DNA of 64,000 bases. It comes from an uncultured Anaerolineae bacterium (GTDB lineage: Bacteria > Chloroflexota > Anaerolineae > VGOG01). The stretch is from contig CAYMKL010000006.1 of the NCBI GenBank assembly GCA_964390805.1, positions 7,895 to 71,894 on the forward strand, read 5' to 3'. The notes under the pieces were generated by a model. The model ran no database searches. It saw only the letters and a list, made by a program, of their open reading frames with translations, and was not told the DNA's origin. Made by a program: the position numbers and the translations under genes. This document shows positions 1 through 64,000 of this stretch, one piece after another. Each line of letters starts with the position of its first letter. Within the stretch, counting starts at the first letter, position 1.

Positions 1-377
1 AGGAGCAGATCGAGAGCATCAAGGGGACCTTGACCTTTCTGGCAGAGCGGTCTGCCATGTCCACCATCACCGTTGACCTGCGCCCCCTCGTGCCTACGCC
101 CACCGTTACCCCTACGGTGACGGTCACTCCAACGCCGACGGCGACGCCAGTGGCGGCCTGGAGCCCAGGGGACACCTACAGCCAGGCCTCCGAGTTCTTG
201 ACCGTGGTGGTCTTGCGGCGGCTCGTAGATGTGGCTATCTGGACATCAGTGGTGTGCGGGCCCTTCCTCATCTTCCTCATCCTGATCGTCCTGGCCTTGC
301 GGGCCTTTGGCGTCCGTCTGCGCCCGCTCAGCCGGAGAGAGGAACGCTCGTCGGAAGAGCAGAGCAATCAGATGTGA
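1..377 (+). CDS. C-terminal fragment of a larger protein (starts upstream of the window). It has a Pro/Thr-rich linker and a C-terminal transmembrane anchor.
   Basis: The reading frame is open from position 3 and runs into the annotated 30..377 ORF. The PTPTVTPTVTVTPTPTATP linker is followed by a hydrophobic helix (IWTSVVCGPFLIFLILIVLAL). Confidence 0.4.
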   Translation, partial: EQIESIKGTLTFLAERSAMSTITVDLRPLVPTPTVTPTVTVTPTPTATPVAAWSPGDTYSQASEFLTVVVLRRLVDVAIWTSVVCGPFLIFLILIVLALRAFGVRLRPLSRREERSSEEQSNQM

Positions 378-393
378 TGGCTGAACCTGGCGT

Positions 394-402
394 TGGTATA
401 AT
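394..402 (+). promoter_or_regulatory. Extended -10 element (TGgTATAAT) upstream of the alpha-2-macroglobulin gene
   Basis: TGGTATAAT at 394-402 lies about 150 nt upstream of the ATG at 551, in an AT-richer intergenic stretch. Confidence 0.3.
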
Positions 403-550
403 GTAGTCAAGAGAATCCTGCCGATGATCTCCTTAGTATTGGCAAGGATTTTGCCTTCGGCTTTTGTTTTGTATGAAAGGGAGTGCTGAAAGAAATTTGC
501 CAACATTCATTAGCTCGGAAGCAGCCTACAGACTTTGAAAGGAGTAGACA

Positions 551-3500
551 ATGAGTTACCATAAGTTGCTACAGCGCATCATTCGCACAGTGTTGGTCCT
601 GTCTTTCCTGGTTGGGTGCCGCGCCGCTACACCTACACCCACACCTGTCCCGGCGACAGCTACGCCTATCCCCATTCCACCGACAGCTACGCCCACCCTC
701 ATCCCACCGACGCCCGTCCCGACACCCACCCCTCTGCCGTCGCTTCCAGAGGTGCGATACACTCCCGTGGCCGAGGCTGCGGTGTCCCCCATCGTCGTGG
801 ACCGCACCCCGCTCCGAGGGGCAACCCTGCAACCTGAGGGTGTCGTGGAGATCATCTTCGACCGGCTGATGGATGCGAAAGCTGTCCAGGCAGCCTTCAC
901 CCTTCAACCGGCTGGCGGGGAAGCCATTGCCGGTGAGGCCACCTGGCCCGATAACCGGACCATGCGCTTTCAGCCAGGCCAGTCCCTGGCCCTCAACACC
1001 GCTTACGACGTGGTGCTGACCCAGGATGCCACCGACGCGGACGGCACGCCGCTGGCAGAACCCTTCGTGTTTCGTTTCTTCACCACTGGCTTCCTGGAAG
1101 TGGCTCAGGTCATTCCCGCCCATGGCACCACTGACGTGGAGACCGACGGCACCATCACCGTCATCTTCAATCGTCCGGTGGTTCCCCTGACGACGCTGGG
1201 GCAGCAAAAAGACCTGCCACAACCTGTGGTCTTCGACCCGCCCATCGTCGGTGACGGTGAGTGGTTGAACACGTCCATTTACATCTTGCGGCCCAGCGAA
1301 CCCCTGGCTGGCGGCACCACCTACACCGCCCAGGTGAAGGCCGGCTTGACCGATGCCGCGGGCGATGCCTTGCTGCCCGAAGACTTCTCGTGGCAATTTG
1401 TCACTACCCCGCCCAAGGTGGTGTGGGTCAAGCCAGCGGACGACGCTGAACTGGTGGACGTTGACACCGCCATCACGGTCCAGTTCAACCAGCCCGTTGA
1501 TGCTGACTCGGTCCGAGCTACTTTCGGTCTTCAGGTGGGCTCCCAGGCCGTGTCCGGCCAGATCGAAGTTGACGGTGACACCGTGACCTTCACGCCGGAT
1601 GCACGGCTGGCCTTCGACCAGAGCTACCAGGTCACCATTGCCCCGGGAGTGACCTCGGCGGCGGGCGGCGCCGGCATGGGCGAAGCCTACACCTGGCGCT
1701 TCACCACCGTCCCCCTCCCGCGCATCGTTGATACCGAGCCGCGAGACGGTGAGCGCAACGCCTGGCCGTACACCGGCTTTCGGATCCAGTTCAACGCCCC
1801 CATAGATCCGACCACGGTGATGCCCCACGTCTCCATGACCCCGCCTCTCGAGGCAACAGAGGTGTACACCTCTTATTCGCACTGGGACAACAGCTTCTTC
1901 TTCTCCTTCGGAGCCCAGCCGTCCAGCGATTACGAAGTGCGCATTGAGGCCGGGATCGCCGATCCCTACGGAAACGAGATCGAGGAGGGGCGCACGGTAC
2001 GTTTCCGAACGGCAGCACTGGAGCCGGACTATCGGTTGCACGTGCCCGACATCGTGGGCACCTACAATGCCTACGATCCGGCGCGGCTGTACGTGTCCTA
2101 CGTGAACCTGAACCGCATCAACCTGCGCCTGTATCGCCTCAGCGCCGATGCCCTTCTCCAGCCCACTTATCGCCTGATCGAGAATCTGCCGGCAGAGGCG
2201 AGCCCGATCCGCCAGTGGGAGCTCCCGCTGGAAGCCCCGTTGAACGAGCGGAGCTACGCGCCCATTGATCTGGCGGAGGACGGCGGCAGTCTCGAGCCCG
2301 GCCTCTACCTGCTCGACACCGATGCGCCGGGCATTGATCGCGGCTACTGGGGCCGGCGACACATTCTGGTCGTGTCCCACATCAACCTGACCGTCAAGTC
2401 CGGCCCGCGGGATCACTTGGCCTGGGCGACGGATCTGGCCAGCGGAGAGCCGGTGCCCGACCTACCACTGACCTTCGCGGCACAAGAAGGCGGACTGCTG
2501 GGCAGCGCCAAGACGGATGCCGATGGCGTCGCCCGACTCGACCTGGCCTCTCAGCCCTATGGCCCCATCATGGTCTACAGTGAGGAGCCCTTCACCGCCG
2601 GGTCCGCGGAGTGGGGGCGGGGCACGTCGCCGTGGGATTTTGGACTGCAAGGCGGCTATGGCTGGTCGGACTTCCGCGTGCACACCTACACCGACCGGCC
2701 CATCTATCGCCCAGGCCAGACGGTGTACTTCAAGGGCGTCATTCGCGCCGAGGATGACGTCAGCTACACCCCACCCGACCCTTCGATAGGCTCAGGGCAG
2801 GGCCTGGGCCAAGTCCAGGTCATTGTGCACGATGCCAACTACGAGGAAATCTACAACCAATCCCTGGACGTCAGCCAGGCCGGCACATTCCACGACCAAC
2901 TGGAACTGGGCGGCGGTGCATCCCTGGGGAATTACGGCATCAGCGTGCAGTTTCAGAATCAGCACTTTTGGACTGAATTCCAGGTGGCCGCCTATCGCGC
3001 GCCGGAGTTCAAGGTGACGGTTGATCCCGGCCCCGACGAAATCCTGAAGGGTCAGGACATCAAAGCCACTGTCCACGTCAACTACTTCTTCGGCGGCCCC
3101 GTGGCCGACGTGCCCGTCGAATGGAACGTGCTGGCAGAAACCTACATTTTTGAGCCGCCGTGGGGTGGTCGCTACAGCTTCACTGACTCCGACGATCCCT
3201 GGATCTGCTTCGACTGCTGGTGGTATCGCCGCGAGGAATATCGCCCACCGATCCTGAGCGGCAGCGGCACCACCGATGCGCAGGGCCAACTGGTCATTGA
3301 GCTTTCGGGCGCGGAGCTCCGAGAGAAGTTGCCCGAAGGCAGCGTGGAGGTGACCATCGAAGCCACCGCCACCGGACGCGACAACCAGGTCATCTCCGGT
3401 CGTTCTAGCCTCATCGCCCACCGCGGCCAGTGGTACGTCGGCCTCAGCCCACAGCGCTACGTGGGCGAAGCCGGCGATGACTTTCCCATTGATCTGATCG

Positions 3501-6500
3501 CCGTGGATTGGGAGGGCGAACGCCTGCCGGGGCGGGAGATCGAGGTCAGTTTCTACCGCCGCGAGTGGAAGAACGTCTTCGTGGAGAACGAGGTCGGCGG
3601 CGGCATCTGGGAGACCGAGACCGAGGACACGCTGGTTGACACCGTTCCCGTGACCACCGACGAACTGGGTGAGGCAGTGGCCAGCTTCGTCCCGCCTCAG
3701 AGTGGTTCCTACAAGGTCGTCGCCGAGGACCCGGATCCCGCCAGCGACGTTCGCTCTTCGGTTTTCGTGTGGGTCAGCGGTGCGGAGTACGTCTCCTGGC
3801 GGCGCGAGAACCACGACCGCATCAATCTGATCTCCGACAAGAACAGCTACGAGCCGGGCGAAATGGCGGAGATTCTCATTCCGTCCCCCTTCGCCGGCCC
3901 GCACTGGGCGCTGGTCACGGTGGAGCGTGGCCGCATCATCCGCCACGAGGTGGTTCCGATCACCAGCAACAGCCAGGTCTACCGGTTGCCCATCCAGGAC
4001 AGCGACGCGCCCAACGTCTACGTGTCTGTGGTGCTGATCAAGGGACAGACCGCCGACGCGCCTCTGGCCGACTACAAAGTGGGCCTCCTGCCGCTGGACG
4101 TCACCCCGCGCGCCCAGACACTGAACGTCTCCGTCAGCCCCGACCGGCCCCAGGCCCAGCCCGGCGAAGAAGTCACCTACGTCGTCCAGACCACCGACGC
4201 CGAGGGCAACCCGGTCTCAGCCGAGCTGTCGCTGGATCTGGTGGACAAGGCTGTTCTGAGCCTACTGCCTCGGCAGCCCAGCGCCATCAAAGAGACATTC
4301 TATGGGCGGCAGGGTCTGAGCATTCAGACGGCCAGCGCCTTGGCCATTTCGGTCAATCGCCTGCTTCAGGAGATCGAGGAGGACTTAGGAGGCAGGGACG
4401 AGGCAGCCCTGCAGCCTATGGCGACGGTGGTTGTTGAGAAGCAGGTAGTGGTCGAGGCAGAGATGGCCCTTGAAGCACCTCAAGCAGCTCCTCGGGCAGC
4501 AGCGCCGCCGGGCGTCGAGCTGCGAGAGGAGTTTGCCGACACCGCCTACTGGAATCCGGTGGTCACCACCGATCCCGCCAGCGGCGCAGCCGAAGTGACG
4601 GTGAAGCTGCCGGACAACCTGACCACCTGGGTGATGCGGGGGGTCGGGCTCACAGGCCAGGGCATCTCGCCGCTGAAGGTCGGTGAAAGCACATCGGAAG
4701 TAGTCGCCACCCTGCCGCTGCTGATCCGGCCCGTGGCGCCGCGCTTCTTCGTGGTGGACGACCGGGCTGAGCTGGCAGCGCTGGTCAGCAACAACACCGA
4801 TACTGCGCTGGAGACCAGGGTCAGCCTGAGTGCGGAGGGCGTTTCGCTGCAGAGCGAGGCCGAGCAGACGGTGACCATCCCCGCTCGCAGCGAGACCAAG
4901 GTGACGTGGGACGTGACCGTTCAGGACGTCCCTCAGTCCCAATTGATCTTCGCCGCCGTTTCCGACCAGTACTCGGATGCCAGCAAGCCTCGCCTGACGA
5001 CGGGGCCCGAAGGCTCGCTGCTGGTGCTGCGCTACTCCGCCCCCGACATCGTCGGCACGGGCGGTCAACTGATCGAGGCCGGCAGTCGAACCGAAGTCGT
5101 CGCTCTGCCGCCGCGCTTCGATGATCGCCAGGGCGAGCTCAGCATCCAGCTCGATCCCAGTTTGGCGGCTGGTATGCGCGACGGGCTCACCTACCTGAAG
5201 CACTTCCCGTACGAGTGCACCGAGCAGACCGTTAGCCGCTTCCTACCCAACGTGCTCACCTACCGGGCGCTGACCGAGTTGGGCATCAGAGACGAAGAAT
5301 TGGCCGAAAAGCTACCGGGGCTGGTGGAACAGGGGCTGGAGAAGCTGTATCTCCAGCAGCACTCCGACGGTGGCTGGGGCTGGTGGGCTGACGATGAGAG
5401 CAACCCTCATCTCTCGGCCTACGTGGTGTTCGCTATCCTCAAGGCTCGCCAGGCCGGCTTCCCGGTGAGAACCGACGCCATCAGCAACGGTGAGTCGTAC
5501 CTGCTGAGCCAGGTGAAGGAAACGCGCCAGTTCGAGAGCTATCGTCAAGCCAATCAGCAGGCCTTCCTGTTGTACGTGTTGGCCGAGGATGGGAAGGCGC
5601 CGACCCAAGACCTGGACGCCCTGTACGAAGATCGCCAGAAGCTCAGTCACTACGGCCGCGCCTTCCTGGCCCTGTCCCTGTCGTTAACAAACCAGGCCGA
5701 GGGGCGCGTTGACACCCTGCTGTCCGACATCAACAACGCCGCCATCCTCAGCGCCACCGGCGCCCACTGGGAGGAGGAGAACTACGACTGGTGGGCCATG
5801 AATACCGACACGCGCTCCACGGCGGTGATCCTGGACGCCCTGGCGCGGCTGGACCTGGACAACGCGCTGATTCCCAACGTGGTGCGCTGGCTCATGGTCG
5901 CCCGGCGGGACGGTATCTGGGAGACGACCTATGAAACCGCCTGGGCCCTCATCGGCCTGACCGATTGGATGCGCGTCACTGGCGAACTGGAGGCCAACTA
6001 CGCTTACACCGCCCTGCTGAACGATGGCGAGATCATGCTGGGCCAGGCCACCCTGGAAAACGTGCAGGAGAGTGTGAAGCAGAAGATAGCCATCGCCGAT
6101 CTGGTGCTCGCCAGCAACCGCCTGACCATCGCTCGTGGTGAGGGGCCGGGGCGGCTGTACTACACCGCACACCTCAAGGTGTACCTGCCCGTGGAGGAGA
6201 TCGAGCCCGAGGATCGAGGCGTCATCGTGCAGCGCCGCTACACGCTGGCCAGTTGCCAGGATGGCGCAGCCCTTCGACAAGCTCAGGACACCGCCTGTAC
6301 CGATGTGCAAGAGGTCGCGCTCGGTGACGTGATCCGCGTAGACCTGACCATCATCGCGCCCAACGATCTGTACTACGTGGTGGTAGAAGACCCACTGCCA
6401 GCCGGTGCCGAGGCCATTGATACCGGCCTGGCGACGACCAGCCTACTGGCCCTGGAGCCCAGTCTAAGCCGGCAGCCGGAGGATGATCGTTGGTATCCGT

Positions 6501-6718
6501 TCTACTGGTGGTGGAACTGGTACAGCCGCAGCGAGCTGCGCGACGAGAAGGTCGTCCTGTTCGCCGACTACCTGCCCAAGGGCACCTACGAGTACTCCTA
6601 CACCATGCGGGCCACGCTACCTGGCGACTACCACGTGATCCCCACGGTCGCTCACGAGTTCTACTTCCCCGAGGTGTTCGGTCGGAGCGGCGGCCGGCTG
6701 CTCTCGATTGGACGGTAG
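551..6718 (+). CDS. Bacterial alpha-2-macroglobulin family lipoprotein with thioester (2055 aa), carrying N-terminal Big/Ig-like repeats
   Basis: Signal peptide plus lipobox (LVGC), then a PT-rich linker. Repeated Ig-like/MG domains follow. A CTEQ thioester motif (FPYECTEQTVSRF) sits at about 5215-5226. The C-terminal receptor-binding-like domain resembles YfhM/ECAM. Confidence 0.85.
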   Translation: MSYHKLLQRIIRTVLVLSFLVGCRAATPTPTPVPATATPIPIPPTATPTLIPPTPVPTPTPLPSLPEVRYTPVAEAAVSPIVVDRTPLRGATLQPEGVVEIIFDRLMDAKAVQAAFTLQPAGGEAIAGEATWPDNRTMRFQPGQSLALNTAYDVVLTQDATDADGTPLAEPFVFRFFTTGFLEVAQVIPAHGTTDVETDGTITVIFNRPVVPLTTLGQQKDLPQPVVFDPPIVGDGEWLNTSIYILRPSEPLAGGTTYTAQVKAGLTDAAGDALLPEDFSWQFVTTPPKVVWVKPADDAELVDVDTAITVQFNQPVDADSVRATFGLQVGSQAVSGQIEVDGDTVTFTPDARLAFDQSYQVTIAPGVTSAAGGAGMGEAYTWRFTTVPLPRIVDTEPRDGERNAWPYTGFRIQFNAPIDPTTVMPHVSMTPPLEATEVYTSYSHWDNSFFFSFGAQPSSDYEVRIEAGIADPYGNEIEEGRTVRFRTAALEPDYRLHVPDIVGTYNAYDPARLYVSYVNLNRINLRLYRLSADALLQPTYRLIENLPAEASPIRQWELPLEAPLNERSYAPIDLAEDGGSLEPGLYLLDTDAPGIDRGYWGRRHILVVSHINLTVKSGPRDHLAWATDLASGEPVPDLPLTFAAQEGGLLGSAKTDADGVARLDLASQPYGPIMVYSEEPFTAGSAEWGRGTSPWDFGLQGGYGWSDFRVHTYTDRPIYRPGQTVYFKGVIRAEDDVSYTPPDPSIGSGQGLGQVQVIVHDANYEEIYNQSLDVSQAGTFHDQLELGGGASLGNYGISVQFQNQHFWTEFQVAAYRAPEFKVTVDPGPDEILKGQDIKATVHVNYFFGGPVADVPVEWNVLAETYIFEPPWGGRYSFTDSDDPWICFDCWWYRREEYRPPILSGSGTTDAQGQLVIELSGAELREKLPEGSVEVTIEATATGRDNQVISGRSSLIAHRGQWYVGLSPQRYVGEAGDDFPIDLIAVDWEGERLPGREIEVSFYRREWKNVFVENEVGGGIWETETEDTLVDTVPVTTDELGEAVASFVPPQSGSYKVVAEDPDPASDVRSSVFVWVSGAEYVSWRRENHDRINLISDKNSYEPGEMAEILIPSPFAGPHWALVTVERGRIIRHEVVPITSNSQVYRLPIQDSDAPNVYVSVVLIKGQTADAPLADYKVGLLPLDVTPRAQTLNVSVSPDRPQAQPGEEVTYVVQTTDAEGNPVSAELSLDLVDKAVLSLLPRQPSAIKETFYGRQGLSIQTASALAISVNRLLQEIEEDLGGRDEAALQPMATVVVEKQVVVEAEMALEAPQAAPRAAAPPGVELREEFADTAYWNPVVTTDPASGAAEVTVKLPDNLTTWVMRGVGLTGQGISPLKVGESTSEVVATLPLLIRPVAPRFFVVDDRAELAALVSNNTDTALETRVSLSAEGVSLQSEAEQTVTIPARSETKVTWDVTVQDVPQSQLIFAAVSDQYSDASKPRLTTGPEGSLLVLRYSAPDIVGTGGQLIEAGSRTEVVALPPRFDDRQGELSIQLDPSLAAGMRDGLTYLKHFPYECTEQTVSRFLPNVLTYRALTELGIRDEELAEKLPGLVEQGLEKLYLQQHSDGGWGWWADDESNPHLSAYVVFAILKARQAGFPVRTDAISNGESYLLSQVKETRQFESYRQANQQAFLLYVLAEDGKAPTQDLDALYEDRQKLSHYGRAFLALSLSLTNQAEGRVDTLLSDINNAAILSATGAHWEEENYDWWAMNTDTRSTAVILDALARLDLDNALIPNVVRWLMVARRDGIWETTYETAWALIGLTDWMRVTGELEANYAYTALLNDGEIMLGQATLENVQESVKQKIAIADLVLASNRLTIARGEGPGRLYYTAHLKVYLPVEEIEPEDRGVIVQRRYTLASCQDGAALRQAQDTACTDVQEVALGDVIRVDLTIIAPNDLYYVVVEDPLPAGAEAIDTGLATTSLLALEPSLSRQPEDDRWYPFYWWWNWYSRSELRDEKVVLFADYLPKGTYEYSYTMRATLPGDYHVIPTVAHEFYFPEVFGRSGGRLLSIGR

Positions 6719-6735
6719 GTGGGTTGGATTTGCTC

Positions 6736-6764
6736 TTGACAAAGGGATGGCGATGTGGTATAAT
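6736..6764 (+). promoter_or_regulatory. Near-consensus sigma70-type promoter (TTGACA-17 nt-TATAAT) upstream of the ROK regulator and sugar operon
   Basis: TTGACA at 6736-6741 and TATAAT at 6759-6764 with an exact 17-nt spacer, about 40 nt upstream of the ROK start. Confidence 0.5.
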
Positions 6765-6805
6765 AAACTTGCTTCAGTGAAGAAAGTAACCTGGGAGTAC
6801 TTCTC

Positions 6806-8044
6806 TTGGCCCGTCTGCGCAGGGGCAACCGCGACCTCATTAAAGAGATCAACCGCAATCTGGTGCTCAACCTCATAAAAAGCCGCGGCTCCATCTCCCG
6901 CACTGACATCGCCCGTCTCTCCAGCCTCAGCCTGGCTACCGTGTCTGGCATCACCGCTGACTTCATCGCCAGCGGCCTGGTGCACGAGCTGGGTGAGGGG
7001 GAATCCACCGGCGGCCGGCGGCCCGTGCTGCTGCGCCTCAACTACCGGGCCGGCTTCGTGGTGGGAGTCAAGCTCATGGAGCAGGCGGTTGCCAGTGCCC
7101 TCACCGACCTGGACGCCCAGGTCCTTCATCATCAGGTAACTCCCCTGGAAGACCAGCGTAGCCTGGCAACCGTACAGGAGGTCATCGCTGCTGCTGTGGA
7201 AGCGACCATCGCTGCGTCGGAGGTGGAACGTCAGCGGGTACTGGGGATTGGCATCGGCCTGGCTGGGGTGGTGGACGGGGAAGCGGGGGTGTGCCGCTAC
7301 TCTCCCTTCTTCGGTTGGCGCAATGTGCAATTCGCCCAGCCCTTGGCTGATCATTTCGGCCTGCCTGTGTATCTGGAGAACGACGTCAACACCCTGACCA
7401 TCGCCGAGCAGTGGTTCGGCTACGGCCACGGAGTGGATCACTTCGTGGTGGTGACGGTGGGTCGCGGCGTGGGCGCCGGCATCGTGGTCAACGGTCAGTT
7501 CTACCGAGGAGCCCTGGGCGGGGCGGGGGAGTTGGGGCACATCACCCTGCAAGAGAATGGCCCACCCTGCGGCTGCGGGAAGAGGGGTTGCCTGGAGGCC
7601 CTGACCTCGGATCCGGCGATGGTGCGCCAGGCCAGGGTGGCCATCACGCTGGGGGAGCGGACGACGCTGGCTGAGGCCGAGCCATTGACCTTGGAGGCTA
7701 TTGTGACAGCAGCCGAGGCGGGGGACGAGCTGGCCCGACGACTGCTGGGCGACGCAGGACATTGGCTGGGGATCGGCATCGCTCACCTGGTGAACGTTCT
7801 GAACCCCCAGATGGTGATCGTGGGAGGCGAGGGAGTGCGGGCCGGGGAGTGGCGTTTCGGCCCCATGCGGGAGGCTATCCACGAACACGCCTTCGACAGC
7901 CTGGCCGATGATTTGCAGATCATCATTGAGCCCTCAGGCGATGAGACCTGGGCGCGGGGCGCGGCCTGCGTGGTACTGGGAGAGATATTCAAGTCACCGG
8001 TGCACACAGGAGAGAAGATTGACTTGATAGCTGGGATGGCTTGA
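6806..8044 (+). CDS. ROK family transcriptional regulator (NagC/Mlc/XylR-like)
   Basis: N-terminal HTH (GNRDLIKEINRNLVLNLI). ROK zinc motif GHITLQENGPPCGCGKRGCLE. Likely TTG start. Confidence 0.85.
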   Translation: MARLRRGNRDLIKEINRNLVLNLIKSRGSISRTDIARLSSLSLATVSGITADFIASGLVHELGEGESTGGRRPVLLRLNYRAGFVVGVKLMEQAVASALTDLDAQVLHHQVTPLEDQRSLATVQEVIAAAVEATIAASEVERQRVLGIGIGLAGVVDGEAGVCRYSPFFGWRNVQFAQPLADHFGLPVYLENDVNTLTIAEQWFGYGHGVDHFVVVTVGRGVGAGIVVNGQFYRGALGGAGELGHITLQENGPPCGCGKRGCLEALTSDPAMVRQARVAITLGERTTLAEAEPLTLEAIVTAAEAGDELARRLLGDAGHWLGIGIAHLVNVLNPQMVIVGGEGVRAGEWRFGPMREAIHEHAFDSLADDLQIIIEPSGDETWARGAACVVLGEIFKSPVHTGEKIDLIAGMA

Positions 8045-8104
8045 CGGTTTTCTTTTTTGCTCAAACTTATTTCGCCAAATGAAGCAAGCTGATGGAGGAA
8101 ATGG

Positions 8105-8986
8105 ATGGCCGGTGAGAAAGGGATTCGCAGATACGCTTGGATCTGTTTTTTCCTGCTCCCCAGCCTGAGCGGGCTGGTGCTCTTCACTCTCTTGCCCATT
8201 CTGGCCTCACTGGGATTGACCCTCTTCGAGTGGGATCTGCTCACGTCACCCCAGTTCGTCGGCCTGGGCAACTTCCAACGCCTGATCCGCGACCGAAATT
8301 TCTTGACGGCTCTGGGCCACACCTTGCAGTTTATCGCTGGCTACATCCCGCTGGTGATGATCATCTCCCTGGGGGTGGCTGTGATTTTGAATCAGAGAAT
8401 CAGGGGCGTGATCCTCTTTCGCGCTGCCCTTTTTACCCCAGTGGTCTCCGCTTGGGTGGCTGTCGCGCTGCTATGGAAATGGATATTCAACCCCAAGTTC
8501 GGCATAGTCAACTACTTGCTAGGGTTGATAGGCATCCAGGGCCCGGCCTGGCTGTTCGATCCACAGTGGGCCATGCCAGCCGTCATCATCACCAGCGTGT
8601 GGAAGGACATCGGTTTCGTCATGGTGATGTTCCTGGCCGGTCTGCAAGGCATCCCCACAGAGTACTACGAGGCAGCATCCATTGACGGCGCGAGTAGCTG
8701 GCGACGATTTCGCCACATCACGCTCCCCCTGCTCTCTCCGACCACCTTCTTCGCTCTGATCATCTCGCTCATCAACTCCTTCCAGGTTTTCGATCAGGTG
8801 TGGATCATGACTGGCGGGGGGCCAGCCGGGGCCACCAGCGTCCTGGTGGAACAGATTGTCAAGAATGCCTTCAGTTACAGCCGCATGGGCTATGCCGCCA
8901 CCCTGTCGTGGGTGCTCTTCCTGCTGGTCTTCACCGCCACGGCTTTCCAGATGCGCCTGCAGAAACGTTGGGTGACTTATGATTGA
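8105..8986 (+). CDS. ABC sugar transporter permease (MalF/UgpA-like)
   Basis: Six predicted TM helices and a binding-protein-dependent permease signature. RBS GGAGG is upstream. Confidence 0.85.
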   Translation: MAGEKGIRRYAWICFFLLPSLSGLVLFTLLPILASLGLTLFEWDLLTSPQFVGLGNFQRLIRDRNFLTALGHTLQFIAGYIPLVMIISLGVAVILNQRIRGVILFRAALFTPVVSAWVAVALLWKWIFNPKFGIVNYLLGLIGIQGPAWLFDPQWAMPAVIITSVWKDIGFVMVMFLAGLQGIPTEYYEAASIDGASSWRRFRHITLPLLSPTTFFALIISLINSFQVFDQVWIMTGGGPAGATSVLVEQIVKNAFSYSRMGYAATLSWVLFLLVFTATAFQMRLQKRWVTYD

Positions 8987-9845
8987 GACAGCGACCAGGC
9001 CAAGAGCACAATCTGTCACCGGATTGCTCCACTTCGCCCGTCAAGGGTTGTTGTACGCTATCCTTGTTGTCTGCGCGCTGTTCATGATCGTGCCCTTTCT
9101 GTGGATGCTCTCCACATCGCTCAAGGCAGACCAGTACGTGCTGACCATGCCGCCACAGTTCTTCCCGCGTCCGTTGACTCTGAGTAGCTACACCCGACTG
9201 ACTGAGTTATTCCCCATCGGCCGCATGTTCTTCAACAGCCTGTTGGTGGCCGTGCTGACCACCCTGGGCCAGCTTCTGGCCAGCTCTATGGCAGCCTATG
9301 CCTTCGCCCGCATGAGGTTCAGGGGCAGTGGGGCGCTGTTCTTGCTCTACCTGGCAACTCTCATGATCCCTTCCCAAGTAACCATCACGCCGCTTTTCAT
9401 CCTGATGCGCCACCTGGGATGGATCAACACCTATCAGAGCCTGATCCTGCCGGGCGTCTTCAGCGCCTTCGGCACGTTTCTGTTGCGACAGAACTTTCTG
9501 ACCATCCCCCCAGAATTGGAAGAGGCTGCGTTCATTGACGGCGCGTCCCATTGGACCATCTACCGGCACATCATTTTGCCTTTGGGCAAGCCGGCCCTGG
9601 CCACACTGGGGGTGTTCGCTTTCATGGGGTCGTGGAATGCCTTCCTGTGGCCCTTGTTCGTCGTTCGAGACTTGGAGCTAATGACCTTGCCCGTGGGATT
9701 GGCCACCCTGCATGGCCGCTGGCTCACCCAGTGGAATTTGGTCATGGCGGGCACGGTTATTACCGTATTACCAATGCTGGTCGTGTATCTTTTGGCCCAG
9801 CAATACTTCGTCAGGGGCGTTGTCCTGAGCGGTATCAAGGGTTAG
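8979..9845 (+). CDS. ABC sugar transporter permease (MalG/UgpE-like)
   Basis: EAA loop motif (EEAAFIDGASHWTIYRHIILP). Overlaps the upstream permease by 8 nt, consistent with translational coupling. Confidence 0.85.
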   Translation: MIETATRPRAQSVTGLLHFARQGLLYAILVVCALFMIVPFLWMLSTSLKADQYVLTMPPQFFPRPLTLSSYTRLTELFPIGRMFFNSLLVAVLTTLGQLLASSMAAYAFARMRFRGSGALFLLYLATLMIPSQVTITPLFILMRHLGWINTYQSLILPGVFSAFGTFLLRQNFLTIPPELEEAAFIDGASHWTIYRHIILPLGKPALATLGVFAFMGSWNAFLWPLFVVRDLELMTLPVGLATLHGRWLTQWNLVMAGTVITVLPMLVVYLLAQQYFVRGVVLSGIKG

Positions 9846-9956
9846 GTCCCGTAACTTGGAAGGAGGTGGCTAAACAAGGAAACAAAATTTGAGCAACGAG
9901 CTTCGTGTTACACATGACTTTCCAAACAAATCCAAGGAGGAAAAAACAACCAACCA

Positions 9957-11359
9957 TGAAAAAGCACTTGCCTGTATTACTGATGGGGGCCCTGTTACTG
10001 GCCCTGTTTGCAACGGCCTGCTCACAGGCGGCGCCTGAGGTGATTGAGAAAGAGGTGGTCGTCGAGAAGCCGGTCGTGGAGACCGTGGTGGTCGAGAAAG
10101 AAGTGATCGTTGAGAAATCGGTCGTCGAGACCGTGGTGGTGGAGAAGGAAGTGGTGGTGGAGAAGGAAGTGAAAGTGACGGTGCCGCCTGAGCCGGTGAC
10201 CCTCACCCACTTCACATTCTCCGCCGCCCCAGATCACCTGGAAGACCTGGATGAGATGATTCAGATCTTTGGGCAAACTCATCCCAACATCAAGATCAAA
10301 GTAGAAACGGCATCCTGGGGTGACTACTTCACCAAGTTGCCGACGCTCATCGCCGGCGGGACAGCACCGGATGTCTTCGAGCTGAACTACGAGAACTTCG
10401 TCAGCTTCGCCTCCAAGGGAGTGCTGCTGAATCTGGATCCCATGGCCAAGGCCGACGCCTCGTTCGACCCGGACGTCTTCTATCCACGGGCGCAAGGTGC
10501 ATTTAGTTTCAACGGTATGCAGCTTGGCCTACCGGAGACGTTCTCAACGGTGGTTCTGTTCTACAACAAAGACCTCTTTGACCAAGCTGGCCTGGCCTAC
10601 CCAGCCGACGATTGGACATGGGAGGACGCAGTAACAGCCGCGGAGGCACTCACTGACGCCGACGCGGGCGTATGGGGTCTCTACTCCCCTACCCAGTTCT
10701 GGGAGTTCTACAAGAAGGCCGCCCAGAACGACTGCGAATTCTTCAACGCGGACCAGACCGAAGTGACCATCAACACTCCCGAGTGTGTCGAAGCACTTGA
10801 GACGATGGTGGGCTTCGTGACCAAAGACAAGGTCATGCCCAGCGACGCCGAGATGGGTGGCGTGTCGGATGGAGATATGTTCAAGGCTGGCGATATCGCC
10901 ATGGCCGTCACCGGAATCTGGATGTTCGCCGCTTTCGAGGATGCACCCTTCGAATGGGACATTCAGGTGGAGCCTGGACTCAAGCAGCAAGCCACTCACT
11001 TCTTCGCCAACGCGGTCTCAGTGTTCGCCGCTACCAAGCATCCTCAGGAAGCCTGGGAGTGGGTCAAGTTCTTCACCAGCAGCCCCGAGATGGCACAGAT
11101 CCGCGTGGATTCGGGATGGGAGTTGCCGGCCCTCAACAACCCAGCTTATGTCGAGGACTACCTGAAACTGAGTCCGCCCGACAACCGCACGGCCGTCTTC
11201 CAGTCTTTGGAGCACGCCATCGTGCCGCCGGTGATCGAGCGCCAGAACGAGATGCAGGACATCGTCAATCAGCTTCTGGATCAGGTGAAGCTGGGACAGC
11301 TCACGCCGCAGGAAGCGCTAGATCAAGCCAAGGCGCAGATCGAAGAGCTGATGAGGTAG
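9957..11359 (+). CDS. ABC transporter sugar-binding lipoprotein (SBP family 1) with a repetitive VVVEKEV tether
   Basis: Lipoprotein signal (LLALFATAC). About six repeats of VVVEKEV/VVETVVVEK follow the lipobox. The body is SBP_bac_1-like. RBS AAGGAGG precedes the ATG at 9957, which is internal to the 9905 ORF. Confidence 0.8.
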
Positions 11360-11439
11360 AGAGTAACCTGAGAAAGGGGCAAGGGGCAACTTGGAGTTGC
11401 CCCTTGCTCTTTACCCCTCAAGAAAGGTCGATGTAGTCA

Positions 11440-13881
11440 ATGAGTTCCGCTGCCACTCTTCAGGGCCTGCTTCACAATCCTCACGGCCTTGAGCATCCCT
11501 ATGAGCAGGAACCCACGGAACGCTTCCCGCGTCATCCGATGGCTGGTGAACCTGTCGCATTAGGAGTGGCGACCTGGCCAGCCGAGACCGCCGAAGCTGT
11601 GTGGGCCACCTGGCAAAGGGAGTCATCTCCTGAGGAAGGCCGAGCCGAGGGCCGTTGGGAGCGAGACGCCCAAGGTCAAAGCTACTGGCGTATCGAACTG
11701 CCGCCTTTCGGCCATCGAGAGCGAGTCGCCTACCGCTTGCACACCCAGCAAGGCGGACGACGTATATCCACTGAGGACTTCTCCTTTGTCGCTAACGGCT
11801 GGTCTCCTACAAAAGAAGTTGTCCGCTACCGCATCGCTCCCCAACACCTTGTACTCCAGTGCAAAGCGGGCGATCCAACTCTACGGCCTCGCGTGACGAT
11901 ATGCTTCCCTATGGCAAATACATTGCGCCTGCGATTGGCGGGTCTGGATTCGGCTCCTCCGGAGGATGTTGGGCGCCACGCCCCGTTCCGGGTGATGGAA
12001 GAAACGCTCAAGCACATTACCCTGGTTACAGAGAGGATAGAGTGTCGGATTAACCTCCAGCCCCTCCGCCTTGAGGTTTACAAACGGGACGGCACACCCC
12101 TTCTGCTCGAAACGGAGGCCATGGCGTGGCTGATGGGAGAATCGAACCACCCACTGCGAGTGCGTCAGACCTTCAGCAGCCCCCCCAGTGAGGGATTCTA
12201 CGGCTTCGGTGAGCGCTACAATGCCCTCGACCAGAGGGGGAATACCCTGGATGTTCGAGTATTTGACCAGTACAAAGGCCAAGACAAACGGACTTATCTT
12301 CCGATACCCTTTTTCCTTTCATCCCTGGGGCCCTACGGCCTTTACCTGAATACGAATCGCAACGTAGCTTATGACCTGGCTGCATCTCGTCCCGACCGAT
12401 GGTCATTCGACGCCGAACTGGGGCCGGACGCAAACCTGGAGTACCATTTGATCGCTGATGAAGATCCCAAGCACATCATCACTGGCTTCACTGACTTGGT
12501 CGGCAAACCCACGCTGCCGCCCAAATGGGCCTTCGGTCCCTGGATGAGCGGCAATGAATGGAACAGCCAAGCAGTGGTGATGGAGCAGGTGCAGAAAACC
12601 CTGGAGCATCGCATCCCAGCCACAGTGCTGGTCATTGAAGCCTGGAGTGATGAAGCCACCTTCTACATCTGGAATGACGCCCAACATGATCCAAAGCCTG
12701 GAAGCGATGCCTTCTCCAATGATGACTTCGCGTTTCCGCCTGATGGCAAGTGGCCTGATCCCAAAGGCATGATAGATGAATTGCATCGCCTAGGGATCCG
12801 AGTGCTGCTGTGGCAGATTCCGGTCATGAAGAAGCTGGAAGAACCACATCCTCAGCACGATGCGGACGAGGCTTACATGATCAAGAAGGAATACTGCGTC
12901 CATGAGGCTGATGGACGACCCTATCGGGTGCGCCCCTTCTGGTTTAACGGCAGTCTGCTGCTGGACGTTACCAATCCCGACGCGGTGCGCTGGTGGCTGA
13001 GCAAACGCGCCTACCTTCTGGACGACCTGGGAGTGGATGGCTTCAAGACCGACGGGGGGGAACACCTCTGGGGGCGAGACCTCCGCTTTGCCGATGGCCG
13101 GCGGGGAGACGAGCTTTGGAACCTCTACCCAAACTTGTACGCCAATGCTTACTACCGCTTTGTCCAGGACAAGCGACAGGGCGATGGAATCACTTTCAGT
13201 CGAGCAGGGTTCACCGGAGCGCAAGCTCATCCCTGCCACTGGGCTGGAGATGAGGACTCTACTTGGGAGGCTTTCCGCTATTCCGTCCTGGCCGGGCTGA
13301 GCGCGGGCATTTCAGGCATCCCTTTCTGGGGTTGGGACCTGGCCGGTTTCAGCGGAGAAATCCCGTCGGCCGAGCTTTATCTCCGGGCCGCGGCTATGGC
13401 AGTCTTCTGTCCCATCATGCAGTACCACTCAGAGTACAACGAACACCGCAAGCCCTGCCGAGACCGCACCCCCTGGAACATCGCCGAGCGCACTGGTGAG
13501 CCGAGGGTCATCGAACTATATCGCCGCTTCGCCCAACTGCGCATGGAACTGCTGCCCTACATCGAGGCTGAGGCCGCCCACTGCGGGGCTACAGGCGAAC
13601 CTCTGATGCGGCCGCTATTCTTGGATTGGCCCGAAGACCCAGTGGCATGGAAGATTGCCGACCAGTATTGCTTCGGGCGGGCATTGCTGGTGGCTCCGGT
13701 GGTCGAATCCGGCGTTACTCAGCGACACCTTTACCTACCCGCGGGGAAGTGGGAAGACTTCTGGGATGGGACTCGCCTGACCGGTGGCCAATGGATCACA
13801 CGACCGGCTCCACTGGACGTAGTTCCTGTCTACCGCCGCCTGGACGCTTCCTGGCCGGGCCTCTCACTCTGGCCTGGTTGA
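11440..13881 (+). CDS. Glycoside hydrolase family 31 (alpha-glucosidase/alpha-xylosidase, YicI-like)
   Basis: The catalytic region motif VDGFKTDGGE matches the DCFKTDFGE motif of YicI. Length (813 aa) and domain order are typical of GH31. Confidence 0.85.
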   Translation: MSSAATLQGLLHNPHGLEHPYEQEPTERFPRHPMAGEPVALGVATWPAETAEAVWATWQRESSPEEGRAEGRWERDAQGQSYWRIELPPFGHRERVAYRLHTQQGGRRISTEDFSFVANGWSPTKEVVRYRIAPQHLVLQCKAGDPTLRPRVTICFPMANTLRLRLAGLDSAPPEDVGRHAPFRVMEETLKHITLVTERIECRINLQPLRLEVYKRDGTPLLLETEAMAWLMGESNHPLRVRQTFSSPPSEGFYGFGERYNALDQRGNTLDVRVFDQYKGQDKRTYLPIPFFLSSLGPYGLYLNTNRNVAYDLAASRPDRWSFDAELGPDANLEYHLIADEDPKHIITGFTDLVGKPTLPPKWAFGPWMSGNEWNSQAVVMEQVQKTLEHRIPATVLVIEAWSDEATFYIWNDAQHDPKPGSDAFSNDDFAFPPDGKWPDPKGMIDELHRLGIRVLLWQIPVMKKLEEPHPQHDADEAYMIKKEYCVHEADGRPYRVRPFWFNGSLLLDVTNPDAVRWWLSKRAYLLDDLGVDGFKTDGGEHLWGRDLRFADGRRGDELWNLYPNLYANAYYRFVQDKRQGDGITFSRAGFTGAQAHPCHWAGDEDSTWEAFRYSVLAGLSAGISGIPFWGWDLAGFSGEIPSAELYLRAAAMAVFCPIMQYHSEYNEHRKPCRDRTPWNIAERTGEPRVIELYRRFAQLRMELLPYIEAEAAHCGATGEPLMRPLFLDWPEDPVAWKIADQYCFGRALLVAPVVESGVTQRHLYLPAGKWEDFWDGTRLTGGQWITRPAPLDVVPVYRRLDASWPGLSLWPG

Positions 13882-13939
13882 ATCCTGACAATTGCCCCCT
13901 GCCCGGTTTAACACTCATTTTCAGGAGGACCAACGTTTC

Positions 13940-15019
13940 ATGGTCGACCTCTTCCAGCACAGCATCCACGTTATTCTGGCTAATCAAGCCCCCACGGGGG
14001 CCTACATCGCCTCACCCAGTTTTCCCACCTACCACTACTCCTGGTTTCGCGATGGCGCCTTCATCGCCCACGCCATGAACACGGTCGGCCAACACGAAAG
14101 CGCGCGTCGCTTCCACGACTGGGCAGCCCGCACCATCCTGGGCCACGCGGACAAGGCCAAACGAGCTATTGAGAAAGTCGAACGGGGTGAACCCGTGGGC
14201 GAGGATTACTTGCACACGCGCTATACGCCGAACGGAGAGGAAGGGCCGGGTGACTGGCCTAGCTTCCAACTGGACGGATTCGGAACCTGGCTGTGGGCCC
14301 TGGCCGAACACCTCCGCCTGACAGCCGACCCACTCCCCTCCCACTGGCAGCAAGCCGCCCACCTCAGCGGCTCGTATCTGGCTGCCCTCTGGCGTTTCCC
14401 CTGCTTCGACCTCTGGGAAGAGCATCCGGACAAGATCCACCCCTACACCCTGGCGGCCATCTACGCGGGCCTGCGGGCCATCGGTGAGCTGACCGGCAAC
14501 GCGGGCTGGCTTGCCATTGCCGTCGAGATCCGCCGCTTCGTGCTGGAGCACGGCGTGCAGGGCAGCCATCTAGTGAAATATGTGGGAAGCGAGGCTGTTG
14601 ACGCCAGCCTGGTGGGCGTTGCCACCCCCTACCGCCTGCTGGCGCCGGATGATCCAATCATGCACACCACCGTAGCCAGGATCGAGGGCGACCTGCGCCA
14701 TCAAGCTGGAGGGCTGCACCGCTACGCCGATGACACCTACTACGGCGGCGGTGAATGGGTGTTGCTGGCCACCTGGCTGGGCTGGTATTATGTCGAGATT
14801 GGAGAACAAGCCAGGGCGCGAGAGTTGCTGGCCTGGGTGGAAGCCCAGGCTGACGGGGAGGACAACCTCCCAGAACAGATCCCTCAGACCCTCAATGACC
14901 CATCCATGCTTCAGCCCTGGGTCGAGAAGTGGGGCCCCATCGCCCGCCCCCTGCTCTGGTCCCACGCTATGTACCTTATCCTTCTTCACGCTCTTTGTCC
15001 GGCACCCGGACCAACCTGA
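13940..15019 (+). CDS. Glycoside hydrolase family 15-like (glucoamylase/glucodextranase-type (alpha/alpha)6 barrel)
   Basis: YSWFRDGAFIA motif (GH15 WxRDG). RBS GGAGG precedes the ATG at 13940. The ORF track starts at a TTG at 13892. Confidence 0.7.
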   Translation: MVDLFQHSIHVILANQAPTGAYIASPSFPTYHYSWFRDGAFIAHAMNTVGQHESARRFHDWAARTILGHADKAKRAIEKVERGEPVGEDYLHTRYTPNGEEGPGDWPSFQLDGFGTWLWALAEHLRLTADPLPSHWQQAAHLSGSYLAALWRFPCFDLWEEHPDKIHPYTLAAIYAGLRAIGELTGNAGWLAIAVEIRRFVLEHGVQGSHLVKYVGSEAVDASLVGVATPYRLLAPDDPIMHTTVARIEGDLRHQAGGLHRYADDTYYGGGEWVLLATWLGWYYVEIGEQARARELLAWVEAQADGEDNLPEQIPQTLNDPSMLQPWVEKWGPIARPLLWSHAMYLILLHALCPAPGPT

Positions 15020-15090
15020 TGACTCTTTTCACGGGAACCAGAGAAGGAAAAAGCCGCCGACTTTCGCGCTCAGTCGGCGGCTTTGCTTTG
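14252..15090 (+). repeat. Copy 1 of a ~0.83 kb direct duplication (3' two-thirds of the GH15 gene plus its terminator)
   Basis: About 98-99% identical to 25287-26110 over the coding part. Aligned by eye, e.g. cggaacctggctgtgg[g/t]ccctggccgaacacctccgcctgacagccgacc. Confidence 0.85.
15046..15090 (+). terminator. Rho-independent terminator hairpin (GCCGCCGAC-loop-GTCGGCGGC followed by a T-run)
   Basis: aaaaagccgccgactttcgcgctcagtcggcggctttgctttg lies immediately after the GH15 stop. Confidence 0.7.
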
Positions 15091-15193
15091 TCGCTTATTC
15101 ACCTTGCCCTGCCCAGGCGAGAGCCCCGCCAGTGGTACTTACACAACCCCGCGCACTGTGATCAGATAATGACCCCATCCCATTGCGGGGGAG

Positions 15194-16558
15194 TCAGCCA
15201 CACCTTTCTCCCCAATTCGCCGCCACCTGCATGATGTCCACGATGTCTATACGACAGTCGCCATTCAGGTCGTAGCGAGCCTCGTAGCTGGGCGTAGCCG
15301 GGTTGCTGTCAGGATCGGGGTTCTCACATGAGGTACTCCAACGGCTGGCAACGAGCATGATGTCCACAATGTCCACATCGCCATCACCATCCACGTCGGC
15401 AGGGAGGACACAGGCAGGTCGCGTGCTGTGGAAGATGTCCCAGTTGAAAGCGGAGACCTCCTCAGCCCAGGCAGCATGGACCGTGCCGTTGTTGACAAAC
15501 AGCGCCGGGTCGGAAATGCCGAAAACGTCGCTGGCCACTGGCTCGCGGGCAGACCACGTGCTGGTGGCAGCGTATAGCTCGCGTCCCATGATGACGCTGC
15601 CCTCATCCCAGAGGAGAAACCCACTGCCGGCCGAGCTGATGTCCAGCGCCGGGAACTTGGCGCTCTCCAACGTGCCTGACACGTCGTCGGCTTGCGCCCA
15701 ATCGCCTGGTTTCCCTGACACATGGTAGATGGCCGTGTTGAAACCGAGCGCTTCCTGCCAGACGATGTGCACCGTGTTGTCTGGTGCCACAGCGAGGGAA
15801 GGGACCGTCGAGGTCTCATCTGGCGTGGCGGAAATGTTCTCGGGAAGGGACCAGGAACCACCACTCAACTGCGTATGCCAGATCTCGTTAAGGCCAGTGT
15901 CCGCGTCCGGACTCTGCCAGGCCAGGTGAAGGATGCCGTCGTAGCCAATGGCCAGTGCCGGTGCACTGCCCGTCCCATTGGGAATGGGGAACGTTGACCA
16001 CGCGCTCCCATCGCTCGATTGCCCGTGGTAGAGAGCCGTTGCCCCGCCCGTGTTGTCCGCCCAGATGATGTGCAGGCTGTTGCCGGGCACGAAGGCGATG
16101 ACAGGCGAAGAGGAGACGCCAGAGGTGGCAGAGACATTCACCGGCAATGTCCACCCCCCACCATCCCAGCGAGCATAGAAGACATCGAACACACCCCCAA
16201 TCTCGGAGACGAAGGCCATGTGCACTCCGTCGCTGCTATCGAGGGCCAACGACGGGCTGTCGCCCAGCACCGCCTGGACCGGCGTCGTCCACGAGCCACT
16301 GCTGCCGCTGGTGTAGTAGATGCTCTCTTCCTCTTCCCACACCATGTACACGGTTCCGCTCCCCGTGACCACCAAGCTTGGCGCCCTGGAATCAGTGGCG
16401 GTGCTAGCCAAGTTCTCAGGTGTGGCCCATTCCTGCAGTGCGCTTGCGACCGTAGAAGGCACTGTGGTAGGCAAGGGGGCATCCCCAGCGGCGGCTGAGG
16501 ATGCCCCGATCACGATAGCACAGCAAAGAGTAATGGCGAGAAGGGATACTCGATGCAT
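15194..16558 (-). CDS. Secreted beta-propeller-like repeat protein with a C-terminal type I dockerin domain
   Basis: Signal peptide. Six repeats of about 40 aa (SGxSWTxP...DGxxHxAW, BNR/sialidase-like). The C-terminus has two dockerin calcium-binding repeats (DVDGDGDVDIVDIMLVA and DLNGDCRIDIVDIMQVA). Confidence 0.7.
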   Translation of the reverse strand: MHRVSLLAITLCCAIVIGASSAAAGDAPLPTTVPSTVASALQEWATPENLASTATDSRAPSLVVTGSGTVYMVWEEEESIYYTSGSSGSWTTPVQAVLGDSPSLALDSSDGVHMAFVSEIGGVFDVFYARWDGGGWTLPVNVSATSGVSSSPVIAFVPGNSLHIIWADNTGGATALYHGQSSDGSAWSTFPIPNGTGSAPALAIGYDGILHLAWQSPDADTGLNEIWHTQLSGGSWSLPENISATPDETSTVPSLAVAPDNTVHIVWQEALGFNTAIYHVSGKPGDWAQADDVSGTLESAKFPALDISSAGSGFLLWDEGSVIMGRELYAATSTWSAREPVASDVFGISDPALFVNNGTVHAAWAEEVSAFNWDIFHSTRPACVLPADVDGDGDVDIVDIMLVASRWSTSCENPDPDSNPATPSYEARYDLNGDCRIDIVDIMQVAANWGERCG

Positions 16559-18159
16559 CAGTCACTCTCGAAGACCTTGATGCGATGGGCTACCAGGGTG
16601 CCATCGTCTTGGAGCAAGGCCGTGACGCGAGCCAGGGCGCCGAGTTCGACCTCGCCATTTTGGGTATCTATCGCCGTGTCCGCCGTGACCTCGATCGAAA
16701 CATTGCTGCCATCTTCAGTAGTGATGGTCCAGATTCCGATGTGATTCACGGTCCCCGGCAATTCCGCGATGATGCCGCGAATCCTCACTGGCTCAAGGCT
16801 GGGGTCTTTGACCTCGATCTCGGTGGCGCGCACAATCCGCGGCCCTACCTTCGTACCCTTGACCTCAGCCAGCAGTCCCACTCGCGGAGTGGCGCCTGTG
16901 ATAATAGTGGCATGGGTGATGAGCACGGTCACGCCACCGACAATCCACACATCATCCTCAATGCTCTCTATACGGCCCCTGAATTCGACTTCAGGGTACT
17001 TGACCACGATAAGCTTGGCTAGCACGGAGCGGTTGTCCAGGAGGAAGCCCTGCACCTTCACGTGGGCGCCCACTCGTAGCTCGCCCTCAATACGGGTGTG
17101 GTCGTTGATGAACACATCAACCAACGCGGCCGCGGAATCGGTGGTTGTCCAGACGTTCACCACGATCTTTCTTGGAGGGTTTCCTTCCATCTCTACGATG
17201 GTACCACGGAACTCCACCTCATGTGGATGATCTCCATCCCGAATGTGTATCTTCAAAGCCAGGATAGTGCCGTCCTCCCGGCGGACAGCGGTTACTTTCG
17301 CCCAATCCCCCACTTCCGGCCTGACTTCGGGTGGTCTGATCTCGGTATTCTCATTGACCAAGAAGGTGACAGCCGTGGAGTTGGTGGTTGCCACCGTCCA
17401 CTCGCCGATCAACCCGGCCGGCAGGTCGGTGATCCTGCCTTCGAAGCGTACCCATTCATGCCCGTGGTCCTCCAGCACTTCGATCTCGGTGGCCAGGATG
17501 CTGCCGTTCTCTTGAAGGACGCCCTTGCCCTTTATCTCCTGGCCCACTTCCAAGTCGCCAAACGTAATGGGGTTACCATCGGCGTCCTTGATCTCCGTGT
17601 TCTCGTCCGTGACCACGGTGAGAGTGCGAGATCCCATCTGCACCGTCAGAGTTGGAAGTGGTGTAACAGCGACCTCGTCGGACTTGGCAATGATGATGCC
17701 ACGGAAACCAACTTGAGCATCGTCGGTCTGCTTCACGTGGATCTTGCGGGCCAGGACACTGCCATCGTTCTGGAGAACGCCCTCTACTTCGACCCGCTGA
17801 CCCACGGCCAGATCAGCGATGGTGCCTTCCTCTCGCTCATGTCCGATGCGGATGCGCGTGTTGGCGTTGATGTGAACGGTCCACGTGGTCGGCGTGACGG
17901 GCGTCAGGGATGCTGCATCGTTTACGGTCTCGACGGTGATGGTGCCAGTAACCGAGTCAGTTCCAGAGGAGATGCTTCTGATGATGCCTCTGAACTCCAC
18001 CTCTTCTGGCTCGTCGGTTTCAGAGGGAGTTGCCACTTGCGGCAACTCCACCAATTCCTCTACGGCAACACTGCCGCTAGCCCCGGCAGTCGAGAACGAG
18101 CCGAGGATCGTGATGAGCATTAAGGCGAAAATCAGTAGTAGATTTGTCTTTCTAGTCAT
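16558..18159 (-). CDS. Secreted/anchored protein with six tandem DUF5666-like repeats of about 85 aa
   Basis: N-terminal TM/signal segment. Repeated units VEFRG(I/T)I...NTxI...G.L.VG..V.V.G.L..DGS.LA..I.V. RBS AAAGGAG precedes the ATG at 18159, which is internal to the 18279 ORF. Confidence 0.65.
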   Translation of the reverse strand: MTRKTNLLLIFALMLITILGSFSTAGASGSVAVEELVELPQVATPSETDEPEEVEFRGIIRSISSGTDSVTGTITVETVNDAASLTPVTPTTWTVHINANTRIRIGHEREEGTIADLAVGQRVEVEGVLQNDGSVLARKIHVKQTDDAQVGFRGIIIAKSDEVAVTPLPTLTVQMGSRTLTVVTDENTEIKDADGNPITFGDLEVGQEIKGKGVLQENGSILATEIEVLEDHGHEWVRFEGRITDLPAGLIGEWTVATTNSTAVTFLVNENTEIRPPEVRPEVGDWAKVTAVRREDGTILALKIHIRDGDHPHEVEFRGTIVEMEGNPPRKIVVNVWTTTDSAAALVDVFINDHTRIEGELRVGAHVKVQGFLLDNRSVLAKLIVVKYPEVEFRGRIESIEDDVWIVGGVTVLITHATIITGATPRVGLLAEVKGTKVGPRIVRATEIEVKDPSLEPVRIRGIIAELPGTVNHIGIWTITTEDGSNVSIEVTADTAIDTQNGEVELGALARVTALLQDDGTLVAHRIKVFESD

Positions 18160-18590
18160 TGGTATTCTCCTTTTCGTCATGGTTTGTTGGTGCGGGCAGG
18201 TCTCATCGTTGCTCCCTCTAGGTCTAGGCAGTGGCCCGCCGCTGTCTACGGTAGCTGGTCCCACCGATGACCGCCACAACCTACACCACGATCAGAGCGC
18301 CGACATGCCCACCATTCTATCATGTTTGCATATGCTTTGCTTGAAGTTTCCCTTGTGCTTACACTGCGTCTTTTCTACGGTTGCCTGCTGCTCGGCCAGG
18401 TGGCGAGAAACGCTGCGTCAGACATACAAAGAGATAGAACGATAGGCTCATTAGGTTATGCCCTTGAGGAGGACGAGAAATACATACCCAGAGCATCAGC
18501 GTAAACCCAGGCTCCGAGCCCCGTCCCCGGGGCGGCCCGAGGACGGGCCTTCGAGCATCAAGTTTACGGAAATGATACCCAGAGGTCCCC

Positions 18591-18618
18591 TTGCCTCTCC
18601 CTGCTACCTGTGGTATAC
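18591..18618 (+). promoter_or_regulatory. Candidate promoter (TTGCCT-16 nt-TGTGGTATACT extended -10) for the ECF sigma gene
   Basis: -35-like TTGCCT at 18591-18596 and an extended -10 TGtggTATACT at 18608-18618, about 90 nt upstream of the start at 18706. Confidence 0.25.
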
Positions 18619-18705
18619 TTCAGGTGCAGTAAAGACCCCTGACCCTTTGTCAGCCGCGTCCCATTCGTACGTATCGAACAACCCTTATTATCTAGCCATT
18701 GTGCC

Positions 18706-19257
18706 ATGTCTGATACCGACCGGAAACTAATCCTCGCCTGTCGCCGGAGCGACGAGCGCGCCTGGGAGACCCTCATTGGTCGCTACGAGCGCCTCGTCTT
18801 CTCCATCGCCCGCCGTCATGGGCTCTCTGCGGACGACGCTGCCGACGTCACGCAGAAGGTGTTCATCATCCTGTTGCAAAGCATGGACCGCCTGCCGGAC
18901 GACGTCAACCTGGGCGGCTGGTTGACCACCGTGACCCGCCGTCACACCTGGCGCGCCATGACTCGGCTAGGGCGAGAGTTGCCCGGCGAAAAGGAAAACA
19001 TCGCCGAGAGCGCCATCCTGCTCGGCTGCCAAGCCCCTGACCCCATTGACCGCTGGGAGACATTGCAGGCAGTACACGAGACCCTGAACCGCCTGGGCGA
19101 GCGCTGCCGGCAACTCCTGCTGGCCCTGTACTTCGACCCGAGCGAGCCTTCTTATGCTGAGGTAGCCTGCCGGCTGAACATGCCTGTGGGCAGCATCGGC
19201 CCCACCCGCGCCCGCTGCCTGATCAAGCTCAAGGCCCTACTCGAAGAGGAAAGCTGA
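18706..19257 (+). CDS. ECF-type RNA polymerase sigma factor (sigma-70 regions 2 and 4)
   Basis: Region 2 (WETLIGRYERLVFSIARRHGLSADDAADVTQKVFIIL) and region 4 HTH (SYAEVACRLNMPVGSIGPTRARCLIKL). Confidence 0.85.
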   Translation: MSDTDRKLILACRRSDERAWETLIGRYERLVFSIARRHGLSADDAADVTQKVFIILLQSMDRLPDDVNLGGWLTTVTRRHTWRAMTRLGRELPGEKENIAESAILLGCQAPDPIDRWETLQAVHETLNRLGERCRQLLLALYFDPSEPSYAEVACRLNMPVGSIGPTRARCLIKLKALLEEES

Positions 19258-19327
19258 GATGTATTTCTTGTCCCCTGTAAAAGCATAACTAAGTGACAAT
19301 ACCTGCACAATCTCTAGGAGGAGAGAG

Positions 19328-19954
19328 ATGGTTGCACGGACACGGATTCCATTTGAAACCCTGGCCGACCTGGTGGACGGTCGCCTCTCGGAAAGCGAAG
19401 CGGTCGAAGTGAGGCGCCGGCTGGCCAACGCCGACTCACGCACCCTGGAGGACCTGGCCTGGCTGGAAGCCCTGACCTCCATCTGCCAGACGATGTCCCT
19501 CGAAGTCCCACCAGAGCAGGTGCGCACAGCTCTGTGCGCCCACTTCCGCCGTTGGGCCGAGAGTCGCCGACAGCCTGGCCTTTTTGAGCGGCTGGTGGCC
19601 CAACTGACCTTCGACAGCCGGCTCCAGCCGGCTCTGGTGGGCGTTCGAAGTAGTCCGTCCGAGCCCGGCCAACTGCTCTACACCACCGACCGGATGGACA
19701 TCGAACTTCACCTCATGCCATCAGGGCCAGACCAAGTACGCATCCTGGGTCAGGCTTTGCCCCGTGACCCAGAACTGGATGTGGCTGATTGTCCAGTGCA
19801 ATTGCTGGCTGGGGAGCGAGAGATCGGCCTGACCAGCACCAACGAACTGGGCGAGTTTAGTTTCGAAGCTATCCCTGGCAGTGACTACACGCTAGTCCTG
19901 GTGAGTGAAGAGGGGGAGATCGAGCTTGAGTGCGTTGACCTCACCACTGGCTAA
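19328..19954 (+). CDS. Putative anti-sigma factor, cytoplasmic, with no TM segment
   Basis: Sits immediately downstream of the ECF sigma gene. Its N-terminus resembles anti-sigma N-domains (ETLADLVDGRLSESEAVEVRRRL). The call rests mainly on position and context. Confidence 0.45.
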   Translation: MVARTRIPFETLADLVDGRLSESEAVEVRRRLANADSRTLEDLAWLEALTSICQTMSLEVPPEQVRTALCAHFRRWAESRRQPGLFERLVAQLTFDSRLQPALVGVRSSPSEPGQLLYTTDRMDIELHLMPSGPDQVRILGQALPRDPELDVADCPVQLLAGEREIGLTSTNELGEFSFEAIPGSDYTLVLVSEEGEIELECVDLTTG

Positions 19955-22781
19955 GCTGCTTGACAGTCTCCTGGCTCAACCGGACACTGAGGCCAGGGTC
20001 GCTTTCCTACGCCAACGGGGGCAGTACGACACTGAGACGCTGGAAGCATTAGCCAAGGCTGGCGATGCTTTGGTGCGGGATGATCCCAGCCGTGGCACCC
20101 TGTTGGCAGAGGTTGTGGTCGAGCTGGCTGAGGCGCTGCCAGCTCCTTTAGCTGCTGCCCAGGCCCGTTACCTCCGCGCCCAGGCCCACGCCCTAGCTGG
20201 CGAGTGGACTCAAGCCCTGCCCCTCATTACTGCCGCTCGTGAGGGCTTCCTGGCTGCTGGCCGTCTGCAGGAGGCCATCCGTACCCGCGTGGGCGAGATG
20301 CACGCCCTCGCCGGCCTGGGCCGCTACCCAGAGGCACTGGCTGCTGGAGAGCGAGCCCTCGCTGAGACAGCAGATCCCTTTATAACCGCCCTAGTGGTTC
20401 AAAACCAAGGGCTGATCTACAATGTAATGGGACGCTACAGCGATGCCCTGGCCGCCTTCGACCGTGCTGCCGCCGGCTATGCCGCATTGGATCAAAGCGA
20501 GCGGCTCGGCCACGTCCACAACAACCGCGGCGTGACGCTCCTCAGTTTGGGCCGAGGGGACGAGACTGTCCAGGCCTTCCAGGAAGCAGAGGCCATCTTT
20601 GCTGCTAGGGGCCTAACCCTCCTCACCGCTCAAGCCCAGGCCAATCGCGGCGCAGCCCTATCGCTGATGGGCGACCATCGCACCGCGCTGGAAGCCTTCG
20701 AGACAGCACGGTGGACCTTTGAAGCACTGGAGCCAAGCGTCGAGCGTGGCACTTTGGACCTGGACACCGCCACCGCGTATCTGGCTCTCAATCTCTATCC
20801 GGAGGCACTGGCTACCTGCGACGAGGCATTGGCTAGCTTCCGTGCCGCCTCCATGCCATATGAGCAAGGCCAAGCTCTGGTCCGTCGGGCGGCGGCCCTG
20901 ACCGCCTTGGGGCAGCCAGCCGCAGCCGAAACAGCCCTGGCGGAGGCGGAAACCATCTTCCGCGAGCTGGGCAACGAACCCTGGCTGGCCATCGTCTGGC
21001 TGGAACAGGCCGCCCTTTGGGAGTCAATGGAGCGCGGCTATGAAGCCTTAACTGTTGCCCGGAAAACTCTGGCCCTCTGCGAACGCCTGGGCCAGGCTGT
21101 GCAAGGCACATACGCCCACCTGCGTCTGGCCGACCTGCTGGCCAAGCAGGACCACGAGACTGCACTGGCTCACTTGCAGAAAGCCCTGACCCAGGCCGAG
21201 AAGTTGGCCTTGCCCCAACTGCGCTATCGGGCCCACGCCCGACTGGGCCGGCTGTATCGGCTCCAGGAGCGAACTGACCAGGCCCTGTACCATCTAACGC
21301 AGGCAATAGAGGAAATCGAGCGCCTGCGGGCCACGCTGCCCCAAGAGACGCTGCGTACCGCCTTTCTGCGGGACAAACTGGCCCCTTACGAGAACCTGAT
21401 ACAGTTGTACCTGGCCATCGGTGATGAGAACGGATTGCGACAGGCCTTCGCCGTGGCCGAGCGAGCCCGGTCGAGAGCCCTATTGGACCTGCTGGCCGTT
21501 AGCATTGATGCCCGGCTCCAGGCCGCTGAAGCTGACGAGGCCCAGGCGACTTTGCGGCAGCAGCTGGAGGCAATGCGGGCCGACCTGGACCTGATTTACA
21601 ACGAGCTGTTGGCTGCCGATACCGAGACCGCAAAGGACGATCAGCGCGGCCCGCGCCTGGCCCGGCTCCGAGGTCAGGCGCACCAGCACGAGCAGGAGAT
21701 CACCCGCCTGCGCCTGCGCCTGGAGGCCGTTGGCCCTGGTTACCTCGACGTGGCTCGCCCGCTCTCGCTGGAAGCGATCCAGGCCACGCTGCCCCAACGG
21801 GCACGCCTGCTGGCTTACTACATCGTCGGCGACGAACTACTGGCCTTCGTCGTCAGCCCTCGTTCAGACATGAGGGTTTACCGTCGGCTGACCCCATCCA
21901 GCGAACTGGCGCCAGCCCTGGACCGGCTGGGGATGCAGTGGAATCGCTTTCGCCTCGGTGACGAGTACGTGGCCCGCCATCGGGCGGCCTTGGAGCAGAG
22001 CGCCCATGCTGCCCTGGCCGATCTCTACGACCAGTTGGTGCGTCCACTGGCCAATGACCTGGATGGCGAGCAACTGATCATCGTCCCCTATGGACCACTG
22101 CATGGGGTTCCCTTCCATGCCTTGTACGACGGCCAGAGCTATCTCATCGAGCGCTACGAGATTTCCTATGCTACCAGCGCCACCGTCATGGCGCGCTGCC
22201 AGGCCCGGCCGCATCAGCCGCTGGAACAGGCGCTAGTGGTCGGCGTCCCCGATGCCGGCATCCCTTACGTCGCCCAGGAGGCAGAGACCGTGGCAGCCCT
22301 GCTCCCCCAGGCGCAGCTTCTGCAGGGGAAAGAAGCTACCATACCTGCGCTGCGGGCCACGGCGCCGGGTCGGGATCTCCTTCACCTGGCCTGTCATGGG
22401 CTGTTCCGGACCGATAGCCCTCTTTTCTCCGCTCTACGGCTGGGGGACGGCTGGTTGACCGTGGCCGAGGCAGCCGAGTTGGAGCTGCAGGCCGGGTTGG
22501 TGACTCTCAGCGCTTGTGAATCCGGCCGCAGTCGGGTAGTAGAAGGCGATGAATTACTGGGATTGACGCGAGCCTTTCTGGGGAGTGGGGCAGCGTCGCT
22601 GATCGTCAGCCTGTGGCTGGTCAACGACGCCAGCACTGCCCGCCTGATGGAGGAATTCTATCGCTGTTTGCAGGCCGGTCAATCCAAAGCCGCGGCCCTC
22701 CGGGCCGCCCAACGGGCACTGCTGGCCACCAAGAGCCATCCTTATTACTGGGCCCCGTTCGTACTGGTGGGACAGAGTTGA
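19905..22781 (+). CDS. TPR-repeat protein with a C-terminal CHAT (caspase-like) protease domain
   Basis: About 600 aa of TPR-like helical repeats. The C-terminal CHAT motif has a His/Cys dyad (LHLACHGLF...LVTLSACESGRS). The 5' end overlaps the previous gene by 50 nt; the true start is uncertain (GTG or TTG). Confidence 0.8.
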   Translation: MKRGRSSLSALTSPLAKLLDSLLAQPDTEARVAFLRQRGQYDTETLEALAKAGDALVRDDPSRGTLLAEVVVELAEALPAPLAAAQARYLRAQAHALAGEWTQALPLITAAREGFLAAGRLQEAIRTRVGEMHALAGLGRYPEALAAGERALAETADPFITALVVQNQGLIYNVMGRYSDALAAFDRAAAGYAALDQSERLGHVHNNRGVTLLSLGRGDETVQAFQEAEAIFAARGLTLLTAQAQANRGAALSLMGDHRTALEAFETARWTFEALEPSVERGTLDLDTATAYLALNLYPEALATCDEALASFRAASMPYEQGQALVRRAAALTALGQPAAAETALAEAETIFRELGNEPWLAIVWLEQAALWESMERGYEALTVARKTLALCERLGQAVQGTYAHLRLADLLAKQDHETALAHLQKALTQAEKLALPQLRYRAHARLGRLYRLQERTDQALYHLTQAIEEIERLRATLPQETLRTAFLRDKLAPYENLIQLYLAIGDENGLRQAFAVAERARSRALLDLLAVSIDARLQAAEADEAQATLRQQLEAMRADLDLIYNELLAADTETAKDDQRGPRLARLRGQAHQHEQEITRLRLRLEAVGPGYLDVARPLSLEAIQATLPQRARLLAYYIVGDELLAFVVSPRSDMRVYRRLTPSSELAPALDRLGMQWNRFRLGDEYVARHRAALEQSAHAALADLYDQLVRPLANDLDGEQLIIVPYGPLHGVPFHALYDGQSYLIERYEISYATSATVMARCQARPHQPLEQALVVGVPDAGIPYVAQEAETVAALLPQAQLLQGKEATIPALRATAPGRDLLHLACHGLFRTDSPLFSALRLGDGWLTVAEAAELELQAGLVTLSACESGRSRVVEGDELLGLTRAFLGSGAASLIVSLWLVNDASTARLMEEFYRCLQAGQSKAAALRAAQRALLATKSHPYYWAPFVLVGQS

Positions 22782-22787
22782 GTTGAT

Positions 22788-24968
22788 GTGTGGGAGGTGA
22801 TGATCGTGTTTCAACGTAGTAAGTTACTGCAGGTGCTTGGTATTCTGCTGGCGCTGCTGGCGTTGCTGGGGACAGCTTCCTACGCTCAGGATGAGAACGA
22901 TGACAGCCCCAAGGACCTCAAATACGAGGCCATACGTGTCCTAGAAGGCCATATCGCGCCGGAGTATACTTCGCTTGACGATCCCATCAGGCAGGCCATT
23001 GAGCACATCAGGAAGAGTCTGGAGGACGAGCTTTGGGAGACCGATTGGAGCTTAACCAGCAAGGGCAAGGCGGTCTTCGACGAAGAGAAGGCGGCTGTTG
23101 AGATATTAATGAAGATTCGGGAGGCAGCCGATGCCGATCCCGTGATAACGAACAGCGCCCTGGCGGCCATCCGGTATCTAACTACAGCCGACCGGGCCCT
23201 GGCCTACACAGCCATCGAGCAGGCTATCGCGAGGGCCCAGGCAGCCGGCTGCTATGCCACAGACAGTTATGACAGCAAGTGCCAAAGGCTCTTGCACAGG
23301 ATTGCCCAGGCCCAGAGGGAAATGGCCAAGGCCGAGGAGGAGATGGCCAACGACAGGTATGACACGGCCATTGATCACTACAAGAAGGCCTGGCAACATG
23401 TCCAGTTTGATGAGCGTCACTTATATGGTTTTGTGAAGAGCATGCCCGATCCTGATCCTGACGGGCAGTTCATCGGCATCTGGGTAGTAGTAAGCAGCTC
23501 CGGCGTTGAAGCCACCTTTGTGGCCGAGGCCAGCACCGACTTTGAAGAGAATCACGGGCCGCTGGAAGTACGAGCCTATGTCAAGGTCACGTACTTCGTT
23601 CTAGATGGCATCAACTATGCTGACAAGATCGAGACCAAGAAGTACTACGTGTCGGACCAAGTGATAGCTCGCTTGAAACCCGAGGCGGACGTAGCAGGCA
23701 TCCATAGCGACTATAACGCATTGACTCTAGACCATCTGCTGGATCGGATCTACCTGCTAAGCCTGCAGCCCGGAACCAATGAGCGAGATACCGTGGACAC
23801 CATGCGCAACGACTCGCGTTTCGAATACGCCGAGCCCAACCTATTTGGAGAGATGCCGGAGGCCAACCCTTATCAGATCGGTGCGTGGGCCGGCTATGAT
23901 CCCGCGCCAGCCCTGGCTCAGTACGCCAACGAACACCTGGCCCTGCCCCTGGCCCGCGAATTGAGCACCGGCAGCGGCGTGGTCGTGGCCGTGTTGGATA
24001 CCGGCGTCCAACTGAACCATCCCACCCTGTCGCCACATCTGGTCACCGGCTACGACTTCGTGGACGACGACATCGTACCAGCCGATGAAGGGAATGGCCT
24101 CGACGATGACAGCGATGACCTGATTGACGAGGCCGTTGGACACGGTACCCACGTATCTGGCATCGTCCTCCTGGTGACCTCCGAGAGCCAGATCATGCCC
24201 CTGAGGGTTCTGAATAGCGACGGGATAGGAAATGTTTTCCAACTAGCCGAGGCCATAATCTACGCCGCCGACCATGGCGCCAAAGTGATCAACATGAGCC
24301 TGGGAACTAACCTTCAATCCGGCGTGCTGGCGGAAGCGGTTAACTATGCCCGTGCGGCAGGGGTGATGGTCGTGGCTGCAGCCGGCAACCTGAATAGCAC
24401 CGAACCTCAGTACCCTGCCGGCGACGAAGGGGTGATTGCCGTAGCTGCCCTGGACGAGGAGCGGCTGAAGACCAGTTTCTCCAATTATGGATCATGGGTT
24501 GACCTGTCCGCGCCGGGAGAGAGCATCTACAGCACCTACCCGATTGATGGTTATGGCTGGTGGAGCGGCACCTCGATGGCCACGCCCTTTGTCAGTGGAC
24601 AGATCGCCCTGCTGCGCTCGCTGGCTCCCTGGCTGACCCTGGCCCAAATCGAAGGGCAGTTAGCGTCCAAGGTCCACGGGTTGGATGAACTCAACCCGGA
24701 CTACGCTGGACAACTTGGGTCTGGCGAGCCGGACGTGGCCGCCAGCCTGGGCTGCCACTGGGCGGATGTACAGCCAGACGCCACCCACGACTTGCTGAAC
24801 AACACCTGCGACGACGACGTGGACATCGCTGACGTGATGGCCGTGGCAGCCCAGTGGGGCCAACCACAGCCACCGGGCAGTGTCTACGACAACGATCACG
24901 ATGGGGACATAGATATCGTGGATATCCAACAAGTGGCCAACCGTTGGGGCTGGAGACGCCAGCCGTAG
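22788..24968 (+). CDS. Secreted subtilisin-like serine protease (peptidase S8) with a C-terminal dockerin
   Basis: Signal peptide. Catalytic triad motifs VAVLDTGV, GHGTHVSG and GTSMATPFVSG. C-terminal dockerin repeats DDDVDIADVMAVAAQW and DHDGDIDIVDIQQVANRW. Confidence 0.85.
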   Translation: MWEVMIVFQRSKLLQVLGILLALLALLGTASYAQDENDDSPKDLKYEAIRVLEGHIAPEYTSLDDPIRQAIEHIRKSLEDELWETDWSLTSKGKAVFDEEKAAVEILMKIREAADADPVITNSALAAIRYLTTADRALAYTAIEQAIARAQAAGCYATDSYDSKCQRLLHRIAQAQREMAKAEEEMANDRYDTAIDHYKKAWQHVQFDERHLYGFVKSMPDPDPDGQFIGIWVVVSSSGVEATFVAEASTDFEENHGPLEVRAYVKVTYFVLDGINYADKIETKKYYVSDQVIARLKPEADVAGIHSDYNALTLDHLLDRIYLLSLQPGTNERDTVDTMRNDSRFEYAEPNLFGEMPEANPYQIGAWAGYDPAPALAQYANEHLALPLARELSTGSGVVVAVLDTGVQLNHPTLSPHLVTGYDFVDDDIVPADEGNGLDDDSDDLIDEAVGHGTHVSGIVLLVTSESQIMPLRVLNSDGIGNVFQLAEAIIYAADHGAKVINMSLGTNLQSGVLAEAVNYARAAGVMVVAAAGNLNSTEPQYPAGDEGVIAVAALDEERLKTSFSNYGSWVDLSAPGESIYSTYPIDGYGWWSGTSMATPFVSGQIALLRSLAPWLTLAQIEGQLASKVHGLDELNPDYAGQLGSGEPDVAASLGCHWADVQPDATHDLLNNTCDDDVDIADVMAVAAQWGQPQPPGSVYDNDHDGDIDIVDIQQVANRWGWRRQP

Positions 24969-25145
24969 CTTGATTAGAGCCGGCGAGATGCCCCGTCTTC
25001 ACTAGGACGCTGGAGAGAGATGCCGTACCAGTTGGTTAGACCCATCACGATAGAGAGGCAGGTTCCCATAACAGCGACATATCGGACGTAGGCCGCAATC
25101 GCCCAATAGTGGGAGACCTATGTCCAGCACCGGTCACTCCCAAAT

Positions 25146-25186
25146 AAAGCCGCCGACTGAGCGCAACAGTCGGCGGCTTTGTTTTG
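25146..25186 (+). terminator. Rho-independent terminator hairpin of the GCCGCCGAC family
   Basis: aaagccgccgactgagcgcaacagtcggcggctttgttttg lies after the S8 protease gene. It is nearly the reverse complement of the 15046 hairpin. Confidence 0.65.
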
Positions 25187-25262
25187 ACCCTTGCTCACTT
25201 CAATTGGAATTGTGCTCTGAGGCAAGCCCCTGGGCGATGACTACCTACACACCCACTACACC

Positions 25263-26060
25263 GTGGACGGTCACAAAGTCACTGACGACTGGCCCAACTT
25301 CCAACTGGACGGCTTCGGAACCTGGCTGTGGTCCCTGGCCGAACACCTCCGCCTGACAGCCGACCCACTCCCCTCCCACTGGCAGCAAGCCGCCCACCTC
25401 AGCGGCTCGTATCTGGCTGCCCTCTGGCGTTTCCCCTGCTTCGACCTCTGGGAAGAGCATCCGGACAAGATCCACCCCTACACCCTGGCGGCCATCTACG
25501 CGGGCCTGCGGGCCATCGGTGAGCTGACCGGCAACGCGGGCTGGCTTGCCATTGCCGTCGAGATCCGCCGCTTCGTGCTGGAGCACGGCGTGCAGGGCAG
25601 CCATCTAGTGAAATATGTGGGAAGCGAGGCTGTTGACGCCAGCCTGGTGGGCGTTGCCACCCCCTACCGCCTGCTGGCGCCGGATGATCCAATCATGCAC
25701 ACCACCGTAGCCAGGATCGAGGGCGACCTGCGCCATCAAGCTGGAGGGCTGCACCGCTACGCCGATGACACCTACTACGGCGGCGGTGAATGGGTGTTGC
25801 TGGCCACCTGGCTGGGCTGGTATTATGTCGAGATTGGAGAACAAGCCAGGGCGCGAGAGTTGCTGGCCTGGGTGGAAGCCCAGGCTGACGGGGAGGACAA
25901 CCTCCCAGAACAGATCCCTCAGACCCTCAATGACCCATCCATGCTTCAGCCCTGGGTCGAGAAGTGGGGCCCCATCGCCCGCCCCCTGCTCTGGTCCCAC
26001 GCCATGTACGTCATCCTCCTACATGCTCTTCATCTAGCACCCAAAAGAAAGGGAACCTGA
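25263..26060 (+). pseudogene. Truncated duplicate of the GH15 gene, lacking the 5' third
   Basis: Its 265-aa ORF is nearly identical to residues 120-360 of the GH15 at 13940-15019. There is no upstream catalytic N-terminal region and no RBS. Confidence 0.7.
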
Positions 26061-26110
26061 GAAGGAAAAAGCCGCCGATGAGTGCAAGAGTCGGCGGCTT
26101 GGTTTTGTTT
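25287..26110 (+). repeat. Copy 2 of the ~0.83 kb direct duplication (GH15 3' portion plus terminator)
   Basis: See copy 1 at 14252-15090. Confidence 0.85.
26066..26110 (+). terminator. Rho-independent terminator hairpin of the GCCGCCGAC family
   Basis: gaaggaaaaagccgccgatgagtgcaagagtcggcggcttggttttg. The upstream flank is the same as at the 15046 copy. Confidence 0.6.
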
Positions 26111-26126
26111 CTCGTTCACCACGAAA

Positions 26127-27323
26127 TCATCGCATGCACCAAGAGGAGATGTTAACTGCCCCCTCACAGAACACAACCTGGCTGGTGGTGGTTGAGTCAT
26201 CGGCCACAGAGATAATATCAAAGACCTGACACGGCTCGCTGCTACCAGTGGCAAACTGCCTGACCTCGGCCCGCTTGCCCTTGAAATAGACAGTGTTGCC
26301 AATGAGACTGACGGAGTGCCCTCCCGTCCCTTCTATCCGGACCCGCCCCCCAAGGCCATAAACGATTCCTTTCCACGTAGCGTCCTTACCATCACATTCT
26401 ATGACGTCCCTATTGCATTTGGGGGGTATGCCAGTTTGCTTATAGGAAAAGAGCAGAACGTTATCACTGGAATAAGGAGACAGATACGCACCATCACTAC
26501 GCACATCAATCATCCCCTGCTCAGCTACGATGGTCACCGTTCCCGTCAGGGCGGAATGTGGTAGTTTAACATCCCCACTCTCCACATAGTAGAGACCGCT
26601 AGGAATATGCCCATTGACAACACCAAATTCGTCCAAGCAATCCGAAGGGGGGCACCACTCGATGTGATAGTACTTCCCTTCCTGTTGAGCGCGACTGGCC
26701 ATCTCTCCACCTGGCCGGTAATCCTCGATACGGATCTCTATGGGAGGCTGTGGCGCAACCGACACTCTGCGCGGGTTATCTCCAGATGGGTTGAATCTCA
26801 TGTTCACTGGAAGATCATATGTGGTGACGTATTCCAATGTCCCCGTTATCTCGGCAGTATCTGCCTTGATCTTTATGTCAGTATTGGTATGAACATCACC
26901 CACGAGGCTCACGTCGGTGACATCAATGTCAATGCCCCACGTGGTGCAATCAGGGCTATTGGCCCAGATGACATAGCCATTGCCAGTACCGCCTTCGCCG
27001 AATACTGGTCCACGGCTAGTTATAGTCACGCTAATGGGCCAGATGCCATTGACTGAAGTGGGGACGGTGATGACTGTGGTAACCCCAGTGGTGATCATAC
27101 TCGAATAGAAACTGGGGTTATGGAGCAACTGCCCGATGGCATACTCCACCCCGGCATCTGATGCATACTGTTCCTTCATGGCCTCTTCGATGCCGCGTGT
27201 GGCGCGGAGGTTGACAGTGAGGTGGGAGAGGAAAGGAGGAATAAGGAGGCTGCTCACAGCCAGAACCATGAGGGCCAGAACAAGAACCCGTCCCTCTTGG
27301 CCAGAGGCTCTTGGATTCGACAT
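26127..27323 (-). CDS. PilX-like type IV pilus minor pilin/assembly protein with a long C-terminal extension
   Basis: The N-terminal hydrophobic segment is followed by a PilX-N-like stretch (LRATRGIEEAMKEQYASDAGVEYAIGQLL). It is the last gene of the pilV-pilW-pilX-like operon. Confidence 0.5.
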   Translation of the reverse strand: MSNPRASGQEGRVLVLALMVLAVSSLLIPPFLSHLTVNLRATRGIEEAMKEQYASDAGVEYAIGQLLHNPSFYSSMITTGVTTVITVPTSVNGIWPISVTITSRGPVFGEGGTGNGYVIWANSPDCTTWGIDIDVTDVSLVGDVHTNTDIKIKADTAEITGTLEYVTTYDLPVNMRFNPSGDNPRRVSVAPQPPIEIRIEDYRPGGEMASRAQQEGKYYHIEWCPPSDCLDEFGVVNGHIPSGLYYVESGDVKLPHSALTGTVTIVAEQGMIDVRSDGAYLSPYSSDNVLLFSYKQTGIPPKCNRDVIECDGKDATWKGIVYGLGGRVRIEGTGGHSVSLIGNTVYFKGKRAEVRQFATGSSEPCQVFDIISVADDSTTTSQVVFCEGAVNISSWCMR

Positions 27324-27345
27324 ATACGGTCCGTCCCCTCCCTGC

Positions 27346-27807
27346 CTACCCGGTAGGCCGCATGTCGAGGCGCAATGGAGCGTTCCCTTTGACATCGCCC
27401 GCCTGTGAGGTAATGGTGATCAGGACACAGGAACTCACCGGGCTTGTGAAGTCCACAGAGATTACGTGTCTGGCCACTGTAAGCGTTGACCCATTGGAAT
27501 GAGAGCGAACGAGATCAGGTGAAGCCAAGGTGTAGGTTATGGTATGCGAGCTGTTGTTCACAAGATCAGGGCAGGTTAGTACCATCCGCGTGCCGCTGAT
27601 GGCCGCAGGGGGCGAAGCGCATAGAACATCACGGTTTAGCCAGATGGCAGCGTTCTGCAGGTCGTGTTGCACACGCAGTTGATTGTTGCCCCTGGCGCTC
27701 ATATCCCCGACCTGGTACATCACCGTGCTGAGCATTCCGACCATCAGCCCGGTGATAGCGAGAGTTACCAAAAGCTCGACTATGGTCCTTCCCCTTTGGT
27801 CCCCCAT
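27346..27807 (-). CDS. Prepilin-type N-terminal cleavage/methylation domain protein (PilW-like minor pilin)
   Basis: Class III signal: G|RTIVELLVTLAITGLMVG with Glu at +5. Confidence 0.6.
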   Translation of the reverse strand: MGDQRGRTIVELLVTLAITGLMVGMLSTVMYQVGDMSARGNNQLRVQHDLQNAAIWLNRDVLCASPPAAISGTRMVLTCPDLVNNSSHTITYTLASPDLVRSHSNGSTLTVARHVISVDFTSPVSSCVLITITSQAGDVKGNAPLRLDMRPTG

Positions 27808-28175
27808 TATCGGTCTACCTTATACTCTTGAATCGTGAACATGGGCTTGTCATGGTGAAACACTGTGACGGTTATGAGCTGGACGCCGGTATAGACGGTT
27901 GTCGCAGAAATCCGAGCAGTATGTCCTGTGGATGAGGAAATGGTTGGGGTGTAGAAATCCGTGTCATCAATGAAAGCAGTTTCTTTCATATACTCCAGTT
28001 GGGAGCGGGCCATGTTCTCTGCACCCACTCGCTGGCGAGCCAGGCACGTCGCCAGGCTGCCTGTGGAAAAGGCTGAAACGAAGGCAGTCAGCGCAACGGC
28101 CAGGATGCTAACCGCACACAGCACCTCGACCAGGCTTGTCCCCCTCTGACCCGCAGGAACAGCTAACTTCACCAC
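27807..28175 (-). CDS. Prepilin-type minor pilin (PilV-like)
   Basis: Contains GTSLVEVLCAVSILAVAL, the prepilin motif. Its stop overlaps the next start (ATGA). Confidence 0.6.
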   Translation of the reverse strand: MVKLAVPAGQRGTSLVEVLCAVSILAVALTAFVSAFSTGSLATCLARQRVGAENMARSQLEYMKETAFIDDTDFYTPTISSSTGHTARISATTVYTGVQLITVTVFHHDKPMFTIQEYKVDR

Positions 28176-28330
28176 TCACCTCTCTTGTGCACAATGGTAT
28201 CGCTTTTGCTTCGGGAAAACCTTAGATGCAATAGCTTTCTACTTCTGACGCGCTAATTCACTTGTTTCCACATTGTTTTGAGATTATTATAGCATAACGT
28301 GCTCATTTTGACAAGTTCTGGTGACACCAA

Positions 28331-28368
28331 AAAAGCCACCCTTGTCAACTGCATAGGTGGCTTCTTGA
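28331..28368 (-). terminator. Rho-independent terminator downstream of the rlmI-like gene
   Basis: The minus strand reads CAAGAAGCCACCTATGCAGTTGACAAGGGTGGCTTTTTT: a GC stem followed by a U-run, 40 nt after the stop at 28408. Confidence 0.6.
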
Positions 28369-28407
28369 ACGTCTGTTAGGCCAGGCTGCTATCACCCAGT
28401 TACGTGT

Positions 28408-29595
28408 TCAGATCGCGCGACACACAAACCCCTTCAAGTACTCCGACTCAGGAAACGTGAGCAGGATGGCGTGATCGGAGGCCTGAGAGAGCTTCTCAAT
28501 GATCTGCACGTCGCGACCGGCGTCAACGCTGGCTCCGAAGAGCACTTTCTGGAAGAGGTCGGGACTCACCAAACCGGAGCAGGAGAAGGTGAAGAGGATG
28601 CCGCCGGGGGCGATGAGGTGCATAGCCAGGAGGTTGATGTCCTTGTAGCCCCGGCAGGCCGATTCCACCTGATGCTGAGAGTAGGCGAATTTCGGCGGGT
28701 CAAGGATGATCAGGTCAAAGGTCCGCCCCTGAGCGCGGTACTCCCGCATCACTTGAAACACGTCCCCTTCCACGTACTCATCATGGCGATCAGCGTAGCC
28801 ATTGAGAGCCATATTGCGCCGGGCCAACTCCAGGGCCTCGGCCGAGGACTCGACGTTGGTGATGAGCCCGGCTCCGGCTGCGGCAGCGTAGACGGCGAAA
28901 GCCCCGGTGTAGGCGAAGCAGTTGAGCACTTCCTTACCTGGACAGTACTTGGTTAGCTTTTGACGGTTCTCCCGCTGATCGAGATAGAAGCCGGTTTTGT
29001 GCCCCGTCTTTATGTCCACCAAGAAGCAGTGACCGTTCTCCGTTATCTCCAATAGGTCGGGCGGCTCCTCCCCATGCAGAAGGCCGCTGACTCGAGCCAA
29101 TCCCTCCTTCTTCCGCACCTCCACGTCGCTCCGCTCGTAGATGCCTCTGGGCTTCAACAGATCAGCCACCAAGCCGACCAACTCAGCCTTCCAACGCTCG
29201 ATCCCCAGCGTCAGAAACTGAACCACCAGATAGTCACTGTAGCGGTCGAGAATCAGGCCGGGCAAGAGGTCGGATTCGGCGTTGACCAGGCGGTAGGCGT
29301 CGGTGAACGGATCATCGGCCAGGGCCTGCCGGCTGGCGAAAGCCCGCTCCAGCCGTCGCCGCCAGAAGTCCCCTCCGATGACTTCGCCCTCGTCCCAGGT
29401 GAGGAGGCGCACCGTTATCTGAGAGCGGCGGTTCAGGTAACCCCGGGCCAGGAAGCGCCCCCGGTAGTCAGATACCTCCACCACCTCCCCGTCGGCGACC
29501 TCTCCTTCGATGCGTTTGATGGCTCCGGAGAAGATCCAGGGATGTCGGTTCAGGACCGGCTTCTCACGGCCTCGTTTCAAGACAACTCGTGCCAT
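28408..29595 (-). CDS. rlmI: PUA-domain SAM-dependent 23S rRNA m5C methyltransferase (RlmI/YccW family)
   Basis: N-terminal PUA-like region (ARVVLKRGREKPVLNRHPWIFSGAI). C-terminal class I MTase (FAYTGAFAVYAAAAGA...DLIILDPPKFA). Confidence 0.65.
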   Translation of the reverse strand: MARVVLKRGREKPVLNRHPWIFSGAIKRIEGEVADGEVVEVSDYRGRFLARGYLNRRSQITVRLLTWDEGEVIGGDFWRRRLERAFASRQALADDPFTDAYRLVNAESDLLPGLILDRYSDYLVVQFLTLGIERWKAELVGLVADLLKPRGIYERSDVEVRKKEGLARVSGLLHGEEPPDLLEITENGHCFLVDIKTGHKTGFYLDQRENRQKLTKYCPGKEVLNCFAYTGAFAVYAAAAGAGLITNVESSAEALELARRNMALNGYADRHDEYVEGDVFQVMREYRAQGRTFDLIILDPPKFAYSQHQVESACRGYKDINLLAMHLIAPGGILFTFSCSGLVSPDLFQKVLFGASVDAGRDVQIIEKLSQASDHAILLTFPESEYLKGFVCRAI

Positions 29596-29739
29596 GTCAC
29601 TCCTCAAATTGCTCTAGCTGGATCTGGCGATCCAGCCATTGAGCGACGGATTTGGCAATCCGTCGCGAGCCGAAGTGTCACTCTTGCCAAGCCGGTTAAA
29701 GGATGATACAATTGATGGCAGCGAAAGGAAAGACAATCC

Positions 29740-30093
29740 ATGCACAGAGAATACCCTGAAGCCCCCATCGTCGCGGTAGGCGTGGTGGTGAAACGAGGCC
29801 ACGAGGTTCTCCTGGTGCAGCGGTTGAACGAGCCCAGTCGGGGCCGCTGGAGCCTGCCCGGCGGCGTGGTGGAGCTGGGGGAGACGGTGCGGGAGGCCGG
29901 CCAGCGGGAGGTGCAGGAGGAGTGTGGGCTACAGATCGAACCGGGCGAAATCCTGGCCATCGTAGACAATATCGTTCGCGACGAGGCAGGCCGCATCCGT
30001 TTCCACTACGTCCTCATTGACCTCCTGGCCAAATACGTCGGCGGCGAACCGGCAGCGGCCTCAGACATCGGCGATGCCCGCTGGGTGAGCTAA
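29740..30093 (+). CDS. NUDIX hydrolase. It may be truncated by an in-frame TAA; see findings.
   Basis: Nudix box GGVVELGETVREAGQREVQEECGL. Confidence 0.75.
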   Translation: MHREYPEAPIVAVGVVVKRGHEVLLVQRLNEPSRGRWSLPGGVVELGETVREAGQREVQEECGLQIEPGEILAIVDNIVRDEAGRIRFHYVLIDLLAKYVGGEPAAASDIGDARWVS

Positions 30094-30151
30094 GAGAAGC
30101 TGGGAGAGCTCGACGTGACCGAGAAGGCAAGGGAGCTTGTGCAGAAGGTGC

Positions 30152-31396
30152 TCAGGTCCGCGCCGAGCTGAAGCTCGACGCTAAGATACCAAACAACAGC
30201 AATCCGATGCCGGCTAACAGCAGCCAGCGGTCACCCACCCACTGTCCGCCGGTCTCGGGAAGCCACGGCAAGCGCGGCAGCCACTCAACTAGCGTTTCCG
30301 CCTCGGTGTCCAAGACGAAAGCCAGGTGAGCCTCAGGGCGGCAGCGCGACATGGCATTTCCAGAGCCATAGATCAGCCCACCGGCCGGGATGGGCATCAG
30401 ACTGTTCACATAGACCAACAGGAGAACCTCGCTGCACTTGACCCCCTCCGGCGGAGTCGGCTCCTGGAAGGTGATGGTCAATTTGCGCTCCCTCGTCTCC
30501 GGCAGCAAGACGAATACATGGAAAGTCATCGCGCCGTCGCTCTCGCCAGCGACGTACAGCTCGCCGTCGGCGGGATCAACCGCCAGGGTGTACTGCTGCC
30601 TCGACGGCACGTTCGTCAGTGGGTCCAGCCACTGCTGGCTAGCGGTATCCAGTACGTGGATCGCGTCTGGCAGGGCCAGGTAGAAGCGCCTACGCGTCGG
30701 GTCCACCGCCATCCCGAAGAGATACCCCTCTGGCCGGGACAGCTCCGCCAGCACCGCGTCATCGGCTGTGTTGATCACGGCGACGCTCTCGTCGCTCGCT
30801 AGATAGAGCCGGCCACCCTCGCGGTCGAGCAGCACCCGACGGCCGCCAGGCAGCGTCCCCAGCTCTGTCAGCGTGACCGTGTCGTAGACTACAGTGTCCG
30901 TCTCGCCGACGGCGTAGAGCTTGCCGTGTGCTGGATCAGCGAGCAACTGGATGTACGGATAGACGACACCCAGGGGAATCTGCTGCACTATGGTGCCTTG
31001 GGCAGCGTCAATACCGAACAGCGTCCAGTGGTGCCCCTCCGGCCCTCGCCCCACGCTGTTGATGGCAAAGAGGCGTCCAGCCTGCTCGTCCAACGCCAGC
31101 GTCCGGATGCCCATACCCTCGTAGCGATGGCCGGGAACACCCACGTCGGCGATGATACTCACCAATTGACCGCTCTCCACGTCCATAGCCAGGATGCGGT
31201 TGTCATAGGCCAGGTAAGTGTACAGCCGTCCGGCGACGGGGTCCAGTAGCAATTCCCGCGGCCCCACTTGGCTGATCACTGCCCCCACGGGTGCGGCCAG
31301 CCCCGCCAGCAACAAGAGGCTCAGCAACAGGACCACGGACGGTCCCCGTATGGGGATGCCCCAGAGGCCGGATTTGCCATCCGTGTTTCGTCTCAT
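30152..31396 (-). CDS. Secreted beta-propeller repeat protein (YVTN/NHL-like) with a C-terminal TM anchor
   Basis: Signal peptide. Repeated G-L-Y motifs (RLYTYLAYD, RLFAIN, KLYAV, RLYLAS, RFYLAL, ELYVAG). Hydrophobic C-terminal helix. Confidence 0.55.
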   Translation of the reverse strand: MRRNTDGKSGLWGIPIRGPSVVLLLSLLLLAGLAAPVGAVISQVGPRELLLDPVAGRLYTYLAYDNRILAMDVESGQLVSIIADVGVPGHRYEGMGIRTLALDEQAGRLFAINSVGRGPEGHHWTLFGIDAAQGTIVQQIPLGVVYPYIQLLADPAHGKLYAVGETDTVVYDTVTLTELGTLPGGRRVLLDREGGRLYLASDESVAVINTADDAVLAELSRPEGYLFGMAVDPTRRRFYLALPDAIHVLDTASQQWLDPLTNVPSRQQYTLAVDPADGELYVAGESDGAMTFHVFVLLPETRERKLTITFQEPTPPEGVKCSEVLLLVYVNSLMPIPAGGLIYGSGNAMSRCRPEAHLAFVLDTEAETLVEWLPRLPWLPETGGQWVGDRWLLLAGIGLLLFGILASSFSSART

Positions 31397-31502
31397 TAAC
31401 TCTTCTCCCTCCTGCTGTTCTATCTTTGTTCAGCGCGCCTGCGCTGTCATCGTTTCCTGACCGACGGAGCCAACAGAGACGAAGCTGAGTCTTATTACCC
31501 TT

Positions 31503-33677
<2,175 letters not shown>

Positions 33678-33796
33678 TCAACGATAGAGAGCGACAATCT
33701 GAAATGAGTGAATTGAAAGTACGGATTGTACGTCTAGCAAAGCACCATAACCCTCGCCCCCGAGCATTGTCTCGGGGGCAAGCCGTTGGCCATCGC

Positions 33797-33825
33797 TTGA
33801 CAAAAACACAGAGTGGCTATAGAAT
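33797..33825 (+). promoter_or_regulatory. Candidate sigma70-type promoter (TTGACA-17 nt-TAGAAT)
   Basis: TTGACA at 33797-33802 and TAGAAT at 33820-33825, about 10 nt upstream of the ATG at 33835 (possibly leaderless or short-leader). Confidence 0.35.
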
Positions 33826-33834
33826 GGGCCTACG

Positions 33835-34653
33835 ATGCCCTACGACAAACTAAGTGCTGTGGTAAGTGTGATACTGCTTTGTCTGGCCCTCTCCCTGATG
33901 GTCGTCTTACCGACGGAGGCCTTCTCCTTCGCCATTCTGGGCTCAACTCTGACGGTCCCACTCTCTCAGAACTGGCTGGCGGCTGGGCTACTGGCCAGCA
34001 TGGCCTGTGTCGGCACCGCCTCCATCATGCGTCTCCATCCCCTGTCCCAGGAAGGTAAACTCCCCCGTACTTTCGTTTTCTGGATTCTCCCCGGCTTGGC
34101 GATGCTGCTGGTCACGATCCTCTTGCCTCAAGCCCCAGACCGAATCTACACCCTGGGCGGACTGGTTGTGATGGGAATCCTTCTCCTGCTGATTATCACC
34201 GCCGAATATCGCACCGTTGATACGAGCGCCCCTGGCTACAAGACAGCCCGGTTGGGCCTGAACTTCATCGCTTATCTCATGGCCCTTGTCCTTTTCGCCC
34301 TCATCAACGGGAGCAAGGCTCCTGGGCTGCTCATGGCCACGGCAGCGTTGGTCGGGAGTGGCTTACTGGCCCTGGATCTGCTGCACGGCGCGCAACAGGG
34401 CCTCAGACAAACCAGCCTCTACGCCCTGATCGTCGGTCTGGTCATGGGCGAGATCGTCTGGACCTTGAGCTACTCGAAGATGAACAGCCTGACCGCACGG
34501 GACACCCTCCCCATCTTGCTGCTGCTCATCTTCTACCTCATCACCGGCCTCGCCCGGCAGGGGCTCCTGAAACTCCTCAGCCGACGGATCCTCGTCGAGT
34601 TCGCTGTGGTAGCCCTGATCGGCCTGGCGCTGCTTCTCAGGTACGCCTCCTGA
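33835..34653 (+). CDS. Polytopic integral membrane protein of unknown function (about 8 TM)
   Basis: Hydrophobicity pattern only. Confidence 0.5.
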   Translation: MPYDKLSAVVSVILLCLALSLMVVLPTEAFSFAILGSTLTVPLSQNWLAAGLLASMACVGTASIMRLHPLSQEGKLPRTFVFWILPGLAMLLVTILLPQAPDRIYTLGGLVVMGILLLLIITAEYRTVDTSAPGYKTARLGLNFIAYLMALVLFALINGSKAPGLLMATAALVGSGLLALDLLHGAQQGLRQTSLYALIVGLVMGEIVWTLSYSKMNSLTARDTLPILLLLIFYLITGLARQGLLKLLSRRILVEFAVVALIGLALLLRYAS

Positions 34654-34660
34654 GCCACCC

Positions 34661-35650
34661 TCACAACTCCACCTCGATGCCTAGCCCCAGCGTCTCGGCC
34701 CGCGTCAGCACCGCGCAGGCCACCGACACATCCTGCACGGCATTGCCCACCGACTTGAAGAGTGTGATCTCCCCAGCAGTCTCGCGCCCTGGCCTGGTCC
34801 CGGCAGCGATCTCCCCCAGCTCGGCGTAGATAGCGTCTTCGGCGATCAGACCCTTCTGGATGGGTATGATCAGGTCGCCCGTTTCGGCCAGGCTTGCCTC
34901 CCGTGAACCCACCACGATTCTCGCCCTGCGGACCGTCTGCTCGGGAACCTCCTGCATCTCCGGCGTGAAGGAGCCGACGGCGTTGATGTGGGCACCGGGC
35001 TTGAGGTCCGCATCGGCGAAGACAGGCGTCCTGGAGGTGGTGGCGGTGCATAAGACATCGGCCTCACGGACGGCCTCCGCCGGGGAGGAGGCGGCCCGGA
35101 GGTCTGCGGGCACCCTCCCCTTTCCCCCCATCTCCTGGGCGAACCTTTCCGCCGTCTGGGGGTTGACGTCGTAGACCCAGGCTCTTTCAATGTCCCGCAC
35201 CTCGCAGACCGCCAAAAGCTGGGTGCGCCCCTGGGCTCCCGCCCCGAAGATGGCCGCCACCTTGGCGTCCTTCCTGGCTAGGAGGTCGGTGGCCGCGCCC
35301 GAAGCCGCGCCGGTGCGCAGCGCGGTGAGATAGGTGCCGTCCATCACCGCCACCGGCCGTCCGGTAGATGCCTCCACCACGGCCACCAAGGCGAAGATGG
35401 TCGGCAATCCCATCTTCAGGTTGCGGGGAAAGACAGACACGATCTTCACCCCCAGGTCGTCGCTCTCCGAGAGGTAGGCAGGCATGAACAGAGCCACTCC
35501 CTCGTGTCTATCCACCGGCAGTTGAGTGCGCAGGGGCACCACCGCCTTCCCCGCCGAGAGTTGAGCGAAGGCCCCCTTGACGGTCTCAATGGCCTCCCAC
35601 ATGGGGACGGCTTGCTGGACGTCCTGCTTCGAGAGCACTCGTAGTTTCAT
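34661..35650 (-). CDS. Ornithine cyclodeaminase/mu-crystallin family protein (OCD / Pyr2C-reductase type)
   Basis: The overall pattern matches the OCD_Mu_crystallin family (MKLRVLSKQDVQQAVPMWEAIETVKGAF...; NAD Rossmann AIFGAGAQG). RBS GGGAGGG precedes the ATG at 35650. Confidence 0.8.
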   Translation of the reverse strand: MKLRVLSKQDVQQAVPMWEAIETVKGAFAQLSAGKAVVPLRTQLPVDRHEGVALFMPAYLSESDDLGVKIVSVFPRNLKMGLPTIFALVAVVEASTGRPVAVMDGTYLTALRTGAASGAATDLLARKDAKVAAIFGAGAQGRTQLLAVCEVRDIERAWVYDVNPQTAERFAQEMGGKGRVPADLRAASSPAEAVREADVLCTATTSRTPVFADADLKPGAHINAVGSFTPEMQEVPEQTVRRARIVVGSREASLAETGDLIIPIQKGLIAEDAIYAELGEIAAGTRPGRETAGEITLFKSVGNAVQDVSVACAVLTRAETLGLGIEVEL

Positions 35651-35713
35651 TTGTCCCTCCCATTCTCCAGTCAATAAGGCAGGGCAGAATCGCCCCCGCT
35701 GCCCTCCCACATC

Positions 35714-36871
35714 CTACTTCAGCTTCTCTTCCCCGCCGAACTCCCGATACGGGCTCAGCTCCTCCAGCGTTTCCTCATCCTCCGGCGTCAGCTCTTCCTG
35801 CACCATGCGACTCAACAGAGAACCTACCCCCGGTCCCAACATATAGCCTTGCCCACACATGCCAACGGCGTAGATGTATCCTGCCAGTTCCCGCACCCAC
35901 CCAATGATAGGGAAGCCATCAGGCGTCATCGGATAGAGCCCCCGCCAGGTGCGGCGTACCCGGATGTTAGCCAGTTTGGGCATCAAGCCCACCATCCGTG
36001 GCGCGATCATCGGCAGGAATTCCGAGGTCTCCCGGCGGTCGGTGCCCACAATAGGCGGCTCCGGCGTGATGCAGAAGACAAGCGCGCCGGTCCCTTGCTG
36101 GTAGAAGTAGTAGTTCTTAGAGCCCTCAGCGGGGCGGATGTCCACGATCATCGGCTCCACGAAGCGCGCCACCGGCTCGGTGATGCCCGCCTCATGGCTA
36201 TCTGGCGCCACCGGCGCATCCAACCCGGACATCTGGGCGACCGCTCGCGCCCAAGGACCAGCAGCGTTGATCACCGTCTCCGTGGCGTAGCCTCCCTGGT
36301 CGGTGCGGACTCCGACCACCTTTCCTCGACGGCGAATGATTCCGGTAACCCGCTCGTGGAAACGGAACTCGACTCCCCGCTCTCTCGCGCGGGTGTAGAA
36401 CGCATGCGCAGTCAGCAAGGGCGACGCAGCCCCATCCCCAGGCGAGTAAGTCCCACCGATGAGGTGCTCAGGCTGCAAATCTGGGATTACTCCCAACAGG
36501 TCATCCCGATCCAGCCAGCGGATATCCAAGCCATAAGCCTGCTGAATCTTCAACAAGTCCTTGAGGACCAACTCCTCCCGCTCGCGATGGGCGACGAAGG
36601 AGTAGCCGCCCTGAACCCACTCGATGTCATCCCCGTAGGTCTCCTCCCAGGTGGAGAACACCTCAATGGACTTGAGGCAAAGGCGAATCTTCGATGGTGC
36701 CGAGTGGGTGGCGCGGATGCCGCCGATGGCCGCCTTGTTGGAGCCCTGTCCGGGGCTGGCGAATTGATCAATGACTAACGGCTTCAGTCCAGCCTGAGCC
36801 ATGAAGAATGCAGTCGGCAGCCCAACACTTCCTGCACCGACGATGATGACGTCGTAGACCCGGGTGGTCAT
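35714..36871 (-). CDS. FAD-dependent oxidoreductase (sarcosine oxidase beta / opine oxidase B / DadA-like), subunit copy 1
   Basis: FAD-binding GXGXXG (YDVIIVGAGSVG) and DAO family fold. Confidence 0.8.
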   Translation of the reverse strand: MTTRVYDVIIVGAGSVGLPTAFFMAQAGLKPLVIDQFASPGQGSNKAAIGGIRATHSAPSKIRLCLKSIEVFSTWEETYGDDIEWVQGGYSFVAHREREELVLKDLLKIQQAYGLDIRWLDRDDLLGVIPDLQPEHLIGGTYSPGDGAASPLLTAHAFYTRARERGVEFRFHERVTGIIRRRGKVVGVRTDQGGYATETVINAAGPWARAVAQMSGLDAPVAPDSHEAGITEPVARFVEPMIVDIRPAEGSKNYYFYQQGTGALVFCITPEPPIVGTDRRETSEFLPMIAPRMVGLMPKLANIRVRRTWRGLYPMTPDGFPIIGWVRELAGYIYAVGMCGQGYMLGPGVGSLLSRMVQEELTPEDEETLEELSPYREFGGEEKLK

Positions 36872-36887
36872 GCATACCTCTCCATAA

Positions 36888-36955
36888 GTAGGACAAGTTG
36901 GCAACTTGTCCTACTGTGGCGGGAGGAGTAGGACAAGTTGCCAACTTGTCTACAA
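36888..36955. repeat. Pair of REP-like palindromes flanking the RAYT gene (GGACAAGTTGGCAACTTGTCC and GGACAAGTTGCCAACTTGTCT)
   Basis: Perfect 9-bp-stem palindromes at 36891-36912 and 36931-36951. Confidence 0.8.
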
Positions 36956-37594
36956 GGGATATTTACAATAGCTCCACTTCCACTCTTCCCAGTACTCAAC
37001 CAAGCCGGCTTTGACGGGATTGTTCAGTACGTACCAGATGATCCGACGTAGTTCCGCTTCATCTCGCACGAAGTGGTCGTAGTTCTCGTGTTGCCAGAAC
37101 TGCCCTTCACGTCCCAACAACAGATTGGACTCGCGAGCAGTGTATAGTTTGAGGGAGTGCATGATAGCGGACATGGCGTAGTAGGTGCCATCTTCCTTAA
37201 GTAGTGGGGTGTAAACCACGTGGACGTGGTTGGGCATGATGCAATAGGCCACCAGGTCGTAGACCCGACCGTCACGATGGTGCAAGCTTTCAGCCACCAG
37301 GTCGGCGATCTGAGGGTCTCGAAGCCAGAAGGGGCCGCTCCGGGCCATATCCAGTGCTGTATCCCATTTGCCGAAAAGGCGGCGTTGCTCCAGGTAGGCC
37401 CGCTCGGCGCGTTTCTGGGGATCGGGGATGCAGGCCAGGATTGCTTCGACCCGGTCGGCTTCCACACGCAGTTGCTGCAGAACCTCGGCCGGGATGGAAC
37501 CCGCCAGGCGGAAGGTGATGAACAGCGTAGCACCGGGCGGTTGGATGTGCGGCAGGTGCCTACGGTAAAACAGCTTGTATTCCAGGGTGCTCAT
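36950..37594 (-). CDS. REP-associated tyrosine transposase (RAYT; IS200/IS605 TnpA-like HuH enzyme)
   Basis: HuH motif (CIMPNHVHVVY) and a downstream catalytic Tyr region. The N-terminus YRRHLPH is typical of the Y1 transposase/RAYT family. Confidence 0.8.
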   Translation of the reverse strand: MSTLEYKLFYRRHLPHIQPPGATLFITFRLAGSIPAEVLQQLRVEADRVEAILACIPDPQKRAERAYLEQRRLFGKWDTALDMARSGPFWLRDPQIADLVAESLHHRDGRVYDLVAYCIMPNHVHVVYTPLLKEDGTYYAMSAIMHSLKLYTARESNLLLGREGQFWQHENYDHFVRDEAELRRIIWYVLNNPVKAGLVEYWEEWKWSYCKYPL

Positions 37595-37604
37595 GTTTTC
37601 CTCT

Positions 37605-37670
37605 GGTAGGGCAAGTTGGCAACTTGCCCTACAGTCCTTCTCGTAGAGCAAGTTGCCAACTTGCTTTACA
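37605..37670. repeat. Pair of REP-like palindromes (GGGCAAGTTGGCAACTTGCCC and AGCAAGTTGCCAACTTGCT) upstream of the RAYT gene
   Basis: Palindromes at 37609-37629 and 37646-37666 share the CAAGTTGGCAACTTG core with the pair at 36888-36955. Confidence 0.8.
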
Positions 37671-39798
37671 GTCCGCCTTCGTGCAGGTCGGTGGCGTGGG
37701 TGACCGGCACCTCCTCGGCCAGCCCCTCCCCGACGGCGATGCCAGCGAAGGCCCCTAGCGGCACCTCAATGAAGAGCGGACGCTGCGTGTTCTCCCTCAC
37801 TTCCTCCAGTGAGACGCCCTCCTCGCGGAAGAGACGTTTGATCAGGTTGGTGCACGTCTTGCCACCGCAGGCCCCCATCCCGGCCCGCGTCACCGCCTTG
37901 AGATGGTTCATATCTCGCACACCAGAGCGGATGAGTTCGCGGATCTCCCCTGCCGTCACCCGCTCACAGCGGCAGATGATCGTGTCGCTGGAAATGTGCT
38001 GGACGGCACGCTCCAATGGCTCGGTTACCCAGGGATCCTGCACACGGATGCCGGCGATGCGCTTGGCGATCTCGTGGGGCGCTTTCACCCGCACCAACAG
38101 CGCTCGGTCGGCGAACCTGGTCTTTCGCACCCTCACCACCCTCACGTTGCCTAACACCTTCCCCTCCGTGTCTAGCACCGTTACGATGTCCCCCTCATCA
38201 ATGGTCTCCTCGGGGAACTCGTAGGGGATGGTGACGGTGGGGTACTCGACGTCTTTCCGATAGTCCACCATCGTAACAGCCAGCCCAGGGCAGATGGCGA
38301 CGCACTGCTCACAGCCAAGACAATCCTCGCCGATGTACTCCGGCAGACCTCGGATGTCGTTCTCCTCGATGATGATACAGCCTTGCGGACAGACGGAGAT
38401 GCAGGGATTGCACGGGATCTCCTGAGCGCAGTGCAGCACCGGGAAGACCCCCTCCTCTTTTTCCGGGATGTCCTCGGTGACCACCGCGCCAGGCCGCGAT
38501 TTGAGGACCTCGGCGGTGCGGTGCCACTCCGGTGGCACTTCCCCCACGTCCCGCCCCAGAGCTTTGGCGATCTCCAAGCCACGGATGCGACCCATGAACA
38601 TCGCCGCCGACGCCTCAGCGATCTCCTCAGCGTCGCCCGCTGCGTAGACCGGCAAGCCAAACTCCTCCGCCTTTTGGAAGAACTCGTCCACCGGATCCAG
38701 TCCCACCGCGACGAGCACCGTGTCACATTCGAACGTCTTCTCCGTGTCGGGGATGGGCTGCCAGTTCTCGTCTATCTGGGCGATAGTGACCGAGTCAACC
38801 TCATCCGTGCCGCTGGCGCTGAGGACGGTATGTGAAGTGTAGATAGGCACACCCAGGCGAGCTAGTTTGTCCTTGTGGACCTTGTAGCCAGAGCACTCGG
38901 GCAGGGCCTCGCACAGGCCGACGACCTGGATGCCGGCCTGGAGCGCGTGATAACCGGCGATCAGCCCTACGTTTCCTCCGCCGACGATGAACAAGCGGTC
39001 GGAGGACTTCACCAGATCCCGATTGACCAGCGTCTGGAAGGCCCCCGCGCCGTAGACGCCCGGCAGCGTGTTCCCCCTGAAGGCCAGCGACTTCTCTCGC
39101 GCGCCCGTCGCCACCAGCAGGATGTGAGGCCGGACCAGAACGTAGTGCCCCTCCCGCAGAAGCCCCACCTTCCGATCGGAGTAGACGGCCAGCGCCGTGG
39201 TGTTGAGCCAGACCTGGACGTTCTCGTAGCCGCTCACTTCCTGTTCCAGCTTCTTGGCGATGTCAATGCCGCGCGTCCCGGCGTAGCAGGCCTCGATGGA
39301 GCCGAAGAACTTGTGCGTCTGGAGCACCAGCTTGCCGCCCAGGCAGTGCTTGTCATCCACGATGAGCGTACGCACGCCCGCCTTGCCCAGCTCGATGGCC
39401 GCCGAAAGCCCCGCCGGCCCAGCGCCGATGATCAAACATTCGACATCGCCGACATGGATCCCCTGTGTATCGAGCACCGTTTCGACGGCGGGCAGCACCG
39501 GCTTCCCGTCCATCGGCTCGACCCACATTCCCGCCTCCACCGGGGTCATGCAGGACTTGACGGGCAGACCGTTGGCCATCACCAGGCACTGCGCACACTG
39601 ACCATTGGCGCAGAAAATGCCTTGGGGCGCACCATCCTTGGGGTGGTGCCCGAAGATGCGCACCCCTTTAGCAAAAAGGGCCGAAGCGATGGTCTCTCCC
39701 TCACGCGCCACCATCGCTAGGCCCTGCCAGGTGAACTCAAACGTAGGTTGATCCTCGACGGGGAGGATAGGATGCTCACGAATACGATAGTCCGCCAT
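37666..39798 (-). CDS. Opine/amino-acid dehydrogenase alpha subunit (OoxA/HcnAB/PDH-alpha-like): N-terminal 2Fe-2S domain, FAD/NAD(P)-binding, BFD-like [2Fe-2S] and 2x[4Fe-4S] ferredoxin domains
   Basis: N-terminal Cys motif CANGQCAQC. GXGXXG (IIGAGPAGLSAAIELG). BFD-like CRCERVTAGEI...CGGKTC. 4Fe-4S motifs CISVCPQGC and CLGCEQCVAICPG. Confidence 0.8.
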   Translation of the reverse strand: MADYRIREHPILPVEDQPTFEFTWQGLAMVAREGETIASALFAKGVRIFGHHPKDGAPQGIFCANGQCAQCLVMANGLPVKSCMTPVEAGMWVEPMDGKPVLPAVETVLDTQGIHVGDVECLIIGAGPAGLSAAIELGKAGVRTLIVDDKHCLGGKLVLQTHKFFGSIEACYAGTRGIDIAKKLEQEVSGYENVQVWLNTTALAVYSDRKVGLLREGHYVLVRPHILLVATGAREKSLAFRGNTLPGVYGAGAFQTLVNRDLVKSSDRLFIVGGGNVGLIAGYHALQAGIQVVGLCEALPECSGYKVHKDKLARLGVPIYTSHTVLSASGTDEVDSVTIAQIDENWQPIPDTEKTFECDTVLVAVGLDPVDEFFQKAEEFGLPVYAAGDAEEIAEASAAMFMGRIRGLEIAKALGRDVGEVPPEWHRTAEVLKSRPGAVVTEDIPEKEEGVFPVLHCAQEIPCNPCISVCPQGCIIIEENDIRGLPEYIGEDCLGCEQCVAICPGLAVTMVDYRKDVEYPTVTIPYEFPEETIDEGDIVTVLDTEGKVLGNVRVVRVRKTRFADRALLVRVKAPHEIAKRIAGIRVQDPWVTEPLERAVQHISSDTIICRCERVTAGEIRELIRSGVRDMNHLKAVTRAGMGACGGKTCTNLIKRLFREEGVSLEEVRENTQRPLFIEVPLGAFAGIAVGEGLAEEVPVTHATDLHEGGL

Positions 39799-39936
39799 AC
39801 GTCTTCTTCCTTGATTGGACGCGCTTCCGCTGCGCGCTTCTCGCCATTGAGAGATGCAGACCGATTCTATCACAATCCTCTTGGGATGTCAAACAAACTT
39901 CTTCCGTTGACAGCAGTGGCACCATAGAGACTGTTT

Positions 39937-40044
39937 GTCATTGCGAGACGGAGGCGAAGCAATCCCCACCCCGCAAATTGGAGATTGCCCTTCGGCTAAG
40001 CTCAGGACAGGCTTCGGCACAGAAACCGTGCCTCGCAATGACAC
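39937..40044. repeat. MITE-like element of about 108 nt with imperfect terminal inverted repeats GTCATTGCGAG...CTCGCAATGAC (copy A)
   Basis: gtcattgcgagacggaggcgaagcaatcccc...cgtgcctcgcaatgacac. A related copy lies at 42829-42917. Confidence 0.6.
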
Positions 40045-40059
40045 ATGCACCCGGCAAAG

Positions 40060-41208
40060 CTAAACGGCGCGGCTTTCTCCCATCAACTCCCCGGTTTCGA
40101 ATCTCTCCAACTGGAAGGGGCCCAGGTCGAAGTCCGTCTGGCCACTGGTGATGAGGTCCGCCAGGATCCGCCCCACAGCGGGTGACTGCTGGAAGCCGTG
40201 ACCACTGAAACCCACGGCGCAGTAGAAGCCCTGCACCCCGCCGATGTCCTGGCCGATGACGGGGTTGTTGTCGGGGGTGATGGCGTAGAGGCCGCCCCAG
40301 CCACGCATGAAGTCCGCTCGATCAAGGACTGGTACGCGGTGCGATGCCTTCTCCGCCACCTTGACCAGGAATTCCAGATCGAAGTTGGTATTGAAGCTGG
40401 AGGGCTCCTCGTGATCAGTCATGCCCATCAGGATGCTCGCTCCCTCCCGACGGAGGTAGAAACTGGGAGCGAAATCAATGATCAAAGGGGTTTGCTTAGG
40501 CAGCTCGTCGAAAGGTGCGGTAACGAAGACCTGGCGACGATAGGGCAGCACAGGCAACTCCAGGCCAGCCATGTCTCCCACCTGGGCTGCCCACGGCCCG
40601 GCGACGTTGACCACCACCGGGGTCGCTATCTCGCCCTGGTTGGTCACCACCGCCCGCACCTTCCCCTGCCTCACCTTTATGTCGAGAGCTTCCGTCTCCT
40701 CGCGGATCCTCACCCCCATCCGCCTGGCCTGCTTGGCGAAGCCCATGGCCACGCTGTAGGGATCGGCGTAGCCATCGCGAGGGCAAAACGTACCGCCCAC
40801 CACGTCGTCCACATAGAGATAGGGCGCCAGTTCGCCTATCTCCGCTGGCGATAGCAGTCGCACCGGCACACCCATGCGCTGTTGTATCACCACGTTGGCC
40901 TGGAATTCGGCCCAATCCCCAGGCTCGGTCGCCAGGAACAGGTAGCCATGCTGCCGGAAATCTATCTCCGCCTCGAACTCCTCGGCAAAGCGTTCAAAAA
41001 CCTGGAGGCTCTCCATGGACATGCGGATGTTGGCTTCCAAGGAGAATTGGAGTCGGATGCCGCCGGCTGACAGGCCCGTGGAGCCGGAGGCCACTTGCTT
41101 CTTCTCCACCAGCACCACGTCCTGGAAGCCCCGTTTGGCCAGATGGTAGGCGGTGCTGGTGCCCATCACCCCACCGCCGATGATCACTACGTTCGCTTTC
41201 TCGATCAC
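40060..41208 (-). CDS. FAD-dependent oxidoreductase (SoxB/OoxB/DadA-like), subunit copy 2
   Basis: VVIIGGGVMGTSTAYHLAKRG and DAO family fold. Confidence 0.8.
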   Translation of the reverse strand: MIEKANVVIIGGGVMGTSTAYHLAKRGFQDVVLVEKKQVASGSTGLSAGGIRLQFSLEANIRMSMESLQVFERFAEEFEAEIDFRQHGYLFLATEPGDWAEFQANVVIQQRMGVPVRLLSPAEIGELAPYLYVDDVVGGTFCPRDGYADPYSVAMGFAKQARRMGVRIREETEALDIKVRQGKVRAVVTNQGEIATPVVVNVAGPWAAQVGDMAGLELPVLPYRRQVFVTAPFDELPKQTPLIIDFAPSFYLRREGASILMGMTDHEEPSSFNTNFDLEFLVKVAEKASHRVPVLDRADFMRGWGGLYAITPDNNPVIGQDIGGVQGFYCAVGFSGHGFQQSPAVGRILADLITSGQTDFDLGPFQLERFETGELMGESRAV

Positions 41209-41747
41209 TCTTCCTCCTCAACTAACGTAAATTCCCAGGCGCACCAGTATTCGTCTGGGTGCGGGTCGGGTGGGCAGGCGATGCAGCGAGTTTGGAAGCA
41301 AGGGTCAATGGTGCGGGCAAAGTTGGCGTATTCCACCAGGCCCACCGGTTTACAGGGAAAATCCGGGCGACCATCCCGCTTACGCGCCGCCTGCACCCGG
41401 CACTCATTCATGCGAAAGACAATGGTGCGCTCATCCACATCTATGATCTCCTGCACATTCAGGAGGGCGTAGAGACGGTACTGCAGCGCCTCTTTCAGAG
41501 CGGGAATCCCGCCACCGGGCTCGATACCCAGCCGCCGCATGATGCGCCTGGCCTCGACGACGGTGAACTTCTCCCAGGCTTTAGCATCCAGCTCGATGGC
41601 CGCCTCCATGCCGAAAGCCCCTTCGACGGCCAAAAACCAAAGCCCGTCGTGAGCCAGCCAGTTCTTGGCCGCGTCCTCTAGCAAGCCGATCAGCTCTTCT
41701 TTGGATAGTTGACGCAATAGATCTCGGTCAGGCATAGAACCCCCTTG
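41205..41747 (-). CDS. Hypothetical Cys-rich protein, translationally coupled (ATGA overlap) to the downstream FAD oxidoreductase gene
   Basis: ORF with RBS GGGAGGGAG. C-terminal cysteine cluster CFQTRCIACPP...YWCAW. I recognise no family. Confidence 0.45.
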   Translation of the reverse strand, partial: QGGSMPDRDLLRQLSKEELIGLLEDAAKNWLAHDGLWFLAVEGAFGMEAAIELDAKAWEKFTVVEARRIMRRLGIEPGGGIPALKEALQYRLYALLNVQEIIDVDERTIVFRMNECRVQAARKRDGRPDFPCKPVGLVEYANFARTIDPCFQTRCIACPPDPHPDEYWCAWEFTLVEEEE

Positions 41748-41784
41748 CTTCATCACCATCTCCCTCCCTGGCAACGGCTGAGTA

Positions 41785-41836
41785 GAGACGAACAAGCAAA
41801 TCAGCGAACGACGCCCTTCGCCATTCGCTGATTTGT
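41785..41836 (-). terminator. Conserved 52-54 nt hairpin element (stem CAAATCAGCGAA/TTCGCTGATTTG), copy 1. Probably a minus-strand terminator.
   Basis: Nearly identical to 43970-44023, and both follow stops of minus-strand genes. Confidence 0.45.
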
Positions 41837-41950
41837 TGAACCCAATTCTACCACAACTTCATCTCTTTGGCAACCACTCAGTCTGGAAGTCAAAAAGCCG
41901 CCGGCCCACCTCCTCCGTGATGGCTTTTGCAAGGGCGAATATGGATTAGT

Positions 41951-42787
41951 TCAATCTTTGAGGTGATACTCTCTTATCCGTCCGTCTTTCCAGAGAAGCA
42001 GGTCCGCGGAGAGGGCGTGATCGCGCTCCGCTGCGTCGCGACGTACCTGGCCAGCGATAGCGGCTACCTGGGCCGGGTCGCGGTCGCTGAAGGCGATCAG
42101 AAAATCGCGATTAGGGATGCCGATCAACATCCGACCGGGGATGCGTCCGGCCCAGGTGTCCATCAGATCGGGCAGCAGGACGCGCGTGGCTGCGTAGCCG
42201 TCGTGCGTATCGCACACCACCATGGTCTTGTCGCGCAGCCCGTGCGTGTGATAGACGTCGCTAGTGGTGCGCAGGCGCAGGTTATGAAGCGCGTATTCGT
42301 GGATCATGTCGAAGGTGGTCTCCGGGCCAGCCATCATTTCGGCCAGCATGTTTTCGTTCACGTAAGCGCGGTAGTCAGGGAAATCGAACACGTAGCTGAT
42401 GACCAGCCCAGCTACGAACGGGCGATGCACTGGTGGGAGAGCACCTCGCTGCTGCATCTGTTCCAGCAATGCAGGCCGGTTGAGCATCGGCAGCAGCGCT
42501 TCGGCGGCCTCTTCTTCGGTCGGAGGTGGAGGGGTTGGGGGCACCTTGCCCAGGGCGTTCAGGTGCACCTGCACGATGTCATCCAGACGGTGAGGAGAGT
42601 TCAGGTAGGCCTGGTAGCTGATATCCAGCTTGCAGCGCATCGGCTCATCGTGCACCACGATGTGCAGCACGCCCTCTTCGCGTTTGACCACCTCGTAGCC
42701 AGCCTGCCGCGTGGCCGCCTCCATGTGGGCGGTGAAGGCTTCCAGATCAAGCAGTTTGTTCCTTCGGCGTCGTTTTCGTTTGGCCAT
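41951..42787 (-). CDS. Hypothetical protein (DUF1444/UPF0354-like?), basic N-terminus
   Basis: Clean ORF with RBS GAGGAAACACC. The family assignment is tentative and from memory. Confidence 0.45.
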   Translation of the reverse strand: MAKRKRRRRNKLLDLEAFTAHMEAATRQAGYEVVKREEGVLHIVVHDEPMRCKLDISYQAYLNSPHRLDDIVQVHLNALGKVPPTPPPPTEEEAAEALLPMLNRPALLEQMQQRGALPPVHRPFVAGLVISYVFDFPDYRAYVNENMLAEMMAGPETTFDMIHEYALHNLRLRTTSDVYHTHGLRDKTMVVCDTHDGYAATRVLLPDLMDTWAGRIPGRMLIGIPNRDFLIAFSDRDPAQVAAIAGQVRRDAAERDHALSADLLLWKDGRIREYHLKD

Positions 42788-42828
42788 GGTGTTTCCTCGG
42801 ATTCCGCTGGGGTAACTGCTCAAGCCGT

Positions 42829-42917
42829 GTCATTGCGAGGCGTTTCTTTGCCGAAGCAATCTCCCGCCAGCGAATTGGGGATCGCTTCGTCGCAAAACCC
42901 GCTCCTCGCGATGACAC
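42829..42917. repeat. MITE-like element (copy B) with GTCATTGCGAGG...CCTCGCGATGAC termini
   Basis: gtcattgcgaggcgtttctttgccgaagcaatctcccgcc...ggggatcgcttcgtcgcaaaacccgctcctcgcgatgacac. Confidence 0.6.
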
Positions 42918-43103
42918 CTACGAGCGCACCTTATACACGTTCAGCCCCACTTTCACATCAGAATGGGGCTCAGGTAGCGGCTGGTTGCCTTTGGTAGAGG
43001 CAATGATGATGCTCTTGCCCGAGGCGCTTGGCCCAGCCGTCTTGCTCAGGTCCACCTTGATGGTGAGGATGCTGCCCTCGATCTTCATTTCGACGTTGAC
43101 CAT
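42918..43103 (-). CDS. Small hypothetical protein (61 aa)
   Basis: ORF only, with weak resemblance to swapped-hairpin small proteins. Its stop abuts the MITE-like element. Confidence 0.3.
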   Translation of the reverse strand: MVNVEMKIEGSILTIKVDLSKTAGPSASGKSIIIASTKGNQPLPEPHSDVKVGLNVYKVRS

Positions 43104-43139
43104 TGGAGTGTTCTCCTCTCTGGGATTATGGTCAGAACT

Positions 43140-43604
43140 CTACCTCTCTGCTTCTTCTGTGCTCAGTTGGCTCAGCAGACTGCGAACCGTGAGCAGAAAC
43201 TCACCCGGTTGCTGCACGGTGATGATGTGGGCAGGCGGAGAGTAATGGCGTACATTGAAAGTCAGGAGATAGGGACATCTCTCCCGCAGCGCCGCAACCA
43301 GGATGGGCAAGTCCTTGGAGTCGGCTTGGTCGGCATGAGGGAGGAGATCATCTGGCTCCGGGTCAGGCACCACGCGCAGACAGCGGCTGACCAACAGATG
43401 GAGCTCAGGCAGCTTCGTGGGTAACTTGTCGGCCAGATTGCGCTCCACCTCGGTCACGGCCTGCTGAGAGGTGACGCACTCGATCAGGGTGATTTCGCCC
43501 ATGCGCAGCACAACGTGACTGGCGCCATACTCAGAGGGTGAAGCTGCTCCAGCGAAGATGACGTCGGCATCCAGGAAGACGGTTGGCTTACGTATCCTGG
43601 CCAC
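43140..43604 (-). CDS. PIN-domain ribonuclease (VapC-like toxin)
   Basis: The N-terminus VFLDADVIF carries an acidic Asp. Overall PIN fold pattern. Overlaps the upstream antitoxin gene by 17 nt. Confidence 0.65.
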   Translation of the reverse strand: MARIRKPTVFLDADVIFAGAASPSEYGASHVVLRMGEITLIECVTSQQAVTEVERNLADKLPTKLPELHLLVSRCLRVVPDPEPDDLLPHADQADSKDLPILVAALRERCPYLLTFNVRHYSPPAHIITVQQPGEFLLTVRSLLSQLSTEEAER

Positions 43605-43863
43605 CGTACTTCTCCGCCGTGTACCGCTCGCGTTGCTCGCGCAGCCCTTTGAGCATCTCCTCCATGCTCAGTCCCGCTTCGATGCGCGCCCGTTCGATCT
43701 CCCGTGCCAGCTCGGGCACCATGGGCGTCATCGGTGTCAGCACGAAGATGCCGTCCAGGTCCACAAGGCGGAAGGTGTCACCCGGCTTGATGCTGTAACG
43801 CTCGCGCAACCGAGCGGGTAAGGTCAGCGTACCCCGCTGACGCACCTGTACTGTGATGTCCAT
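43588..43863 (-). CDS. AbrB/MazE/SpoVT-type antitoxin (swapped-hairpin DNA-binding domain)
   Basis: MDITVQVRQRGTLTLPARLRERYSIKPGDTFRLVDLDG. The start at 43863 is internal to the longer annotated ORF. Confidence 0.6.
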   Translation of the reverse strand: MDITVQVRQRGTLTLPARLRERYSIKPGDTFRLVDLDGIFVLTPMTPMVPELAREIERARIEAGLSMEEMLKGLREQRERYTAEKYGGQDT

Positions 43864-43969
43864 AGAATCGTCTCCCGTCCGCATTTCTGCTTCATCTGAT
43901 TTCCAGCACAATCTGATTATACACCAGAGAGACGTTGGAGTCAAGTGCTACTCCGGCATCGTCCGCTGG

Positions 43970-44023
43970 CAGAGACAAACAAACAAATCAGCGAACGACG
44001 CCCTTTGCCATTCGCTGATTTGG
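43970..44023 (-). terminator. Conserved 54-nt hairpin element, copy 2, downstream of the TIR-STAND gene
   Basis: agagacaaacaaacaaatcagcgaacgacgccctttgccattcgctgatttgg. On the minus strand the stem is followed by GTTTGTTTG. Confidence 0.5.
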
Positions 44024-44039
44024 GGATGCTGGGCGCTGC

Positions 44040-46922
44040 TCACAGCGACTCCTCCAACCGGGCCAGCAGAGCACCGGCCTCGTCGTAGGCCACGCGGTAG
44101 GTGTAATCCGGCGGGCCGTCGCAGGTGGCCAAGTGGCGGGCCTGCTGCGCATGGGCCAACGCCGCCTCTCGATCCCCCTTCTCCAGCGCCATCTCCGCCA
44201 GGAAGAGGTGCACGTCGGCGCCTTGCAGCACGTACTCGCTGCGTTCGGTGATGATCAATGCTTCCCCGGCCAGGCGCAGCGCCTCGTCGGTATGCCCCTG
44301 GTCTCGGCGCAGACGAGCCAGGTCCAGCAGGATGTATGCCTCGTGATCCACCATGTTGATGCCCCGGCAGCGGGTCAGGGCCTCGGTCAGGTGGCGGTCG
44401 GCATCGTCGAGGCTTCGCCCTGAGCCTGTCGAAGGGTCGCCGCTGGCCCAGTGCGCCGCGCCCAGCAGCCAGTGGGCGCACACGTAGTCCCGCTCGTACG
44501 GGGACCAGGTTCGGGCCGTCTCGTCCGCCAGTTGCAGCGCCCTCCGGGCGGCGGCCAGTCCCTCAGCGTGCAGGGGCGCAGCGTGCTCTGCCCCTACAGC
44601 CCGCACCCACAGCAGGGCGCGCAGCGTCCGATAGGCCCAGTTCACAGATCCGTAATTTGTCTGTCCTGGTCCCAGTTCGTCGAACACCTTTTGGGCCGTC
44701 AGTAACTCCTTCTCCGCGTCGGCCCACGCGCCACAGTAGGCCAGCAGCCGCCCCAGTTCCGAATGCCCAATCGCCTCGTTGAACTCATCCTCAATCTCCC
44801 GACAGAGGGCAATACGGCGGCGCAGGCTGGCCTCTGCCGCCCGCAGCGCACCGATGACCAATTGCTGCGTTGCCAGGTTCCCCAGGTCGATGGCGAGATT
44901 CCGCCTATCACCCTCGCTTTCATCCAGGTCCGCCGAAACTTGGAACAGTGGCACAGCACGACCTGGCTGTCCTGAGAGAGAGTGGGAGTTGGCCAGAGCA
45001 CATGCAGCCCATGACTGGGAACGCTTGGTTTCCAAGCACGGCGGTTGATCTTCTCCCCCAGGGAATAAGACACTTAGCAGTTCAATCTGCAATTGATAGC
45101 TGCCAAGCTGATAATAGGCAGCGCTGTGAAGACGATTCTGAAAGAGCCTGAACGCCTCGTCGTAGAACCCAGCGCGCACGGTGTGGTGGTAGAGTTCGAT
45201 CACCGGCGCCAGGTCGTCCAGGGAGTGCACCTGGTCCGGCGGGGGCACGGCGGCGAAATAGTCCCGCAATTGGCCGTGGGCGGCCTGCCGCTCGGGATCG
45301 CCCAGCCGGTCGTACGCGTAACGTCGCACAATGGGGTGCAGGTCGTAGCGTCCTTTCTGGCGGTCGTGGTGCAGCAGGCCACGGGCCACCAGGTCGCGCA
45401 GGTCAGCATCCAATCCGTAGGGGCGGGGCAACCCCGCCCCTTGCGGCGATGGGAGCGATGGGGGTGATGGGGCCGAGGGAACCTCGCCCCTACCGATGGC
45501 GGCGATGGCCTCGTAGCCCACCGCGCCGCGGAAGCAGGCGATGCGACTGAGCAACCGCTGGCGTCCGGGCGTCAGGTTGCTGTAGGCCTGCCCCAGCACG
45601 TGGTGCTGGCGCTGCTTCAAATTGCCGCTCACGTCCAACCGCCGGGCGGCGGCCACGTCGCCGGGTTGCTGTGGATCACGCACGGTGAGACCGGCCAACA
45701 AGCGCAGGCTCAGCGGGTGGTAGCCGTAGGGGGCGCAGGCCGCCTGGATCTCGGCCCGCGCGCCGCGGATGCCCTGGGCACGGAAGAAGGCCACCGCGTC
45801 GGCCTTCCCCATCTGGGTCAGCTCCTCCTCGCAGCAGCCCTGCAGCAGGTCGCCCCCGTGGACTTGCAGGATGCGGGGCAGCAGCCGGGTGGTTAGGAGG
45901 ACCTTGCCGCGGATGCCCGGCAGGGTGGCCACGCCGCGCAGGAGGTGCTCGGCGAGGGGAGAGATGCAGTCGCGCTGGCCCTCACCCCTCCCCCCGTCCC
46001 CCTCCCCTCTCCCAACATCAGGAGAGGAGAGGGGGTGGTCGCCGAGGTAGGCGGCGTTCATGCTGCTGTAGGCACGCAGGGCGCGCTCGAAGCCGTCCAG
46101 GATGAGCAGCGTGCCGGGCTGGCGCAGCAGCCGCAGCAACTCGTCGGCCTGCTGGCGGGGGCCCAGGCGGGACGCACCTCGCAGGTGCATTGCACTCTGC
46201 AGGTAGCCCAACGCCTCCCGCAGGAAGGAGTCGAACTCCCGCTCGTCGTAGAAGCCCCACCAGACGACGCGAGGCCAGGCGGCGGGGTTCACGTCGTGCA
46301 GCAGCCAGTGCCAGGCCAGGGCGGACTTGCCGAAGCCACCCAGCGCACGCAGCACCAGCAGGGAGTGACCGCTGTCGGCGTGGAGCCAGCGGCTCAGCAT
46401 CTCCCGCTCGGCCAGCCGCCCGGTGAAGTTGGGCGGCATGGGGTAGGGATGCTTCAGGAACCATTCCTCCCGGCGGGGTGGCTCTGGTGCTTCCTGCATG
46501 GGCGGCGCGCCCAAGGCAGTAAGGAGCTGCGTCCAGGCGAGGTCGCGTTCCTCCGGGTCGGTGAAGTCCACGTAGGTCAGGTAGCGGATACGTAGCGGCA
46601 GATCGCACCTTTCCTTCAGCAGCGGGATCAACCGGCGCTCACGGTTGGCCGGATCGAGCACCTGGAGCATCAACGTCTCGAACTCGGTCCAGGCGCTGGT
46701 CAGGTAGGCGGGCGTCAGTACGAGTAGCGTCTTGCGACTGGTCAGCACGGCCCGCTCCATCTCGGTGACGCTGGGTGCGCCGGGCTCGAAATCGCGGTAG
46801 TCCATGATGACCTCCAACCCCGCTGCCTCCAGAAACGGTAGTAGCGTTCCCCGTACCCAAGCTTTGTCAGCGTGGCTGTAGGAGATAAAGACGTCGTAGC
46901 GGTATTCTTCCTGTTCGCTCAT
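44040..46922 (-). CDS. TIR-domain / NB-ARC (STAND P-loop NTPase) / TPR-repeat protein, a candidate antiphage defence sensor-effector
   Basis: N-terminal TIR (YDVFISYSHADKAWV...). Walker A LRALGGFGKSALAWHW with Walker B/NB-ARC features. C-terminal TPR-like repeats of about 350 aa. A low-complexity G/E/R-rich insert sits inside the NTPase. Confidence 0.85.
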   Translation of the reverse strand: MSEQEEYRYDVFISYSHADKAWVRGTLLPFLEAAGLEVIMDYRDFEPGAPSVTEMERAVLTSRKTLLVLTPAYLTSAWTEFETLMLQVLDPANRERRLIPLLKERCDLPLRIRYLTYVDFTDPEERDLAWTQLLTALGAPPMQEAPEPPRREEWFLKHPYPMPPNFTGRLAEREMLSRWLHADSGHSLLVLRALGGFGKSALAWHWLLHDVNPAAWPRVVWWGFYDEREFDSFLREALGYLQSAMHLRGASRLGPRQQADELLRLLRQPGTLLILDGFERALRAYSSMNAAYLGDHPLSSPDVGRGEGDGGRGEGQRDCISPLAEHLLRGVATLPGIRGKVLLTTRLLPRILQVHGGDLLQGCCEEELTQMGKADAVAFFRAQGIRGARAEIQAACAPYGYHPLSLRLLAGLTVRDPQQPGDVAAARRLDVSGNLKQRQHHVLGQAYSNLTPGRQRLLSRIACFRGAVGYEAIAAIGRGEVPSAPSPPSLPSPQGAGLPRPYGLDADLRDLVARGLLHHDRQKGRYDLHPIVRRYAYDRLGDPERQAAHGQLRDYFAAVPPPDQVHSLDDLAPVIELYHHTVRAGFYDEAFRLFQNRLHSAAYYQLGSYQLQIELLSVLFPGGEDQPPCLETKRSQSWAACALANSHSLSGQPGRAVPLFQVSADLDESEGDRRNLAIDLGNLATQQLVIGALRAAEASLRRRIALCREIEDEFNEAIGHSELGRLLAYCGAWADAEKELLTAQKVFDELGPGQTNYGSVNWAYRTLRALLWVRAVGAEHAAPLHAEGLAAARRALQLADETARTWSPYERDYVCAHWLLGAAHWASGDPSTGSGRSLDDADRHLTEALTRCRGINMVDHEAYILLDLARLRRDQGHTDEALRLAGEALIITERSEYVLQGADVHLFLAEMALEKGDREAALAHAQQARHLATCDGPPDYTYRVAYDEAGALLARLEESL

Positions 46923-46984
46923 CGTCCCTCCTATCGGCGCGGCATCGGGACTCAATCGCCAGGCGGCTACCACCTGGCGACAAT

Positions 46985-48367
46985 TTACCGGGCACAGCGG
47001 AAGCCGACGTCGTCGTTGGCCAGTTCAACGGCGCTAGCGCTCCGCTCGGTGGTGCGCACCAGATTCTGGTCGCTGAACCAGCCGCCCCCTCGGATCACCC
47101 TGTACTTCTCTCCAAAATAAGGGGAATAGAAGTCACCGCCAGGATAGGCCTTAAACCAGTCGCTCGTCCACTCGGATACGTTGCCCGCCATGTCCATCGC
47201 ACCATAAGGACTGGCCCCGGCAGGGAAGCTCCCTACAGCGGTGGTCCCGCGATGACCTGCCTCCTTCGCGTTGGCCCTGGCTGCATCCCACTGGTTGCCC
47301 CAGGGATAGCTGCGCGCATCGGTGCCCCGCGCCGCCTTTTCCCACTCCGCTTCGGTAGGTAACCTCTTCCCCGCCCACTGGCAAAAAGCTTTGGCATCGT
47401 TCCAGCTTACTTTCACCACGGGATGCTGAGCCTTGTCCTTAGCATAGTACCGCCAGGACGTGTCACCTGCCTTCTCCGCATCGGTGACATAGCCTGTTTC
47501 CGCGACAAACTTCTCAAAGTCCTCGTTGGTTACCTCAAGCTTGTCCATCTCAAAGCCATCAACGAAGACCGCATGAGGCGGCCTCTCGTCCTCGACATCG
47601 CTGCCCATGGTGAACTCTCCAGCAGGGATGGCGATCATGGCCGCCTCTACCGCGGGGCGCGGAGTCGGCGGGGTCGAGGTTGCCGTCGCCCTGACTTCAG
47701 TTGCGGTGCTGGTGGGCGCTATCGTCCCACCCTGGGGGATGATCAACTCCTGGTCTATCTGCAGCCGATTGGGATCTGATATAGCGTTGACCTCTTGGAG
47801 AGCCTCGACTGTAACCCCGTACTGCTTGGCGATGGCACCCAGCGTGTCGCCGGCCTCAACCACGTGGATCACAGGCGCGGTGGTCGGTGAGACGGAGGTT
47901 GATGTGACTGTAGCCTCTACCTGCCTCTGAGGAATGACGAGCTCCTGGTCTATCTGCAAACGTGTGGGATCGGAGATAGCATTGACTTCCTGGAGGGCTT
48001 CCACGGTAACTCCGAACTCCTTGGCGATGGCGCCCAAAGTATCTCCAGCCTGAACCACATAGATCACCGGCGTAGGCGTAGGCAAGGCAGGCGTCAGAGT
48101 GGGCGGTGGGAGCGTTGCTGTCGCTTCGTACATATGTTGATGAAGCGGCGGCATAAGGTGCATGGGAGTCGTCGTTACAGGGGCAAGAGTCCTTTCAGGC
48201 GGCATCGGCGTGGTAGCGGTAGCCGTCAGCGGGATAAGGGTTGGAGTTTCCTGCACAGGTTGTGATGTTGGCGTAGCTCGTGCAAGCGTTGGAATTCGCG
48301 AACAGGCTGTTGTGGCGAGGACAAACCCCATCGCCACCAGCAAGGCCCCTAGCTTGTTTCTTATCAT
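46985..48367 (-). CDS. Lipoprotein with two LysM domains and a C-terminal FGE-sulfatase (SUMF1-like) domain
   Basis: Lipobox LATTAC. Two LysM repeats (YVVQAGDTLGAIAKEFGVTVEALQEVNAISDP and HVVEAGDTLGAIAKQYGVTVEALQEVNAISDP). The FGE-sulfatase signature ends in RGGGWFSD and GFRCAR. Confidence 0.8.
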   Translation of the reverse strand: MIRNKLGALLVAMGFVLATTACSRIPTLARATPTSQPVQETPTLIPLTATATTPMPPERTLAPVTTTPMHLMPPLHQHMYEATATLPPPTLTPALPTPTPVIYVVQAGDTLGAIAKEFGVTVEALQEVNAISDPTRLQIDQELVIPQRQVEATVTSTSVSPTTAPVIHVVEAGDTLGAIAKQYGVTVEALQEVNAISDPNRLQIDQELIIPQGGTIAPTSTATEVRATATSTPPTPRPAVEAAMIAIPAGEFTMGSDVEDERPPHAVFVDGFEMDKLEVTNEDFEKFVAETGYVTDAEKAGDTSWRYYAKDKAQHPVVKVSWNDAKAFCQWAGKRLPTEAEWEKAARGTDARSYPWGNQWDAARANAKEAGHRGTTAVGSFPAGASPYGAMDMAGNVSEWTSDWFKAYPGGDFYSPYFGEKYRVIRGGGWFSDQNLVRTTERSASAVELANDDVGFRCAR

Positions 48368-48400
48368 CGCAAAACCTCCATTTCGTGTGGCGGGCAAGTT

Positions 48401-48904
48401 TCAGCCACGCTTCTCTGCTCCCCCTTCAACCCTATTCAAGTCCACATGCAAAAAGGGGTTGTCGGTCATCAGGCCCTCTGCTTTAGCTGCACGCAACATC
48501 TGATCGTCGCCGCTGACGAAGACCAGTATGATCTCCTGATCGGCCAGGTTGCGAGCAGCTTCCAACCCGGTAGCCAGGTGTACTGCATCGCAGCCTTTCA
48601 GTGGATGTGCTCGGGGCAAAAGGGCGGCACGGTCAATGAGCAGTCGGGTCACAGCCAAGAGTTGATAGGCACCTGTTTCTACGTCATTGGCGAAGTCTCG
48701 ATACGCATGTTGACCCTGCCGTTTGGTCAATTTGCCCACCCTGATAGAGATGGCAATGGCGGCTGACACCTCCACGATGGTCATCTCGCTGGTCAGGAAT
48801 ACGTTTTCCGGGTCGGCTGCCAGCAAACGCACCCAGGCACTACCTGGCTCGTCTACGTACCGCTTGACCACCACACTGGAATCCCAATAATAGAAGAAGC
48901 CCAT
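48401..48904 (-). CDS. PIN-domain protein (VapC-like)
   Basis: WDSSVVVKRYVDE and PIN pattern. Confidence 0.7.
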   Translation of the reverse strand: MGFFYYWDSSVVVKRYVDEPGSAWVRLLAADPENVFLTSEMTIVEVSAAIAISIRVGKLTKRQGQHAYRDFANDVETGAYQLLAVTRLLIDRAALLPRAHPLKGCDAVHLATGLEAARNLADQEIILVFVSGDDQMLRAAKAEGLMTDNPFLHVDLNRVEGGAEKRG

Positions 48905-48915
48905 GGCACAATCTC

Positions 48916-49239
48916 CTAGCGACGGCTCGCAAGAATGATTTGCGATAACGGCGGGTCCAGACGCAAGGCTCTTAACTCAGCCTGAATTTCCCGGCGCTCT
49001 TCTTCGGGAATCTGACGCCACTCCTCTGCTGCAGCCAGGATGTGAGGCGGGGGATCCACCAGCAAGCCGGCCCGGCGCAGCGCAGCTAAACCCCGCTCCT
49101 TCTCGCCCAGTTCTGCTTCCGCAACCTCAGTCGCTGGAGTCACTCCTTGCCCTATCGCGATTTCCAGCCAGTGAACTCCCGTCTCCAGGCGTTCCACTCG
49201 CTTGACCAGTTCCTTAAACTGAGCTTCTAAGACAGCCAT
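48916..49239 (-). CDS. Putative antitoxin partner of the PIN gene (small helical protein)
   Basis: RBS AAGGAGG precedes MAVLEAQFKELVKRVERLE. Lies immediately upstream of the PIN gene. The longer 208-aa ORF seems over-extended. Confidence 0.4.
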   Translation of the reverse strand: MAVLEAQFKELVKRVERLETGVHWLEIAIGQGVTPATEVAEAELGEKERGLAALRRAGLLVDPPPHILAAAEEWRQIPEEERREIQAELRALRLDPPLSQIILASRR

Positions 49240-49679
49240 ATCACTTCCTCCTTCACCGTATTTTGAGCATCGGCACCGGACATTCCACCAGTGATAACCC
49301 CTCGTACAGGATCGCCCTGGTGTTGACACTTTCATTCTGTCAACGAATGAAGCAACGAATTTGAATCGTCTGGTGCAGTGACTCCTTGGAGAACACGTCG
49401 TATCGCTCGCGGATCTGAGCGATTTCCCACTCCGCCAAGCGGATCTCTTTTTCGATGAAGGCAGTAACCCTTTTCGAATGAGTTCGGATTCCGAGATCGC
49501 CAACGTGTTGCTCAATTCGAGAGTCAACGCTTGAACATCCATTTAACACCTCCTGACTTGATCTCTGAGTAGGCCAGGTCACTGCGCCCGCACAAGAAGT
49601 ATACCATAGCTCTATCAAGCCTGCAAGTCCCCAATCGCCTCCAGCACCAGTTATGACAGGCTACTCCCCCACCTCGATA

Positions 49680-49850
49680 ACCAGACGATCCCCCTCCTGC
49701 TCGATCTCCGTCCCCATCTCCGCCGAGAGGCCACGTATCTACCGAGAGGCCACGTATGCGCTCGGCGATTTCGTCGAAGGCGTCCCCTGTGGCCTGGTTG
49801 ACCTGCATGTAGGAGATGAGCAACGGGATCAGCTCGATGCGCTCTACCAG
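49680..49850 (-). pseudogene. Small ORF disrupted by a 19-bp tandem duplication
   Basis: Direct repeat ccgagaggccacgtat(cta)ccgagaggccacgtat at 49721-49757. Removing one unit gives ...AFDEIAERIRGLSAEMGTEIEQEGDRLVIEVGE*. Confidence 0.35.
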
Positions 49851-49860
49851 CGCCGCCTGT

Positions 49861-50889
49861 TCACGGCGGCGCGAGCAAGAGACGCTCCGGCTGGCCTCGG
49901 TACTCCTCCCAGGCAATCTCCCCCTTCACAATGCCCATCAACACCGCGTGCAGCGCTCGATTGACGGGCACGTCCAGCCCCAGCTCTTGGGCGCACCTGA
50001 CCACCGCGCCGTTCAGGTACTCCACCTCCGATTTGCCCTTGCCCCTGGACAGGTCTATGTGCAAGGAGGGCATCTTACCCCCCCGGCCACGAACGATGAC
50101 TTTTCGGAGAATGGGGCCCAGCAGCCAGGCGGGCAGGGAGCAGATGGCCCAGGCGAAGAGGGGCACGGGGTAGCCGGGCAGGGACACCGGTCGCAGGCCC
50201 AGGCCCCGCATCACAGCCACCGCCTCGCGGAAGGCAACCTGCTCCAGGGCAAACAGGCGGTCATCGGCAAAGACCTCATCCGGAGGCATGTCCAGAATGG
50301 CCGGGGAAGCATTAGCGATTATGTTAAGGAGTAGCTTGGTCCATTTCATCGCCCGGTAGTCTCGATACACTGAAGTCCCGAAACCAGCCTCCTGAAACAT
50401 CTCGTCCAACTCGGCAATTGACTGACTAGGAAGGGTTGGCGCTAGGCCGATGCCGCCCCGCGTCGTGGCCTGGCTTACCAACCCGGGCTCCAGCACCCTG
50501 ACCGACAGGGTGATCACCGCCGAGAGAATCGTGGTCTCACCCACAACCTCCGCCACCGCCTCCTCGCCTCCCACCCCGTTCTGCAGGACGAGGATGGGAA
50601 CGCCGCGCCGGGCCAAAGGCTCGACCTGAGCCGCGGCCTGGGCTGCATCGTAGGCTTTCACAGTGAGGAGAACCAGATCGAACGGCTCATCGGCCACGTC
50701 CAGCACACTCGTCACCGCCCGCGCGTCCATCCTTGTGACCCCGCCACCGTCCTCAAGGCCCAAGCCCCGCGCTCGCACGGCGGCCACGTAGGGCTGGCGA
50801 CCCACCAGGGTGACCTCGTGCCCCACCCTCGCCAGCCCGTGCCCCACCAGCGACCCAATAGCCCCCGCTCCAACGATCAAAACCCGCAC
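49861..50889 (-). CDS. 2-dehydropantoate 2-reductase family protein (PanE/ApbA)
   Basis: N-terminal Rossmann VRVLIVGAGAIGSLVG and a C-terminal ApbA_C pattern. A GTG start with RBS GGAGG is likely. Confidence 0.75.
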   Translation of the reverse strand: MRVLIVGAGAIGSLVGHGLARVGHEVTLVGRQPYVAAVRARGLGLEDGGGVTRMDARAVTSVLDVADEPFDLVLLTVKAYDAAQAAAQVEPLARRGVPILVLQNGVGGEEAVAEVVGETTILSAVITLSVRVLEPGLVSQATTRGGIGLAPTLPSQSIAELDEMFQEAGFGTSVYRDYRAMKWTKLLLNIIANASPAILDMPPDEVFADDRLFALEQVAFREAVAVMRGLGLRPVSLPGYPVPLFAWAICSLPAWLLGPILRKVIVRGRGGKMPSLHIDLSRGKGKSEVEYLNGAVVRCAQELGLDVPVNRALHAVLMGIVKGEIAWEEYRGQPERLLLAPP

Positions 50890-50930
50890 GTCTCTACCTC
50901 CAATACCCAATATCTAATATCCAACACCCC

Positions 50931-52079
50931 CTACGCCTTGCTCTCCACTTCTATCAGCGCGTAGGTTTTACTCCCCAAACCCAACTCAGCCGCCGCATCA
51001 ATGTGCTCCTGAGCATCAATGCCCAGGGCATCGGCCAGAATGCGGTCGCCCTGGCGTAGCCCTTTGTCTGCCGACAGCGAATCCGGCAGAGGGGCAGCCT
51101 GATTGATCAGATCCCAACTGGCCTGTTCGACGGCCACGATGTCGGTGGAAGCCAGGATGCCCTGATCCTGTACCAGCGGGGTGTCGGCGACGGGCATGCA
51201 GTCACATTCAGGCTGCACCTCCAGCAGGAAGTTGAAGTAGAGCACCTTCCCCGGCGCGAAGGTGCTCAGCACCGCCTGGGCAGCCTCGGCCAGACCCCGC
51301 TGGAACTCGGTAAACTCGCGTCCCTTGTAGATAGCGCCCTCGGGACAGACACGGGCACAGCGTCCGCAGCGCCAACACTTGTCCTCGTCGAAGGAGATGT
51401 CTACTCCGTCGAACAGGACAGCCCCGGTGGGACACACGTGGTAGCACTGCAGGCACATATTACACAGCTCCAGATTGCGGACCATGTCCATCTCACCCGG
51501 TACGTGCAGGTGGCCTCGCGCCCGCTTCCAATCGCCGCTGCGATGGCGGCCGCTGACCCCGCCCATGGCGACATTCTTGATCGCGCCGGCGTAACCAGAC
51601 ATGATGTGCCCCTTGCAGTGGGTGACCACCACCATGGCTGGCGCGTCATGGATGGCCGAACTGACACTGATCTCACCCAAAATGGGGCCGGCTTTGACCG
51701 GCACGTTGTCATAACCGAAGATGCCGTCGGCCAGGATCACCGGAGCACCCATGGACATGGGATTGATGCCATGTTGGTTGGCAACCTCCAGGTAGTCCCA
51801 GCCCCTGATGCGGGTGCTATCGGTCACGAAGGGTTTGCCGCCGGCTTCCTTGACCCCTTCAACGATCTTGCGCAGGAAAATAGGCCGCACGATACGATGG
51901 GCTCCCTCGGACCCGAGATGGGTTTTCACAGCCACATAGTCGTCGGGCTCGACGCGCTGAGAGAATTCCAGCCGCTTGATCAGCTCCTCTAGTGTGGCGA
52001 TCAGGCTATACCTGTAGTCCCACTTGGTGGCCCGCGCACTGGCATAGTAGACTATGCTGGCCTCACTCTTTTTCGCCAT
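50931..52079 (-). CDS. DUF362-domain protein with a 2x[4Fe-4S] ferredoxin insert
   Basis: CNMCLQCYHVCP and CWRCGRCARVCP motifs. RBS AAGGAGG. Confidence 0.65.
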   Translation of the reverse strand: MAKKSEASIVYYASARATKWDYRYSLIATLEELIKRLEFSQRVEPDDYVAVKTHLGSEGAHRIVRPIFLRKIVEGVKEAGGKPFVTDSTRIRGWDYLEVANQHGINPMSMGAPVILADGIFGYDNVPVKAGPILGEISVSSAIHDAPAMVVVTHCKGHIMSGYAGAIKNVAMGGVSGRHRSGDWKRARGHLHVPGEMDMVRNLELCNMCLQCYHVCPTGAVLFDGVDISFDEDKCWRCGRCARVCPEGAIYKGREFTEFQRGLAEAAQAVLSTFAPGKVLYFNFLLEVQPECDCMPVADTPLVQDQGILASTDIVAVEQASWDLINQAAPLPDSLSADKGLRQGDRILADALGIDAQEHIDAAAELGLGSKTYALIEVESKA

Positions 52080-52174
52080 TCCAACCTCCTTGATATGTTC
52101 GAGCAATTGCGCGCAACTTCACTACAGTCTCGGTGTTGTAAACAGTAAACCGGTTTGAGTAGGAGGAAATTCCC

Positions 52175-52780
52175 ATGGAGATCCTTCGTTACGCGATCAT
52201 GATAGCCTTCGGCTATTTGATGGGCTCCATCCCCATTGGCTACTTGGTAGTAAAGCTGGCAAAGGGCACTGATATACGCCAACACGGCAGCGGCCGCTCA
52301 GGGGGCACCAACGTTTGGCGCGCTGCTGGCCTTTGGCCAGCCCTCCTCACCACCGTGAGCGACTTTCTAAAGGGCATGAGCGCTGTTTTGATCGCCAGAG
52401 CTGTGCTGGGCAACTCAGTTGGCGAAGTCCTGGTAGGAGTAGCGGCGGTTGTAGGCCATAACTGGTCGGTTTTCCTGGGCTGGCGGGGCGGAGCTGGCAC
52501 CGCCACCAATCTGGGTGTGATCTCTGCGCTATCCCTACCGGTGGCCCTGGCCCTCATCGTAGCCGCGCTCCTGGTCGTGGTTGTCTCCCGCTATGCCTCT
52601 GTAGCCTCTTTGGCGGTGGCCATCCTGGCCCCCACCATCTTCCTTGCCCTGGCCCTCTTCGCTCACCATCCCCTGCGGCACGCCATCTACGGCCTGCTAG
52701 CGGGCGCAATTGTTGTCCTGGCCCTTCGTCGCAACATAATCCGCTTGCTGTCCGGCACCGAGCGGCGTCTGAGCTACTAG
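52175..52780 (+). CDS. plsY: Glycerol-3-phosphate acyltransferase PlsY
   Basis: HGSGRSGGTNVWR motif, about 200 aa, five TM helices. RBS AGGAGG. Confidence 0.85.
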   Translation: MEILRYAIMIAFGYLMGSIPIGYLVVKLAKGTDIRQHGSGRSGGTNVWRAAGLWPALLTTVSDFLKGMSAVLIARAVLGNSVGEVLVGVAAVVGHNWSVFLGWRGGAGTATNLGVISALSLPVALALIVAALLVVVVSRYASVASLAVAILAPTIFLALALFAHHPLRHAIYGLLAGAIVVLALRRNIIRLLSGTERRLSY

Positions 52781-53017
52781 ATTCAGTACATCGCAATTGC
52801 GAAGATGAGCTGGCTCCAATGCCCGCGTTTCGGCGGCCCTTCGGCCGTAAGCGGAGCGACGCTCAGGACAGGCGTGGGAGCCGCCTCTGCTTATAGCTGG
52901 CGAGCTAGTAGATTATAGCACAACGAGCCGGGGTAGCAAACTCCAGGAAGTCGGCTTGCCTGTTCCTTGACAGGTAAGCCGACTTTGGCTTTCTGGCAGG
53001 CCAGGCGGAACATCTCT

Positions 53018-53046
53018 TTGACAAAATCCCGGCTACGTGCTATCAT
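53018..53046 (+). promoter_or_regulatory. Candidate sigma70-type promoter (TTGACA-17 nt-TATCAT) for the mttB-family operon
   Basis: TTGACA at 53018-53023 and TATCAT at 53041-53046, about 45 nt upstream of the RBS and ATG at 53093. An upstream hairpin at 52955-52992 may terminate plsY. Confidence 0.45.
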
Positions 53047-53092
53047 TACGCCGCTCATCAAGGCTTGTCCAAAAAACGCAAAGGAGAGAAGA

Positions 53093-54550
53093 ATGTTCAG
53101 GCCCAAGCTAGAACTACTCGACAGAGAAACCATTGAGCGCATCCTGGCGGAAGCCCACGAGTTGCTGTGGGACCCCGGCGTGCGCATCCATAGCGACGAG
53201 GCCCTCAAGCTGGTCGCTGATGCTGGAGCCACTGTTGATTTCGACAGCAAAGTGGCTCGGATCCCAGCCGAACTAGTTGACAAGGCTGTGGAAACGGTGC
53301 CCTCCTCGTTTCACCTCCACGATTTCGAGGGGAACCCTGTAGTACACTATGGCGACGATGACGTGCAGTTTGACCCAGGCTCGGCAGCCATCGAATTTTT
53401 GGATTATGGAGCGACCCAGTCGCGCACACCAATCACGGCCGACTTTGTCGCTTATATCAAGTTGGCTGACATGCTGCCAGAGCTAGACGCGGTCAGCACG
53501 GCTCTGGTCTGCTCGGACGTGCCGGAGAGCATGGCTGATCTCTATCGCCTCTACCTGGTGCTCAGGTACGCCAGGAAGCCCGTCATCACCGGCGCCTTTG
53601 CCGTTGAGACTTTGGCAATCATGAAAGACCTGCTCGTCGCTGTGGTCGGCAGCGACGAGGCGCTGGCCGCCAAGCCCATCGCGGTGTTCGACGTCTGCCC
53701 CTCGCCCCCCCTGCTGTGGAGCGAGATCACCTGCCAGAACATGATTGACTGCGCCCGCGCGGGTATCCCAGCCGAGCTGGTCTCCATGCCCCTGGCCGGG
53801 GCGACGGGCCCCGCTACCCTGGTTGGCTCGGTGGTGCAGCACGCCGCCGAGTGCCTGAGCGGCATCACCATTCACCAACTGGCCAAAGCCGGTTCTCCCA
53901 TCGTTTGGGGTGGCTCACCTGCCGCCTTCGATATGCGCACGGGGACACCCCCCATGGGGGCTATCGAGACCATGATGATAGATTGTGCTTATGCTCAGGT
54001 CGGCAAGTACCTGGGACTGCCCACCCACGCCTACATGGGCATGAGCGACGCCAAGATCGTAGATGCGCAGGCCGGCTTCGAGTCCGGCATCGGCAACATC
54101 ATGGCAGCCCTGGCCGGGGTGAACATGGTTTCTGGGGCCGGCATGATGGACTTCGAAAGCTGTTTCAGCCTGGAGAAGCTGGTGATTGATAACGAGCTCA
54201 TCGGCATGGCACGCCGCCTGGTGCGGGGCATTGACGCCTCAGAGGATCCCCTGGCCACCGTCATCATGCGCCAGGTCGGCCATGCGGGCAACTTCCTGGC
54301 CACCAAACACACCCGCCGCTGGTTCAAGCGAGAGCAGTTTATCCCCTCCCCCGTCATTGACCGCGACTACCGTCAGGCCTGGGAGAACAAGGGTGCTAAG
54401 GACATCGTGCAGCGAGCGCATGAACGAGTTGAGCAGTTGGTAGCAGCCTACCAACCCAAGCCCCTGCCCAAAGGGGTGGAGCAGGAGTTGGTGGCTATCA
54501 CCCTGCGGACAGCCAAAGCCCAGGGGCTAGAGAGATTACCGCCACTGTGA
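53093..54550 (+). CDS. MttB-superfamily (trimethylamine methyltransferase family) non-pyrrolysine methyltransferase, paralog 1
   Basis: The N-terminus MFRPKLELLDRETIERILAEAHELLWDPGVRIH is a typical MttB family start. TIM-barrel length, with no in-frame amber codon. Confidence 0.85.
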   Translation: MFRPKLELLDRETIERILAEAHELLWDPGVRIHSDEALKLVADAGATVDFDSKVARIPAELVDKAVETVPSSFHLHDFEGNPVVHYGDDDVQFDPGSAAIEFLDYGATQSRTPITADFVAYIKLADMLPELDAVSTALVCSDVPESMADLYRLYLVLRYARKPVITGAFAVETLAIMKDLLVAVVGSDEALAAKPIAVFDVCPSPPLLWSEITCQNMIDCARAGIPAELVSMPLAGATGPATLVGSVVQHAAECLSGITIHQLAKAGSPIVWGGSPAAFDMRTGTPPMGAIETMMIDCAYAQVGKYLGLPTHAYMGMSDAKIVDAQAGFESGIGNIMAALAGVNMVSGAGMMDFESCFSLEKLVIDNELIGMARRLVRGIDASEDPLATVIMRQVGHAGNFLATKHTRRWFKREQFIPSPVIDRDYRQAWENKGAKDIVQRAHERVEQLVAAYQPKPLPKGVEQELVAITLRTAKAQGLERLPPL

Positions 54551-54578
54551 TCTATTGCGGGAAACGAGTAACGAGGGG

Positions 54579-56018
54579 ATGAGTCAAATTGAACGCCCCA
54601 AACTGCGCCTGGAGGTGCTGAGCCAGGACGAGGTGCGACGCATCCACCAGGCCAGCCTGGAGGTCATCAAGACGGTTGGGGTGCGCTTTCCTTCGGACTG
54701 GGCCCTTGATATTCTGGAGGAGACGGGAGCGATAGTGGATCGAGAAAGCCAGATCGCCCGCCTCCCCAGCCAGCTCATTGTCGAGGCTTTGACCAACGCG
54801 CCGCCATCGTATGTGCTCTGCGCCCGCGATCCCGCCCTGGATCTGCCCCTGGACGGTGAGCACTCCTATCTGTCCACCGACGGCTGTGGCGTGGAGGTCA
54901 TTGACATCGAGACGAGAGAGCGACGGCGCTCGACCAGGCAGGACGTGGCCGAGTCAGCACTGGTGGCCGATTACCTGCCTCAGATCGCTTTCTACTGGCC
55001 TATAGTAGCCGCCCAGGACTGTCCCCCGCAAACGCGCTCTTTGCACGAACTGGAGGCCGCCTGGAACAATACCACCAAGCACGTCCAGACCGAGTGCGTC
55101 ATCACGGCCAGGGAAGCCGAAGCGGCCATTGAGATGGCTGCGGCCATCGTCGGCGGGCGCGACGAGCTGAGAAAACGCCCCATCCTCTCCATCATGCAGT
55201 GCACCATCAGCCCCCTAGGGCAGGATGGGGGCAGCCTGGAGGCCGCTCTGGTTGCTGCCGCAGCGGGCCTACCAGTGGGCTTCATGACCATGGCCAGTTG
55301 CTGCTCCACCGGGCCAGCCACGCTGGCCGGCAACCTGGTGGTGGGCAACGCCGAGGTGATCGCCGCCTCCGCCCTCATTGAGCTGGCCTACCCAGGCACG
55401 CCCATTTTCTACGCCGCCGCTCAGACGGCCATGGACCTCCGCACGGGGGCCTATACCGGTGGAGGGCCGGAGGACTACCTCTTCGGAGCAGCCACCAACC
55501 AACTGGCTGACTTCTACAGGATCCCCCTCTCCATGGGTGCCTTCGCCAGCGGCGCAAAAGAGCCCGACTGGCAAGCGGCGCTGGACAACGCCTTTGCCGG
55601 CCTGATGCCCGTCCTCAGCGGAGCCGACATGCTGACCGGTGCAGGCCTGCTCTATGGCTCGCGCATCCTCTCCTACGAGCAATTGCTCATGGATTGTGAG
55701 ATCTACGACCTTATCCAGGCCACAGCACGGGGCATCGAAGTAAGCGACGAGACCCTGGCTTTGGAGGTCATTAAGTCCGTGGGTGTGGGTGGACACTACC
55801 TGGACCAGACACACACACTGAAGCACATGAAGAAGCGATGGGTGCCAAGCCTGGTGGATCGCCGCTCCTATAGAGCCTGGGAGAAAGATGACCGGCGAGG
55901 GGCGAGGGAGTGGGCCCACGAGAAAGCAAGGTGGATCCTGGCTAATCACCGCCCAGAGCTGTTGGAACCCAGGCTGCAGGAAGAACTATCCAAGATCATT
56001 GCTATCATGGAGAAGTAG
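54579..56018 (+). CDS. MttB-superfamily methyltransferase, paralog 2
   Basis: ERPKLRLEVLSQDEVRRIHQASLEVIKTVGVRF. Lies 28 nt downstream of paralog 1. Confidence 0.85.
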   Translation: MSQIERPKLRLEVLSQDEVRRIHQASLEVIKTVGVRFPSDWALDILEETGAIVDRESQIARLPSQLIVEALTNAPPSYVLCARDPALDLPLDGEHSYLSTDGCGVEVIDIETRERRRSTRQDVAESALVADYLPQIAFYWPIVAAQDCPPQTRSLHELEAAWNNTTKHVQTECVITAREAEAAIEMAAAIVGGRDELRKRPILSIMQCTISPLGQDGGSLEAALVAAAAGLPVGFMTMASCCSTGPATLAGNLVVGNAEVIAASALIELAYPGTPIFYAAAQTAMDLRTGAYTGGGPEDYLFGAATNQLADFYRIPLSMGAFASGAKEPDWQAALDNAFAGLMPVLSGADMLTGAGLLYGSRILSYEQLLMDCEIYDLIQATARGIEVSDETLALEVIKSVGVGGHYLDQTHTLKHMKKRWVPSLVDRRSYRAWEKDDRRGAREWAHEKARWILANHRPELLEPRLQEELSKIIAIMEK

Positions 56019-56023
56019 GGAGT

Positions 56024-56138
56024 CTTTGGGGATTTACGTGAATAGCAGGCCGGAGTCCTCAACTTGTTGAGGTTTGCCGCACCGCAACCTCAACAAGTTG
56101 AGGACTCCGACACCATGACCCCGCGAAATCCCAAAGAG
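56024..56138 (+). repeat. Large nested palindrome: a 21-bp perfect inner stem (GGAGTCCTCAACTTGTTGAGG/CCTCAACAAGTTGAGGACTCC) within outer arms CTTTGGGGATTT/AAATCCCAAAGAG
   Basis: Read directly from the sequence at 56052-56072 and 56088-56108 (inner stem) and 56024-56035 and 56126-56138 (outer arms). Confidence 0.8.
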
Positions 56139-56161
56139 CCTGAAGAGCAAGGAGCTAGACC

Positions 56162-57625
56162 ATGCGACCCAAGCTGGAACTCCTGGAACATGAGCTAGTG
56201 GAACGCATCGTGGGCGAGGCCTACGAGCTGTTGTGGGACCCCGGTGTGCTGGTGCACCGAGAGCGCGCTCTGACAATCCTGGCCGAGGGCGGGGCCACGG
56301 TGGACTTCGAGAAGAAGACCGCCAAGATACCCCAGCATAAGATTGACGAGGCCCTCAAGACTGCCCCGGCCAGCGTGGATGTCTACGACCTGAAGGGAGA
56401 GCTGCGCCTGCGCCTGGGGCAGGACAACACGTATTTCTACCCCGGCGCTACCGCTCTGCAGATCATAGACCCCGTCACCGACGAGTACCGTCCTCCCGTC
56501 ACCGAAGACCTGGTGCGCTTCATCCAGATGGTGGAGGGCTTGCCCCAGATTGACGCCCAGGCTGGCTCGCTGCTGTGCGCCGATGTGCCCAAGATGGTTT
56601 CGGATAGTTATCGTTATTACCTGATGCTGCTCTATGGCACGAAACCCCTCTGCGGCGGGGCCTTCAGCATCGAGGGCTGGTATCCCATGAAGGACCTGCT
56701 GGCGGCCTACTTCGGCAGCGAGGAGGCCATCGCCGCCAAGCCCGTCAATACTATGGCCATCTGTCCATCGCCGCCCCTTCTTTGGAGCGACATCACTTGT
56801 CAGAACCTCATGGACTGCGCCAAATGGGGCCTGCCGGCGGTGCTCATCTCCATGCCCCTGTCTGGAGCCACCGCCCCAGTGACCATCGCGGGTACGGTGG
56901 TGCAACACGCTGCCGAATCCCTGAGCGGCGTAGTCATCCACCAGTTAGTGAACCCGGGTGCACCCATCATCTACGGCAGCTCGCCAGCTATGTTTGACAT
57001 GCGTGAGGGCACCACGCCCATGGGATCCATCGAAACTGTCATGATCAACTGTGCCAACGCTCAGGTAGGCAAATACCTGAACCTGCCCACTCACGGCTAC
57101 GTGGGCTTGAGCGACGCCAAGATCGTGGACGCGCAGGCCGGCCTGGAGTCGGCGATGGGGTCGGTTCTAGGGGCCCTGGCTGGAATCAACCTCATCTGCG
57201 GGGCCGGCATGTCCGACTTCGAGAGCGGGTCGAGCTTCGAGAAGGTGGTCATAGACGCCGAGGTGATCGGCATGGCCAAACGACTGCTCGCTGGAGTCGA
57301 AGCCCGTGAGGAGAGCCTGGCTACGACCCTGATGCGGGAAGTGGGACACCAGGGCAATTTCCTGGCCACGGAGCACACTCGTAGATGGTTCAGAGAGGAG
57401 CAGTACATTCCCTCAGCGGTCATTGACCGCGCCTCCCAAAGCATTTGGGAGAATCGCGGGAACAAGAACGCCGTGCAGCGCGCCCGCGAACGGGCCGTGG
57501 CCCTGATCGCCGAGTACCAGCCCCCTGAAGTGCCCGCTGAGGTCCGTAAGGAGTTGAAGGCCGTTATGACTAGGGCTGCGAAGCAGTATGGTGTGGATGA
57601 ATTGCCGCCCCTGCCAGAGTTGTAG
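56162..57625 (+). CDS. MttB-superfamily methyltransferase, paralog 3
   Basis: MRPKLELLEHELVERIVGEAYELLWDPGVLVH. RBS AAGGAG. Confidence 0.85.
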   Translation: MRPKLELLEHELVERIVGEAYELLWDPGVLVHRERALTILAEGGATVDFEKKTAKIPQHKIDEALKTAPASVDVYDLKGELRLRLGQDNTYFYPGATALQIIDPVTDEYRPPVTEDLVRFIQMVEGLPQIDAQAGSLLCADVPKMVSDSYRYYLMLLYGTKPLCGGAFSIEGWYPMKDLLAAYFGSEEAIAAKPVNTMAICPSPPLLWSDITCQNLMDCAKWGLPAVLISMPLSGATAPVTIAGTVVQHAAESLSGVVIHQLVNPGAPIIYGSSPAMFDMREGTTPMGSIETVMINCANAQVGKYLNLPTHGYVGLSDAKIVDAQAGLESAMGSVLGALAGINLICGAGMSDFESGSSFEKVVIDAEVIGMAKRLLAGVEAREESLATTLMREVGHQGNFLATEHTRRWFREEQYIPSAVIDRASQSIWENRGNKNAVQRARERAVALIAEYQPPEVPAEVRKELKAVMTRAAKQYGVDELPPLPEL

Positions 57626-57670
57626 GGCCATCAGAGCGGGGCTAAGTATCACTTCAACCAGACAAGAACC

Positions 57671-57702
57671 ACAAAGAGGAGTCAACGCTGACTCCTCTTT
57701 GT
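57671..57702. terminator. Bidirectional terminator hairpin between convergent mttB3 and the ABC ATPase gene
   Basis: ACAAAGAGGAGTCA-acgc-TGACTCCTCTTTGT: a 14-bp perfect stem flanked by A-rich and T-rich runs. Confidence 0.7.
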
Positions 57703-57733
57703 CTTGCCGATTGGTATAGGACAATGTCGCATG

Positions 57734-58483
57734 CTACAAAATATGTCGCAGGAAATCCCTCGTGCGCGGGTCCTGGGGGTTATCGAACATCTCCTGTGGC
57801 GTCCCCTCCTCAACCCACACTCCCTCATCCATGAACATAACGCGATGGGCGACCTCACGGGCGAAGCCCATCTCATGGGTGACCACGATCATGGTCATTC
57901 CCTCCCGCGCCAGGCGCTTCATCACGTCTAGCACCTCGCCGATCAGCTCGGGGTCCAAGGCTGAGGTTGGCTCGTCGAAGAGCATGATCTTGGGCTCCAT
58001 GGCATAGGCGCGGGCGATGGCCACCCGCTGCTGCTGCCCACCGGAGAGGCGCGCGGGGTACTCGTCGCGCTTGTCCATCAGACCCACCCAGCCCAGGTGC
58101 CGTTCGCCGATTTCGGTTGCTTCCTCTTTGGACATCCCCTTGACCGTCACTGGCCCCGCAATGACATTCCCCAGGGCTGTCATGTGGGGGAAGAGGTTGA
58201 AGTGCTGAAAGACCATGCCGGTCTTGGCCCGGATCTGCTGGATGTGAACGCGGTGCTCGCGACTGGGCTCCCCCGCTGGGATCACCACCCCGTCAATCTC
58301 GATGGTGCCCGCCGTTGGCTCCTCCAGGAAATTCAAACAGCGCAAAAACGTGCTCTTCCCCGACCCGGAGCGGCCGATGACCACTAACACCTCGCCCACT
58401 TCTACATCTAGATCAAAGCCTCTCAGAACGTAGAGCCCGCCGAAGCATTTCTCCAGCTTCCGAACTTTGATGATAGGCTCCAT
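57734..58483 (-). CDS. Polar amino acid ABC transporter ATP-binding protein (GlnQ/HisP/ArtP-like)
   Basis: Walker [10 protein letters not shown], signature [14 protein letters not shown], Walker [13 protein letters not shown]. Confidence 0.85.
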
Positions 58484-58489
58484 ATCACC

Positions 58490-59338
58490 TCATTTCCTCT
58501 CGCCCCGACTCATGTGGGTCTCCAGGCGGCCTTGCAATGCCTGCAACACGATACACATGATCCAGTAGATAATCGCGGCCACTGTCAGTGTTTCCAGGGA
58601 GCGGAAGTAGCGGCGACCCATTTTTGTGGCCCGGTAGGTCAACTCCCAGACCCCCATCACCATGACCAGAGACGAATCCTTGACCATGGCCACGAAGTCA
58701 TTGCCGATGGGGGGGATGACGACGCGGAGGGCCTGGGGCAAGATGACGCGGCGTCTTGTCTGGTTTGGCGTCATACCCACAGAATAGGCAGCCTCAGTCT
58801 GGCCTTTGCTGATGGATTGGATGCCGGCCCGGAAGGTCTCTGTCATGTAGGCGCCATAGCACACGCCCAGGGCCAGGATGCCAGCCGGTATGGCAGGCAA
58901 TGTCAGGAGCTTCTGCGCCCCAGTCAAGCCCAAGTCTTCCAACTGTTGCCCGATCTGCGGTAGACCAAGATACCACATATAGACCTGAACCAGCAAGGGC
59001 GTGCCTCGGACAAAGGAGACGTAGAAGCCAGAAATGCCGTTGGCGATGGGATTCTTGGAAAGCCGCCCCAGGGCCCCTAAGAGCGCCAAAATGATGGCCA
59101 CGATGATGGCGGCCACCGACACCAACAACGTGTACTGAATCCCCTGGACAATGAAGCCCAGCCTGTCGTACATGAAGTTGATGTCGAACTTGAGAAGCTT
59201 GACCCCCACTCCAAGGGCGATGAAGATGCCGACCCATACCACGCCCAACTGGATGACGAAATTCCGCACCTTGCCCCGCTGGGCGGCCATATTGCGCTCT
59301 GCCTCAGCCGACGGTTGAGATAATGCAACAGTACTCAT
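58490..59338 (-). CDS. Polar amino acid ABC transporter permease (HisM/GlnP-like)
   Basis: TM pattern and the conserved permease core region (SFVRGTPLLVQVYMWYLGLP). Confidence 0.8.
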   Translation of the reverse strand: MSTVALSQPSAEAERNMAAQRGKVRNFVIQLGVVWVGIFIALGVGVKLLKFDINFMYDRLGFIVQGIQYTLLVSVAAIIVAIILALLGALGRLSKNPIANGISGFYVSFVRGTPLLVQVYMWYLGLPQIGQQLEDLGLTGAQKLLTLPAIPAGILALGVCYGAYMTETFRAGIQSISKGQTEAAYSVGMTPNQTRRRVILPQALRVVIPPIGNDFVAMVKDSSLVMVMGVWELTYRATKMGRRYFRSLETLTVAAIIYWIMCIVLQALQGRLETHMSRGERK

Positions 59339-59379
59339 TGGATCACCTCCATATCAGGTTCGCAGGTCCAGGGCAGGTG

Positions 59380-60303
59380 CTATAGGCGCAGCCGCGGGTC
59401 GAGCGCGTCACGCAAACCATCGCCCAGCAGGTTGAAGCCTAGCACTGTGATCATGATCGCCAAGCCGGGGAAGAACACCAGGTGCGGCGCACTGAAGACC
59501 TGGTTCCGCTCGCTGGCTAACATGGATCCCCATTCAGGATCAGGGGGTTGCGCGCCCATCCCGATAAACGAAAGCGCAGCCGTCTCCAGAATGGCGCTGC
59601 CAATACCCAATGTGCCCTGCACGATCATCGGAGAGATGGCATTGGGCAAGACGTGCAAGAAGAGAATTCGCAATGGACTAGCCCCAATTGACCGGGCCGC
59701 CGAAACATATTCCTCCTCTTTGACCGACAGAACACTGGAACGGATAACTCGGGCAAACGCTGGAATATTGATGATAGCGATGGCCATCATCGCATTAGTC
59801 AAACCCGGCCCCAGAACAGCAACAATGGCAATGGCCAGCAGTAGAAAGGGAAAGGCCAGCACCACGTCAAGGACACGCATGATAACGTCTGATACCCATC
59901 CTCCGACATAGCCAGCTACAGCCCCCAGGATTGTCCCCACAATTATGGCGGCGCCAATGGTGACAAATCCAATACGTAGGGAGATACGGGTGCCATAAAT
60001 GATGCGGCTAAACTCATCCCGCACATTGCCATCAATGCCCATCAGGTGCTGGGGTTGGTCTTCAGGGCAACCCAGCAGGTGAATGCACGGATCTGCCCGT
60101 CTCTTAACCGATTCTACTCCGATTAGAACTTGAATCGGATCATAGGGTGCAATGATGGGGGCGAAAATCGCCACCAGGGTCAAGAACCCCAGGAGAATCA
60201 TCCCGGCGATTCCTGATCGTTGTCGAAAGAGGCGTCGAAGGGCCACCAACCACAAATTCTCAGAGCGTGAGTATTTTCGGAAATCTGTAGATAGAGTCTG
60301 CAT
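59380..60303 (-). CDS. Oligopeptide/dipeptide-type ABC permease (DppC/OppC-like)
   Basis: N-terminus typical of OppC (LWLVALRRLFRQRSGIAGMILLGFLTLVAIFAPIIAPYDP) and the conserved permease core region. Confidence 0.8.
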   Translation of the reverse strand: MQTLSTDFRKYSRSENLWLVALRRLFRQRSGIAGMILLGFLTLVAIFAPIIAPYDPIQVLIGVESVKRRADPCIHLLGCPEDQPQHLMGIDGNVRDEFSRIIYGTRISLRIGFVTIGAAIIVGTILGAVAGYVGGWVSDVIMRVLDVVLAFPFLLLAIAIVAVLGPGLTNAMMAIAIINIPAFARVIRSSVLSVKEEEYVSAARSIGASPLRILFLHVLPNAISPMIVQGTLGIGSAILETAALSFIGMGAQPPDPEWGSMLASERNQVFSAPHLVFFPGLAIMITVLGFNLLGDGLRDALDPRLRL

Positions 60304-60407
60304 TAATCGTTTCTCGAAAGCTCGGCAAAGTCTCCTGACCGCAGCCGCCTTTGGGCTCGGTCAGAGACCCTCGCCCAACGGAGTAGGAGCTTCTTTACTG
60401 TCTGCTT

Positions 60408-61487
60408 TCAGCTCATTTTAATGCGGGGATCGAGGAAAGCATACGATAGGTCTACCACCAGGTTTATGACGATATACCCTAACGCAACTACAACCGTGAA
60501 ACCCTGAATAATGGGAAAGTCGCGTGCAGTGATTGCTTCATATAGGCTTCGCCCTACCCCCGCCAGGCTGAAAATCGTCTCTGTGAGAATCGCCCCACTG
60601 AAGACCACACCCAGTTGAAGCCCCACTATCGTCACAATTGGTAGAAGCGCATTGCGGAAACCATGCCTCATCACTACCCATCGTTCAGACAGCCCCTTGG
60701 CCCGGGCCGTACGCATGTAGTCTAACCCCAATACCTGCAACATGCTGGAGCGAGTCATACGCGCGATAATTGCCATGGGAATAGTGCTGAGCGCCGCCGC
60801 AGGCAAGATCAGGTGCGTAATCGCGTCCTTTAGAACCTCCCAATTGAGGGTGATCAGGGAGTTAAAAACGTAGAAGTTGCCAACGAATTCCAACAACTTG
60901 GCGATCAACGCACCTTCTGTCAGTTCCCAACCATATACCTCATAGAAAGGCGTCGCTGCCAATCCCGCCGACAATCGCCCCGAGGGCGGCAACTGTAAGG
61001 GCGTACCTTTTAACACCAAAGCAAAGACATAGGCCAACATCAAACCCAGCCAGAATACGGGCATCGAAACCCCGACATTTGCCCATACCATCGTACCTAC
61101 ATCAACGGCAGAATTATGGCGCAGGGCCGAAACAATGCCAAGGGGTATGCCGACTAAACAAGCGATGAGCAATCCGGCAAAACCCAGTTCGATCGTCATT
61201 GGCAGGCGCTCGACCAGGATTTGGGTAATAGGACGACGAAACCGAATCGAGTTACCGAAATCGCCATGCGCTAACTCATTCATATAGATACCAAACTGAA
61301 CCAGAATGGGCTTGTCAAACCCCCTTTCGCGATTGAAACGCTCACAAACTTCATCGGTGGCTTTTTCTCCCAGCATCGCTTTGCAAGGGTCACCAGGAAT
61401 CGCCCGGGCTAGAGCAAAAGTGACCAGCAAAACACCAAACAAAACAGGCAATGAGGCCACAATGCGTCGAATGGCATATTTGATCAT
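60408..61487 (-). CDS. Oligopeptide/dipeptide-type ABC permease (DppB/OppB-like)
   Basis: MIKYAIRRIVASLPVLFGVLLVTFALARAIPGDP is the classic DppB N-terminus. Confidence 0.85.
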   Translation of the reverse strand: MIKYAIRRIVASLPVLFGVLLVTFALARAIPGDPCKAMLGEKATDEVCERFNRERGFDKPILVQFGIYMNELAHGDFGNSIRFRRPITQILVERLPMTIELGFAGLLIACLVGIPLGIVSALRHNSAVDVGTMVWANVGVSMPVFWLGLMLAYVFALVLKGTPLQLPPSGRLSAGLAATPFYEVYGWELTEGALIAKLLEFVGNFYVFNSLITLNWEVLKDAITHLILPAAALSTIPMAIIARMTRSSMLQVLGLDYMRTARAKGLSERWVVMRHGFRNALLPIVTIVGLQLGVVFSGAILTETIFSLAGVGRSLYEAITARDFPIIQGFTVVVALGYIVINLVVDLSYAFLDPRIKMS

Positions 61488-61600
61488 AGGGTTCCCCCAA
61501 AGTATAGAAAAACTGTTATCAAGAATAAGTAATGGGTTGAGTTCTGTAGGGGCAGTACCTTACACCTGCTGTTGAGGGACGACTGCGTTCCCAGGCAATG

Positions 61601-61650
61601 GTGCGGGGTGGCATATTGCCAATCATTGAGGCAGATAAGCCACCCCGCAC
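61601..61650 (-). other. Intercistronic hairpin (12-bp GC-rich stem GTGCGGGGTGGC/GCCACCCCGCAC) between the SBP gene and dppB-like gene
   Basis: Read directly from the sequence. Lies about 50 nt after the SBP stop. Confidence 0.5.
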
Positions 61651-61699
61651 TGTTGTTAGCACACGCTCAAGTTAAGCTAAGCACTGGCAACAGAATGCC

Positions 61700-64000
61700 T
61701 TATTCTTCAGCATTCATCAAGGCATTCCACAGGTATGTGAAGTACTGGAAGGTACCTGTGTTGCCGACGTGATACGGGCTAGCCGCGTTTATGCCTGCTT
61801 CCCAGGACGCAAGCACGTCTTCGGCGCCGAAGTCTGAGCCGTCGTGGAACTTGACACCTTCACGCAGATAGCAGGTCCACACGGTGGAGTCCGCGTTCGG
61901 CTCACACGACGTGGCCAGCGCAGGGATGGTGTCGCCGGAGTCAAGCTTGTAGTTCAGGAACGGCTCAACGATCTGCTCACAGATCGACAACGACTCGCCA
62001 TCGGACTCGTCGCCACAGTATATGCTGATGGGCTCTGCGTTCTGCATCCAGATAACGGTGTCTTTGCCCGGATCAAGCTTGGCGAGGACGGGCGCACCAA
62101 ACGGACGAGCATGCGCAGTCATGTCAGCCCGCGCTGCTTGAGCTGAAGCGCCGTTAGCAATCGGCACCATCGGTACCAGCTCGCGGATGGCGTTGTTAGC
62201 CTCGACGTAGAGTTCCACGGCCGCTGCCGGGTCGCCGATCTGAGCGCCTGCTTCCAGTGGTTCGTAGATCTCCGGGTGTGGATCGCCAAACTGCTGGGTG
62301 TTCCTGCCAAAGTGGAAGTCCAGGAAGTTGGTCACGTGCGGATAGTCCGCTCCCCAACCCAGGAGGTAGAAGCCATCCAACTGGCAAGTCGTTGACAAGT
62401 CAATGAACTGCCCAGACTCCATCACGATCACTTCGGCGTCAATGTTCAGGTTTTCCTTCAACTGGGCCTGGAATTCAACTGACACCAAGCCAGGCTCTGG
62501 CAAGTAGCCGCGGAACACGTCGCGGTAGGTAATCGTGGTCTCAAAGCCATCGGGGAATCCCGCCTCGGCCAGCAACGCGCGGGCAGCTTCGGGGTCAAAG
62601 TCGTACCATGGATCGCCGGCGCAGCCATTGGGCAGACTGCACGGTGTAAAGTGCGTGGGTACGACAGAGCCTTCGGGGTAGAAGTTGTCTACGATGCGCT
62701 GGCGGTCAATCCCCATAGCGATGGCCTGGCGAACTTTGAGGTTGCCATAGGGCTCCTTCAAGTTGCACATCGCCAGGTACAGGATGTTGGGGTTGGGGAC
62801 TGGCAGAAGCTGCAAGTTGGGATCGCTCTTGACGGTCTCGAAGTCATCCGGGCTAACATTGGTGATCTGGTCCACATTGCCGGACTGCAACTCCAGCAAG
62901 CGGGCCGCGCCTTCCGTCGCCCAGCGGATGACCGCGGTCTCGGCGATGGCCGGCTCACCCCAGTAGTCGTCGAAGCGCTTGAGAACAATGCTCTCCCCGC
63001 GGTTCCAAGACTCCAGCATGTAGGGGCCGGTGCCAATGGAATTCTCCAGGATTTCGCCTGAGGCAGCGGTGGCTTCGATGTGTTCTTTGGGTTGGACGCT
63101 AAAGGGGATAAAGGCCACCTTGGCCAGGAAAGCTGGGTCAGGTGAGCACATTGTGAACTGAACAGTGTAGCGGTCAAGAGCTGCGATTTCCTTGATCTTG
63201 CCGCCATAGTCACAATCGGGAGCCACGATGGACGCCAACTCATCCGCAGTCTCCTTGGTGATGTCCTCACCGAACCACTCCATGGATAGCGCGGTCAAGG
63301 TACCATCGCTGTGCATGTCCGCCAGGATGTCGTTGAGCTTGGCCAGCAGCCTTGCACTGGGCCCACGCGACTTGTCCAGCGCGAAGGATAGGGGCTCGTA
63401 GAAGGCCGGAGCGCCCAGCAGCTTGATGGGCACACCCTCATCAATGGCGCCTTGCAGGGTGGGAATGGCCGACATCACAGCGTCCAGTCGGGCGCCGTCG
63501 CCCAAGCGCAGGTCTTCGATGGCATTGGCGTCAGTGGGATAGGTCCTCAGCTCTCCAGCCTCCCAGGCGACGTAGTTAACCTCATACCCCGCGATGGGAA
63601 TCTCGACATCCTTGTTCATGAAGTACTCGTAGGTGCACTCGCCGCACAGGCCGATGACTTTGCCTGCCAGGTCGTCCACCGATGTGAAGGTATTGTCCTC
63701 GTGCACAGCAAAGCCAGCCGGCGTGTAGTAGTAGGGATCAGTGAACCACAGCACCTCCCCCCGTGCCACCGTAGGGGTCATGCTGCCGATGCTGATGTCC
63801 CAGCGAGCACCCCAACTGCCAGCGGTGATGAGGTCCCAATCGGGAGTCACGAGCTCCAACTCGACGCCCAGCCGGGCAGCGACTTCTTTGTAGACGTCAA
63901 TGTCAAAGCCAACCATCTCCCCATCGTCGTCCAGGAAGCTCTGGGGAGCGTAGTTGGCATCGCTGGCGCCAACCAATACGCCGGCCGCCAGTATTTCGTC
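61700..64000 (-). CDS. Two-domain ABC substrate-binding protein: N-terminal SBP family 3 (polar amino acid type) fused to C-terminal SBP family 5 (peptide/opine type). Partial; the N-terminus lies beyond the window end.
   Basis: An SBP_bac_3-like region of about 250 aa (GFDIDVYKEVAARLGVELELV...LTALSMEWFGEDI) is followed by an SBP_bac_5-like region of about 500 aa. The ORF is open to the window edge. Confidence 0.75.
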   Translation of the reverse strand, partial: DEILAAGVLVGASDANYAPQSFLDDDGEMVGFDIDVYKEVAARLGVELELVTPDWDLITAGSWGARWDISIGSMTPTVARGEVLWFTDPYYYTPAGFAVHEDNTFTSVDDLAGKVIGLCGECTYEYFMNKDVEIPIAGYEVNYVAWEAGELRTYPTDANAIEDLRLGDGARLDAVMSAIPTLQGAIDEGVPIKLLGAPAFYEPLSFALDKSRGPSARLLAKLNDILADMHSDGTLTALSMEWFGEDITKETADELASIVAPDCDYGGKIKEIAALDRYTVQFTMCSPDPAFLAKVAFIPFSVQPKEHIEATAASGEILENSIGTGPYMLESWNRGESIVLKRFDDYWGEPAIAETAVIRWATEGAARLLELQSGNVDQITNVSPDDFETVKSDPNLQLLPVPNPNILYLAMCNLKEPYGNLKVRQAIAMGIDRQRIVDNFYPEGSVVPTHFTPCSLPNGCAGDPWYDFDPEAARALLAEAGFPDGFETTITYRDVFRGYLPEPGLVSVEFQAQLKENLNIDAEVIVMESGQFIDLSTTCQLDGFYLLGWGADYPHVTNFLDFHFGRNTQQFGDPHPEIYEPLEAGAQIGDPAAAVELYVEANNAIRELVPMVPIANGASAQAARADMTAHARPFGAPVLAKLDPGKDTVIWMQNAEPISIYCGDESDGESLSICEQIVEPFLNYKLDSGDTIPALATSCEPNADSTVWTCYLREGVKFHDGSDFGAEDVLASWEAGINAASPYHVGNTGTFQYFTYLWNALMNAEE

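Follow-up and report, generated by a model that had tools for sequence, protein, structure and literature searches.

The window analysed here is a 64-kb stretch from the genome of an uncultured Chloroflexi bacterium (Anaerolineae), in which the interval between a GH15 gene and a convergent rlmI gene holds three cargo blocks: a dockerin-to-S8 module, a 5'-truncated GH15 fragment and a pilin-like operon, all of which end in the same 72-nt hairpin, here called T. The genes at the locus are listed below.

11440-13881, + strand: GH31 alpha-glucosidase gene with AIMA/Lmo2446-like N-terminus (Pfam), conserved backbone upstream of GH15
13940-15019, + strand: intact GH15 gene (copy 1, P0121), 359 aa (Pfam GH15, 8.5e-27; gene call on the NCBI contig)
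15194-16558, - strand: gene for a dockerin/FG-GAP-like secreted protein, with which the module begins on the left (Pfam Dockerin_1, 1.1e-08)
16558-18279, - strand: gene for a protein with six DUF5666 repeats (Pfam, 2.1e-47; 72% aa to L057)
18706-19257, + strand: ECF-type sigma factor gene (Pfam and NCBIfam TIGR02937)
19328-19954, + strand: conserved 208-aa sigma partner, putative anti-sigma factor by position only
19905-22781, + strand: TPR-CHAT protease-like protein gene (Pfam CHAT, 4.9e-72; orthologs 80-86% aa)
22788-24968, + strand: gene for an S8 subtilase whose prodomain is fervidolysin-like, with which the module ends on the right (Pfam)
25219-26060, + strand: 5'-truncated GH15 fragment (copy 2), made up of a flank (25219-25332), a core (25333-26002) and a tail (26003-26060)
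26127-28175, - strand: three-gene pilin-like operon, third cargo block (81% nt to L066-L068)
28408-29607, - strand: RlmI-like 23S rRNA m5C methyltransferase gene, right-hand backbone (NCBIfam PRK15128, 1e-141)

A variable interval between GH15 and rlmI

In related species the conserved backbone order is sugar-binding protein, GH31, GH15 and then convergent rlmI, with 80-86% amino acid identity for the GH31 protein in L016, L019, L020, L021 and L026 and 89% for the RlmI-like protein in L016 and L020. L021 and L054 carry GH15, a single hairpin and the convergent rlmI, leaving the site empty, and in L016 and L020 the same site holds ~3.5 kb of cargo unrelated to that of the window (a TPR protein and two unknowns in L016; a PocR kinase, a response regulator and a HEAT protein in L020). 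Because the flanking orthologs are the same and the site is either empty or differently filled, the GH15-to-rlmI interval is, on this comparative evidence, a variable hotspot, filled here with 13.3 kb. The relatives are other species (~80-90% nt), so the empty site gives no date for the insertion. These comparisons, together with the presence of the sigma/anti-sigma/CHAT/S8 block at other loci in relatives, bear out the initial annotation in regarding the DNA between the GH15 copies as accessory; the right limit that it set at 26110 has to be moved, as the variable region runs to 28381. No tRNA was found in the window and no recombinase among the island genes, as would mark an integrase-type genomic island.

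The gene content reported earlier was largely recovered (DUF5666 repeats, ECF sigma factor, TPR-CHAT and S8 proteins), except that one dockerin protein was detected in the module (15194-16558), not two. The supposed anti-sigma factor gave no family match and keeps this name by position, being a conserved sigma partner (74% aa in L057 and L061) that always lies between the sigma and CHAT genes. In L057 the block from a dockerin remnant (1795-1909) to S8 is present at another locus with ~80-83% nt identity, bounded by T on both sides. The pilin-like operon, preceded by a promoter-like site at 28314-28286, encodes a 398/422-aa protein of a rare family and two proteins with a prepilin-type N-methylation motif, and in L066-L068 it has T on both sides as well.

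Copy 1 aligns over residues 3-353 with the PDB 5z3a/5z3d family (E 3e-80; residues 40-396 of 5z3d) and covers Pfam GH15 positions 6-333. The core that it shares with copy 2 contains the motifs DLWEE and LPEQ, which we take to hold the two catalytic glutamates of GH15. Copy 1 is a homolog of isomaltose glucohydrolase and encodes a putative enzyme of that type, with a complete single-domain GH15 barrel and both presumed catalytic glutamates. The isomaltose glucohydrolase of Kribbella flavida (GH15; PDB 5z3a, 7c24) is mentioned in PMC12446779; copy 1 has the same single-domain architecture and lies beside genes for an AIMA-like GH31 and a sugar-binding protein.

Copy 2 was rightly described as 5'-truncated, its reading frame being open only from 25221. 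Since it matches only positions 109-334 of the 427 of Pfam GH15 it is an incomplete member of the family, and because the first ~100 residues are missing it cannot form a complete barrel. Its first start codon is a GTG at 25263, which no Shine-Dalgarno-like sequence accompanies. Both copies possess their own complete natural GH15 3' end and their own hairpin, the stop codon of copy 2 sitting within the left arm of the third hairpin (T3). Their tails differ by ~17-19 residues only, and both tail types occur on full-length GH15 genes of relatives.

Anatomy and lineage of the GH15 repeat

The homologous span covers 14184-15104 in copy 1 and 25219-26121 in copy 2, in direct orientation, and the blastn alignment of 14192-15103 to 25227-26120 (913 columns, 5 gaps) shows 92.3% identity, essentially where a direct repeat had been placed before. 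By comparison with relatives, copy 2 truly begins on its left side at 25218|25219, matching 14184 in copy 1; this breakpoint is sharp, carries 14 nt of filler (25205-25218) and lies 18 nt past the second hairpin (T2). Copy 1 can be divided as follows.

14184-14297, + strand: diverged 5' flank of L016-like ('A') allele type, 74% identical to 25219-25332 (30/114 mismatches)
14298-14967, + strand: identical core of 670 bp (0/670 mismatches against 25333-26002)
14968-15019, + strand: own 3' coding tail, 67% identical to the tail of copy 2 (17/52 mismatches), followed by indels and then by similar terminator hairpins

The earlier figure of 98-99% identity is roughly right for the span to which it referred (97.3% over 14252-15019), but it hides a mosaic of 74%, 100% and 67% in adjacent segments. 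If mismatches fell at a uniform rate, 670 nt free of any would have a probability of ~1.5e-17, and the uniform divergence that a simple segmental duplication would leave is thus absent. Neither do the copies derive from a common resident allele, the flank of copy 1 being L016-like and that of copy 2 L019-like ('B').

The 5' part of copy 1 is nearest to L016 (87-89%, versus 71-79% for others), whereas the flank of copy 2 is nearest to L019 (92-93%, alignment-dependent, versus 74-75% for L016). Over the same 114-nt flank, informative sites are 10 A-like and 3 B-like in copy 1 and 0 A-like and 13 B-like in copy 2. Outside the core, copy 1 has 28 A-like and 11 B-like sites, switching to 6 A-like and 38 B-like within it (Fisher p = 1e-7), where lineage A is a single sequence (L016) and only the 5' third of the core can tell A from B. 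An identity jump this sharp, with diverged homologous sequence on both sides and a tract whose affinity departs from that of its flanks, most plausibly records gene conversion between old paralogs and not a fresh duplication, given that the fragment has L019-like flanks and the intact gene an L016-like 5' part. On this reading the repeat is an older or foreign paralog carrying a homogenised patch. A test of private substitutions singled out neither copy as the recipient.

The T hairpin at the cargo junctions

Every junction in the window (at T1, T2 and T3) is marked by the T hairpin, which had been missed before.

15033-15104, + strand: T1, 72-nt hairpin element and bidirectional terminator (covariance model R1, 82 bits)
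15105-15168, + strand: R1, conserved flank after T (alignment; it also follows T in L020, L044, L024 and L057)
25129-25200, + strand: T2 (74.7 bits)
26051-26121, + strand: T3 (77.3 bits)
28333-28363, no strand assigned: T4*, diverged hairpin (by folding; below detection by covariance model R1)

The stem of T1 is formed by AAAGCCGCCGACT and AGTCGGCGGCTTT and folds at -29 kcal/mol (z -3.1), that of T2 folds at -36 kcal/mol (z -6.8), and T3, the terminator common to the GH15 fragment and orf_26127, has a fold z of -4.1. Flank comparison identifies the sequence to the right of T2, TTCACTTCAA (to 25204), as the ancestral junction with the rlmI stop codon. T4* lies where the pilin-like operon of L066 has its upstream T, and it now serves as the rlmI-side terminator. 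The consensus of the R1 flank ends in a promoter-like TTGCGC-N17-TAAAAT, which is degenerate in the copy of the window and aimed into the 3' end of the dockerin gene.

Thirteen training copies of the unit were complemented by a new match in L057 (1731-1802, 44.8 bits), and covariance model searches found no T in L061, L027 and L039, nor was any T found in IMG/VR viral contigs. Its stem is conserved in sequence without covariation (7/13 pairs invariant in 13 copies), and with at least five kinds of left and six kinds of right partner it behaves as a dispersed palindrome. Intergenic elements of this type are known as REP/BIME and as the Correia elements of Neisseria. Like these, T is a conserved palindromic unit of ~72 nt that is found at unrelated intergenic sites, serves at the same time as a terminator, in some cases has the promoter-like R1 flank behind it and accompanies rearrangement breakpoints; unlike them it is of low density in the window (3 copies in 64 kb, all at the GH15-rlmI locus) and has no linked RAYT-type or other transposase. 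Integron cassette arrays carry attC hairpins, and the present locus likewise has cargo units in a row, each ending in a conserved imperfect hairpin, but it lacks an IntI integrase and its units are multi-gene blocks on both strands with their own promoters.

History of the locus, alternatives and meaning

The scenario we favour, with a probability of roughly 0.6, is that of a hotspot for T-ended cargo that received a GH15 fragment of different lineage, underwent a later conversion and was left with a deletable repeat. The fragment would represent the 3' two-thirds of a GH15 gene that belonged to a different allelic lineage and was attached by illegitimate joining at 25218|25219, immediately past the old T/rlmI junction. 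Together with T3 and the pilin-like operon it may have arrived by one-sided homologous recombination anchored in rlmI, a route known as homology-facilitated illegitimate recombination and described in PMC3240628. As in the described process, one end would have a homology anchor (inferred in rlmI) and the other is joined without homology, with the 14-nt filler; here the process is read from its product only. The donor arrangement (a full-length B-type GH15, T and the pilin-like operon) was found in no genome and is therefore hypothetical. Later, the 670-bp tract would have been homogenised by gene conversion between fragment and intact gene, the fragment being the probable donor and the working gene becoming an A-B-A mosaic; alternatively, the intact gene was already an A/B recombinant and converted the fragment. 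With the resulting perfect direct repeat, it is reasonable to expect, as the initial annotation did, that RecA-type recombination may remove or amplify a unit of 11,035 bp made up of the module and one repeat, and deletion would leave an in-frame hybrid GH15.

This same repeat permits another resolution of the assembly graph, in which the sample contains a chromosome with the hybrid GH15 and an 11,035-bp circle with module and fragment, or both forms side by side. At 670 bp, an exact repeat present in two copies is longer than short-read k-mers, and the Logan assemblies (k=31, three SRA runs, independent of the NCBI contig) break at both core edges: L055 equals window positions 18522-25362 at 100% and ends 30 nt inside the left edge, and L064 and L065 end at 25973, 30 nt inside the other, breaks that place the last distinguishing bases at 25332 and 26003 and show no more than this. 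The in- and out-edges permit both pairings, which are the exact products of recombination between the repeats. The hybrid chromosome would run from the A-type 5' part through the core and B-type tail to T3 and the pilin-like operon; in a mixed sample the contig would be a product of loop resolution. L055 backs the junction of S8, T2 and copy 2, and the left junction (tail of copy 1, T1, dockerin gene) is known from the NCBI contig alone. We consider this resolution unlikely, as the putative circle has no replication, partition or mobilisation function, the deposited contig passes through both copies, and the hybrid GH15 is absent from the protein collection (cluster 1 comprises P0024 and P0121, with other matches at most 84%).

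Quite unlikely, too, is that T is a site-specific recombination site at which a recombinase acting in trans moves T-bounded cassettes of operon size, with the GH15 fragment as a by-product. Its presence at every junction with many different partners and its stem conservation without covariation would fit such a site, as would the apparent circular permutation between T1-R1-module-T2 in the window and T-module-HD-T-R1 in L057. Only in L066/L067 does a large serine recombinase gene run up to a T copy, and its product is a candidate for the trans-acting enzyme. Conversely, no recombinase gene lies in the 64-kb window (the L066 recombinase as tblastn query gave no match there), T is built like any bidirectional intrinsic terminator and is absent from the viral contigs searched, the left edge of the fragment lies beyond T and looks illegitimate, and 72-160 nt of T+R1 homology suffices for ordinary homologous recombination. 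In its extended form, which we regard as equally unlikely, T would be more than a terminator, namely the recognition or crossover site of an Anaerolineae cassette-shuffling system, with blocks leaving as circles and entering again at other copies of T. Catalysis would then fall to an L066-like large serine recombinase in trans or to a hairpin-specific mechanism, and arrays such as T1-module-T2-fragment-T3-operon-T4* would be built.

The recent insertion or duplication-mediated acquisition suggested by the initial annotation, taken as a simple duplication, would have the last 0.83 kb of the resident GH15 copied when the 10-kb module inserted, with little divergence since. This agrees with the direct orientation, the high identity over 14252-15019 and the truncation of the second copy, but is very improbable, since homology continues beyond the identical tract on both sides at only 67-74%, the flank of the fragment is far closer to L019 than to copy 1, uniform divergence is rejected (P ~1e-17), and the copies have distinct complete 3' ends and hairpins of kinds found on full-length genes elsewhere. 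The identity of the core is an upper bound, since an assembler walking a collapsed repeat edge twice writes identical copies; that it is a consensus or polishing artefact of graph assemblers, which pop bubbles and reuse one repeat edge, is nevertheless most improbable, and the conversion reading would stand even then, because cores differing by a few percent would still contrast with flanks that are 26-33% divergent.

Gene conversion between bacterial paralogs is known from tufA/tufB in Salmonella and from silent-cassette systems such as pilE/pilS. The GH15 pair resembles these in its sharply bounded identity tract within diverged homologs and in a non-expressed partial copy as likely donor to the expressed gene; it differs in having a single fragment, with nothing pointing to programmed variation, and in that a catabolic enzyme gene is concerned and the direction of transfer is inferred. 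Orphan 3' cassettes occur downstream of rhs and cdiA genes. There, as here, a full-length gene is followed by a 5'-truncated copy in the same orientation with a shared stretch and a different 3' end, and recombination would join the orphan end to the full-length gene at the cost of the DNA in between. Unlike in rhs/cdiA, the alternative ends differ by few residues, the interval is a 10-kb block of unrelated operons, and no toxin/immunity pair is found, the convergent orf_26127 lying directly after T3. The same comparison applies to the displaced effector/immunity arrays of Vibrio T6SS loci (PMC5361080). Altogether the locus is instructive on the plasticity of bacterial genomes but in essence an ordinary example of it, with all events of known kinds.

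The rule that a near-identical repeat signals a recent duplication fails at this GH15 repeat: a patch homogenised not long ago can sit in a fragment that is itself old or foreign, and dating by repeat identity would mislead. A non-functional fragment probably rewrote ~62% of a working enzyme gene, including its presumed catalytic motifs, which offers a concrete route of allele exchange in uncultured bacteria. For work on metagenome-assembled genomes, the locus illustrates that an exact repeat of 670 bp lets the graph be resolved in two ways of equal validity, with the island integrated or with a deletion and a circle. Moreover, T at every rearrangement junction, in several species and at several loci, is a testable lead on the reshuffling of operon blocks in Anaerolineae.

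Anatomy of the repeat and origin of its two GH15 copies

Aligning the window with itself revealed a single strong direct repeat, 14192-15103 and 25227-26120 (92.3% identity over 913 columns with 5 gaps), which links an intact GH15 gene, copy 1, to a GH15 fragment, copy 2, both of its copies terminating in similar GC-rich hairpins.

Features of the locus (window coordinates)
13940-15019 (+): intact GH15 gene, copy 1 (P0121)
15033-15104: terminator hairpin T1, loop 15063-15071
25129-25200: terminator hairpin T2, loop 25159-25167
25219-26060 (+): 5'-truncated GH15 fragment, copy 2
26051-26121: terminator hairpin T3, loop 26080-26088
26127-28175 (-): pilin-like operon
28333-28363: diverged hairpin in place of a fourth T
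28408-29607 (-): rlmI, RlmI-type 23S rRNA methyltransferase gene, convergent right-hand backbone

Base-by-base alignment resolved this repeat into three segments. The core, 14298-14967 and 25333-26002, has 0 mismatches in 670 bp at a constant offset of 11,035 (P ~1.5e-17 for such a clean run, assuming a uniform mismatch rate), whereas the 5' flank has 30 mismatches in 114 nt (74% identity) and the final 52 coding nt past the core have 17 (67%), followed by indels. The near-identical repeat of the initial annotation, whose coding span 14252-15019 is 97.3% identical between the copies, thus holds as a direct repeat but not as one of uniform identity. Its second copy is indeed 5'-truncated and has a strong terminator hairpin 20 nt upstream: the reading frame opens at 25221, past a stop codon, the earliest start codon (GTG, 25263) lacks a Shine-Dalgarno-like sequence, and only Pfam GH15 positions 109-334 are covered. 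Two other direct repeats were seen elsewhere in the window, a 146-bp pair (47732-47877 / 47927-48072; 79% identity, spacing 195 bp) and a 52-bp pair (41784-41835 / 43971-44022; 94% identity, 2.2 kb apart).

The backbone runs from a sugar-binding protein gene through GH31 (with AIMA/Lmo2446-like N-terminal domains) to GH15, which aligns end to end with the Kribbella isomaltose glucohydrolase (PDB 5z3a/5z3d, E 3e-80). Its DLWEE and LPEQ motifs, which we take to carry the two catalytic glutamates, are both within the identical tract.

The flanks of the core belong to different lineages. Upstream of the core, copy 1 is nearest to the gene of relative L016 (87-89%; other genes 71-79%), whereas the copy 2 flank is nearest to that of L019 (92-93%; L016 74-75%), with the first 36 nt past the breakpoint identical to L019. 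Informative sites were defined as positions where L016 (A-type) differs from the consensus of five L019-like (B-type) genes. The ratio of A-like to B-like sites was 28 to 11 in copy 1 outside the core, 0 to 13 in the copy 2 flank and 6 to 38 in the shared core (2 to 26 in its 5' third), a contrast with a Fisher p of 1e-7. The C-terminal tail types also differ (...CPAPGPT and ...APKRKGT), both being found on full-length genes elsewhere. Because of these flank lineages, informative sites and tails, we read copy 1 as an A-B-A mosaic in which the B patch is the stretch identical to copy 2. Judged from sequence, this pattern is the signature of a conversion patch and of neither a single crossover nor a fresh duplication; the recent simple duplication proposed initially fails on flanks that are only 67-74% identical, of different lineages and with distinct tails. 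Conversion from the fragment to the intact gene is the favoured direction, in an argument where lineage A is a single sequence (L016) and the 5' third of GH15 varies between several allele types in this group; private-substitution density singled out neither direction.

The first third of GH15 (13930-14300) is multi-allelic when compared with L016, L019-L022 and L054, with at least three types at 68-79% nt identity, and identity among relatives is 82-93% over the rest of GH15 and over GH31 upstream of it. Metagenome contigs L004, L008 and L038 break in or beside this third, at 14264, at 14183 and near 14190. Two look-alikes were rejected. Protein P0036 starts at the residue where copy 2 starts, but on its contig L053 the GH15 gene that follows GH31 is of full length and is interrupted around 1540-1580 (window ~14194) by a frameshift due to a 31-nt tandem duplication (CCTGGGTGACGACTACCTGCACACTCGCTAT); this duplication lies ~10 nt from the position equivalent to the copy 2 truncation. 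The UBA3071 contigs L008 and L011 share a 358-nt overlap (98.6% identity) and end close to the truncation point, as a similar duplication in a relative might; both are collinear with the single-copy L027 and L028 at >99%, and the pair is strain heterogeneity, an assembly break at strain level.

Variable cargo between GH15 and rlmI

Scanning GTDB genomes and JGI metagenomes yielded 52 GH15 loci. L021 and L054 have a single hairpin after GH15, and the 3' end of rlmI comes within 65-92 bp; at this site L016 holds 3.7 kb (a TPR protein besides two unknown proteins), L020 3.4 kb (a PocR-type kinase, a response regulator and a HEAT protein) and the window 13.3 kb (15105-28381) between the GH15 hairpin and rlmI. 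No relative compared has a second GH15 piece or a module gene at this site, and none of the 54 GH15-bearing loci fetched has a module gene beside GH15. These empty sites and other cargoes bear out the accessory region initially proposed between the copies, and the GH15-rlmI site is clearly variable; the relatives are other species (~80-90% nt), a distance at which the comparison does not fix the age of the insertion.

The genes between the copies are as first listed, except that one dockerin protein rather than two is detectable. The operon of sigma factor, 208-aa partner, TPR-CHAT and S8 protease genes recurs at 74-87% aa identity in the unrelated loci L057 and L061. Since L057 also carries the DUF5666 gene and a dockerin gene remnant with ~1 kb deleted, we regard the whole 15205-24962 block as a unit, arranged as T1-R1-module-T2 in the window versus T-module-HD-T-R1 in L057. 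The operon adjoins BREX-like genes (DUF499/BrxC-PglY, PglZ) in L057 (12187-17491) and AbiEii, NurA and PIN genes in L061 (1-4698), surroundings that are defence-island-like. With PADLOC the S8 protein gave only generic subtilase and weak IetS matches and CHAT had no match, so the module is not assigned to a known defence system.

Terminator hairpins at the block boundaries

Hairpin T is a conserved 72-nt terminator unit, AGGAACCnGAGAAnGAAAA-AGCCGCCGACT-N9-AGTCGGCGGCT-TTGTTTTGTCnCTTGTTCAC, with exactly three copies in the window, every one at a block boundary. Among relatives it follows GH15 in seven loci, stands beside rlmI in L016, and flanks the pilin-like operon (L066-L068) and the module (L057) on both sides, the left L057 copy (1731-1802; 44.8 bits) being a covariance-model find outside the training set. 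The stem is conserved in sequence (7 of 13 pairs invariant across 13 copies, GC core without covariation). The 9-nt loop occurs in two reverse-complementary states (TTCGCGCTC-like and GAGCGCGAA-like) with unchanged flank orientation, in a comparison of the three window copies and the orthologous site in L021 and L054, and the state differs even between orthologous GH15-T-rlmI sites; this is a small loop inversion such as recombination or template switching inside the stem would be expected to produce. A 65-90-nt flank, R1, follows T in the window (15105-15168), L020, L044, L024 and L057 before different genes; its consensus ends promoter-like, and the window's own motif is degenerate.

Because T has many different left and right partners, breakpoints of rearrangement cluster at it. 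Ordinary homologous recombination between copies of T, with or without R1, is sufficient to explain these changes of partner. A site-specific mechanism acting at T would be more novel, and in L066 a large serine recombinase gene does end in a T copy, but the window encodes no such recombinase. A role of T as DNA-uptake sequence was dropped, as there are only 3 copies in 64 kb.

Three unrelated ORFs, the L066 recombinase (2290-3558, -), a Zn-ribbon protein in L057 (1652-1759) and copy 2 (its end at 26038-26060), all end in the left arm of T and so share a T-encoded C-terminal tail and stop (CC-TGA-GAAGG). In L067 a ROK-family regulator gene (2-735) stands beside the pilin-like operon; its window ortholog (6731-7464; 90.6% nt) is ~20 kb from that operon, which therefore points to a further rearrangement whose junction carries a T copy.

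The T pattern had no match in IMG/VR viral contigs, and Rfam none within the locus. Elsewhere in the window, Rfam PYLIS_3 (mttB pyrrolysine insertion sequence) matched 54041-54140 (+) at 38.6 bits (gathering score 38), inside one of two paralogous 0.8-kb segments (53620-54426 and 56686-57492, 70% identity) that may be an MttB-superfamily gene pair and not true Pyl decoding. Four palindromic stretches (36892-36950, 37611-37664, 56051-56109, 57671-57702; 32-60 bp, 84-94% complementarity) are unrelated to T in sequence.

Integrity and probable build order of the locus

Both GH15 copies (P0121 and P0024) are called as genes on one 92,765-bp NCBI contig, and the region is found again in Logan assemblies (k=31) of other runs. 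L055 (SRR24302423) matches window 18522-25362 with 100% identity and ends exactly 30 nt past the last distinguishing base, 25332; L064 (SRR24302423) and L065 (SRR24302424) cover the right-hand side, and both stop at 25973, which is 30 nt short of the first distinguishing base there, 26003. The reads therefore contain the S8-T2-fragment and fragment-T3-operon junctions as well as the two edges of the shared tract. The Logan breaks reflect shared 31-mers at the tract edges and do not prove identity across all 670 bp. Copies are also identical by construction when an assembler passes twice along one collapsed repeat edge. Exact-protein look-ups of both GH15 copies (three start choices; P0024, P0121) returned no record, and the left junction is documented by the NCBI contig; no papers were found on the three SRA run accessions (SRR24302423, SRR24302424 and SRR8146443). 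L055 and L056, independent Logan contigs, both begin at exactly 18522, within GC-rich palindromic sequence ahead of the sigma factor gene, which suggests another graph branch or a coverage drop.

The locus was probably built in four steps. From an ancestral GH15-T-rlmI, entry of the module at T would have given GH15-T1-R1-module-T2-rlmI; T2 keeps TTCACTTCAA, which runs into the rlmI stop codon in L021, L054 and L016. DNA of a relative, arranged GH15(B)-T3-pilin operon-T4-rlmI, would then have been incorporated by homologous recombination in rlmI at its right end, its left end, broken in GH15 at residue ~98, being attached at 25218|25219 by an illegitimate joint that contains 14 nt of filler. 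This third step, anchored in rlmI on one side and illegitimate on the other, corresponds to homology-facilitated illegitimate recombination (PMC3240628). Gene conversion between the fragment and the resident gene would finally have homogenised the 670 bp.

From the direct repeat one would predict either amplification or a RecA-mediated loss of 11,035 bp that leaves an in-frame hybrid GH15; the protein collection contained no such hybrid. A module-free chromosome plus an 11,035-bp circle is a second valid resolution of a short-read graph, but the putative circle lacks replication genes and the contig as deposited is the integrated form. With its anatomy and extent corrected, the initial observation is partly confirmed. 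The initial interpretation is partly supported: the region is an accessory island, probably deletable, but its repeat is no recent simple duplication. Its components, a variable hotspot, a gene remnant, a conversion patch and a dispersed terminator palindrome, are all of known kinds; their combination is well documented at this locus, and the pattern of T at the junctions is a worthwhile lead.

Follow-up and report, generated by a model that had tools for sequence, protein, structure and literature searches.

What does a caspase-like protease do when its gene sits between a putative sigma and anti-sigma pair and the gene of a predicted exported subtilase? This question is raised by four consecutive plus-strand genes in a 64-kb stretch of DNA (the window) from an uncultured Anaerolineae bacterium. 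The open reading frames were found exactly at the coordinates given in an earlier note on this DNA. They encode an RpoE/AlgU-like ECF (group IV) sigma factor (ORF1, 18706..19257, 183 aa), a soluble anti-sigma-like protein (ORF2, 19328..19954, 208 aa; hereafter ASL), a TPR-CHAT caspase-like cysteine protease (ORF3, 19905..22781, 958 aa), and a predicted secreted S8 subtilase (ORF4, 22788..24968, 726 aa). The spacing also agrees with that note, with 70 nt, then an overlap, then 6 nt. Two starts probably lie further downstream. The CHAT protein more likely begins at TTG 19926 behind GAGGGGGAG, giving 951 aa, a length also called by gene callers elsewhere; the overlap with ORF2 thus shrinks to 29 nt. 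For the S8 protein, ATG 22800 behind GGAGGTG is the likelier start, which gives 722 aa and lies 18 nt past the CHAT stop.

Tiny intergenic gaps, taken alone, are common among bacteria. Gene-neighborhood analysis covered 61 loci from ASL- or CHAT-anchored scans in three phyla (Chloroflexota, Rubrobacteraceae, and Acidobacteriota). These loci come from Anaerolineae, Chloroflexia, Rubrobacter marinus and other Rubrobacteraceae, and Pyrinomonadaceae. The ECF gene lies immediately 5' of ASL in all 47 assessable loci whose ASL has an N-terminal anti-sigma domain (ASD), and CHAT lies directly 3' of ASL in 52/57 assessable loci. S8 adjoins in 32 of the 33 loci with a complete CHAT gene, being immediately downstream in 30 of these, and three of three CHAT-anchored look-ups returned the same cassette. 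Because this order is kept in dozens of loci with unrelated flanking genes, the string goes beyond chance, and the proposal that it forms one unit was borne out as a conserved four-gene unit. In most loci, the ASL gene overlaps or directly adjoins the CHAT gene, which suggests co-translation of partner proteins. Degenerate copies decay jointly: one locus has lost CHAT and carries an S8 without the Ser motif (L009), and another combines a frameshifted CHAT with the absence of S8 (L017). In the literature that could be searched, no description of the cassette was found.

The adjacency could in principle be inherited synteny without functional coupling, given the many closely related loci (ASL identity 67-80%). 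Against this, the same order recurs in three phyla where ASL identity is 27-45% and the flanking genes are unrelated. Moreover, left boundaries vary even among close relatives, and S8 linkage survives rearrangement, with the gene upstream in L025 and upstream and inverted in L023. We regard mere synteny as barely credible.

The first gene product is, on its domain content, an ECF sigma-70 factor. It matches Sigma70_r2 (Pfam, E 1.5e-11) and the TIGR02937 sigma70-ECF model (65.8 bits against a cutoff of 42.9), and region r4_2 scores 23.6 bits, just below the 25.7 cutoff. Among solved sequences, AlgU and RpoE come closest (E about 5e-9), and it shares 51-58% identity with its counterparts in Rubrobacter, Chloroflexia, and distant Anaerolineae. 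Upstream, a candidate promoter with a TG extension (TTGCCT-17-TATACT, 18591..18619, plus strand) is a consensus match only. It marks the left edge of a block conserved among close relatives; in alignment, this block and a leader of about 85 nt are retained in most of them, and sequence further upstream is unrelated. At the equivalent position, distant loci L001 and L012 carry TTGACA-17-TACAAT. The upstream regions compared share no ECF-type promoter across all clades, and the promoter before the operon looks sigma-70-type. At the other end, a GC-rich hairpin followed by TTTGTTTT (25146..25187, plus strand; its arms form inverted repeat I1) probably closes the transcription unit as an intrinsic terminator. 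This assignment is a direct reading; the promoter/terminator scan reported the hairpin on the minus strand only.

The assignment of ASL draws on its AF2 model, domain matches, and gene position; the window protein itself returned no domain family above threshold. The model (pLDDT 71.6) shows a helical N-domain (aa ~9-94, nt 19352-19609) with helices at 9-16, 22-32, 37-55, and 63-79. A disordered linker follows (aa 84-110, nt 19577-19657), containing an invariant Arg107 (nt 19646-19648), and then a CarboxypepD_reg-like beta-sandwich (aa 114-204, nt 19667-19939), a domain matched in 23/24 family members. The N-domain resembled no solved anti-sigma factor by sequence or by fold, so its homology to zf-HC2/ASD rests on family links. 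Among these, zf-HC2 (PF13490) is matched weakly in 10 of 24 members (best E 0.002) and RskA_N in one. A further relative, P0359, joins the family by profile (E 3e-7) and carries PF13490; both it and the L060 protein keep the canonical H-x3-C-x2-C at the aligned position. These zinc ligands are absent from the window ASL, which reads RRLANADSRT where P0359 has AHVADCPRCA, and it is therefore a zinc-less derivative. ASL is thus likely a ZAS-type (class I) anti-sigma-type protein, in line with the putative anti-sigma factor of the earlier note; the occurrence of distant ECF-ASL pairs that lack CHAT and S8 also speaks for this. It has no transmembrane segment (maximum hydropathy 0.84; 0.59-1.43 across the family), and clustering at 50% identity divides the family into at least ~200 groups.

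The third gene encodes a protein with about 12 TPR pairs (aa 6-466), a helical region, and a CHAT domain (aa ~716-949; Pfam, E 4.9e-72). Its catalytic dyad consists of His824 (nt 22395-22397) and Cys864 (nt 22515-22517). The dyad is invariant in 28 diverse CHAT sequences, and its motifs occur in 29/31 distinct homologues. With this dyad intact and neither signal peptide nor transmembrane segment detected, the description of a cytoplasmic TPR-CHAT protease holds. Top Foldseek PDB matches of the AF2 model (pLDDT 82, pTM 0.70) are DdvA (8rw5/8rot_A, E 2e-14), then Csx29 and separase. The NCBIfam Csx29 model NF041237 reaches 51.5 bits against a cutoff of 300, in the CHAT domain only. Separase shares the arrangement of a helical solenoid and a caspase-like domain (fold matches 7nj1, 9hn4, and 5u1s); unlike the cassette, separase-securin is eukaryotic and works without a sigma factor. 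Separase cleaves after Arg within a disordered motif, which offers a loose parallel to the invariant linker Arg of ASL, and a role of ASL as substrate or pseudosubstrate on this basis is speculative.

These structural matches bear on the statement in the earlier note that the string could not be matched to a described system. Two systems do couple a TPR-CHAT protein to an ECF sigma factor, namely DdvS/DdvA (PMC11506125) and craspase (PMC10028731). In Myxococcus xanthus, self-cleavage of DdvA is proposed to release DdvS (PMC11506125). In craspase, Csx29 cleaves Csx30, which releases CASP-sigma and lifts its inhibition (PMC10028731). DdvA is one polypeptide that joins a zinc-bound ZAS domain, a transmembrane helix, and a periplasmic dimeric TPR-CHAT region, with RseP cleavage as the next step; according to its authors, DdvA-like fusions occur only in Myxococcota and one Comamonas species (PMC11506125, PMC6061681). 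The cassette shares with DdvS/DdvA an ECF sigma factor, an anti-sigma domain, and a TPR-CHAT region of about 900 residues with a His-Cys dyad, and CHAT-driven sigma release is proposed in both. Unlike in DdvA, however, the anti-sigma domain and TPR-CHAT are two separate soluble proteins from two genes, and the former lacks zinc ligands and has gained a beta-sandwich. The linked output is an S8 subtilase, not CBASS or CRISPR. Sequence similarity between DdvA and the window CHAT protein is too low for phmmer.

With craspase, the cassette shares a cytoplasmic, monomer-type TPR-CHAT gene beside a separate soluble sigma inhibitor, whose inhibitory role is here predicted, and an ECF sigma factor. 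Unlike in craspase, activation cannot be RNA-guided: the 64-kb window holds no CRISPR-like array, and neither the window nor the related loci examined contain Cas7-11, Csx30, or Csx31. The single very large ORF of the window encodes a bacterial alpha-2-macroglobulin. ASL also differs from Csx30 in being a ZAS-derived protein. The CalpL/CalpT/CalpS system of type III CRISPR likewise uses a soluble protease to cut a soluble anti-sigma factor and free an ECF sigma factor in the cytoplasm. CalpL is a SAVED-Lon protein activated by cyclic oligoadenylate (cA4), whereas the cassette protease is of the CHAT type, and we know of no subtilase linked to that system. Classical RseA and RsiW proteolysis follows the same logic, with a signal, a protease, destruction of the anti-sigma factor, and ECF sigma activity, and the cassette sigma factor is RpoE/AlgU-like. 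RseA (DegS/RseP/ClpXP) and RsiW (PrsW/RasP) are nevertheless membrane-spanning anti-sigma factors that receive their first cut outside the cytoplasm (PMC10028731, PMC11506125), whereas all three regulatory proteins of the cassette are predicted to be cytoplasmic. The cassette belongs neither to DdvS/DdvA nor to craspase. We class it as related to DdvS/DdvA and Csx29/Csx30/CASP-sigma but split into separate soluble proteins and independent of CRISPR.

The best explanation, to which we assign a probability of roughly one half, is a self-contained cassette in which CHAT inactivates ASL, the sigma factor is freed, and S8 is switched on. ASL would keep the ECF sigma factor inactive until the long TPR solenoid of the CHAT protein senses a cytoplasmic cue. 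TPR-CHAT would then inactivate ASL, most likely by cleavage, with the conserved disordered linker as a possible site. Once released, the sigma factor would let RNA polymerase transcribe the adjacent S8 gene from its promoter and might also act on its own operon. After export, the subtilase would lose its prodomain to become mature, and in this clade a dockerin-like tail would tether it. We infer that ASL binds the sigma factor, that CHAT cuts ASL and where it does so, and that S8 output depends on the sigma factor. A bolder formulation, offered tentatively, depicts a widespread free-standing, CRISPR-independent cytoplasmic TPR-CHAT module in which a cue leads to cleavage of a zinc-less anti-sigma factor, ECF sigma activity, and a secreted, surface-tethered subtilase. 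Such a cassette would be the free-standing relative, perhaps the ancestral form, of both the fused DdvA and the Csx29/Csx30/CASP-sigma branch of type III-E CRISPR. Among Chloroflexota and Rubrobacteria, it could serve in defence or in deciding the programmed fate of cells or filaments.

Variation among the loci raises the alternative that CHAT is not the anti-sigma protease and that ASL is controlled otherwise, by partner binding to its beta-sandwich or by ClpXP or Lon. CHAT would then be a regulon member, or would act on the sigma factor, on cytoplasmic pre-S8, or on a separase- or HetF-like housekeeping target. Distant ECF-ASL pairs without CHAT or S8 exist, and in two that lack CHAT (L050 and L060) the linker Arg is retained. 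Arg107 and an FDS motif persist in these and in a third ASL relative without an adjacent CHAT (L057), so both may be structural and not a CHAT site. In addition, a mini beta-sandwich protein accompanies CHAT and S8 in L058 and L059, where the sequence examined shows neither an ECF gene nor an anti-sigma domain, implying that CHAT, the beta-sandwich, and S8 are related without sigma control. Two-component parts replace the sigma factor and anti-sigma domain in L057 and L058, and Rubrobacteraceae loci contain an OmpR-type regulator with repeated sites; other inputs therefore exist. Even so, CHAT is always the next gene for ASLs closer than about 35% identity, often with translational coupling, and the sigma inhibitor is the target in both characterized TPR-CHAT/ECF systems. 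A cytoplasmic CHAT protein could also meet only the precursor of an exported S8. We therefore judge this alternative unlikely, though not negligible.

The S8 protein has the pre-pro-enzyme pattern of subtilases: a signal peptide, a propeptide, and a catalytic triad in the order Asp, His, Ser. In Pfam, it matches Peptidase_S8 (E 4.4e-50) and a prodomain of the Fervidolysin type. Its signal peptide (nt 22800-22886; hydropathy 2.24, then AYA/QD) precedes a clade-specific N-terminal extension, the prodomain (nt ~23631-23840), and the catalytic domain (nt ~23970-24665) with Asp400 (nt 23997), His451 (nt 24150), and Ser592 (nt 24573). Strict patterns recover the triad motifs in 23/28 distinct homologues, and a signal peptide is present at every locus examined, which supports the secretion proposed in the earlier note. 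The tail (nt ~24810-24944) contains two D-rich loops, DDDVDIADV and DNDHDGDIDIVDI. It was earlier called a type I dockerin, a wording too strong for a weak Dockerin_1 match (E 0.015; 15.9 bits against the Pfam cutoff of 22.9). The same C-terminus resembles the C-termini of L004 and L009 relatives of a neighboring protein (15194-16558; phmmer E 2e-6 to 9e-6) whose window copy is a dockerin according to Pfam (E 1.1e-8). In distant loci, a separate upstream region of 100-400 nt precedes S8. In L001 and L012, this region includes GTAAC-N16-CGAC, which resembles ECF-type promoters such as those of the Bacillus sigma-X type.

Topology also bears on how the two proteases are connected. A proteolytic cascade from CHAT to S8, as suggested before, is unlikely because CHAT and ASL have neither signal peptide nor transmembrane segment while S8 has a signal peptide. 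A transcriptional link, running from protease to anti-sigma factor, sigma factor, and S8 gene, is better supported. The reverse direction, in which S8 is a signaling protease (site-1-type or a signal generator) controlling the anti-sigma factor from outside the cell, has in its favor that S8 is almost always linked and that many ECF cascades are started by extracytoplasmic proteases (DegS/RseA and PrsW/RsiW). Yet the cassette encodes no site-2 protease, and an exported S8 cannot reach ASL because the latter has no transmembrane segment or exported part. This direction is very improbable.

A further reading concerns biological role and is compatible with the CHAT-ASL-sigma-S8 mechanism. The cassette would be an anti-phage or programmed-cell-death system in which TPR-CHAT senses infection, the sigma factor launches the response, and the exported subtilase is the local effector, for example through degradation of the envelope or S-layer or through sacrifice of the cell or filament. 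Sensing of an infection cue by TPR-CHAT is proposed for DdvA (PMC11506125) and shown for craspase (PMC10028731); both known TPR-CHAT/ECF couples are defence regulators, and DdvA is the top structural match. Some cassettes have mobile or defence-type genes nearby: DDE transposases and ATPase_2/DUF234 proteins beside the L001 cassette, an MmeI-type restriction-modification system and transposases beside that of L026, and, in the window, a ~10-kb segment flanked by direct repeats that holds the cassette, with a TIR-STAND protein 19 kb away. On the other hand, ECF, ASL, and CHAT match no PADLOC-DB 2.0 model, and S8 matches only generic subtilase and IetS models. An exported protease would be atypical as an effector of abortive infection, the genes flanking many loci are ordinary metabolic ones, and neither CBASS, CRISPR, nor any other effector lies next to the cassette. 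We consider this defence reading improbable.

To our knowledge, bacterial CHAT and caspase-like proteases are abundant, and a substrate is known for almost none. Here, genomic context nominates a substrate (ASL), a read-out (the ECF sigma factor), and an output gene (S8), so that four small constructs would suffice for a direct biochemical test. As a simpler, split, and soluble form linking DdvA and craspase, the two characterized TPR-CHAT/ECF systems, the cassette bears on the origin of the protease-sigma signaling arm of CRISPR type III-E. The ECF repertoire gains a soluble, zinc-less, beta-sandwich-bearing anti-sigma-type family, and the cassette offers a handle on secreted-protease regulation in the poorly studied Chloroflexota and Rubrobacteria.

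Upstream of the cassette, two minus-strand genes encode the dockerin/FG-GAP protein mentioned above (15194-16558) and, at 16558-18279, a protein in which DUF5666 is repeated six times (both from Pfam). The same pair precedes the cassette in L004 and L009 and is missing from most distant loci. These divergent neighbors (15194..18279) are possibly associated with the cassette in the close clade only. L007 and L036 keep the DUF5666 protein and only a short fragment of the dockerin protein, and in L024 the S8 protein itself has a DUF5666 domain, and the gene that follows encodes a DUF5666 protein.

The cassette consists of four co-directional plus-strand genes, whose positions agree exactly with those listed in the earlier note. 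These encode an ECF sigma factor (ORF1, 18706-19257, +; Sigma70_r2 E 1.5e-11 in Pfam, NCBIfam TIGR02937 at 65.8 bits, above its cutoff of 42.9), the anti-sigma-like protein ASL (ORF2, 19328-19954, +; no Pfam or NCBIfam family above threshold), a TPR-CHAT protease (CHAT; ORF3, 19905-22781, +; Pfam CHAT E 4.9e-72), and an S8 subtilase with a Fervidolysin-type prodomain by Pfam/NCBIfam (S8; ORF4, 22788-24968, +). CHAT likely starts at TTG 19926 behind the Shine-Dalgarno sequence GAGGGGGAG, and the resulting length of 951 aa is also given by gene calls elsewhere. The likely start of S8 is ATG 22800 behind GGAGGTG. A promoter/terminator scan placed a sigma-70-like promoter at 18591-18619, and a GC-rich hairpin with a T-run lies 3' of S8 (25146-25187); the sequence is therefore compatible with a single transcription unit for all four genes. 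Internal terminators would argue against such a unit. The sole match of this kind in the cassette, inside CHAT (22398-22420), was dismissed as chance level, since the scan gave 2 sites where 5.0 were expected by shuffling.

Conservation of this arrangement was assessed with ASL as the most specific anchor. A scan with the ASL alignment over one genome per species yielded 20 loci, a metagenome scan yielded 35 further loci, and look-ups of ASL and CHAT homologs added more places; every locus (numbered from L001) was scored with the four window proteins. An ECF gene lies immediately 5' of ASL in all 47 assessable loci whose ASL has the N-terminal domain. The next gene after ASL is CHAT in 52 of 57 assessable loci, and S8 adjoins in 32 of the 33 loci where CHAT is complete and the sequence long enough, directly downstream in 30. 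Where S8 is displaced it stays linked, being upstream in L025 and both upstream and inverted in L023. Carriers belong to Anaerolineae, Chloroflexia/Roseiflexaceae, Rubrobacter marinus and other Rubrobacteraceae, and Pyrinomonadaceae. Among them, R. marinus SCSIO 52915 (L013; NZ_CP045121) is in culture and its genome is complete. Identity across these clades is 51-58% for ECF, 32-45% for ASL, 42-48% for CHAT, and 36-52% for the S8 core, falling to about 27-36% for all four proteins in the two most distant loci. The flanks differ by locus and include transposases with DUF234 ATPases, dehydrogenases, RsbR/S/T-like genes, or an MmeI restriction-modification system; in close relatives too, similarity starts only at the promoter block. 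Recurrence of the gene order amid unrelated flanks bears out the earlier proposal of one unit, and we are very confident that the four genes form a functional module.

Two loci look like decaying copies that are losing their parts together. In L009, CHAT is deleted down to approximately 50-80 aa and S8 lacks the catalytic Ser motif; in L017, CHAT is frameshifted and S8 is missing. One MAG, CAZGKH01, holds an intact cassette (L006) together with the degenerate L009 as a second copy. Out of 1.84 billion, the ASL profile retrieved 211 cluster representatives at E<=1e-30; at E<=1e-10 the number is 1550. Full-length CHAT clusters with 44-50% identity or more number at least 120. By these counts, the cassette is common in environmental bacteria.

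In the AF2 model of ASL (pLDDT 71.6), a linker of low confidence (aa 84-110) joins four to five N-terminal helices to a beta-sandwich of eight strands (aa 114-204). When 24 family members were scanned singly, CarboxypepD_reg matched 23, zf-HC2, an anti-sigma zinc-finger family, matched 10 weakly, and RskA_N matched one. A profile of the N-domain retrieves the family member P0359, in which a canonical H-x3-C-x2-C aligns to RRLANADSRT of the window protein; the same motif is kept in the distant L060 protein. These family matches and the two motif-bearing relatives indicate that ASL joins a beta-sandwich to a zinc-less domain derived from the ZAS-type anti-sigma domain. No hydrophobic segment was found in ASL (maximum hydropathy 0.84; family 0.59-1.43), and the protein is thus predicted to be soluble. 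Neither full-length ASL nor its N-domain retrieved an anti-sigma factor from the PDB by sequence or profile search; the best match, 9hnh_A, is a repeat match that was read as spurious. Distant ECF-ASL pairs also occur without CHAT or S8 (L050 and L060), which fits a genuine partnership of ASL with the sigma factor, independent of those two. Arg107, within a G-x-R motif of the disordered linker, is invariant in ASL and would suit the P1 position of a clan CD protease well. Nevertheless, Arg107 is equally conserved in the CHAT-less relatives, so a firm, CHAT-specific cleavage site was rejected and the residue is retained only as a candidate.

In the AF2 model of CHAT (pLDDT 82, pTM 0.70), approximately 12 TPR pairs are followed by a helical segment and a small beta unit and then by the CHAT domain. 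Among solved structures, the model most resembles the anti-sigma factor DdvA (8rw5/8rot_A, E 2e-14), followed by craspase Csx29 and then separases, all of them remote in sequence. Across 28 diverse homologs, His824 and Cys864 do not vary, and the dyad motifs occur in 29 of 31 distinct locus copies. CHAT has neither a signal peptide nor a TM segment. In several loci its gene overlaps that of ASL by up to 4 nt or follows it within 3 nt, and this tight coupling suggests that the two proteins work together.

Two described systems join a TPR-CHAT protein to an ECF sigma factor. Csx29 cleaves the sigma inhibitor Csx30 and thereby frees CASP-sigma (PMC10028731), and for DdvA, self-cleavage has been proposed as the step that releases DdvS (PMC11506125). 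The cassette probably works like both, yet is a member of neither. Compared with DdvA, it keeps its parts unfused, lacks a TM helix, and no longer has the zinc site; compared with craspase, it lacks Cas7-11, a CRISPR array, Csx30, and Csx31, and its CHAT scores far below the Csx29 model threshold. By analogy, ASL would sequester the sigma factor, TPR-CHAT would sense a cytoplasmic cue and then inactivate ASL, and the freed sigma factor would transcribe S8, whose product would be exported. Those two systems are the ones that the arrangement matches best, and we put the probability of the full mechanism at about 0.5. PADLOC does not include the cassette and matched nothing specific. Full-text literature searches pairing CHAT with ECF yielded the DdvA and craspase papers plus a single type III-B preprint and nothing else. 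The DdvA authors searched for fused forms only and found them almost solely in Myxococcota (PMC11506125). No CHAT-linked group or comparable context appears in the main text of the ECF re-classification paper, which reports soluble anti-sigma factors in only 10 groups; the ECF Hub may list such a context.

The sequences predict a cytoplasmic regulatory trio of ECF, ASL, and CHAT and an exported subtilase. The earlier interpretation, of one unit acting as a signal-activated proteolytic cascade, is supported in part; a direct cascade from CHAT to S8 is unlikely across this divide. The same topology rules out S8 as a site-1 protease acting on ASL. S8 is more plausibly an output than a passenger. 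Support comes from the near-universal linkage of S8 and, in distant loci, from an upstream region of its own spanning 100-400 nt, which in L001 and L012 holds a GTAAC-N16-CGAC element. Sequences common to the ECF-upstream and S8-upstream regions in L022 and Rubrobacteraceae loci point the same way. No general ECF-type promoter motif common to both regions was found, only clade-specific candidates. The leader in the window's clade carries a candidate AAAGAAC...CGT of variable spacing. In L022, of the Pyrinomonadaceae type, an approximately 22-nt CAATGyCkTTTTGGwAmAAAT precedes both ECF and S8 (2590-2640 and 6185-6215), as it also does in L054 and L056, which suggests common control of the two genes.

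Other loci are wired differently. L058 (844-6537) and L059 encode a hybrid histidine kinase, a TPR-CHAT protein, S8, and a 128-aa protein made up of just the linker motif and beta-sandwich; neither locus shows an ECF gene or anti-sigma domain within the available sequence. In L057 (604-3750), which has no CHAT, a receiver-like domain is fused to linker and sandwich, adjoining S8 and a divergent LuxR-type response regulator. Rubrobacteraceae loci carry an OmpR-type response regulator and a histidine kinase just upstream (L011:6404-8625). Across these arrangements, the beta-sandwich/S8 pair is wired to several kinds of regulator, with the sigma branch as one version. The occurrence of the pair outside that branch keeps alive the alternative that the CHAT substrate is something other than the anti-sigma function as such. 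GTTAGA repeats at 11-bp spacing (also TTAGA-N4-TCTMA) were matched 35 times in 521 kb, where about 4 matches were expected, in the Rubrobacteraceae-type loci L011, L014, L015, L020, L039, L041, L044, L045, L052, and L053. They precede ECF, S8, the conserved gene of approximately 236 aa that follows S8, and a gene further upstream (for example, L011:9240-9285, 13600-13625, and 15105-15125). As a clade-specific promoter candidate, they fit an OmpR-type regulator better.

S8 retains the triad Asp400, His451, and Ser592, and every S8 N-terminus read has a signal peptide. Domains outside the core vary. The window's clade has an N-terminal extension of approximately 280 aa and a dockerin-like tail, S8 of L024 ends in a DUF5666 domain, and most of the distant loci have neither kind of addition. 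The type I dockerin previously assigned to this tail scores 15.9 bits for Dockerin_1, below the cutoff of 22.9; the tail does resemble the C-terminus of relatives of a neighboring protein (15194-16558), whose window copy is a Pfam dockerin. That protein and a six-repeat DUF5666 protein are encoded divergently upstream of the cassette (15194-18279, -). The same DUF5666 and dockerin/FG-GAP pair lies upstream in L004 and L009, whereas L007 and L036 have a DUF5666 protein with only a short fragment of the dockerin protein. In L024 (10893-13584), the DUF5666-ending S8 is followed by a DUF5666 protein, and residues ~206-290 of the window S8 also resemble DUF5666 proteins. The DUF5666 and dockerin proteins may be extracellular partners or substrates of S8. 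In the close relative L031 (9510-9680), the signal-peptide coding region of S8 is broken by an insert of ~130 nt with long terminal inverted repeats, GTCATTGCGAGGAGTGGAGCGACGAAGCAATCTCC ... GGAGATTGCTTCGCTACGCTCGCAATGAC, which looks like a MITE.

The cassette and the two divergent genes span about 10 kb of the window, in an otherwise housekeeping and sugar-utilization region. This segment is bracketed by a full GH15 gene and a copy of its 3' 744 nt, in the regions 13892-15102 and 25227-26119. The duplicates (14252-14995 and 25287-26030) are 98.7% identical over 744 nt, the duplicated 3' part amounts to ~750-900 nt, and the truncated ORF occupies 25263-26060. The bracketed segment resembles the product of an insertion, a single-crossover integration, or a rearrangement mediated by duplication. 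Independent assemblies with the identical cassette (L002 and L003) break inside or near the bracketing GH15 points. One GC-rich hairpin that looks like a terminator, AAAGCCGCCGAC...GTCGGCGGCTTT, is found at three places: behind the GH15 gene (15050-15084), behind S8 (25146-25180), and behind the GH15 fragment (~26067-26100).

Further genes were recorded around the cassette. A 977-aa TIR / AAA-type NTPase / TPR protein (44040-46973, -), 19 kb away, matches TIR_2 at E 1e-24 as well as PADLOC bSEFIR and ThsB-like models, and is a candidate STAND-like defense gene. The window that encodes the secreted subtilase also encodes a 2055-aa bacterial alpha-2-macroglobulin, a broad protease inhibitor, with MG, bait-region, TED, and Big_5 domains (551-6718, +). 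APH-family phosphotransferase genes lie a few genes 3' of the cassette in three loci (L001:18326-19612, L025:12683-13615, and L026:14963-15979) and directly after ASL in L050 (2292-3248), and glycosyltransferase clusters follow S8 in L001 and L024.

Follow-up and report, generated by a model that had tools for sequence, protein, structure and literature searches.

The window analysed here, a stretch of 64 kb, carries on its minus strand an alpha-subunit gene (37666..39798, 710 aa), a RAYT gene (36950..37594, 214 aa) and a gene for a DAO-family FAD oxidoreductase (35714..36871, 385 aa), referred to below as DAO2. The alpha subunit contains FAD/NAD(P), 2Fe-2S, 4Fe-4S and BFD domains (Fer2_4/Pyr_redox_2/4Fe-4S/BFD) and is sarcosine-oxidase-alpha/proline-dehydrogenase-like. 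An ornithine-cyclodeaminase/mu-crystallin gene (34661-35710) follows directly after DAO2. This arrangement agrees with the original prediction, which placed the unit between the alpha-subunit gene and the second FAD-oxidoreductase gene of a co-directional minus-strand operon.

Four GTAG-headed palindromes with the core CAAGTTG(G/C)CAACTTG flank the intact RAYT gene. All four had been predicted, and we extended their coordinates by a few bases to take in the GTAG/CTAC heads. The outer upstream copy, REP A (37643..37669; GTAGAGCAAGTTGCCAACTTGCTTTAC), has one G:T position. Its head reads G-TAA on the minus strand, and the alpha-subunit gene terminates with this TAA (37666-37668) as its stop codon. 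The inner upstream copy, REP B (37606..37632; GTAGGGCAAGTTGGCAACTTGCCCTAC), is a perfect 27-nt palindrome that ends 11 nt from the RAYT ATG, an interval that includes the SD-like AGAGGA. On the downstream side, the inner copy, REP C (36928..36953; GTAGGACAAGTTGCCAACTTGTCTAC), has a right arm that is short by one base, and it overlaps the RAYT gene, the stop codon of which (TAG, 36950-36952) is the REP head. The outer downstream copy, REP D (36888..36914; GTAGGACAAGTTGGCAACTTGTCCTAC), is again a perfect 27-nt palindrome and ends 16 nt from the DAO2 ATG. A new ribosome-binding region together with this ATG occupies 36869..36887 of the minus strand (UUAUGGAGAGGUAUGC).

The REPs are 26-27 nt long with 12-bp stems, and as single-stranded DNA they fold at -6.4 to -11.9 kcal/mol (-7.3 for REP A, -11.9 for REP B and -6.4 for REP C). 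The GT(A/G)G tetranucleotide was found in 4/4, all four lie between coding sequences, and two of the four overlap stop codons. Since the central position switches between the two bases from copy to copy (G, C, G, C), each pair constitutes an inverted doublet, with a spacer of 10-11 nt. Allowing up to two mismatches, the 15-nt core occurs four times in the window, compared to 0.04 expected from shuffles, none of which reached four. No fifth REP was detected in the 64 kb with the 27-mer at three mismatches, a generic palindrome scan or a compensated-core pattern. The window also lacks a second RAYT copy, and no tnpB-like ORF adjoins the gene.

The RAYT protein and its REP family

The 214-aa product is an HUH/Y1 protein that carries the motifs YRRHLPH and CIMPNHVHVVY, as originally quoted, and its gene is a RAYT, a small domesticated-transposase gene. 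The NCBIfam model NF047646 (REP_Tyr_transpos) matched residues 92-208 only, at 80.2 bits against a cutoff of 80. The Pfam model PF01797 (Y1_Tnp), which had been proposed as a check, stayed slightly below its cutoff, at 21.3 against 23. We retrieved 5962 homologues, many of which are labelled "REP element-mobilizing transposase RayT" by JGI. The best PDB match by sequence is E. coli TnpA-REP (4ER8, 18% identity). Foldseek analysis of the AlphaFold model (pLDDT 88) likewise placed 4ER8 first (E = 1.8e-8; target-normalised TM 0.64), followed by ISDra2 and IS608 TnpA (E ~3e-4), with IS200 TnpA also behind 4ER8. Sequence and fold thus bear out the claim of a RAYT-type protein flanked by REP doublets.

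The HUH motif H123-V-H125, which lies in CIMPNHVHVVY, aligned to HMH of 4ER8. Y188 (IIWYVLNNPVK) aligned to the tyrosine of E. coli TnpA-REP in ...VDYIYINPVK..., which we counted as Y115, and is by this alignment the predicted catalytic residue. Y188 falls within helix 179-190 of the model, and H123, H125 and Y188 are invariant across 38 homologues. RAYT is under purifying selection, with dN/dS values of 0.14-0.24 against its closest homologues and below 0.07 against distant ones. Its GC content is 57%, compared to 62-63% for the flanks. We inspected nine RAYT homologue loci and found inverted REPs on both sides of all nine; for each homologue examined, the terminal TAG is also the head of its 3' REP.

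The pattern GTAGNNCAAGTTGNCAACTTG was found in at least 118 blocks from at least 64 species-level assemblies, mostly Chloroflexota and representing several orders, where our own estimate of the chance expectation is approximately 17 blocks. One 5.2-Mb scaffold contains at least nine REP blocks and another assembly at least eleven; the blocks are 8 kb long and derive from MAGs, in which binning errors could affect such per-genome counts and also the few non-Chloroflexota hosts. Among the matches listed, one of 118 blocks encodes a RAYT homologue and 117 do not. Approximately 107 of the 118 listed contain a single exact core, with degenerate or different-class partner REPs present in some blocks. 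The dispersed copies all come from related genomes; the 64 kb examined here contain the cassette copies only.

The family consensus is GT(A/G)G-NN-CAAGTTGGCAACTTG-NN-CTAC, and the two heads are GTAG or GTGG in 85 and 94 of 125 family copies. Five of the 12 stem pairs show compensatory changes (26 cells versus 6.6 in shuffles), and the GTAG head sequence is conserved even where the partner bases are non-complementary. The stem is kept intact through covariation, and the GTAG head remains constant. We dropped a covariance model of the REP as circular, since the copies had been ascertained with a fixed core. Heads also coincide with gene ends, with 21 of 150 terminating an ORF of at least 100 codons, compared to 7.8% for random GTAG (p = 0.007). 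We saw no evidence of a strand rule in this association, the stop-bearing side being distributed 10 versus 12 relative to the centre base. Many REP copies are followed, 10-20 nt downstream, by an SD with a start codon. We considered whether the REP carries its own SD and rejected the idea, as the flanks of the copies share only generic SD sequences.

Orthologous sites and the order of insertion

The operon had been put forward for comparison with relatives that lack the insertion, and we found approximately 25 of these. In each, the alpha stop codon overlaps the ATG of the next gene by one base (TAATG/TGATG), and in most relatives the SD of the downstream gene lies inside the alpha coding sequence (codons ...GAG GGA GG...). 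The overlap shows that the cassette split a translationally coupled alpha/DAO2 pair. The cassette is positioned exactly at the alpha stop codon, at the formerly overlapping junction; the alpha C-terminus (...HEGGL) is the same as in relatives, and the ancestral SD has been replaced by the new region in front of DAO2. The proposal that the unit was inserted inside an operon is therefore upheld, given the one-base overlap of the flanking genes in most relatives and the SD within the upstream coding sequence. The accompanying premise that REP/RAYT systems usually lie between operons is weak. According to PMC12306157 (citing Higgins 1982), the earliest descriptions of REPs were of intercistronic elements in operons, and those of E. 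coli are commonly assigned either to a 3'-terminal class or to one that is intergenic within polycistronic operons.

Several relatives carry REPs at the orthologous site. Two other metagenomic lineages, L200 and L201, have the same cassette layout, and L201 has already lost one of its four REPs. The downstream gene of L201 also has a pair of in-frame stops, a feature that could be linked to the REP loss or unrelated to it. Two nearer relatives, L120 and L123, have a solo REP at exactly the same site, with its TAG serving as the alpha stop. On the alpha tree, these four lineages and the window group as one nested clade. Outside it, a RAYT has inserted separately, and apparently independently, at this alpha stop codon in a more distant clade (L202), and two other palindrome families are found at that codon in L136 and L167. 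RAYT, alpha and DAO2 have diverged alike between the window, L200 and L201 (89-94% identity, with a dS of approximately 0.2 for RAYT), which argues for vertical inheritance rather than recent hopping. Within approximately 630 kb of DAO2 loci from relatives, we found a single REP with the window core, plus three other palindromes matching a relaxed version of it. The REP copy number is probably low in this clade.

Two orders of events could account for these sites. A solo REP may have arrived first at the alpha stop, with RAYT and further REPs added later at this pre-existing REP, or a complete REPtron may have inserted once and then lost RAYT twice. A neighbour-joining tree of the alpha C-terminus has the topology (L123 solo REP, (L120 solo REP, (L201, (window, L200)))), on which the first order requires two events and the second requires three. 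This tree carries no support values and was built on metagenomic contigs. Moreover, deletion between directly adjacent, near-identical REPs is easy, L201 has lost one of its REPs, and there are E. coli strains in which REPtrons are documented to have lost their RAYT (PMC3733652). The sequence 3' of the L120 REP (TGACGGTAGGAGGTACGC-ATG) is similar to that 3' of the final REP of L200, and the flanks therefore fit either order. We give the arrival of a solo REP before RAYT slightly less than an even chance.

Identity of the element and possible consequences for the operon

The locus is best explained as a REPtron, with an inverted doublet of cognate GTAG REPs on each side of a single RAYT at the alpha stop, a reading to which we assign a probability of roughly 0.85. 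By analogy with E. coli TnpA-REP and the TnpA proteins of IS200/IS605 elements, RAYT would bind the REP hairpin and GTAG on single-stranded DNA and would cleave and rejoin beside the REP via Y188, with H123 and H125 holding the metal. On the same analogy, this activity could spread or maintain REP copies.

It is improbable that the locus is instead an autonomous IS200/IS605-type insertion sequence, in which a Y1 transposase mobilises itself along with its hairpin ends, the REPs being the left and right ends of the element and not a repeat family that propagates separately. Such an element would fit the RAYT homologues (69-84% identity) that occur in unrelated contexts, each tightly wrapped in REPs: behind a Clp-like gene, behind ATP synthase genes, flanked by an FGGY kinase and a RuBisCO-like gene, and beside radical-SAM/LuxR genes. 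The apparently independent RAYT at the L202 alpha stop, the slightly reduced GC content of the gene and the lack of a dispersed REP in the window point in the same direction. However, the 117 listed blocks without RAYT indicate that the hairpins spread gene-free, and the same palindrome stands at both ends, rather than distinct left and right sequences, with no tnpB. Further, the orthologous site is shared by three lineages with the similar divergence expected of vertical inheritance, and the protein is closer to TnpA-REP than to IS200/IS608 TnpA by both fold and HMM. The palindromes could also be host regulatory sites (operators for a dimeric regulator, or attenuators/terminators) with only an incidental transposase nearby, which would suit perfect, operator-like palindromes of 15-27 bp at gene boundaries of a catabolic operon, but this reading is effectively refuted because the same sequence recurs among unrelated genes in at least 64 other assemblies, flanks all RAYT homologues inspected irrespective of their neighbours, is missing from the same operon in relatives, and lacks the U-tract of an intrinsic terminator.

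Within the REPtron reading, we considered the possibility that the GTAG head is an insertion target as well as a recognition element, such that REPs, and occasionally the whole cassette, insert 3' of a G-TAG stop. This idea is doubtful, though it would explain why REP heads are often the stop codons of the upstream gene and of RAYT, why tight co-directional gene junctions are hit, and why the alpha stop was occupied separately in the window clade, in L202 and by the two other palindrome families (L136, L167). If it were correct, RAYT would still move itself and would not be fully domesticated, and it would be expressed as a passenger of a catabolic operon.

At the RNA level, minimum-free-energy folding predicts one 23-bp hairpin for REPs A and B (-42.9 kcal/mol, z = -8.1) and a 27-bp hairpin for REPs C and D (-46.7 kcal/mol, z = -8.1). 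Neither is accompanied by a U-tract, and we found no intrinsic terminator or separate promoter within the cassette. The promoter-like sites closest to it precede the alpha gene and a DUF6125 gene. An Rfam search yielded only spurious sub-threshold matches to miRNA precursors, caused by the long hairpins. Because the hairpins lack a U-tract, the cassette is probably read through by transcription. Given such read-through, RAYT would be co-transcribed with the dehydrogenase genes, and the operon message would be longer by 794 nt and would acquire two hairpins of very high stability (-43 and -47 kcal/mol). Translational coupling of alpha and DAO2 would be replaced by independent DAO2 initiation at the new SD. 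The hairpins abut the alpha and RAYT stop codons and, as for E. coli REPs, could lower translation of those genes or could protect or process the mRNA. According to PMC12306157 (citing Liang 2015), E. coli REPs reduce translation when the distance to a stop codon is less than 16 nt. Modulation of alpha and DAO2 subunit expression by the REPs is plausible, an effect we infer by analogy.

The REPtron described here is essentially an ordinary example of a known element type. GTAG REPs, among them those of Chloroflexi, have already been described, as have REPtrons and TAG stops provided by REP termini (PMC3733652), and intra-operon REPs are also published, so the result is at the level of annotation and leaves the understanding of REPs unchanged. 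The locus does provide a natural before/after series for REP/RAYT insertion into a translationally coupled pair, running from the overlapping junction to a solo REP, the full cassette and a cassette with one REP lost. In addition, we document a GTAG-type REP with a 15-nt core common to dozens of species-level genomes, mostly Chloroflexota. To our knowledge, this core is spread more widely than is known for proteobacterial REP families, and the family could serve studies of REP-RAYT co-evolution outside Proteobacteria.

Comparison with known REP and insertion-sequence systems

The E. coli TnpA-REP system (YafM, 4ER8) is the nearest solved relative of the protein in sequence and fold, and both proteins combine an HUH motif with a single catalytic tyrosine. 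The model differs by approximately 50 extra residues, which are predicted to form a helical hairpin (36-82) between strand 1 and the core. Both systems place the gene between inverted REPs, each composed of GTAG followed by a stem-loop. In contrast to the E. coli REPs, those of the window are near-perfect palindromes and present a GTAG head on both strands, and the host is an Anaerolineae-type member of the Chloroflexota. E. coli genomes contain hundreds of REPs, whereas copy number appears low here, with at least 11 blocks in the top assembly listed. As in E. coli, where the 3' REP runs into the RAYT gene's end and neighbouring ORFs take their TAG stops from REP heads (PMC3733652), the 3' REP of the cassette overlaps the RAYT end and heads supply TAG stops to neighbours.

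Proteobacterial REPIN sequences are, as far as is known, lineage-specific; the 15-nt core described here is instead common to at least 64 species-level assemblies from several orders. In other respects the locus resembles the REPIN-RAYT systems of Pseudomonas and Enterobacteria (Bertels & Rainey; RAYT Groups 2 and 3). In sister lineages RAYT stands at the orthologous position, in keeping with vertical inheritance; the 64-kb window contains one RAYT copy, and the inverted REP doublets that flank the gene can fold into one long hairpin. Unlike REPINs, the dispersed copies of relatives appear to be singlets in most cases. RAYT Group 4, which is reported to be common in Cyanobacteria, Chlorobia and Caldilineae and to have only approximately 14 genomic copies of its flanking 16-mer (PMC5581495), shares the low REP copy number and may be the group to which this RAYT belongs.

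The TnpA proteins of IS200/IS605 elements (IS608, ISDra2) have the same HUH/Y1 fold and recognise hairpins in single-stranded DNA, as RAYT would by analogy. IS608 targets TTAC, and the conserved tetranucleotide beside the REP hairpin may be analogous. Insertion is precise to the nucleotide in both cases. The cassette differs in having no tnpB, in its identical palindromes at both ends, in hairpins that spread gene-free and in not being multicopy in the 64-kb window.

The closest parallels in position are the intercistronic REPs of E. coli and Salmonella (for example malE-malF, hisJ-hisQ and nrdAB), which likewise form hairpins between co-directional genes, no more than 15 nt away from the stop codon of the upstream gene. 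E. coli REPs so placed lower translation of the upstream gene and stabilise its mRNA, according to PMC12306157 (citing Higgins 1982 and Liang 2015). Unlike those junctions, the one described here holds RAYT itself and arose from an ancestrally overlapping stop and start.

The REPtron and its transposase

A palindrome of 26-27 nt, built as GTAG-NN-CAAGTTG-(G/C)-CAACTTG-NN-CTAC, occurs four times within 36888-37669 (36888-36914, 36928-36953, 37606-37632 and 37643-37669), and its 15-nt core is found four times in the 64-kb window compared to 0.04 expected. The original prediction had placed four REPs with the core CAAGTTG(G/C)CAACTTG around an HUH gene, and we located all of them. Because their centre bases alternate (G, C, G, C), each pair forms an inverted doublet whose units lie 10-11 nt apart. 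No REP was found elsewhere in the window, even when the 27-mer was allowed three mismatches or compensated core variants. As RNA, each doublet folds into one hairpin of 23-27 bp (-42.9 and -46.7 kcal/mol, z ~ -8), and a single REP as ssDNA forms a 12-bp stem (-6.4 to -11.9 kcal/mol).

Between the doublets lies an ORF of 214 codons (36950-37594, minus strand). Its product scored 80.2 bits against the NCBIfam REP-associated tyrosine transposase model, 0.2 above the cutoff of 80 and over residues 92-208, and 21.3 against Pfam Y1_Tnp, slightly under the cutoff of 23. The Y1_Tnp check proposed earlier thus fell slightly short, and the NCBIfam cutoff was barely reached. Among solved structures, sequence search returned E. 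coli TnpA-REP (PDB 4ER8) as the sole significant match (E = 6e-4), aligning HVH(123-125) with HMH of 4ER8 and Y188 with catalytic Tyr115; both are invariant across 38 homologues. An AlphaFold model (pLDDT 88, pTM 0.85) also has 4ER8 as its top fold match (E = 1.8e-8), with the TnpA proteins of ISDra2, IS608 and IS200 ranking lower, and contains an additional helical hairpin at residues 36-82 that explains the partial HMM coverage. Homologue searches yielded 5962 matches, mainly from Chloroflexota MAGs, many of them labeled "REP element-mobilizing transposase RayT" or "transposase". The dN/dS ratio is 0.14-0.24 for the closest homologues and <0.07 for distant ones, indicating that the gene is functional. 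The protein is RAYT-like by all tests run, with borderline curated HMM scores, and the predicted RAYT-type HUH transposase is supported by sequence and by fold. The element is a REPtron, a RAYT gene bracketed by its REPs, with GTAG-type REPs.

Other repeats were noted in the window. Hairpins at 15050-15084 and 25142-25184 share the stem AAAGCCGCCGACT...AGTCGGCGGCTTT; they may represent either terminators or a further small repeat.

The alpha/DAO2 junction

The cassette separates alpha, a sarcosine-oxidase-alpha-like gene (37666-39798, minus strand; 710 aa with Fer2_4, Pyr_redox_2, 4Fe-4S, BFD and SO_alpha_A3 domains), from DAO2, a downstream DAO-family oxidoreductase gene on the same strand (35714-36871, minus). 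An ornithine-cyclodeaminase/mu-crystallin (OCD) gene lies downstream of DAO2, and a first DAO gene (DAO1) and a DUF6125 gene lie upstream of alpha. We compared this junction with 80 metagenomic relatives of DAO2 (68-94% identity). About 25 of the 80 fetched have a TAATG or TGATG overlap between the alpha stop and the DAO2 start, with the SD GGAGG encoded within the C-terminal ...EGG codons of alpha. Judged from these sequences, this textbook translationally coupled pair clearly represents the ancestral arrangement. In the window, a REP head immediately follows the final alpha codon (Leu) and supplies TAA as the stop (TAG in relatives), the alpha C-terminus is unaltered, and DAO2 has gained a new SD downstream of REP D, the last REP (16 nt). 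Together, these features indicate that insertion was nucleotide-precise at the stop codon of the coupled junction. The overlapping relatives and the co-directional genes bear out the predicted insertion inside an operon. The premise that such a location is unusual is weak, because the presence of REPs within operons is classical knowledge (Higgins 1982, cited in PMC12306157).

Two strong sigma-70-like promoter matches were observed, one just upstream of alpha (39864-39892, minus strand; TTGACA-17-TAGAAT, extended TG, 11/12) and one upstream of the DUF6125 gene (41845-41873, minus strand; TTGCCA-17-TAGAAT), so alpha-RAYT-DAO2-OCD may be a transcription unit distinct from DUF6125-DAO1. A MITE-like element of ~90-110 bp, bounded by 12-nt terminal inverted repeats (TGTCATTGCGAG...CTCGCAATGACA), is present at 39936-40043 and ~42829-42915; the former copy occupies much of the 261-nt gap from DAO1 to alpha. 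For GTCATTGCGAG, five matches with at most one mismatch were counted (1.2 expected).

The alpha-REP-RAYT-REP-DAO2 layout also exists in two further lineages, L200 (RAYT, alpha and DAO2 each 93% identical to the window) and L201 (89%, 94% and 94%), the latter having already lost REP A, the copy nearest alpha. The next relatives, L120 and L123, carry a solo REP without RAYT at the identical position, where alpha terminates at the TAG of that REP. In a neighbour-joining tree of the alpha C-terminus, which carries no support values, the window and these four lineages form a nested clade inside the overlapping-junction relatives. Either a solo REP arrived and RAYT came afterwards, which takes two events, or the whole REPtron inserted and RAYT was subsequently lost twice, which takes three. 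RAYT is also present on a third contig, L202 (alpha 78%, REP core CAAGATG), which belongs to a separate clade of the alpha tree; its insertion at this alpha stop codon is most readily explained as an independent event. The L201 DAO2 orthologue 3' of the cassette (2703-3860) has two in-frame stops and is otherwise 94% identical; either loss of function as a pseudogene or an error in the metagenome assembly may account for the stops.

In other relatives, other elements occupy this junction: L136 (5845-6000) has another GTAGGG/GTAAGG-headed palindrome in three copies (GGCGCGCCATCAGAATGGCGCC), L167 (2033-2216) has an unrelated palindrome, and L165 and L168 have GGATTGC-type heptamer tandem repeats. 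Whole genes are inserted in L122, L134, L145, L151, L157-L159, L162, L163, L183, L133 and L138, where the alpha/DAO2 gap is 0.9-4.1 kb; by eye, they appear to encode either a secreted beta-propeller protein resembling glucose/sorbosone dehydrogenases, accompanied in some cases by an MFS transporter, or a CHASE2-adenylate-cyclase-like protein together with another gene. This junction is evidently either permissive or targeted.

The REP family across genomes

Scanning one genome per species with GTAGNNCAAGTTGNCAACTTG identified at least 118 blocks in at least 64 assemblies, compared to ~17 expected by chance on our own estimate. Among the matches listed, hosts are mostly Anaerolineae, Thermoflexales, Caldilineae and other Chloroflexota, with a minority labeled Pyrinomonadaceae, Planctomycetota and other phyla. 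At least nine blocks lie along one 5.2-Mb Anaerolineae scaffold, and at least 11 in one Anaerolineales MAG. A RAYT homologue accompanies one of the 118 listed blocks (L052, 70% identity), indicating that the hairpin has dispersed independently of the gene. GTAG-headed palindromes wrap the RAYT gene at all nine homologue loci inspected, and their cores differ by compensated changes (CAAGATG.CATCTTG, CAAATTG.CAATTTG, CAAGCTGGAAGCTTG). In 23 copies, hand-picked and thus illustrative rather than unbiased, double changes occur at 5 of the 12 stem pairs (26 cells versus 6.6 in shuffles), and the GTAG head sequence is conserved even where pairing is impossible.

The CAAGTTG REP regularly stands beside a second GTAG-headed palindrome class, GTAGCGCAATTTGCTAAATTGCG, in some Anaerolineae MAGs (W92_265, binchicken_co67_58 and others); such hetero-doublet flanks were found in L016, L020, L025, L047, L053, L062, L064, L079, L104 and L105. 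BIME-like clusters of 3-4 REPs with mixed core variants (CAAGTTGATAACTTG, CAAGATG.CATCTTG) adjoin RAYT in L203 (3860-4000 and 4646-4790) and occur without RAYT in L017 (293-392).

REP heads also serve as stop codons. At 9/9 homologue loci inspected, RAYT terminates at the TAG in the 3' REP head, and 21 of 150 REP heads end an ORF that is 100 codons or longer, compared to 7.8% of random GTAG sites from those sequences (p = 0.007). Among copies of the family, stop-bearing heads favoured neither strand relative to the centre base. In L207, an upstream FGGY-kinase gene terminates at the TAG of a REP head. There, a RAYT homologue (73%; 3958-4700) is likewise inserted between this FGGY-family kinase gene and a RuBisCO-like gene whose SD is located after the 3' REP, a second cassette in a tight co-directional junction.

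Predicted activity and known systems

With anatomy, family relationships, selection on RAYT, REP dispersal and a disrupted coupled junction established, its activity can be considered by analogy. As in E. coli TnpA-REP and IS200/IS605 biochemistry, RAYT would bind the hairpin and GTAG on ssDNA, then cleave and rejoin via Y188. We found no U-tract or promoter-like site inside the cassette, which suggests probable read-through and co-transcription of RAYT with the operon. Duplexes of 23-27 bp could be RNase III substrates or stop 3' exonucleases. The in-frame stops in L201 DAO2 are one anecdotal hint of a cassette cost. Hairpins contacting the alpha and RAYT stops would occupy the same position as E. 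coli REPs that lower the translation of the gene preceding them (Liang 2015, cited in PMC12306157).

The use of REP heads as stop codons is already known: Di Nocera et al. (PMC3733652) described REP termini that provide TAG stops to neighbouring ORFs. They also described GTAG REPs in Chloroflexi, "REPtrons" consisting of RAYT plus REPs, and possible overlap of REPs with the 3' end of the RAYT gene. The window RAYT is probably a member of the RAYT group that Bertels et al. 2017 (PMC5581495) found frequently in Cyanobacteria, Chlorobia and Caldilineae and whose flanking repeats are low in copy number. Specific to this locus are the RAYT gene itself within a formerly overlapping junction and the natural series of junction states across relatives, and specific to this REP is the breadth of genomes with an identical core.
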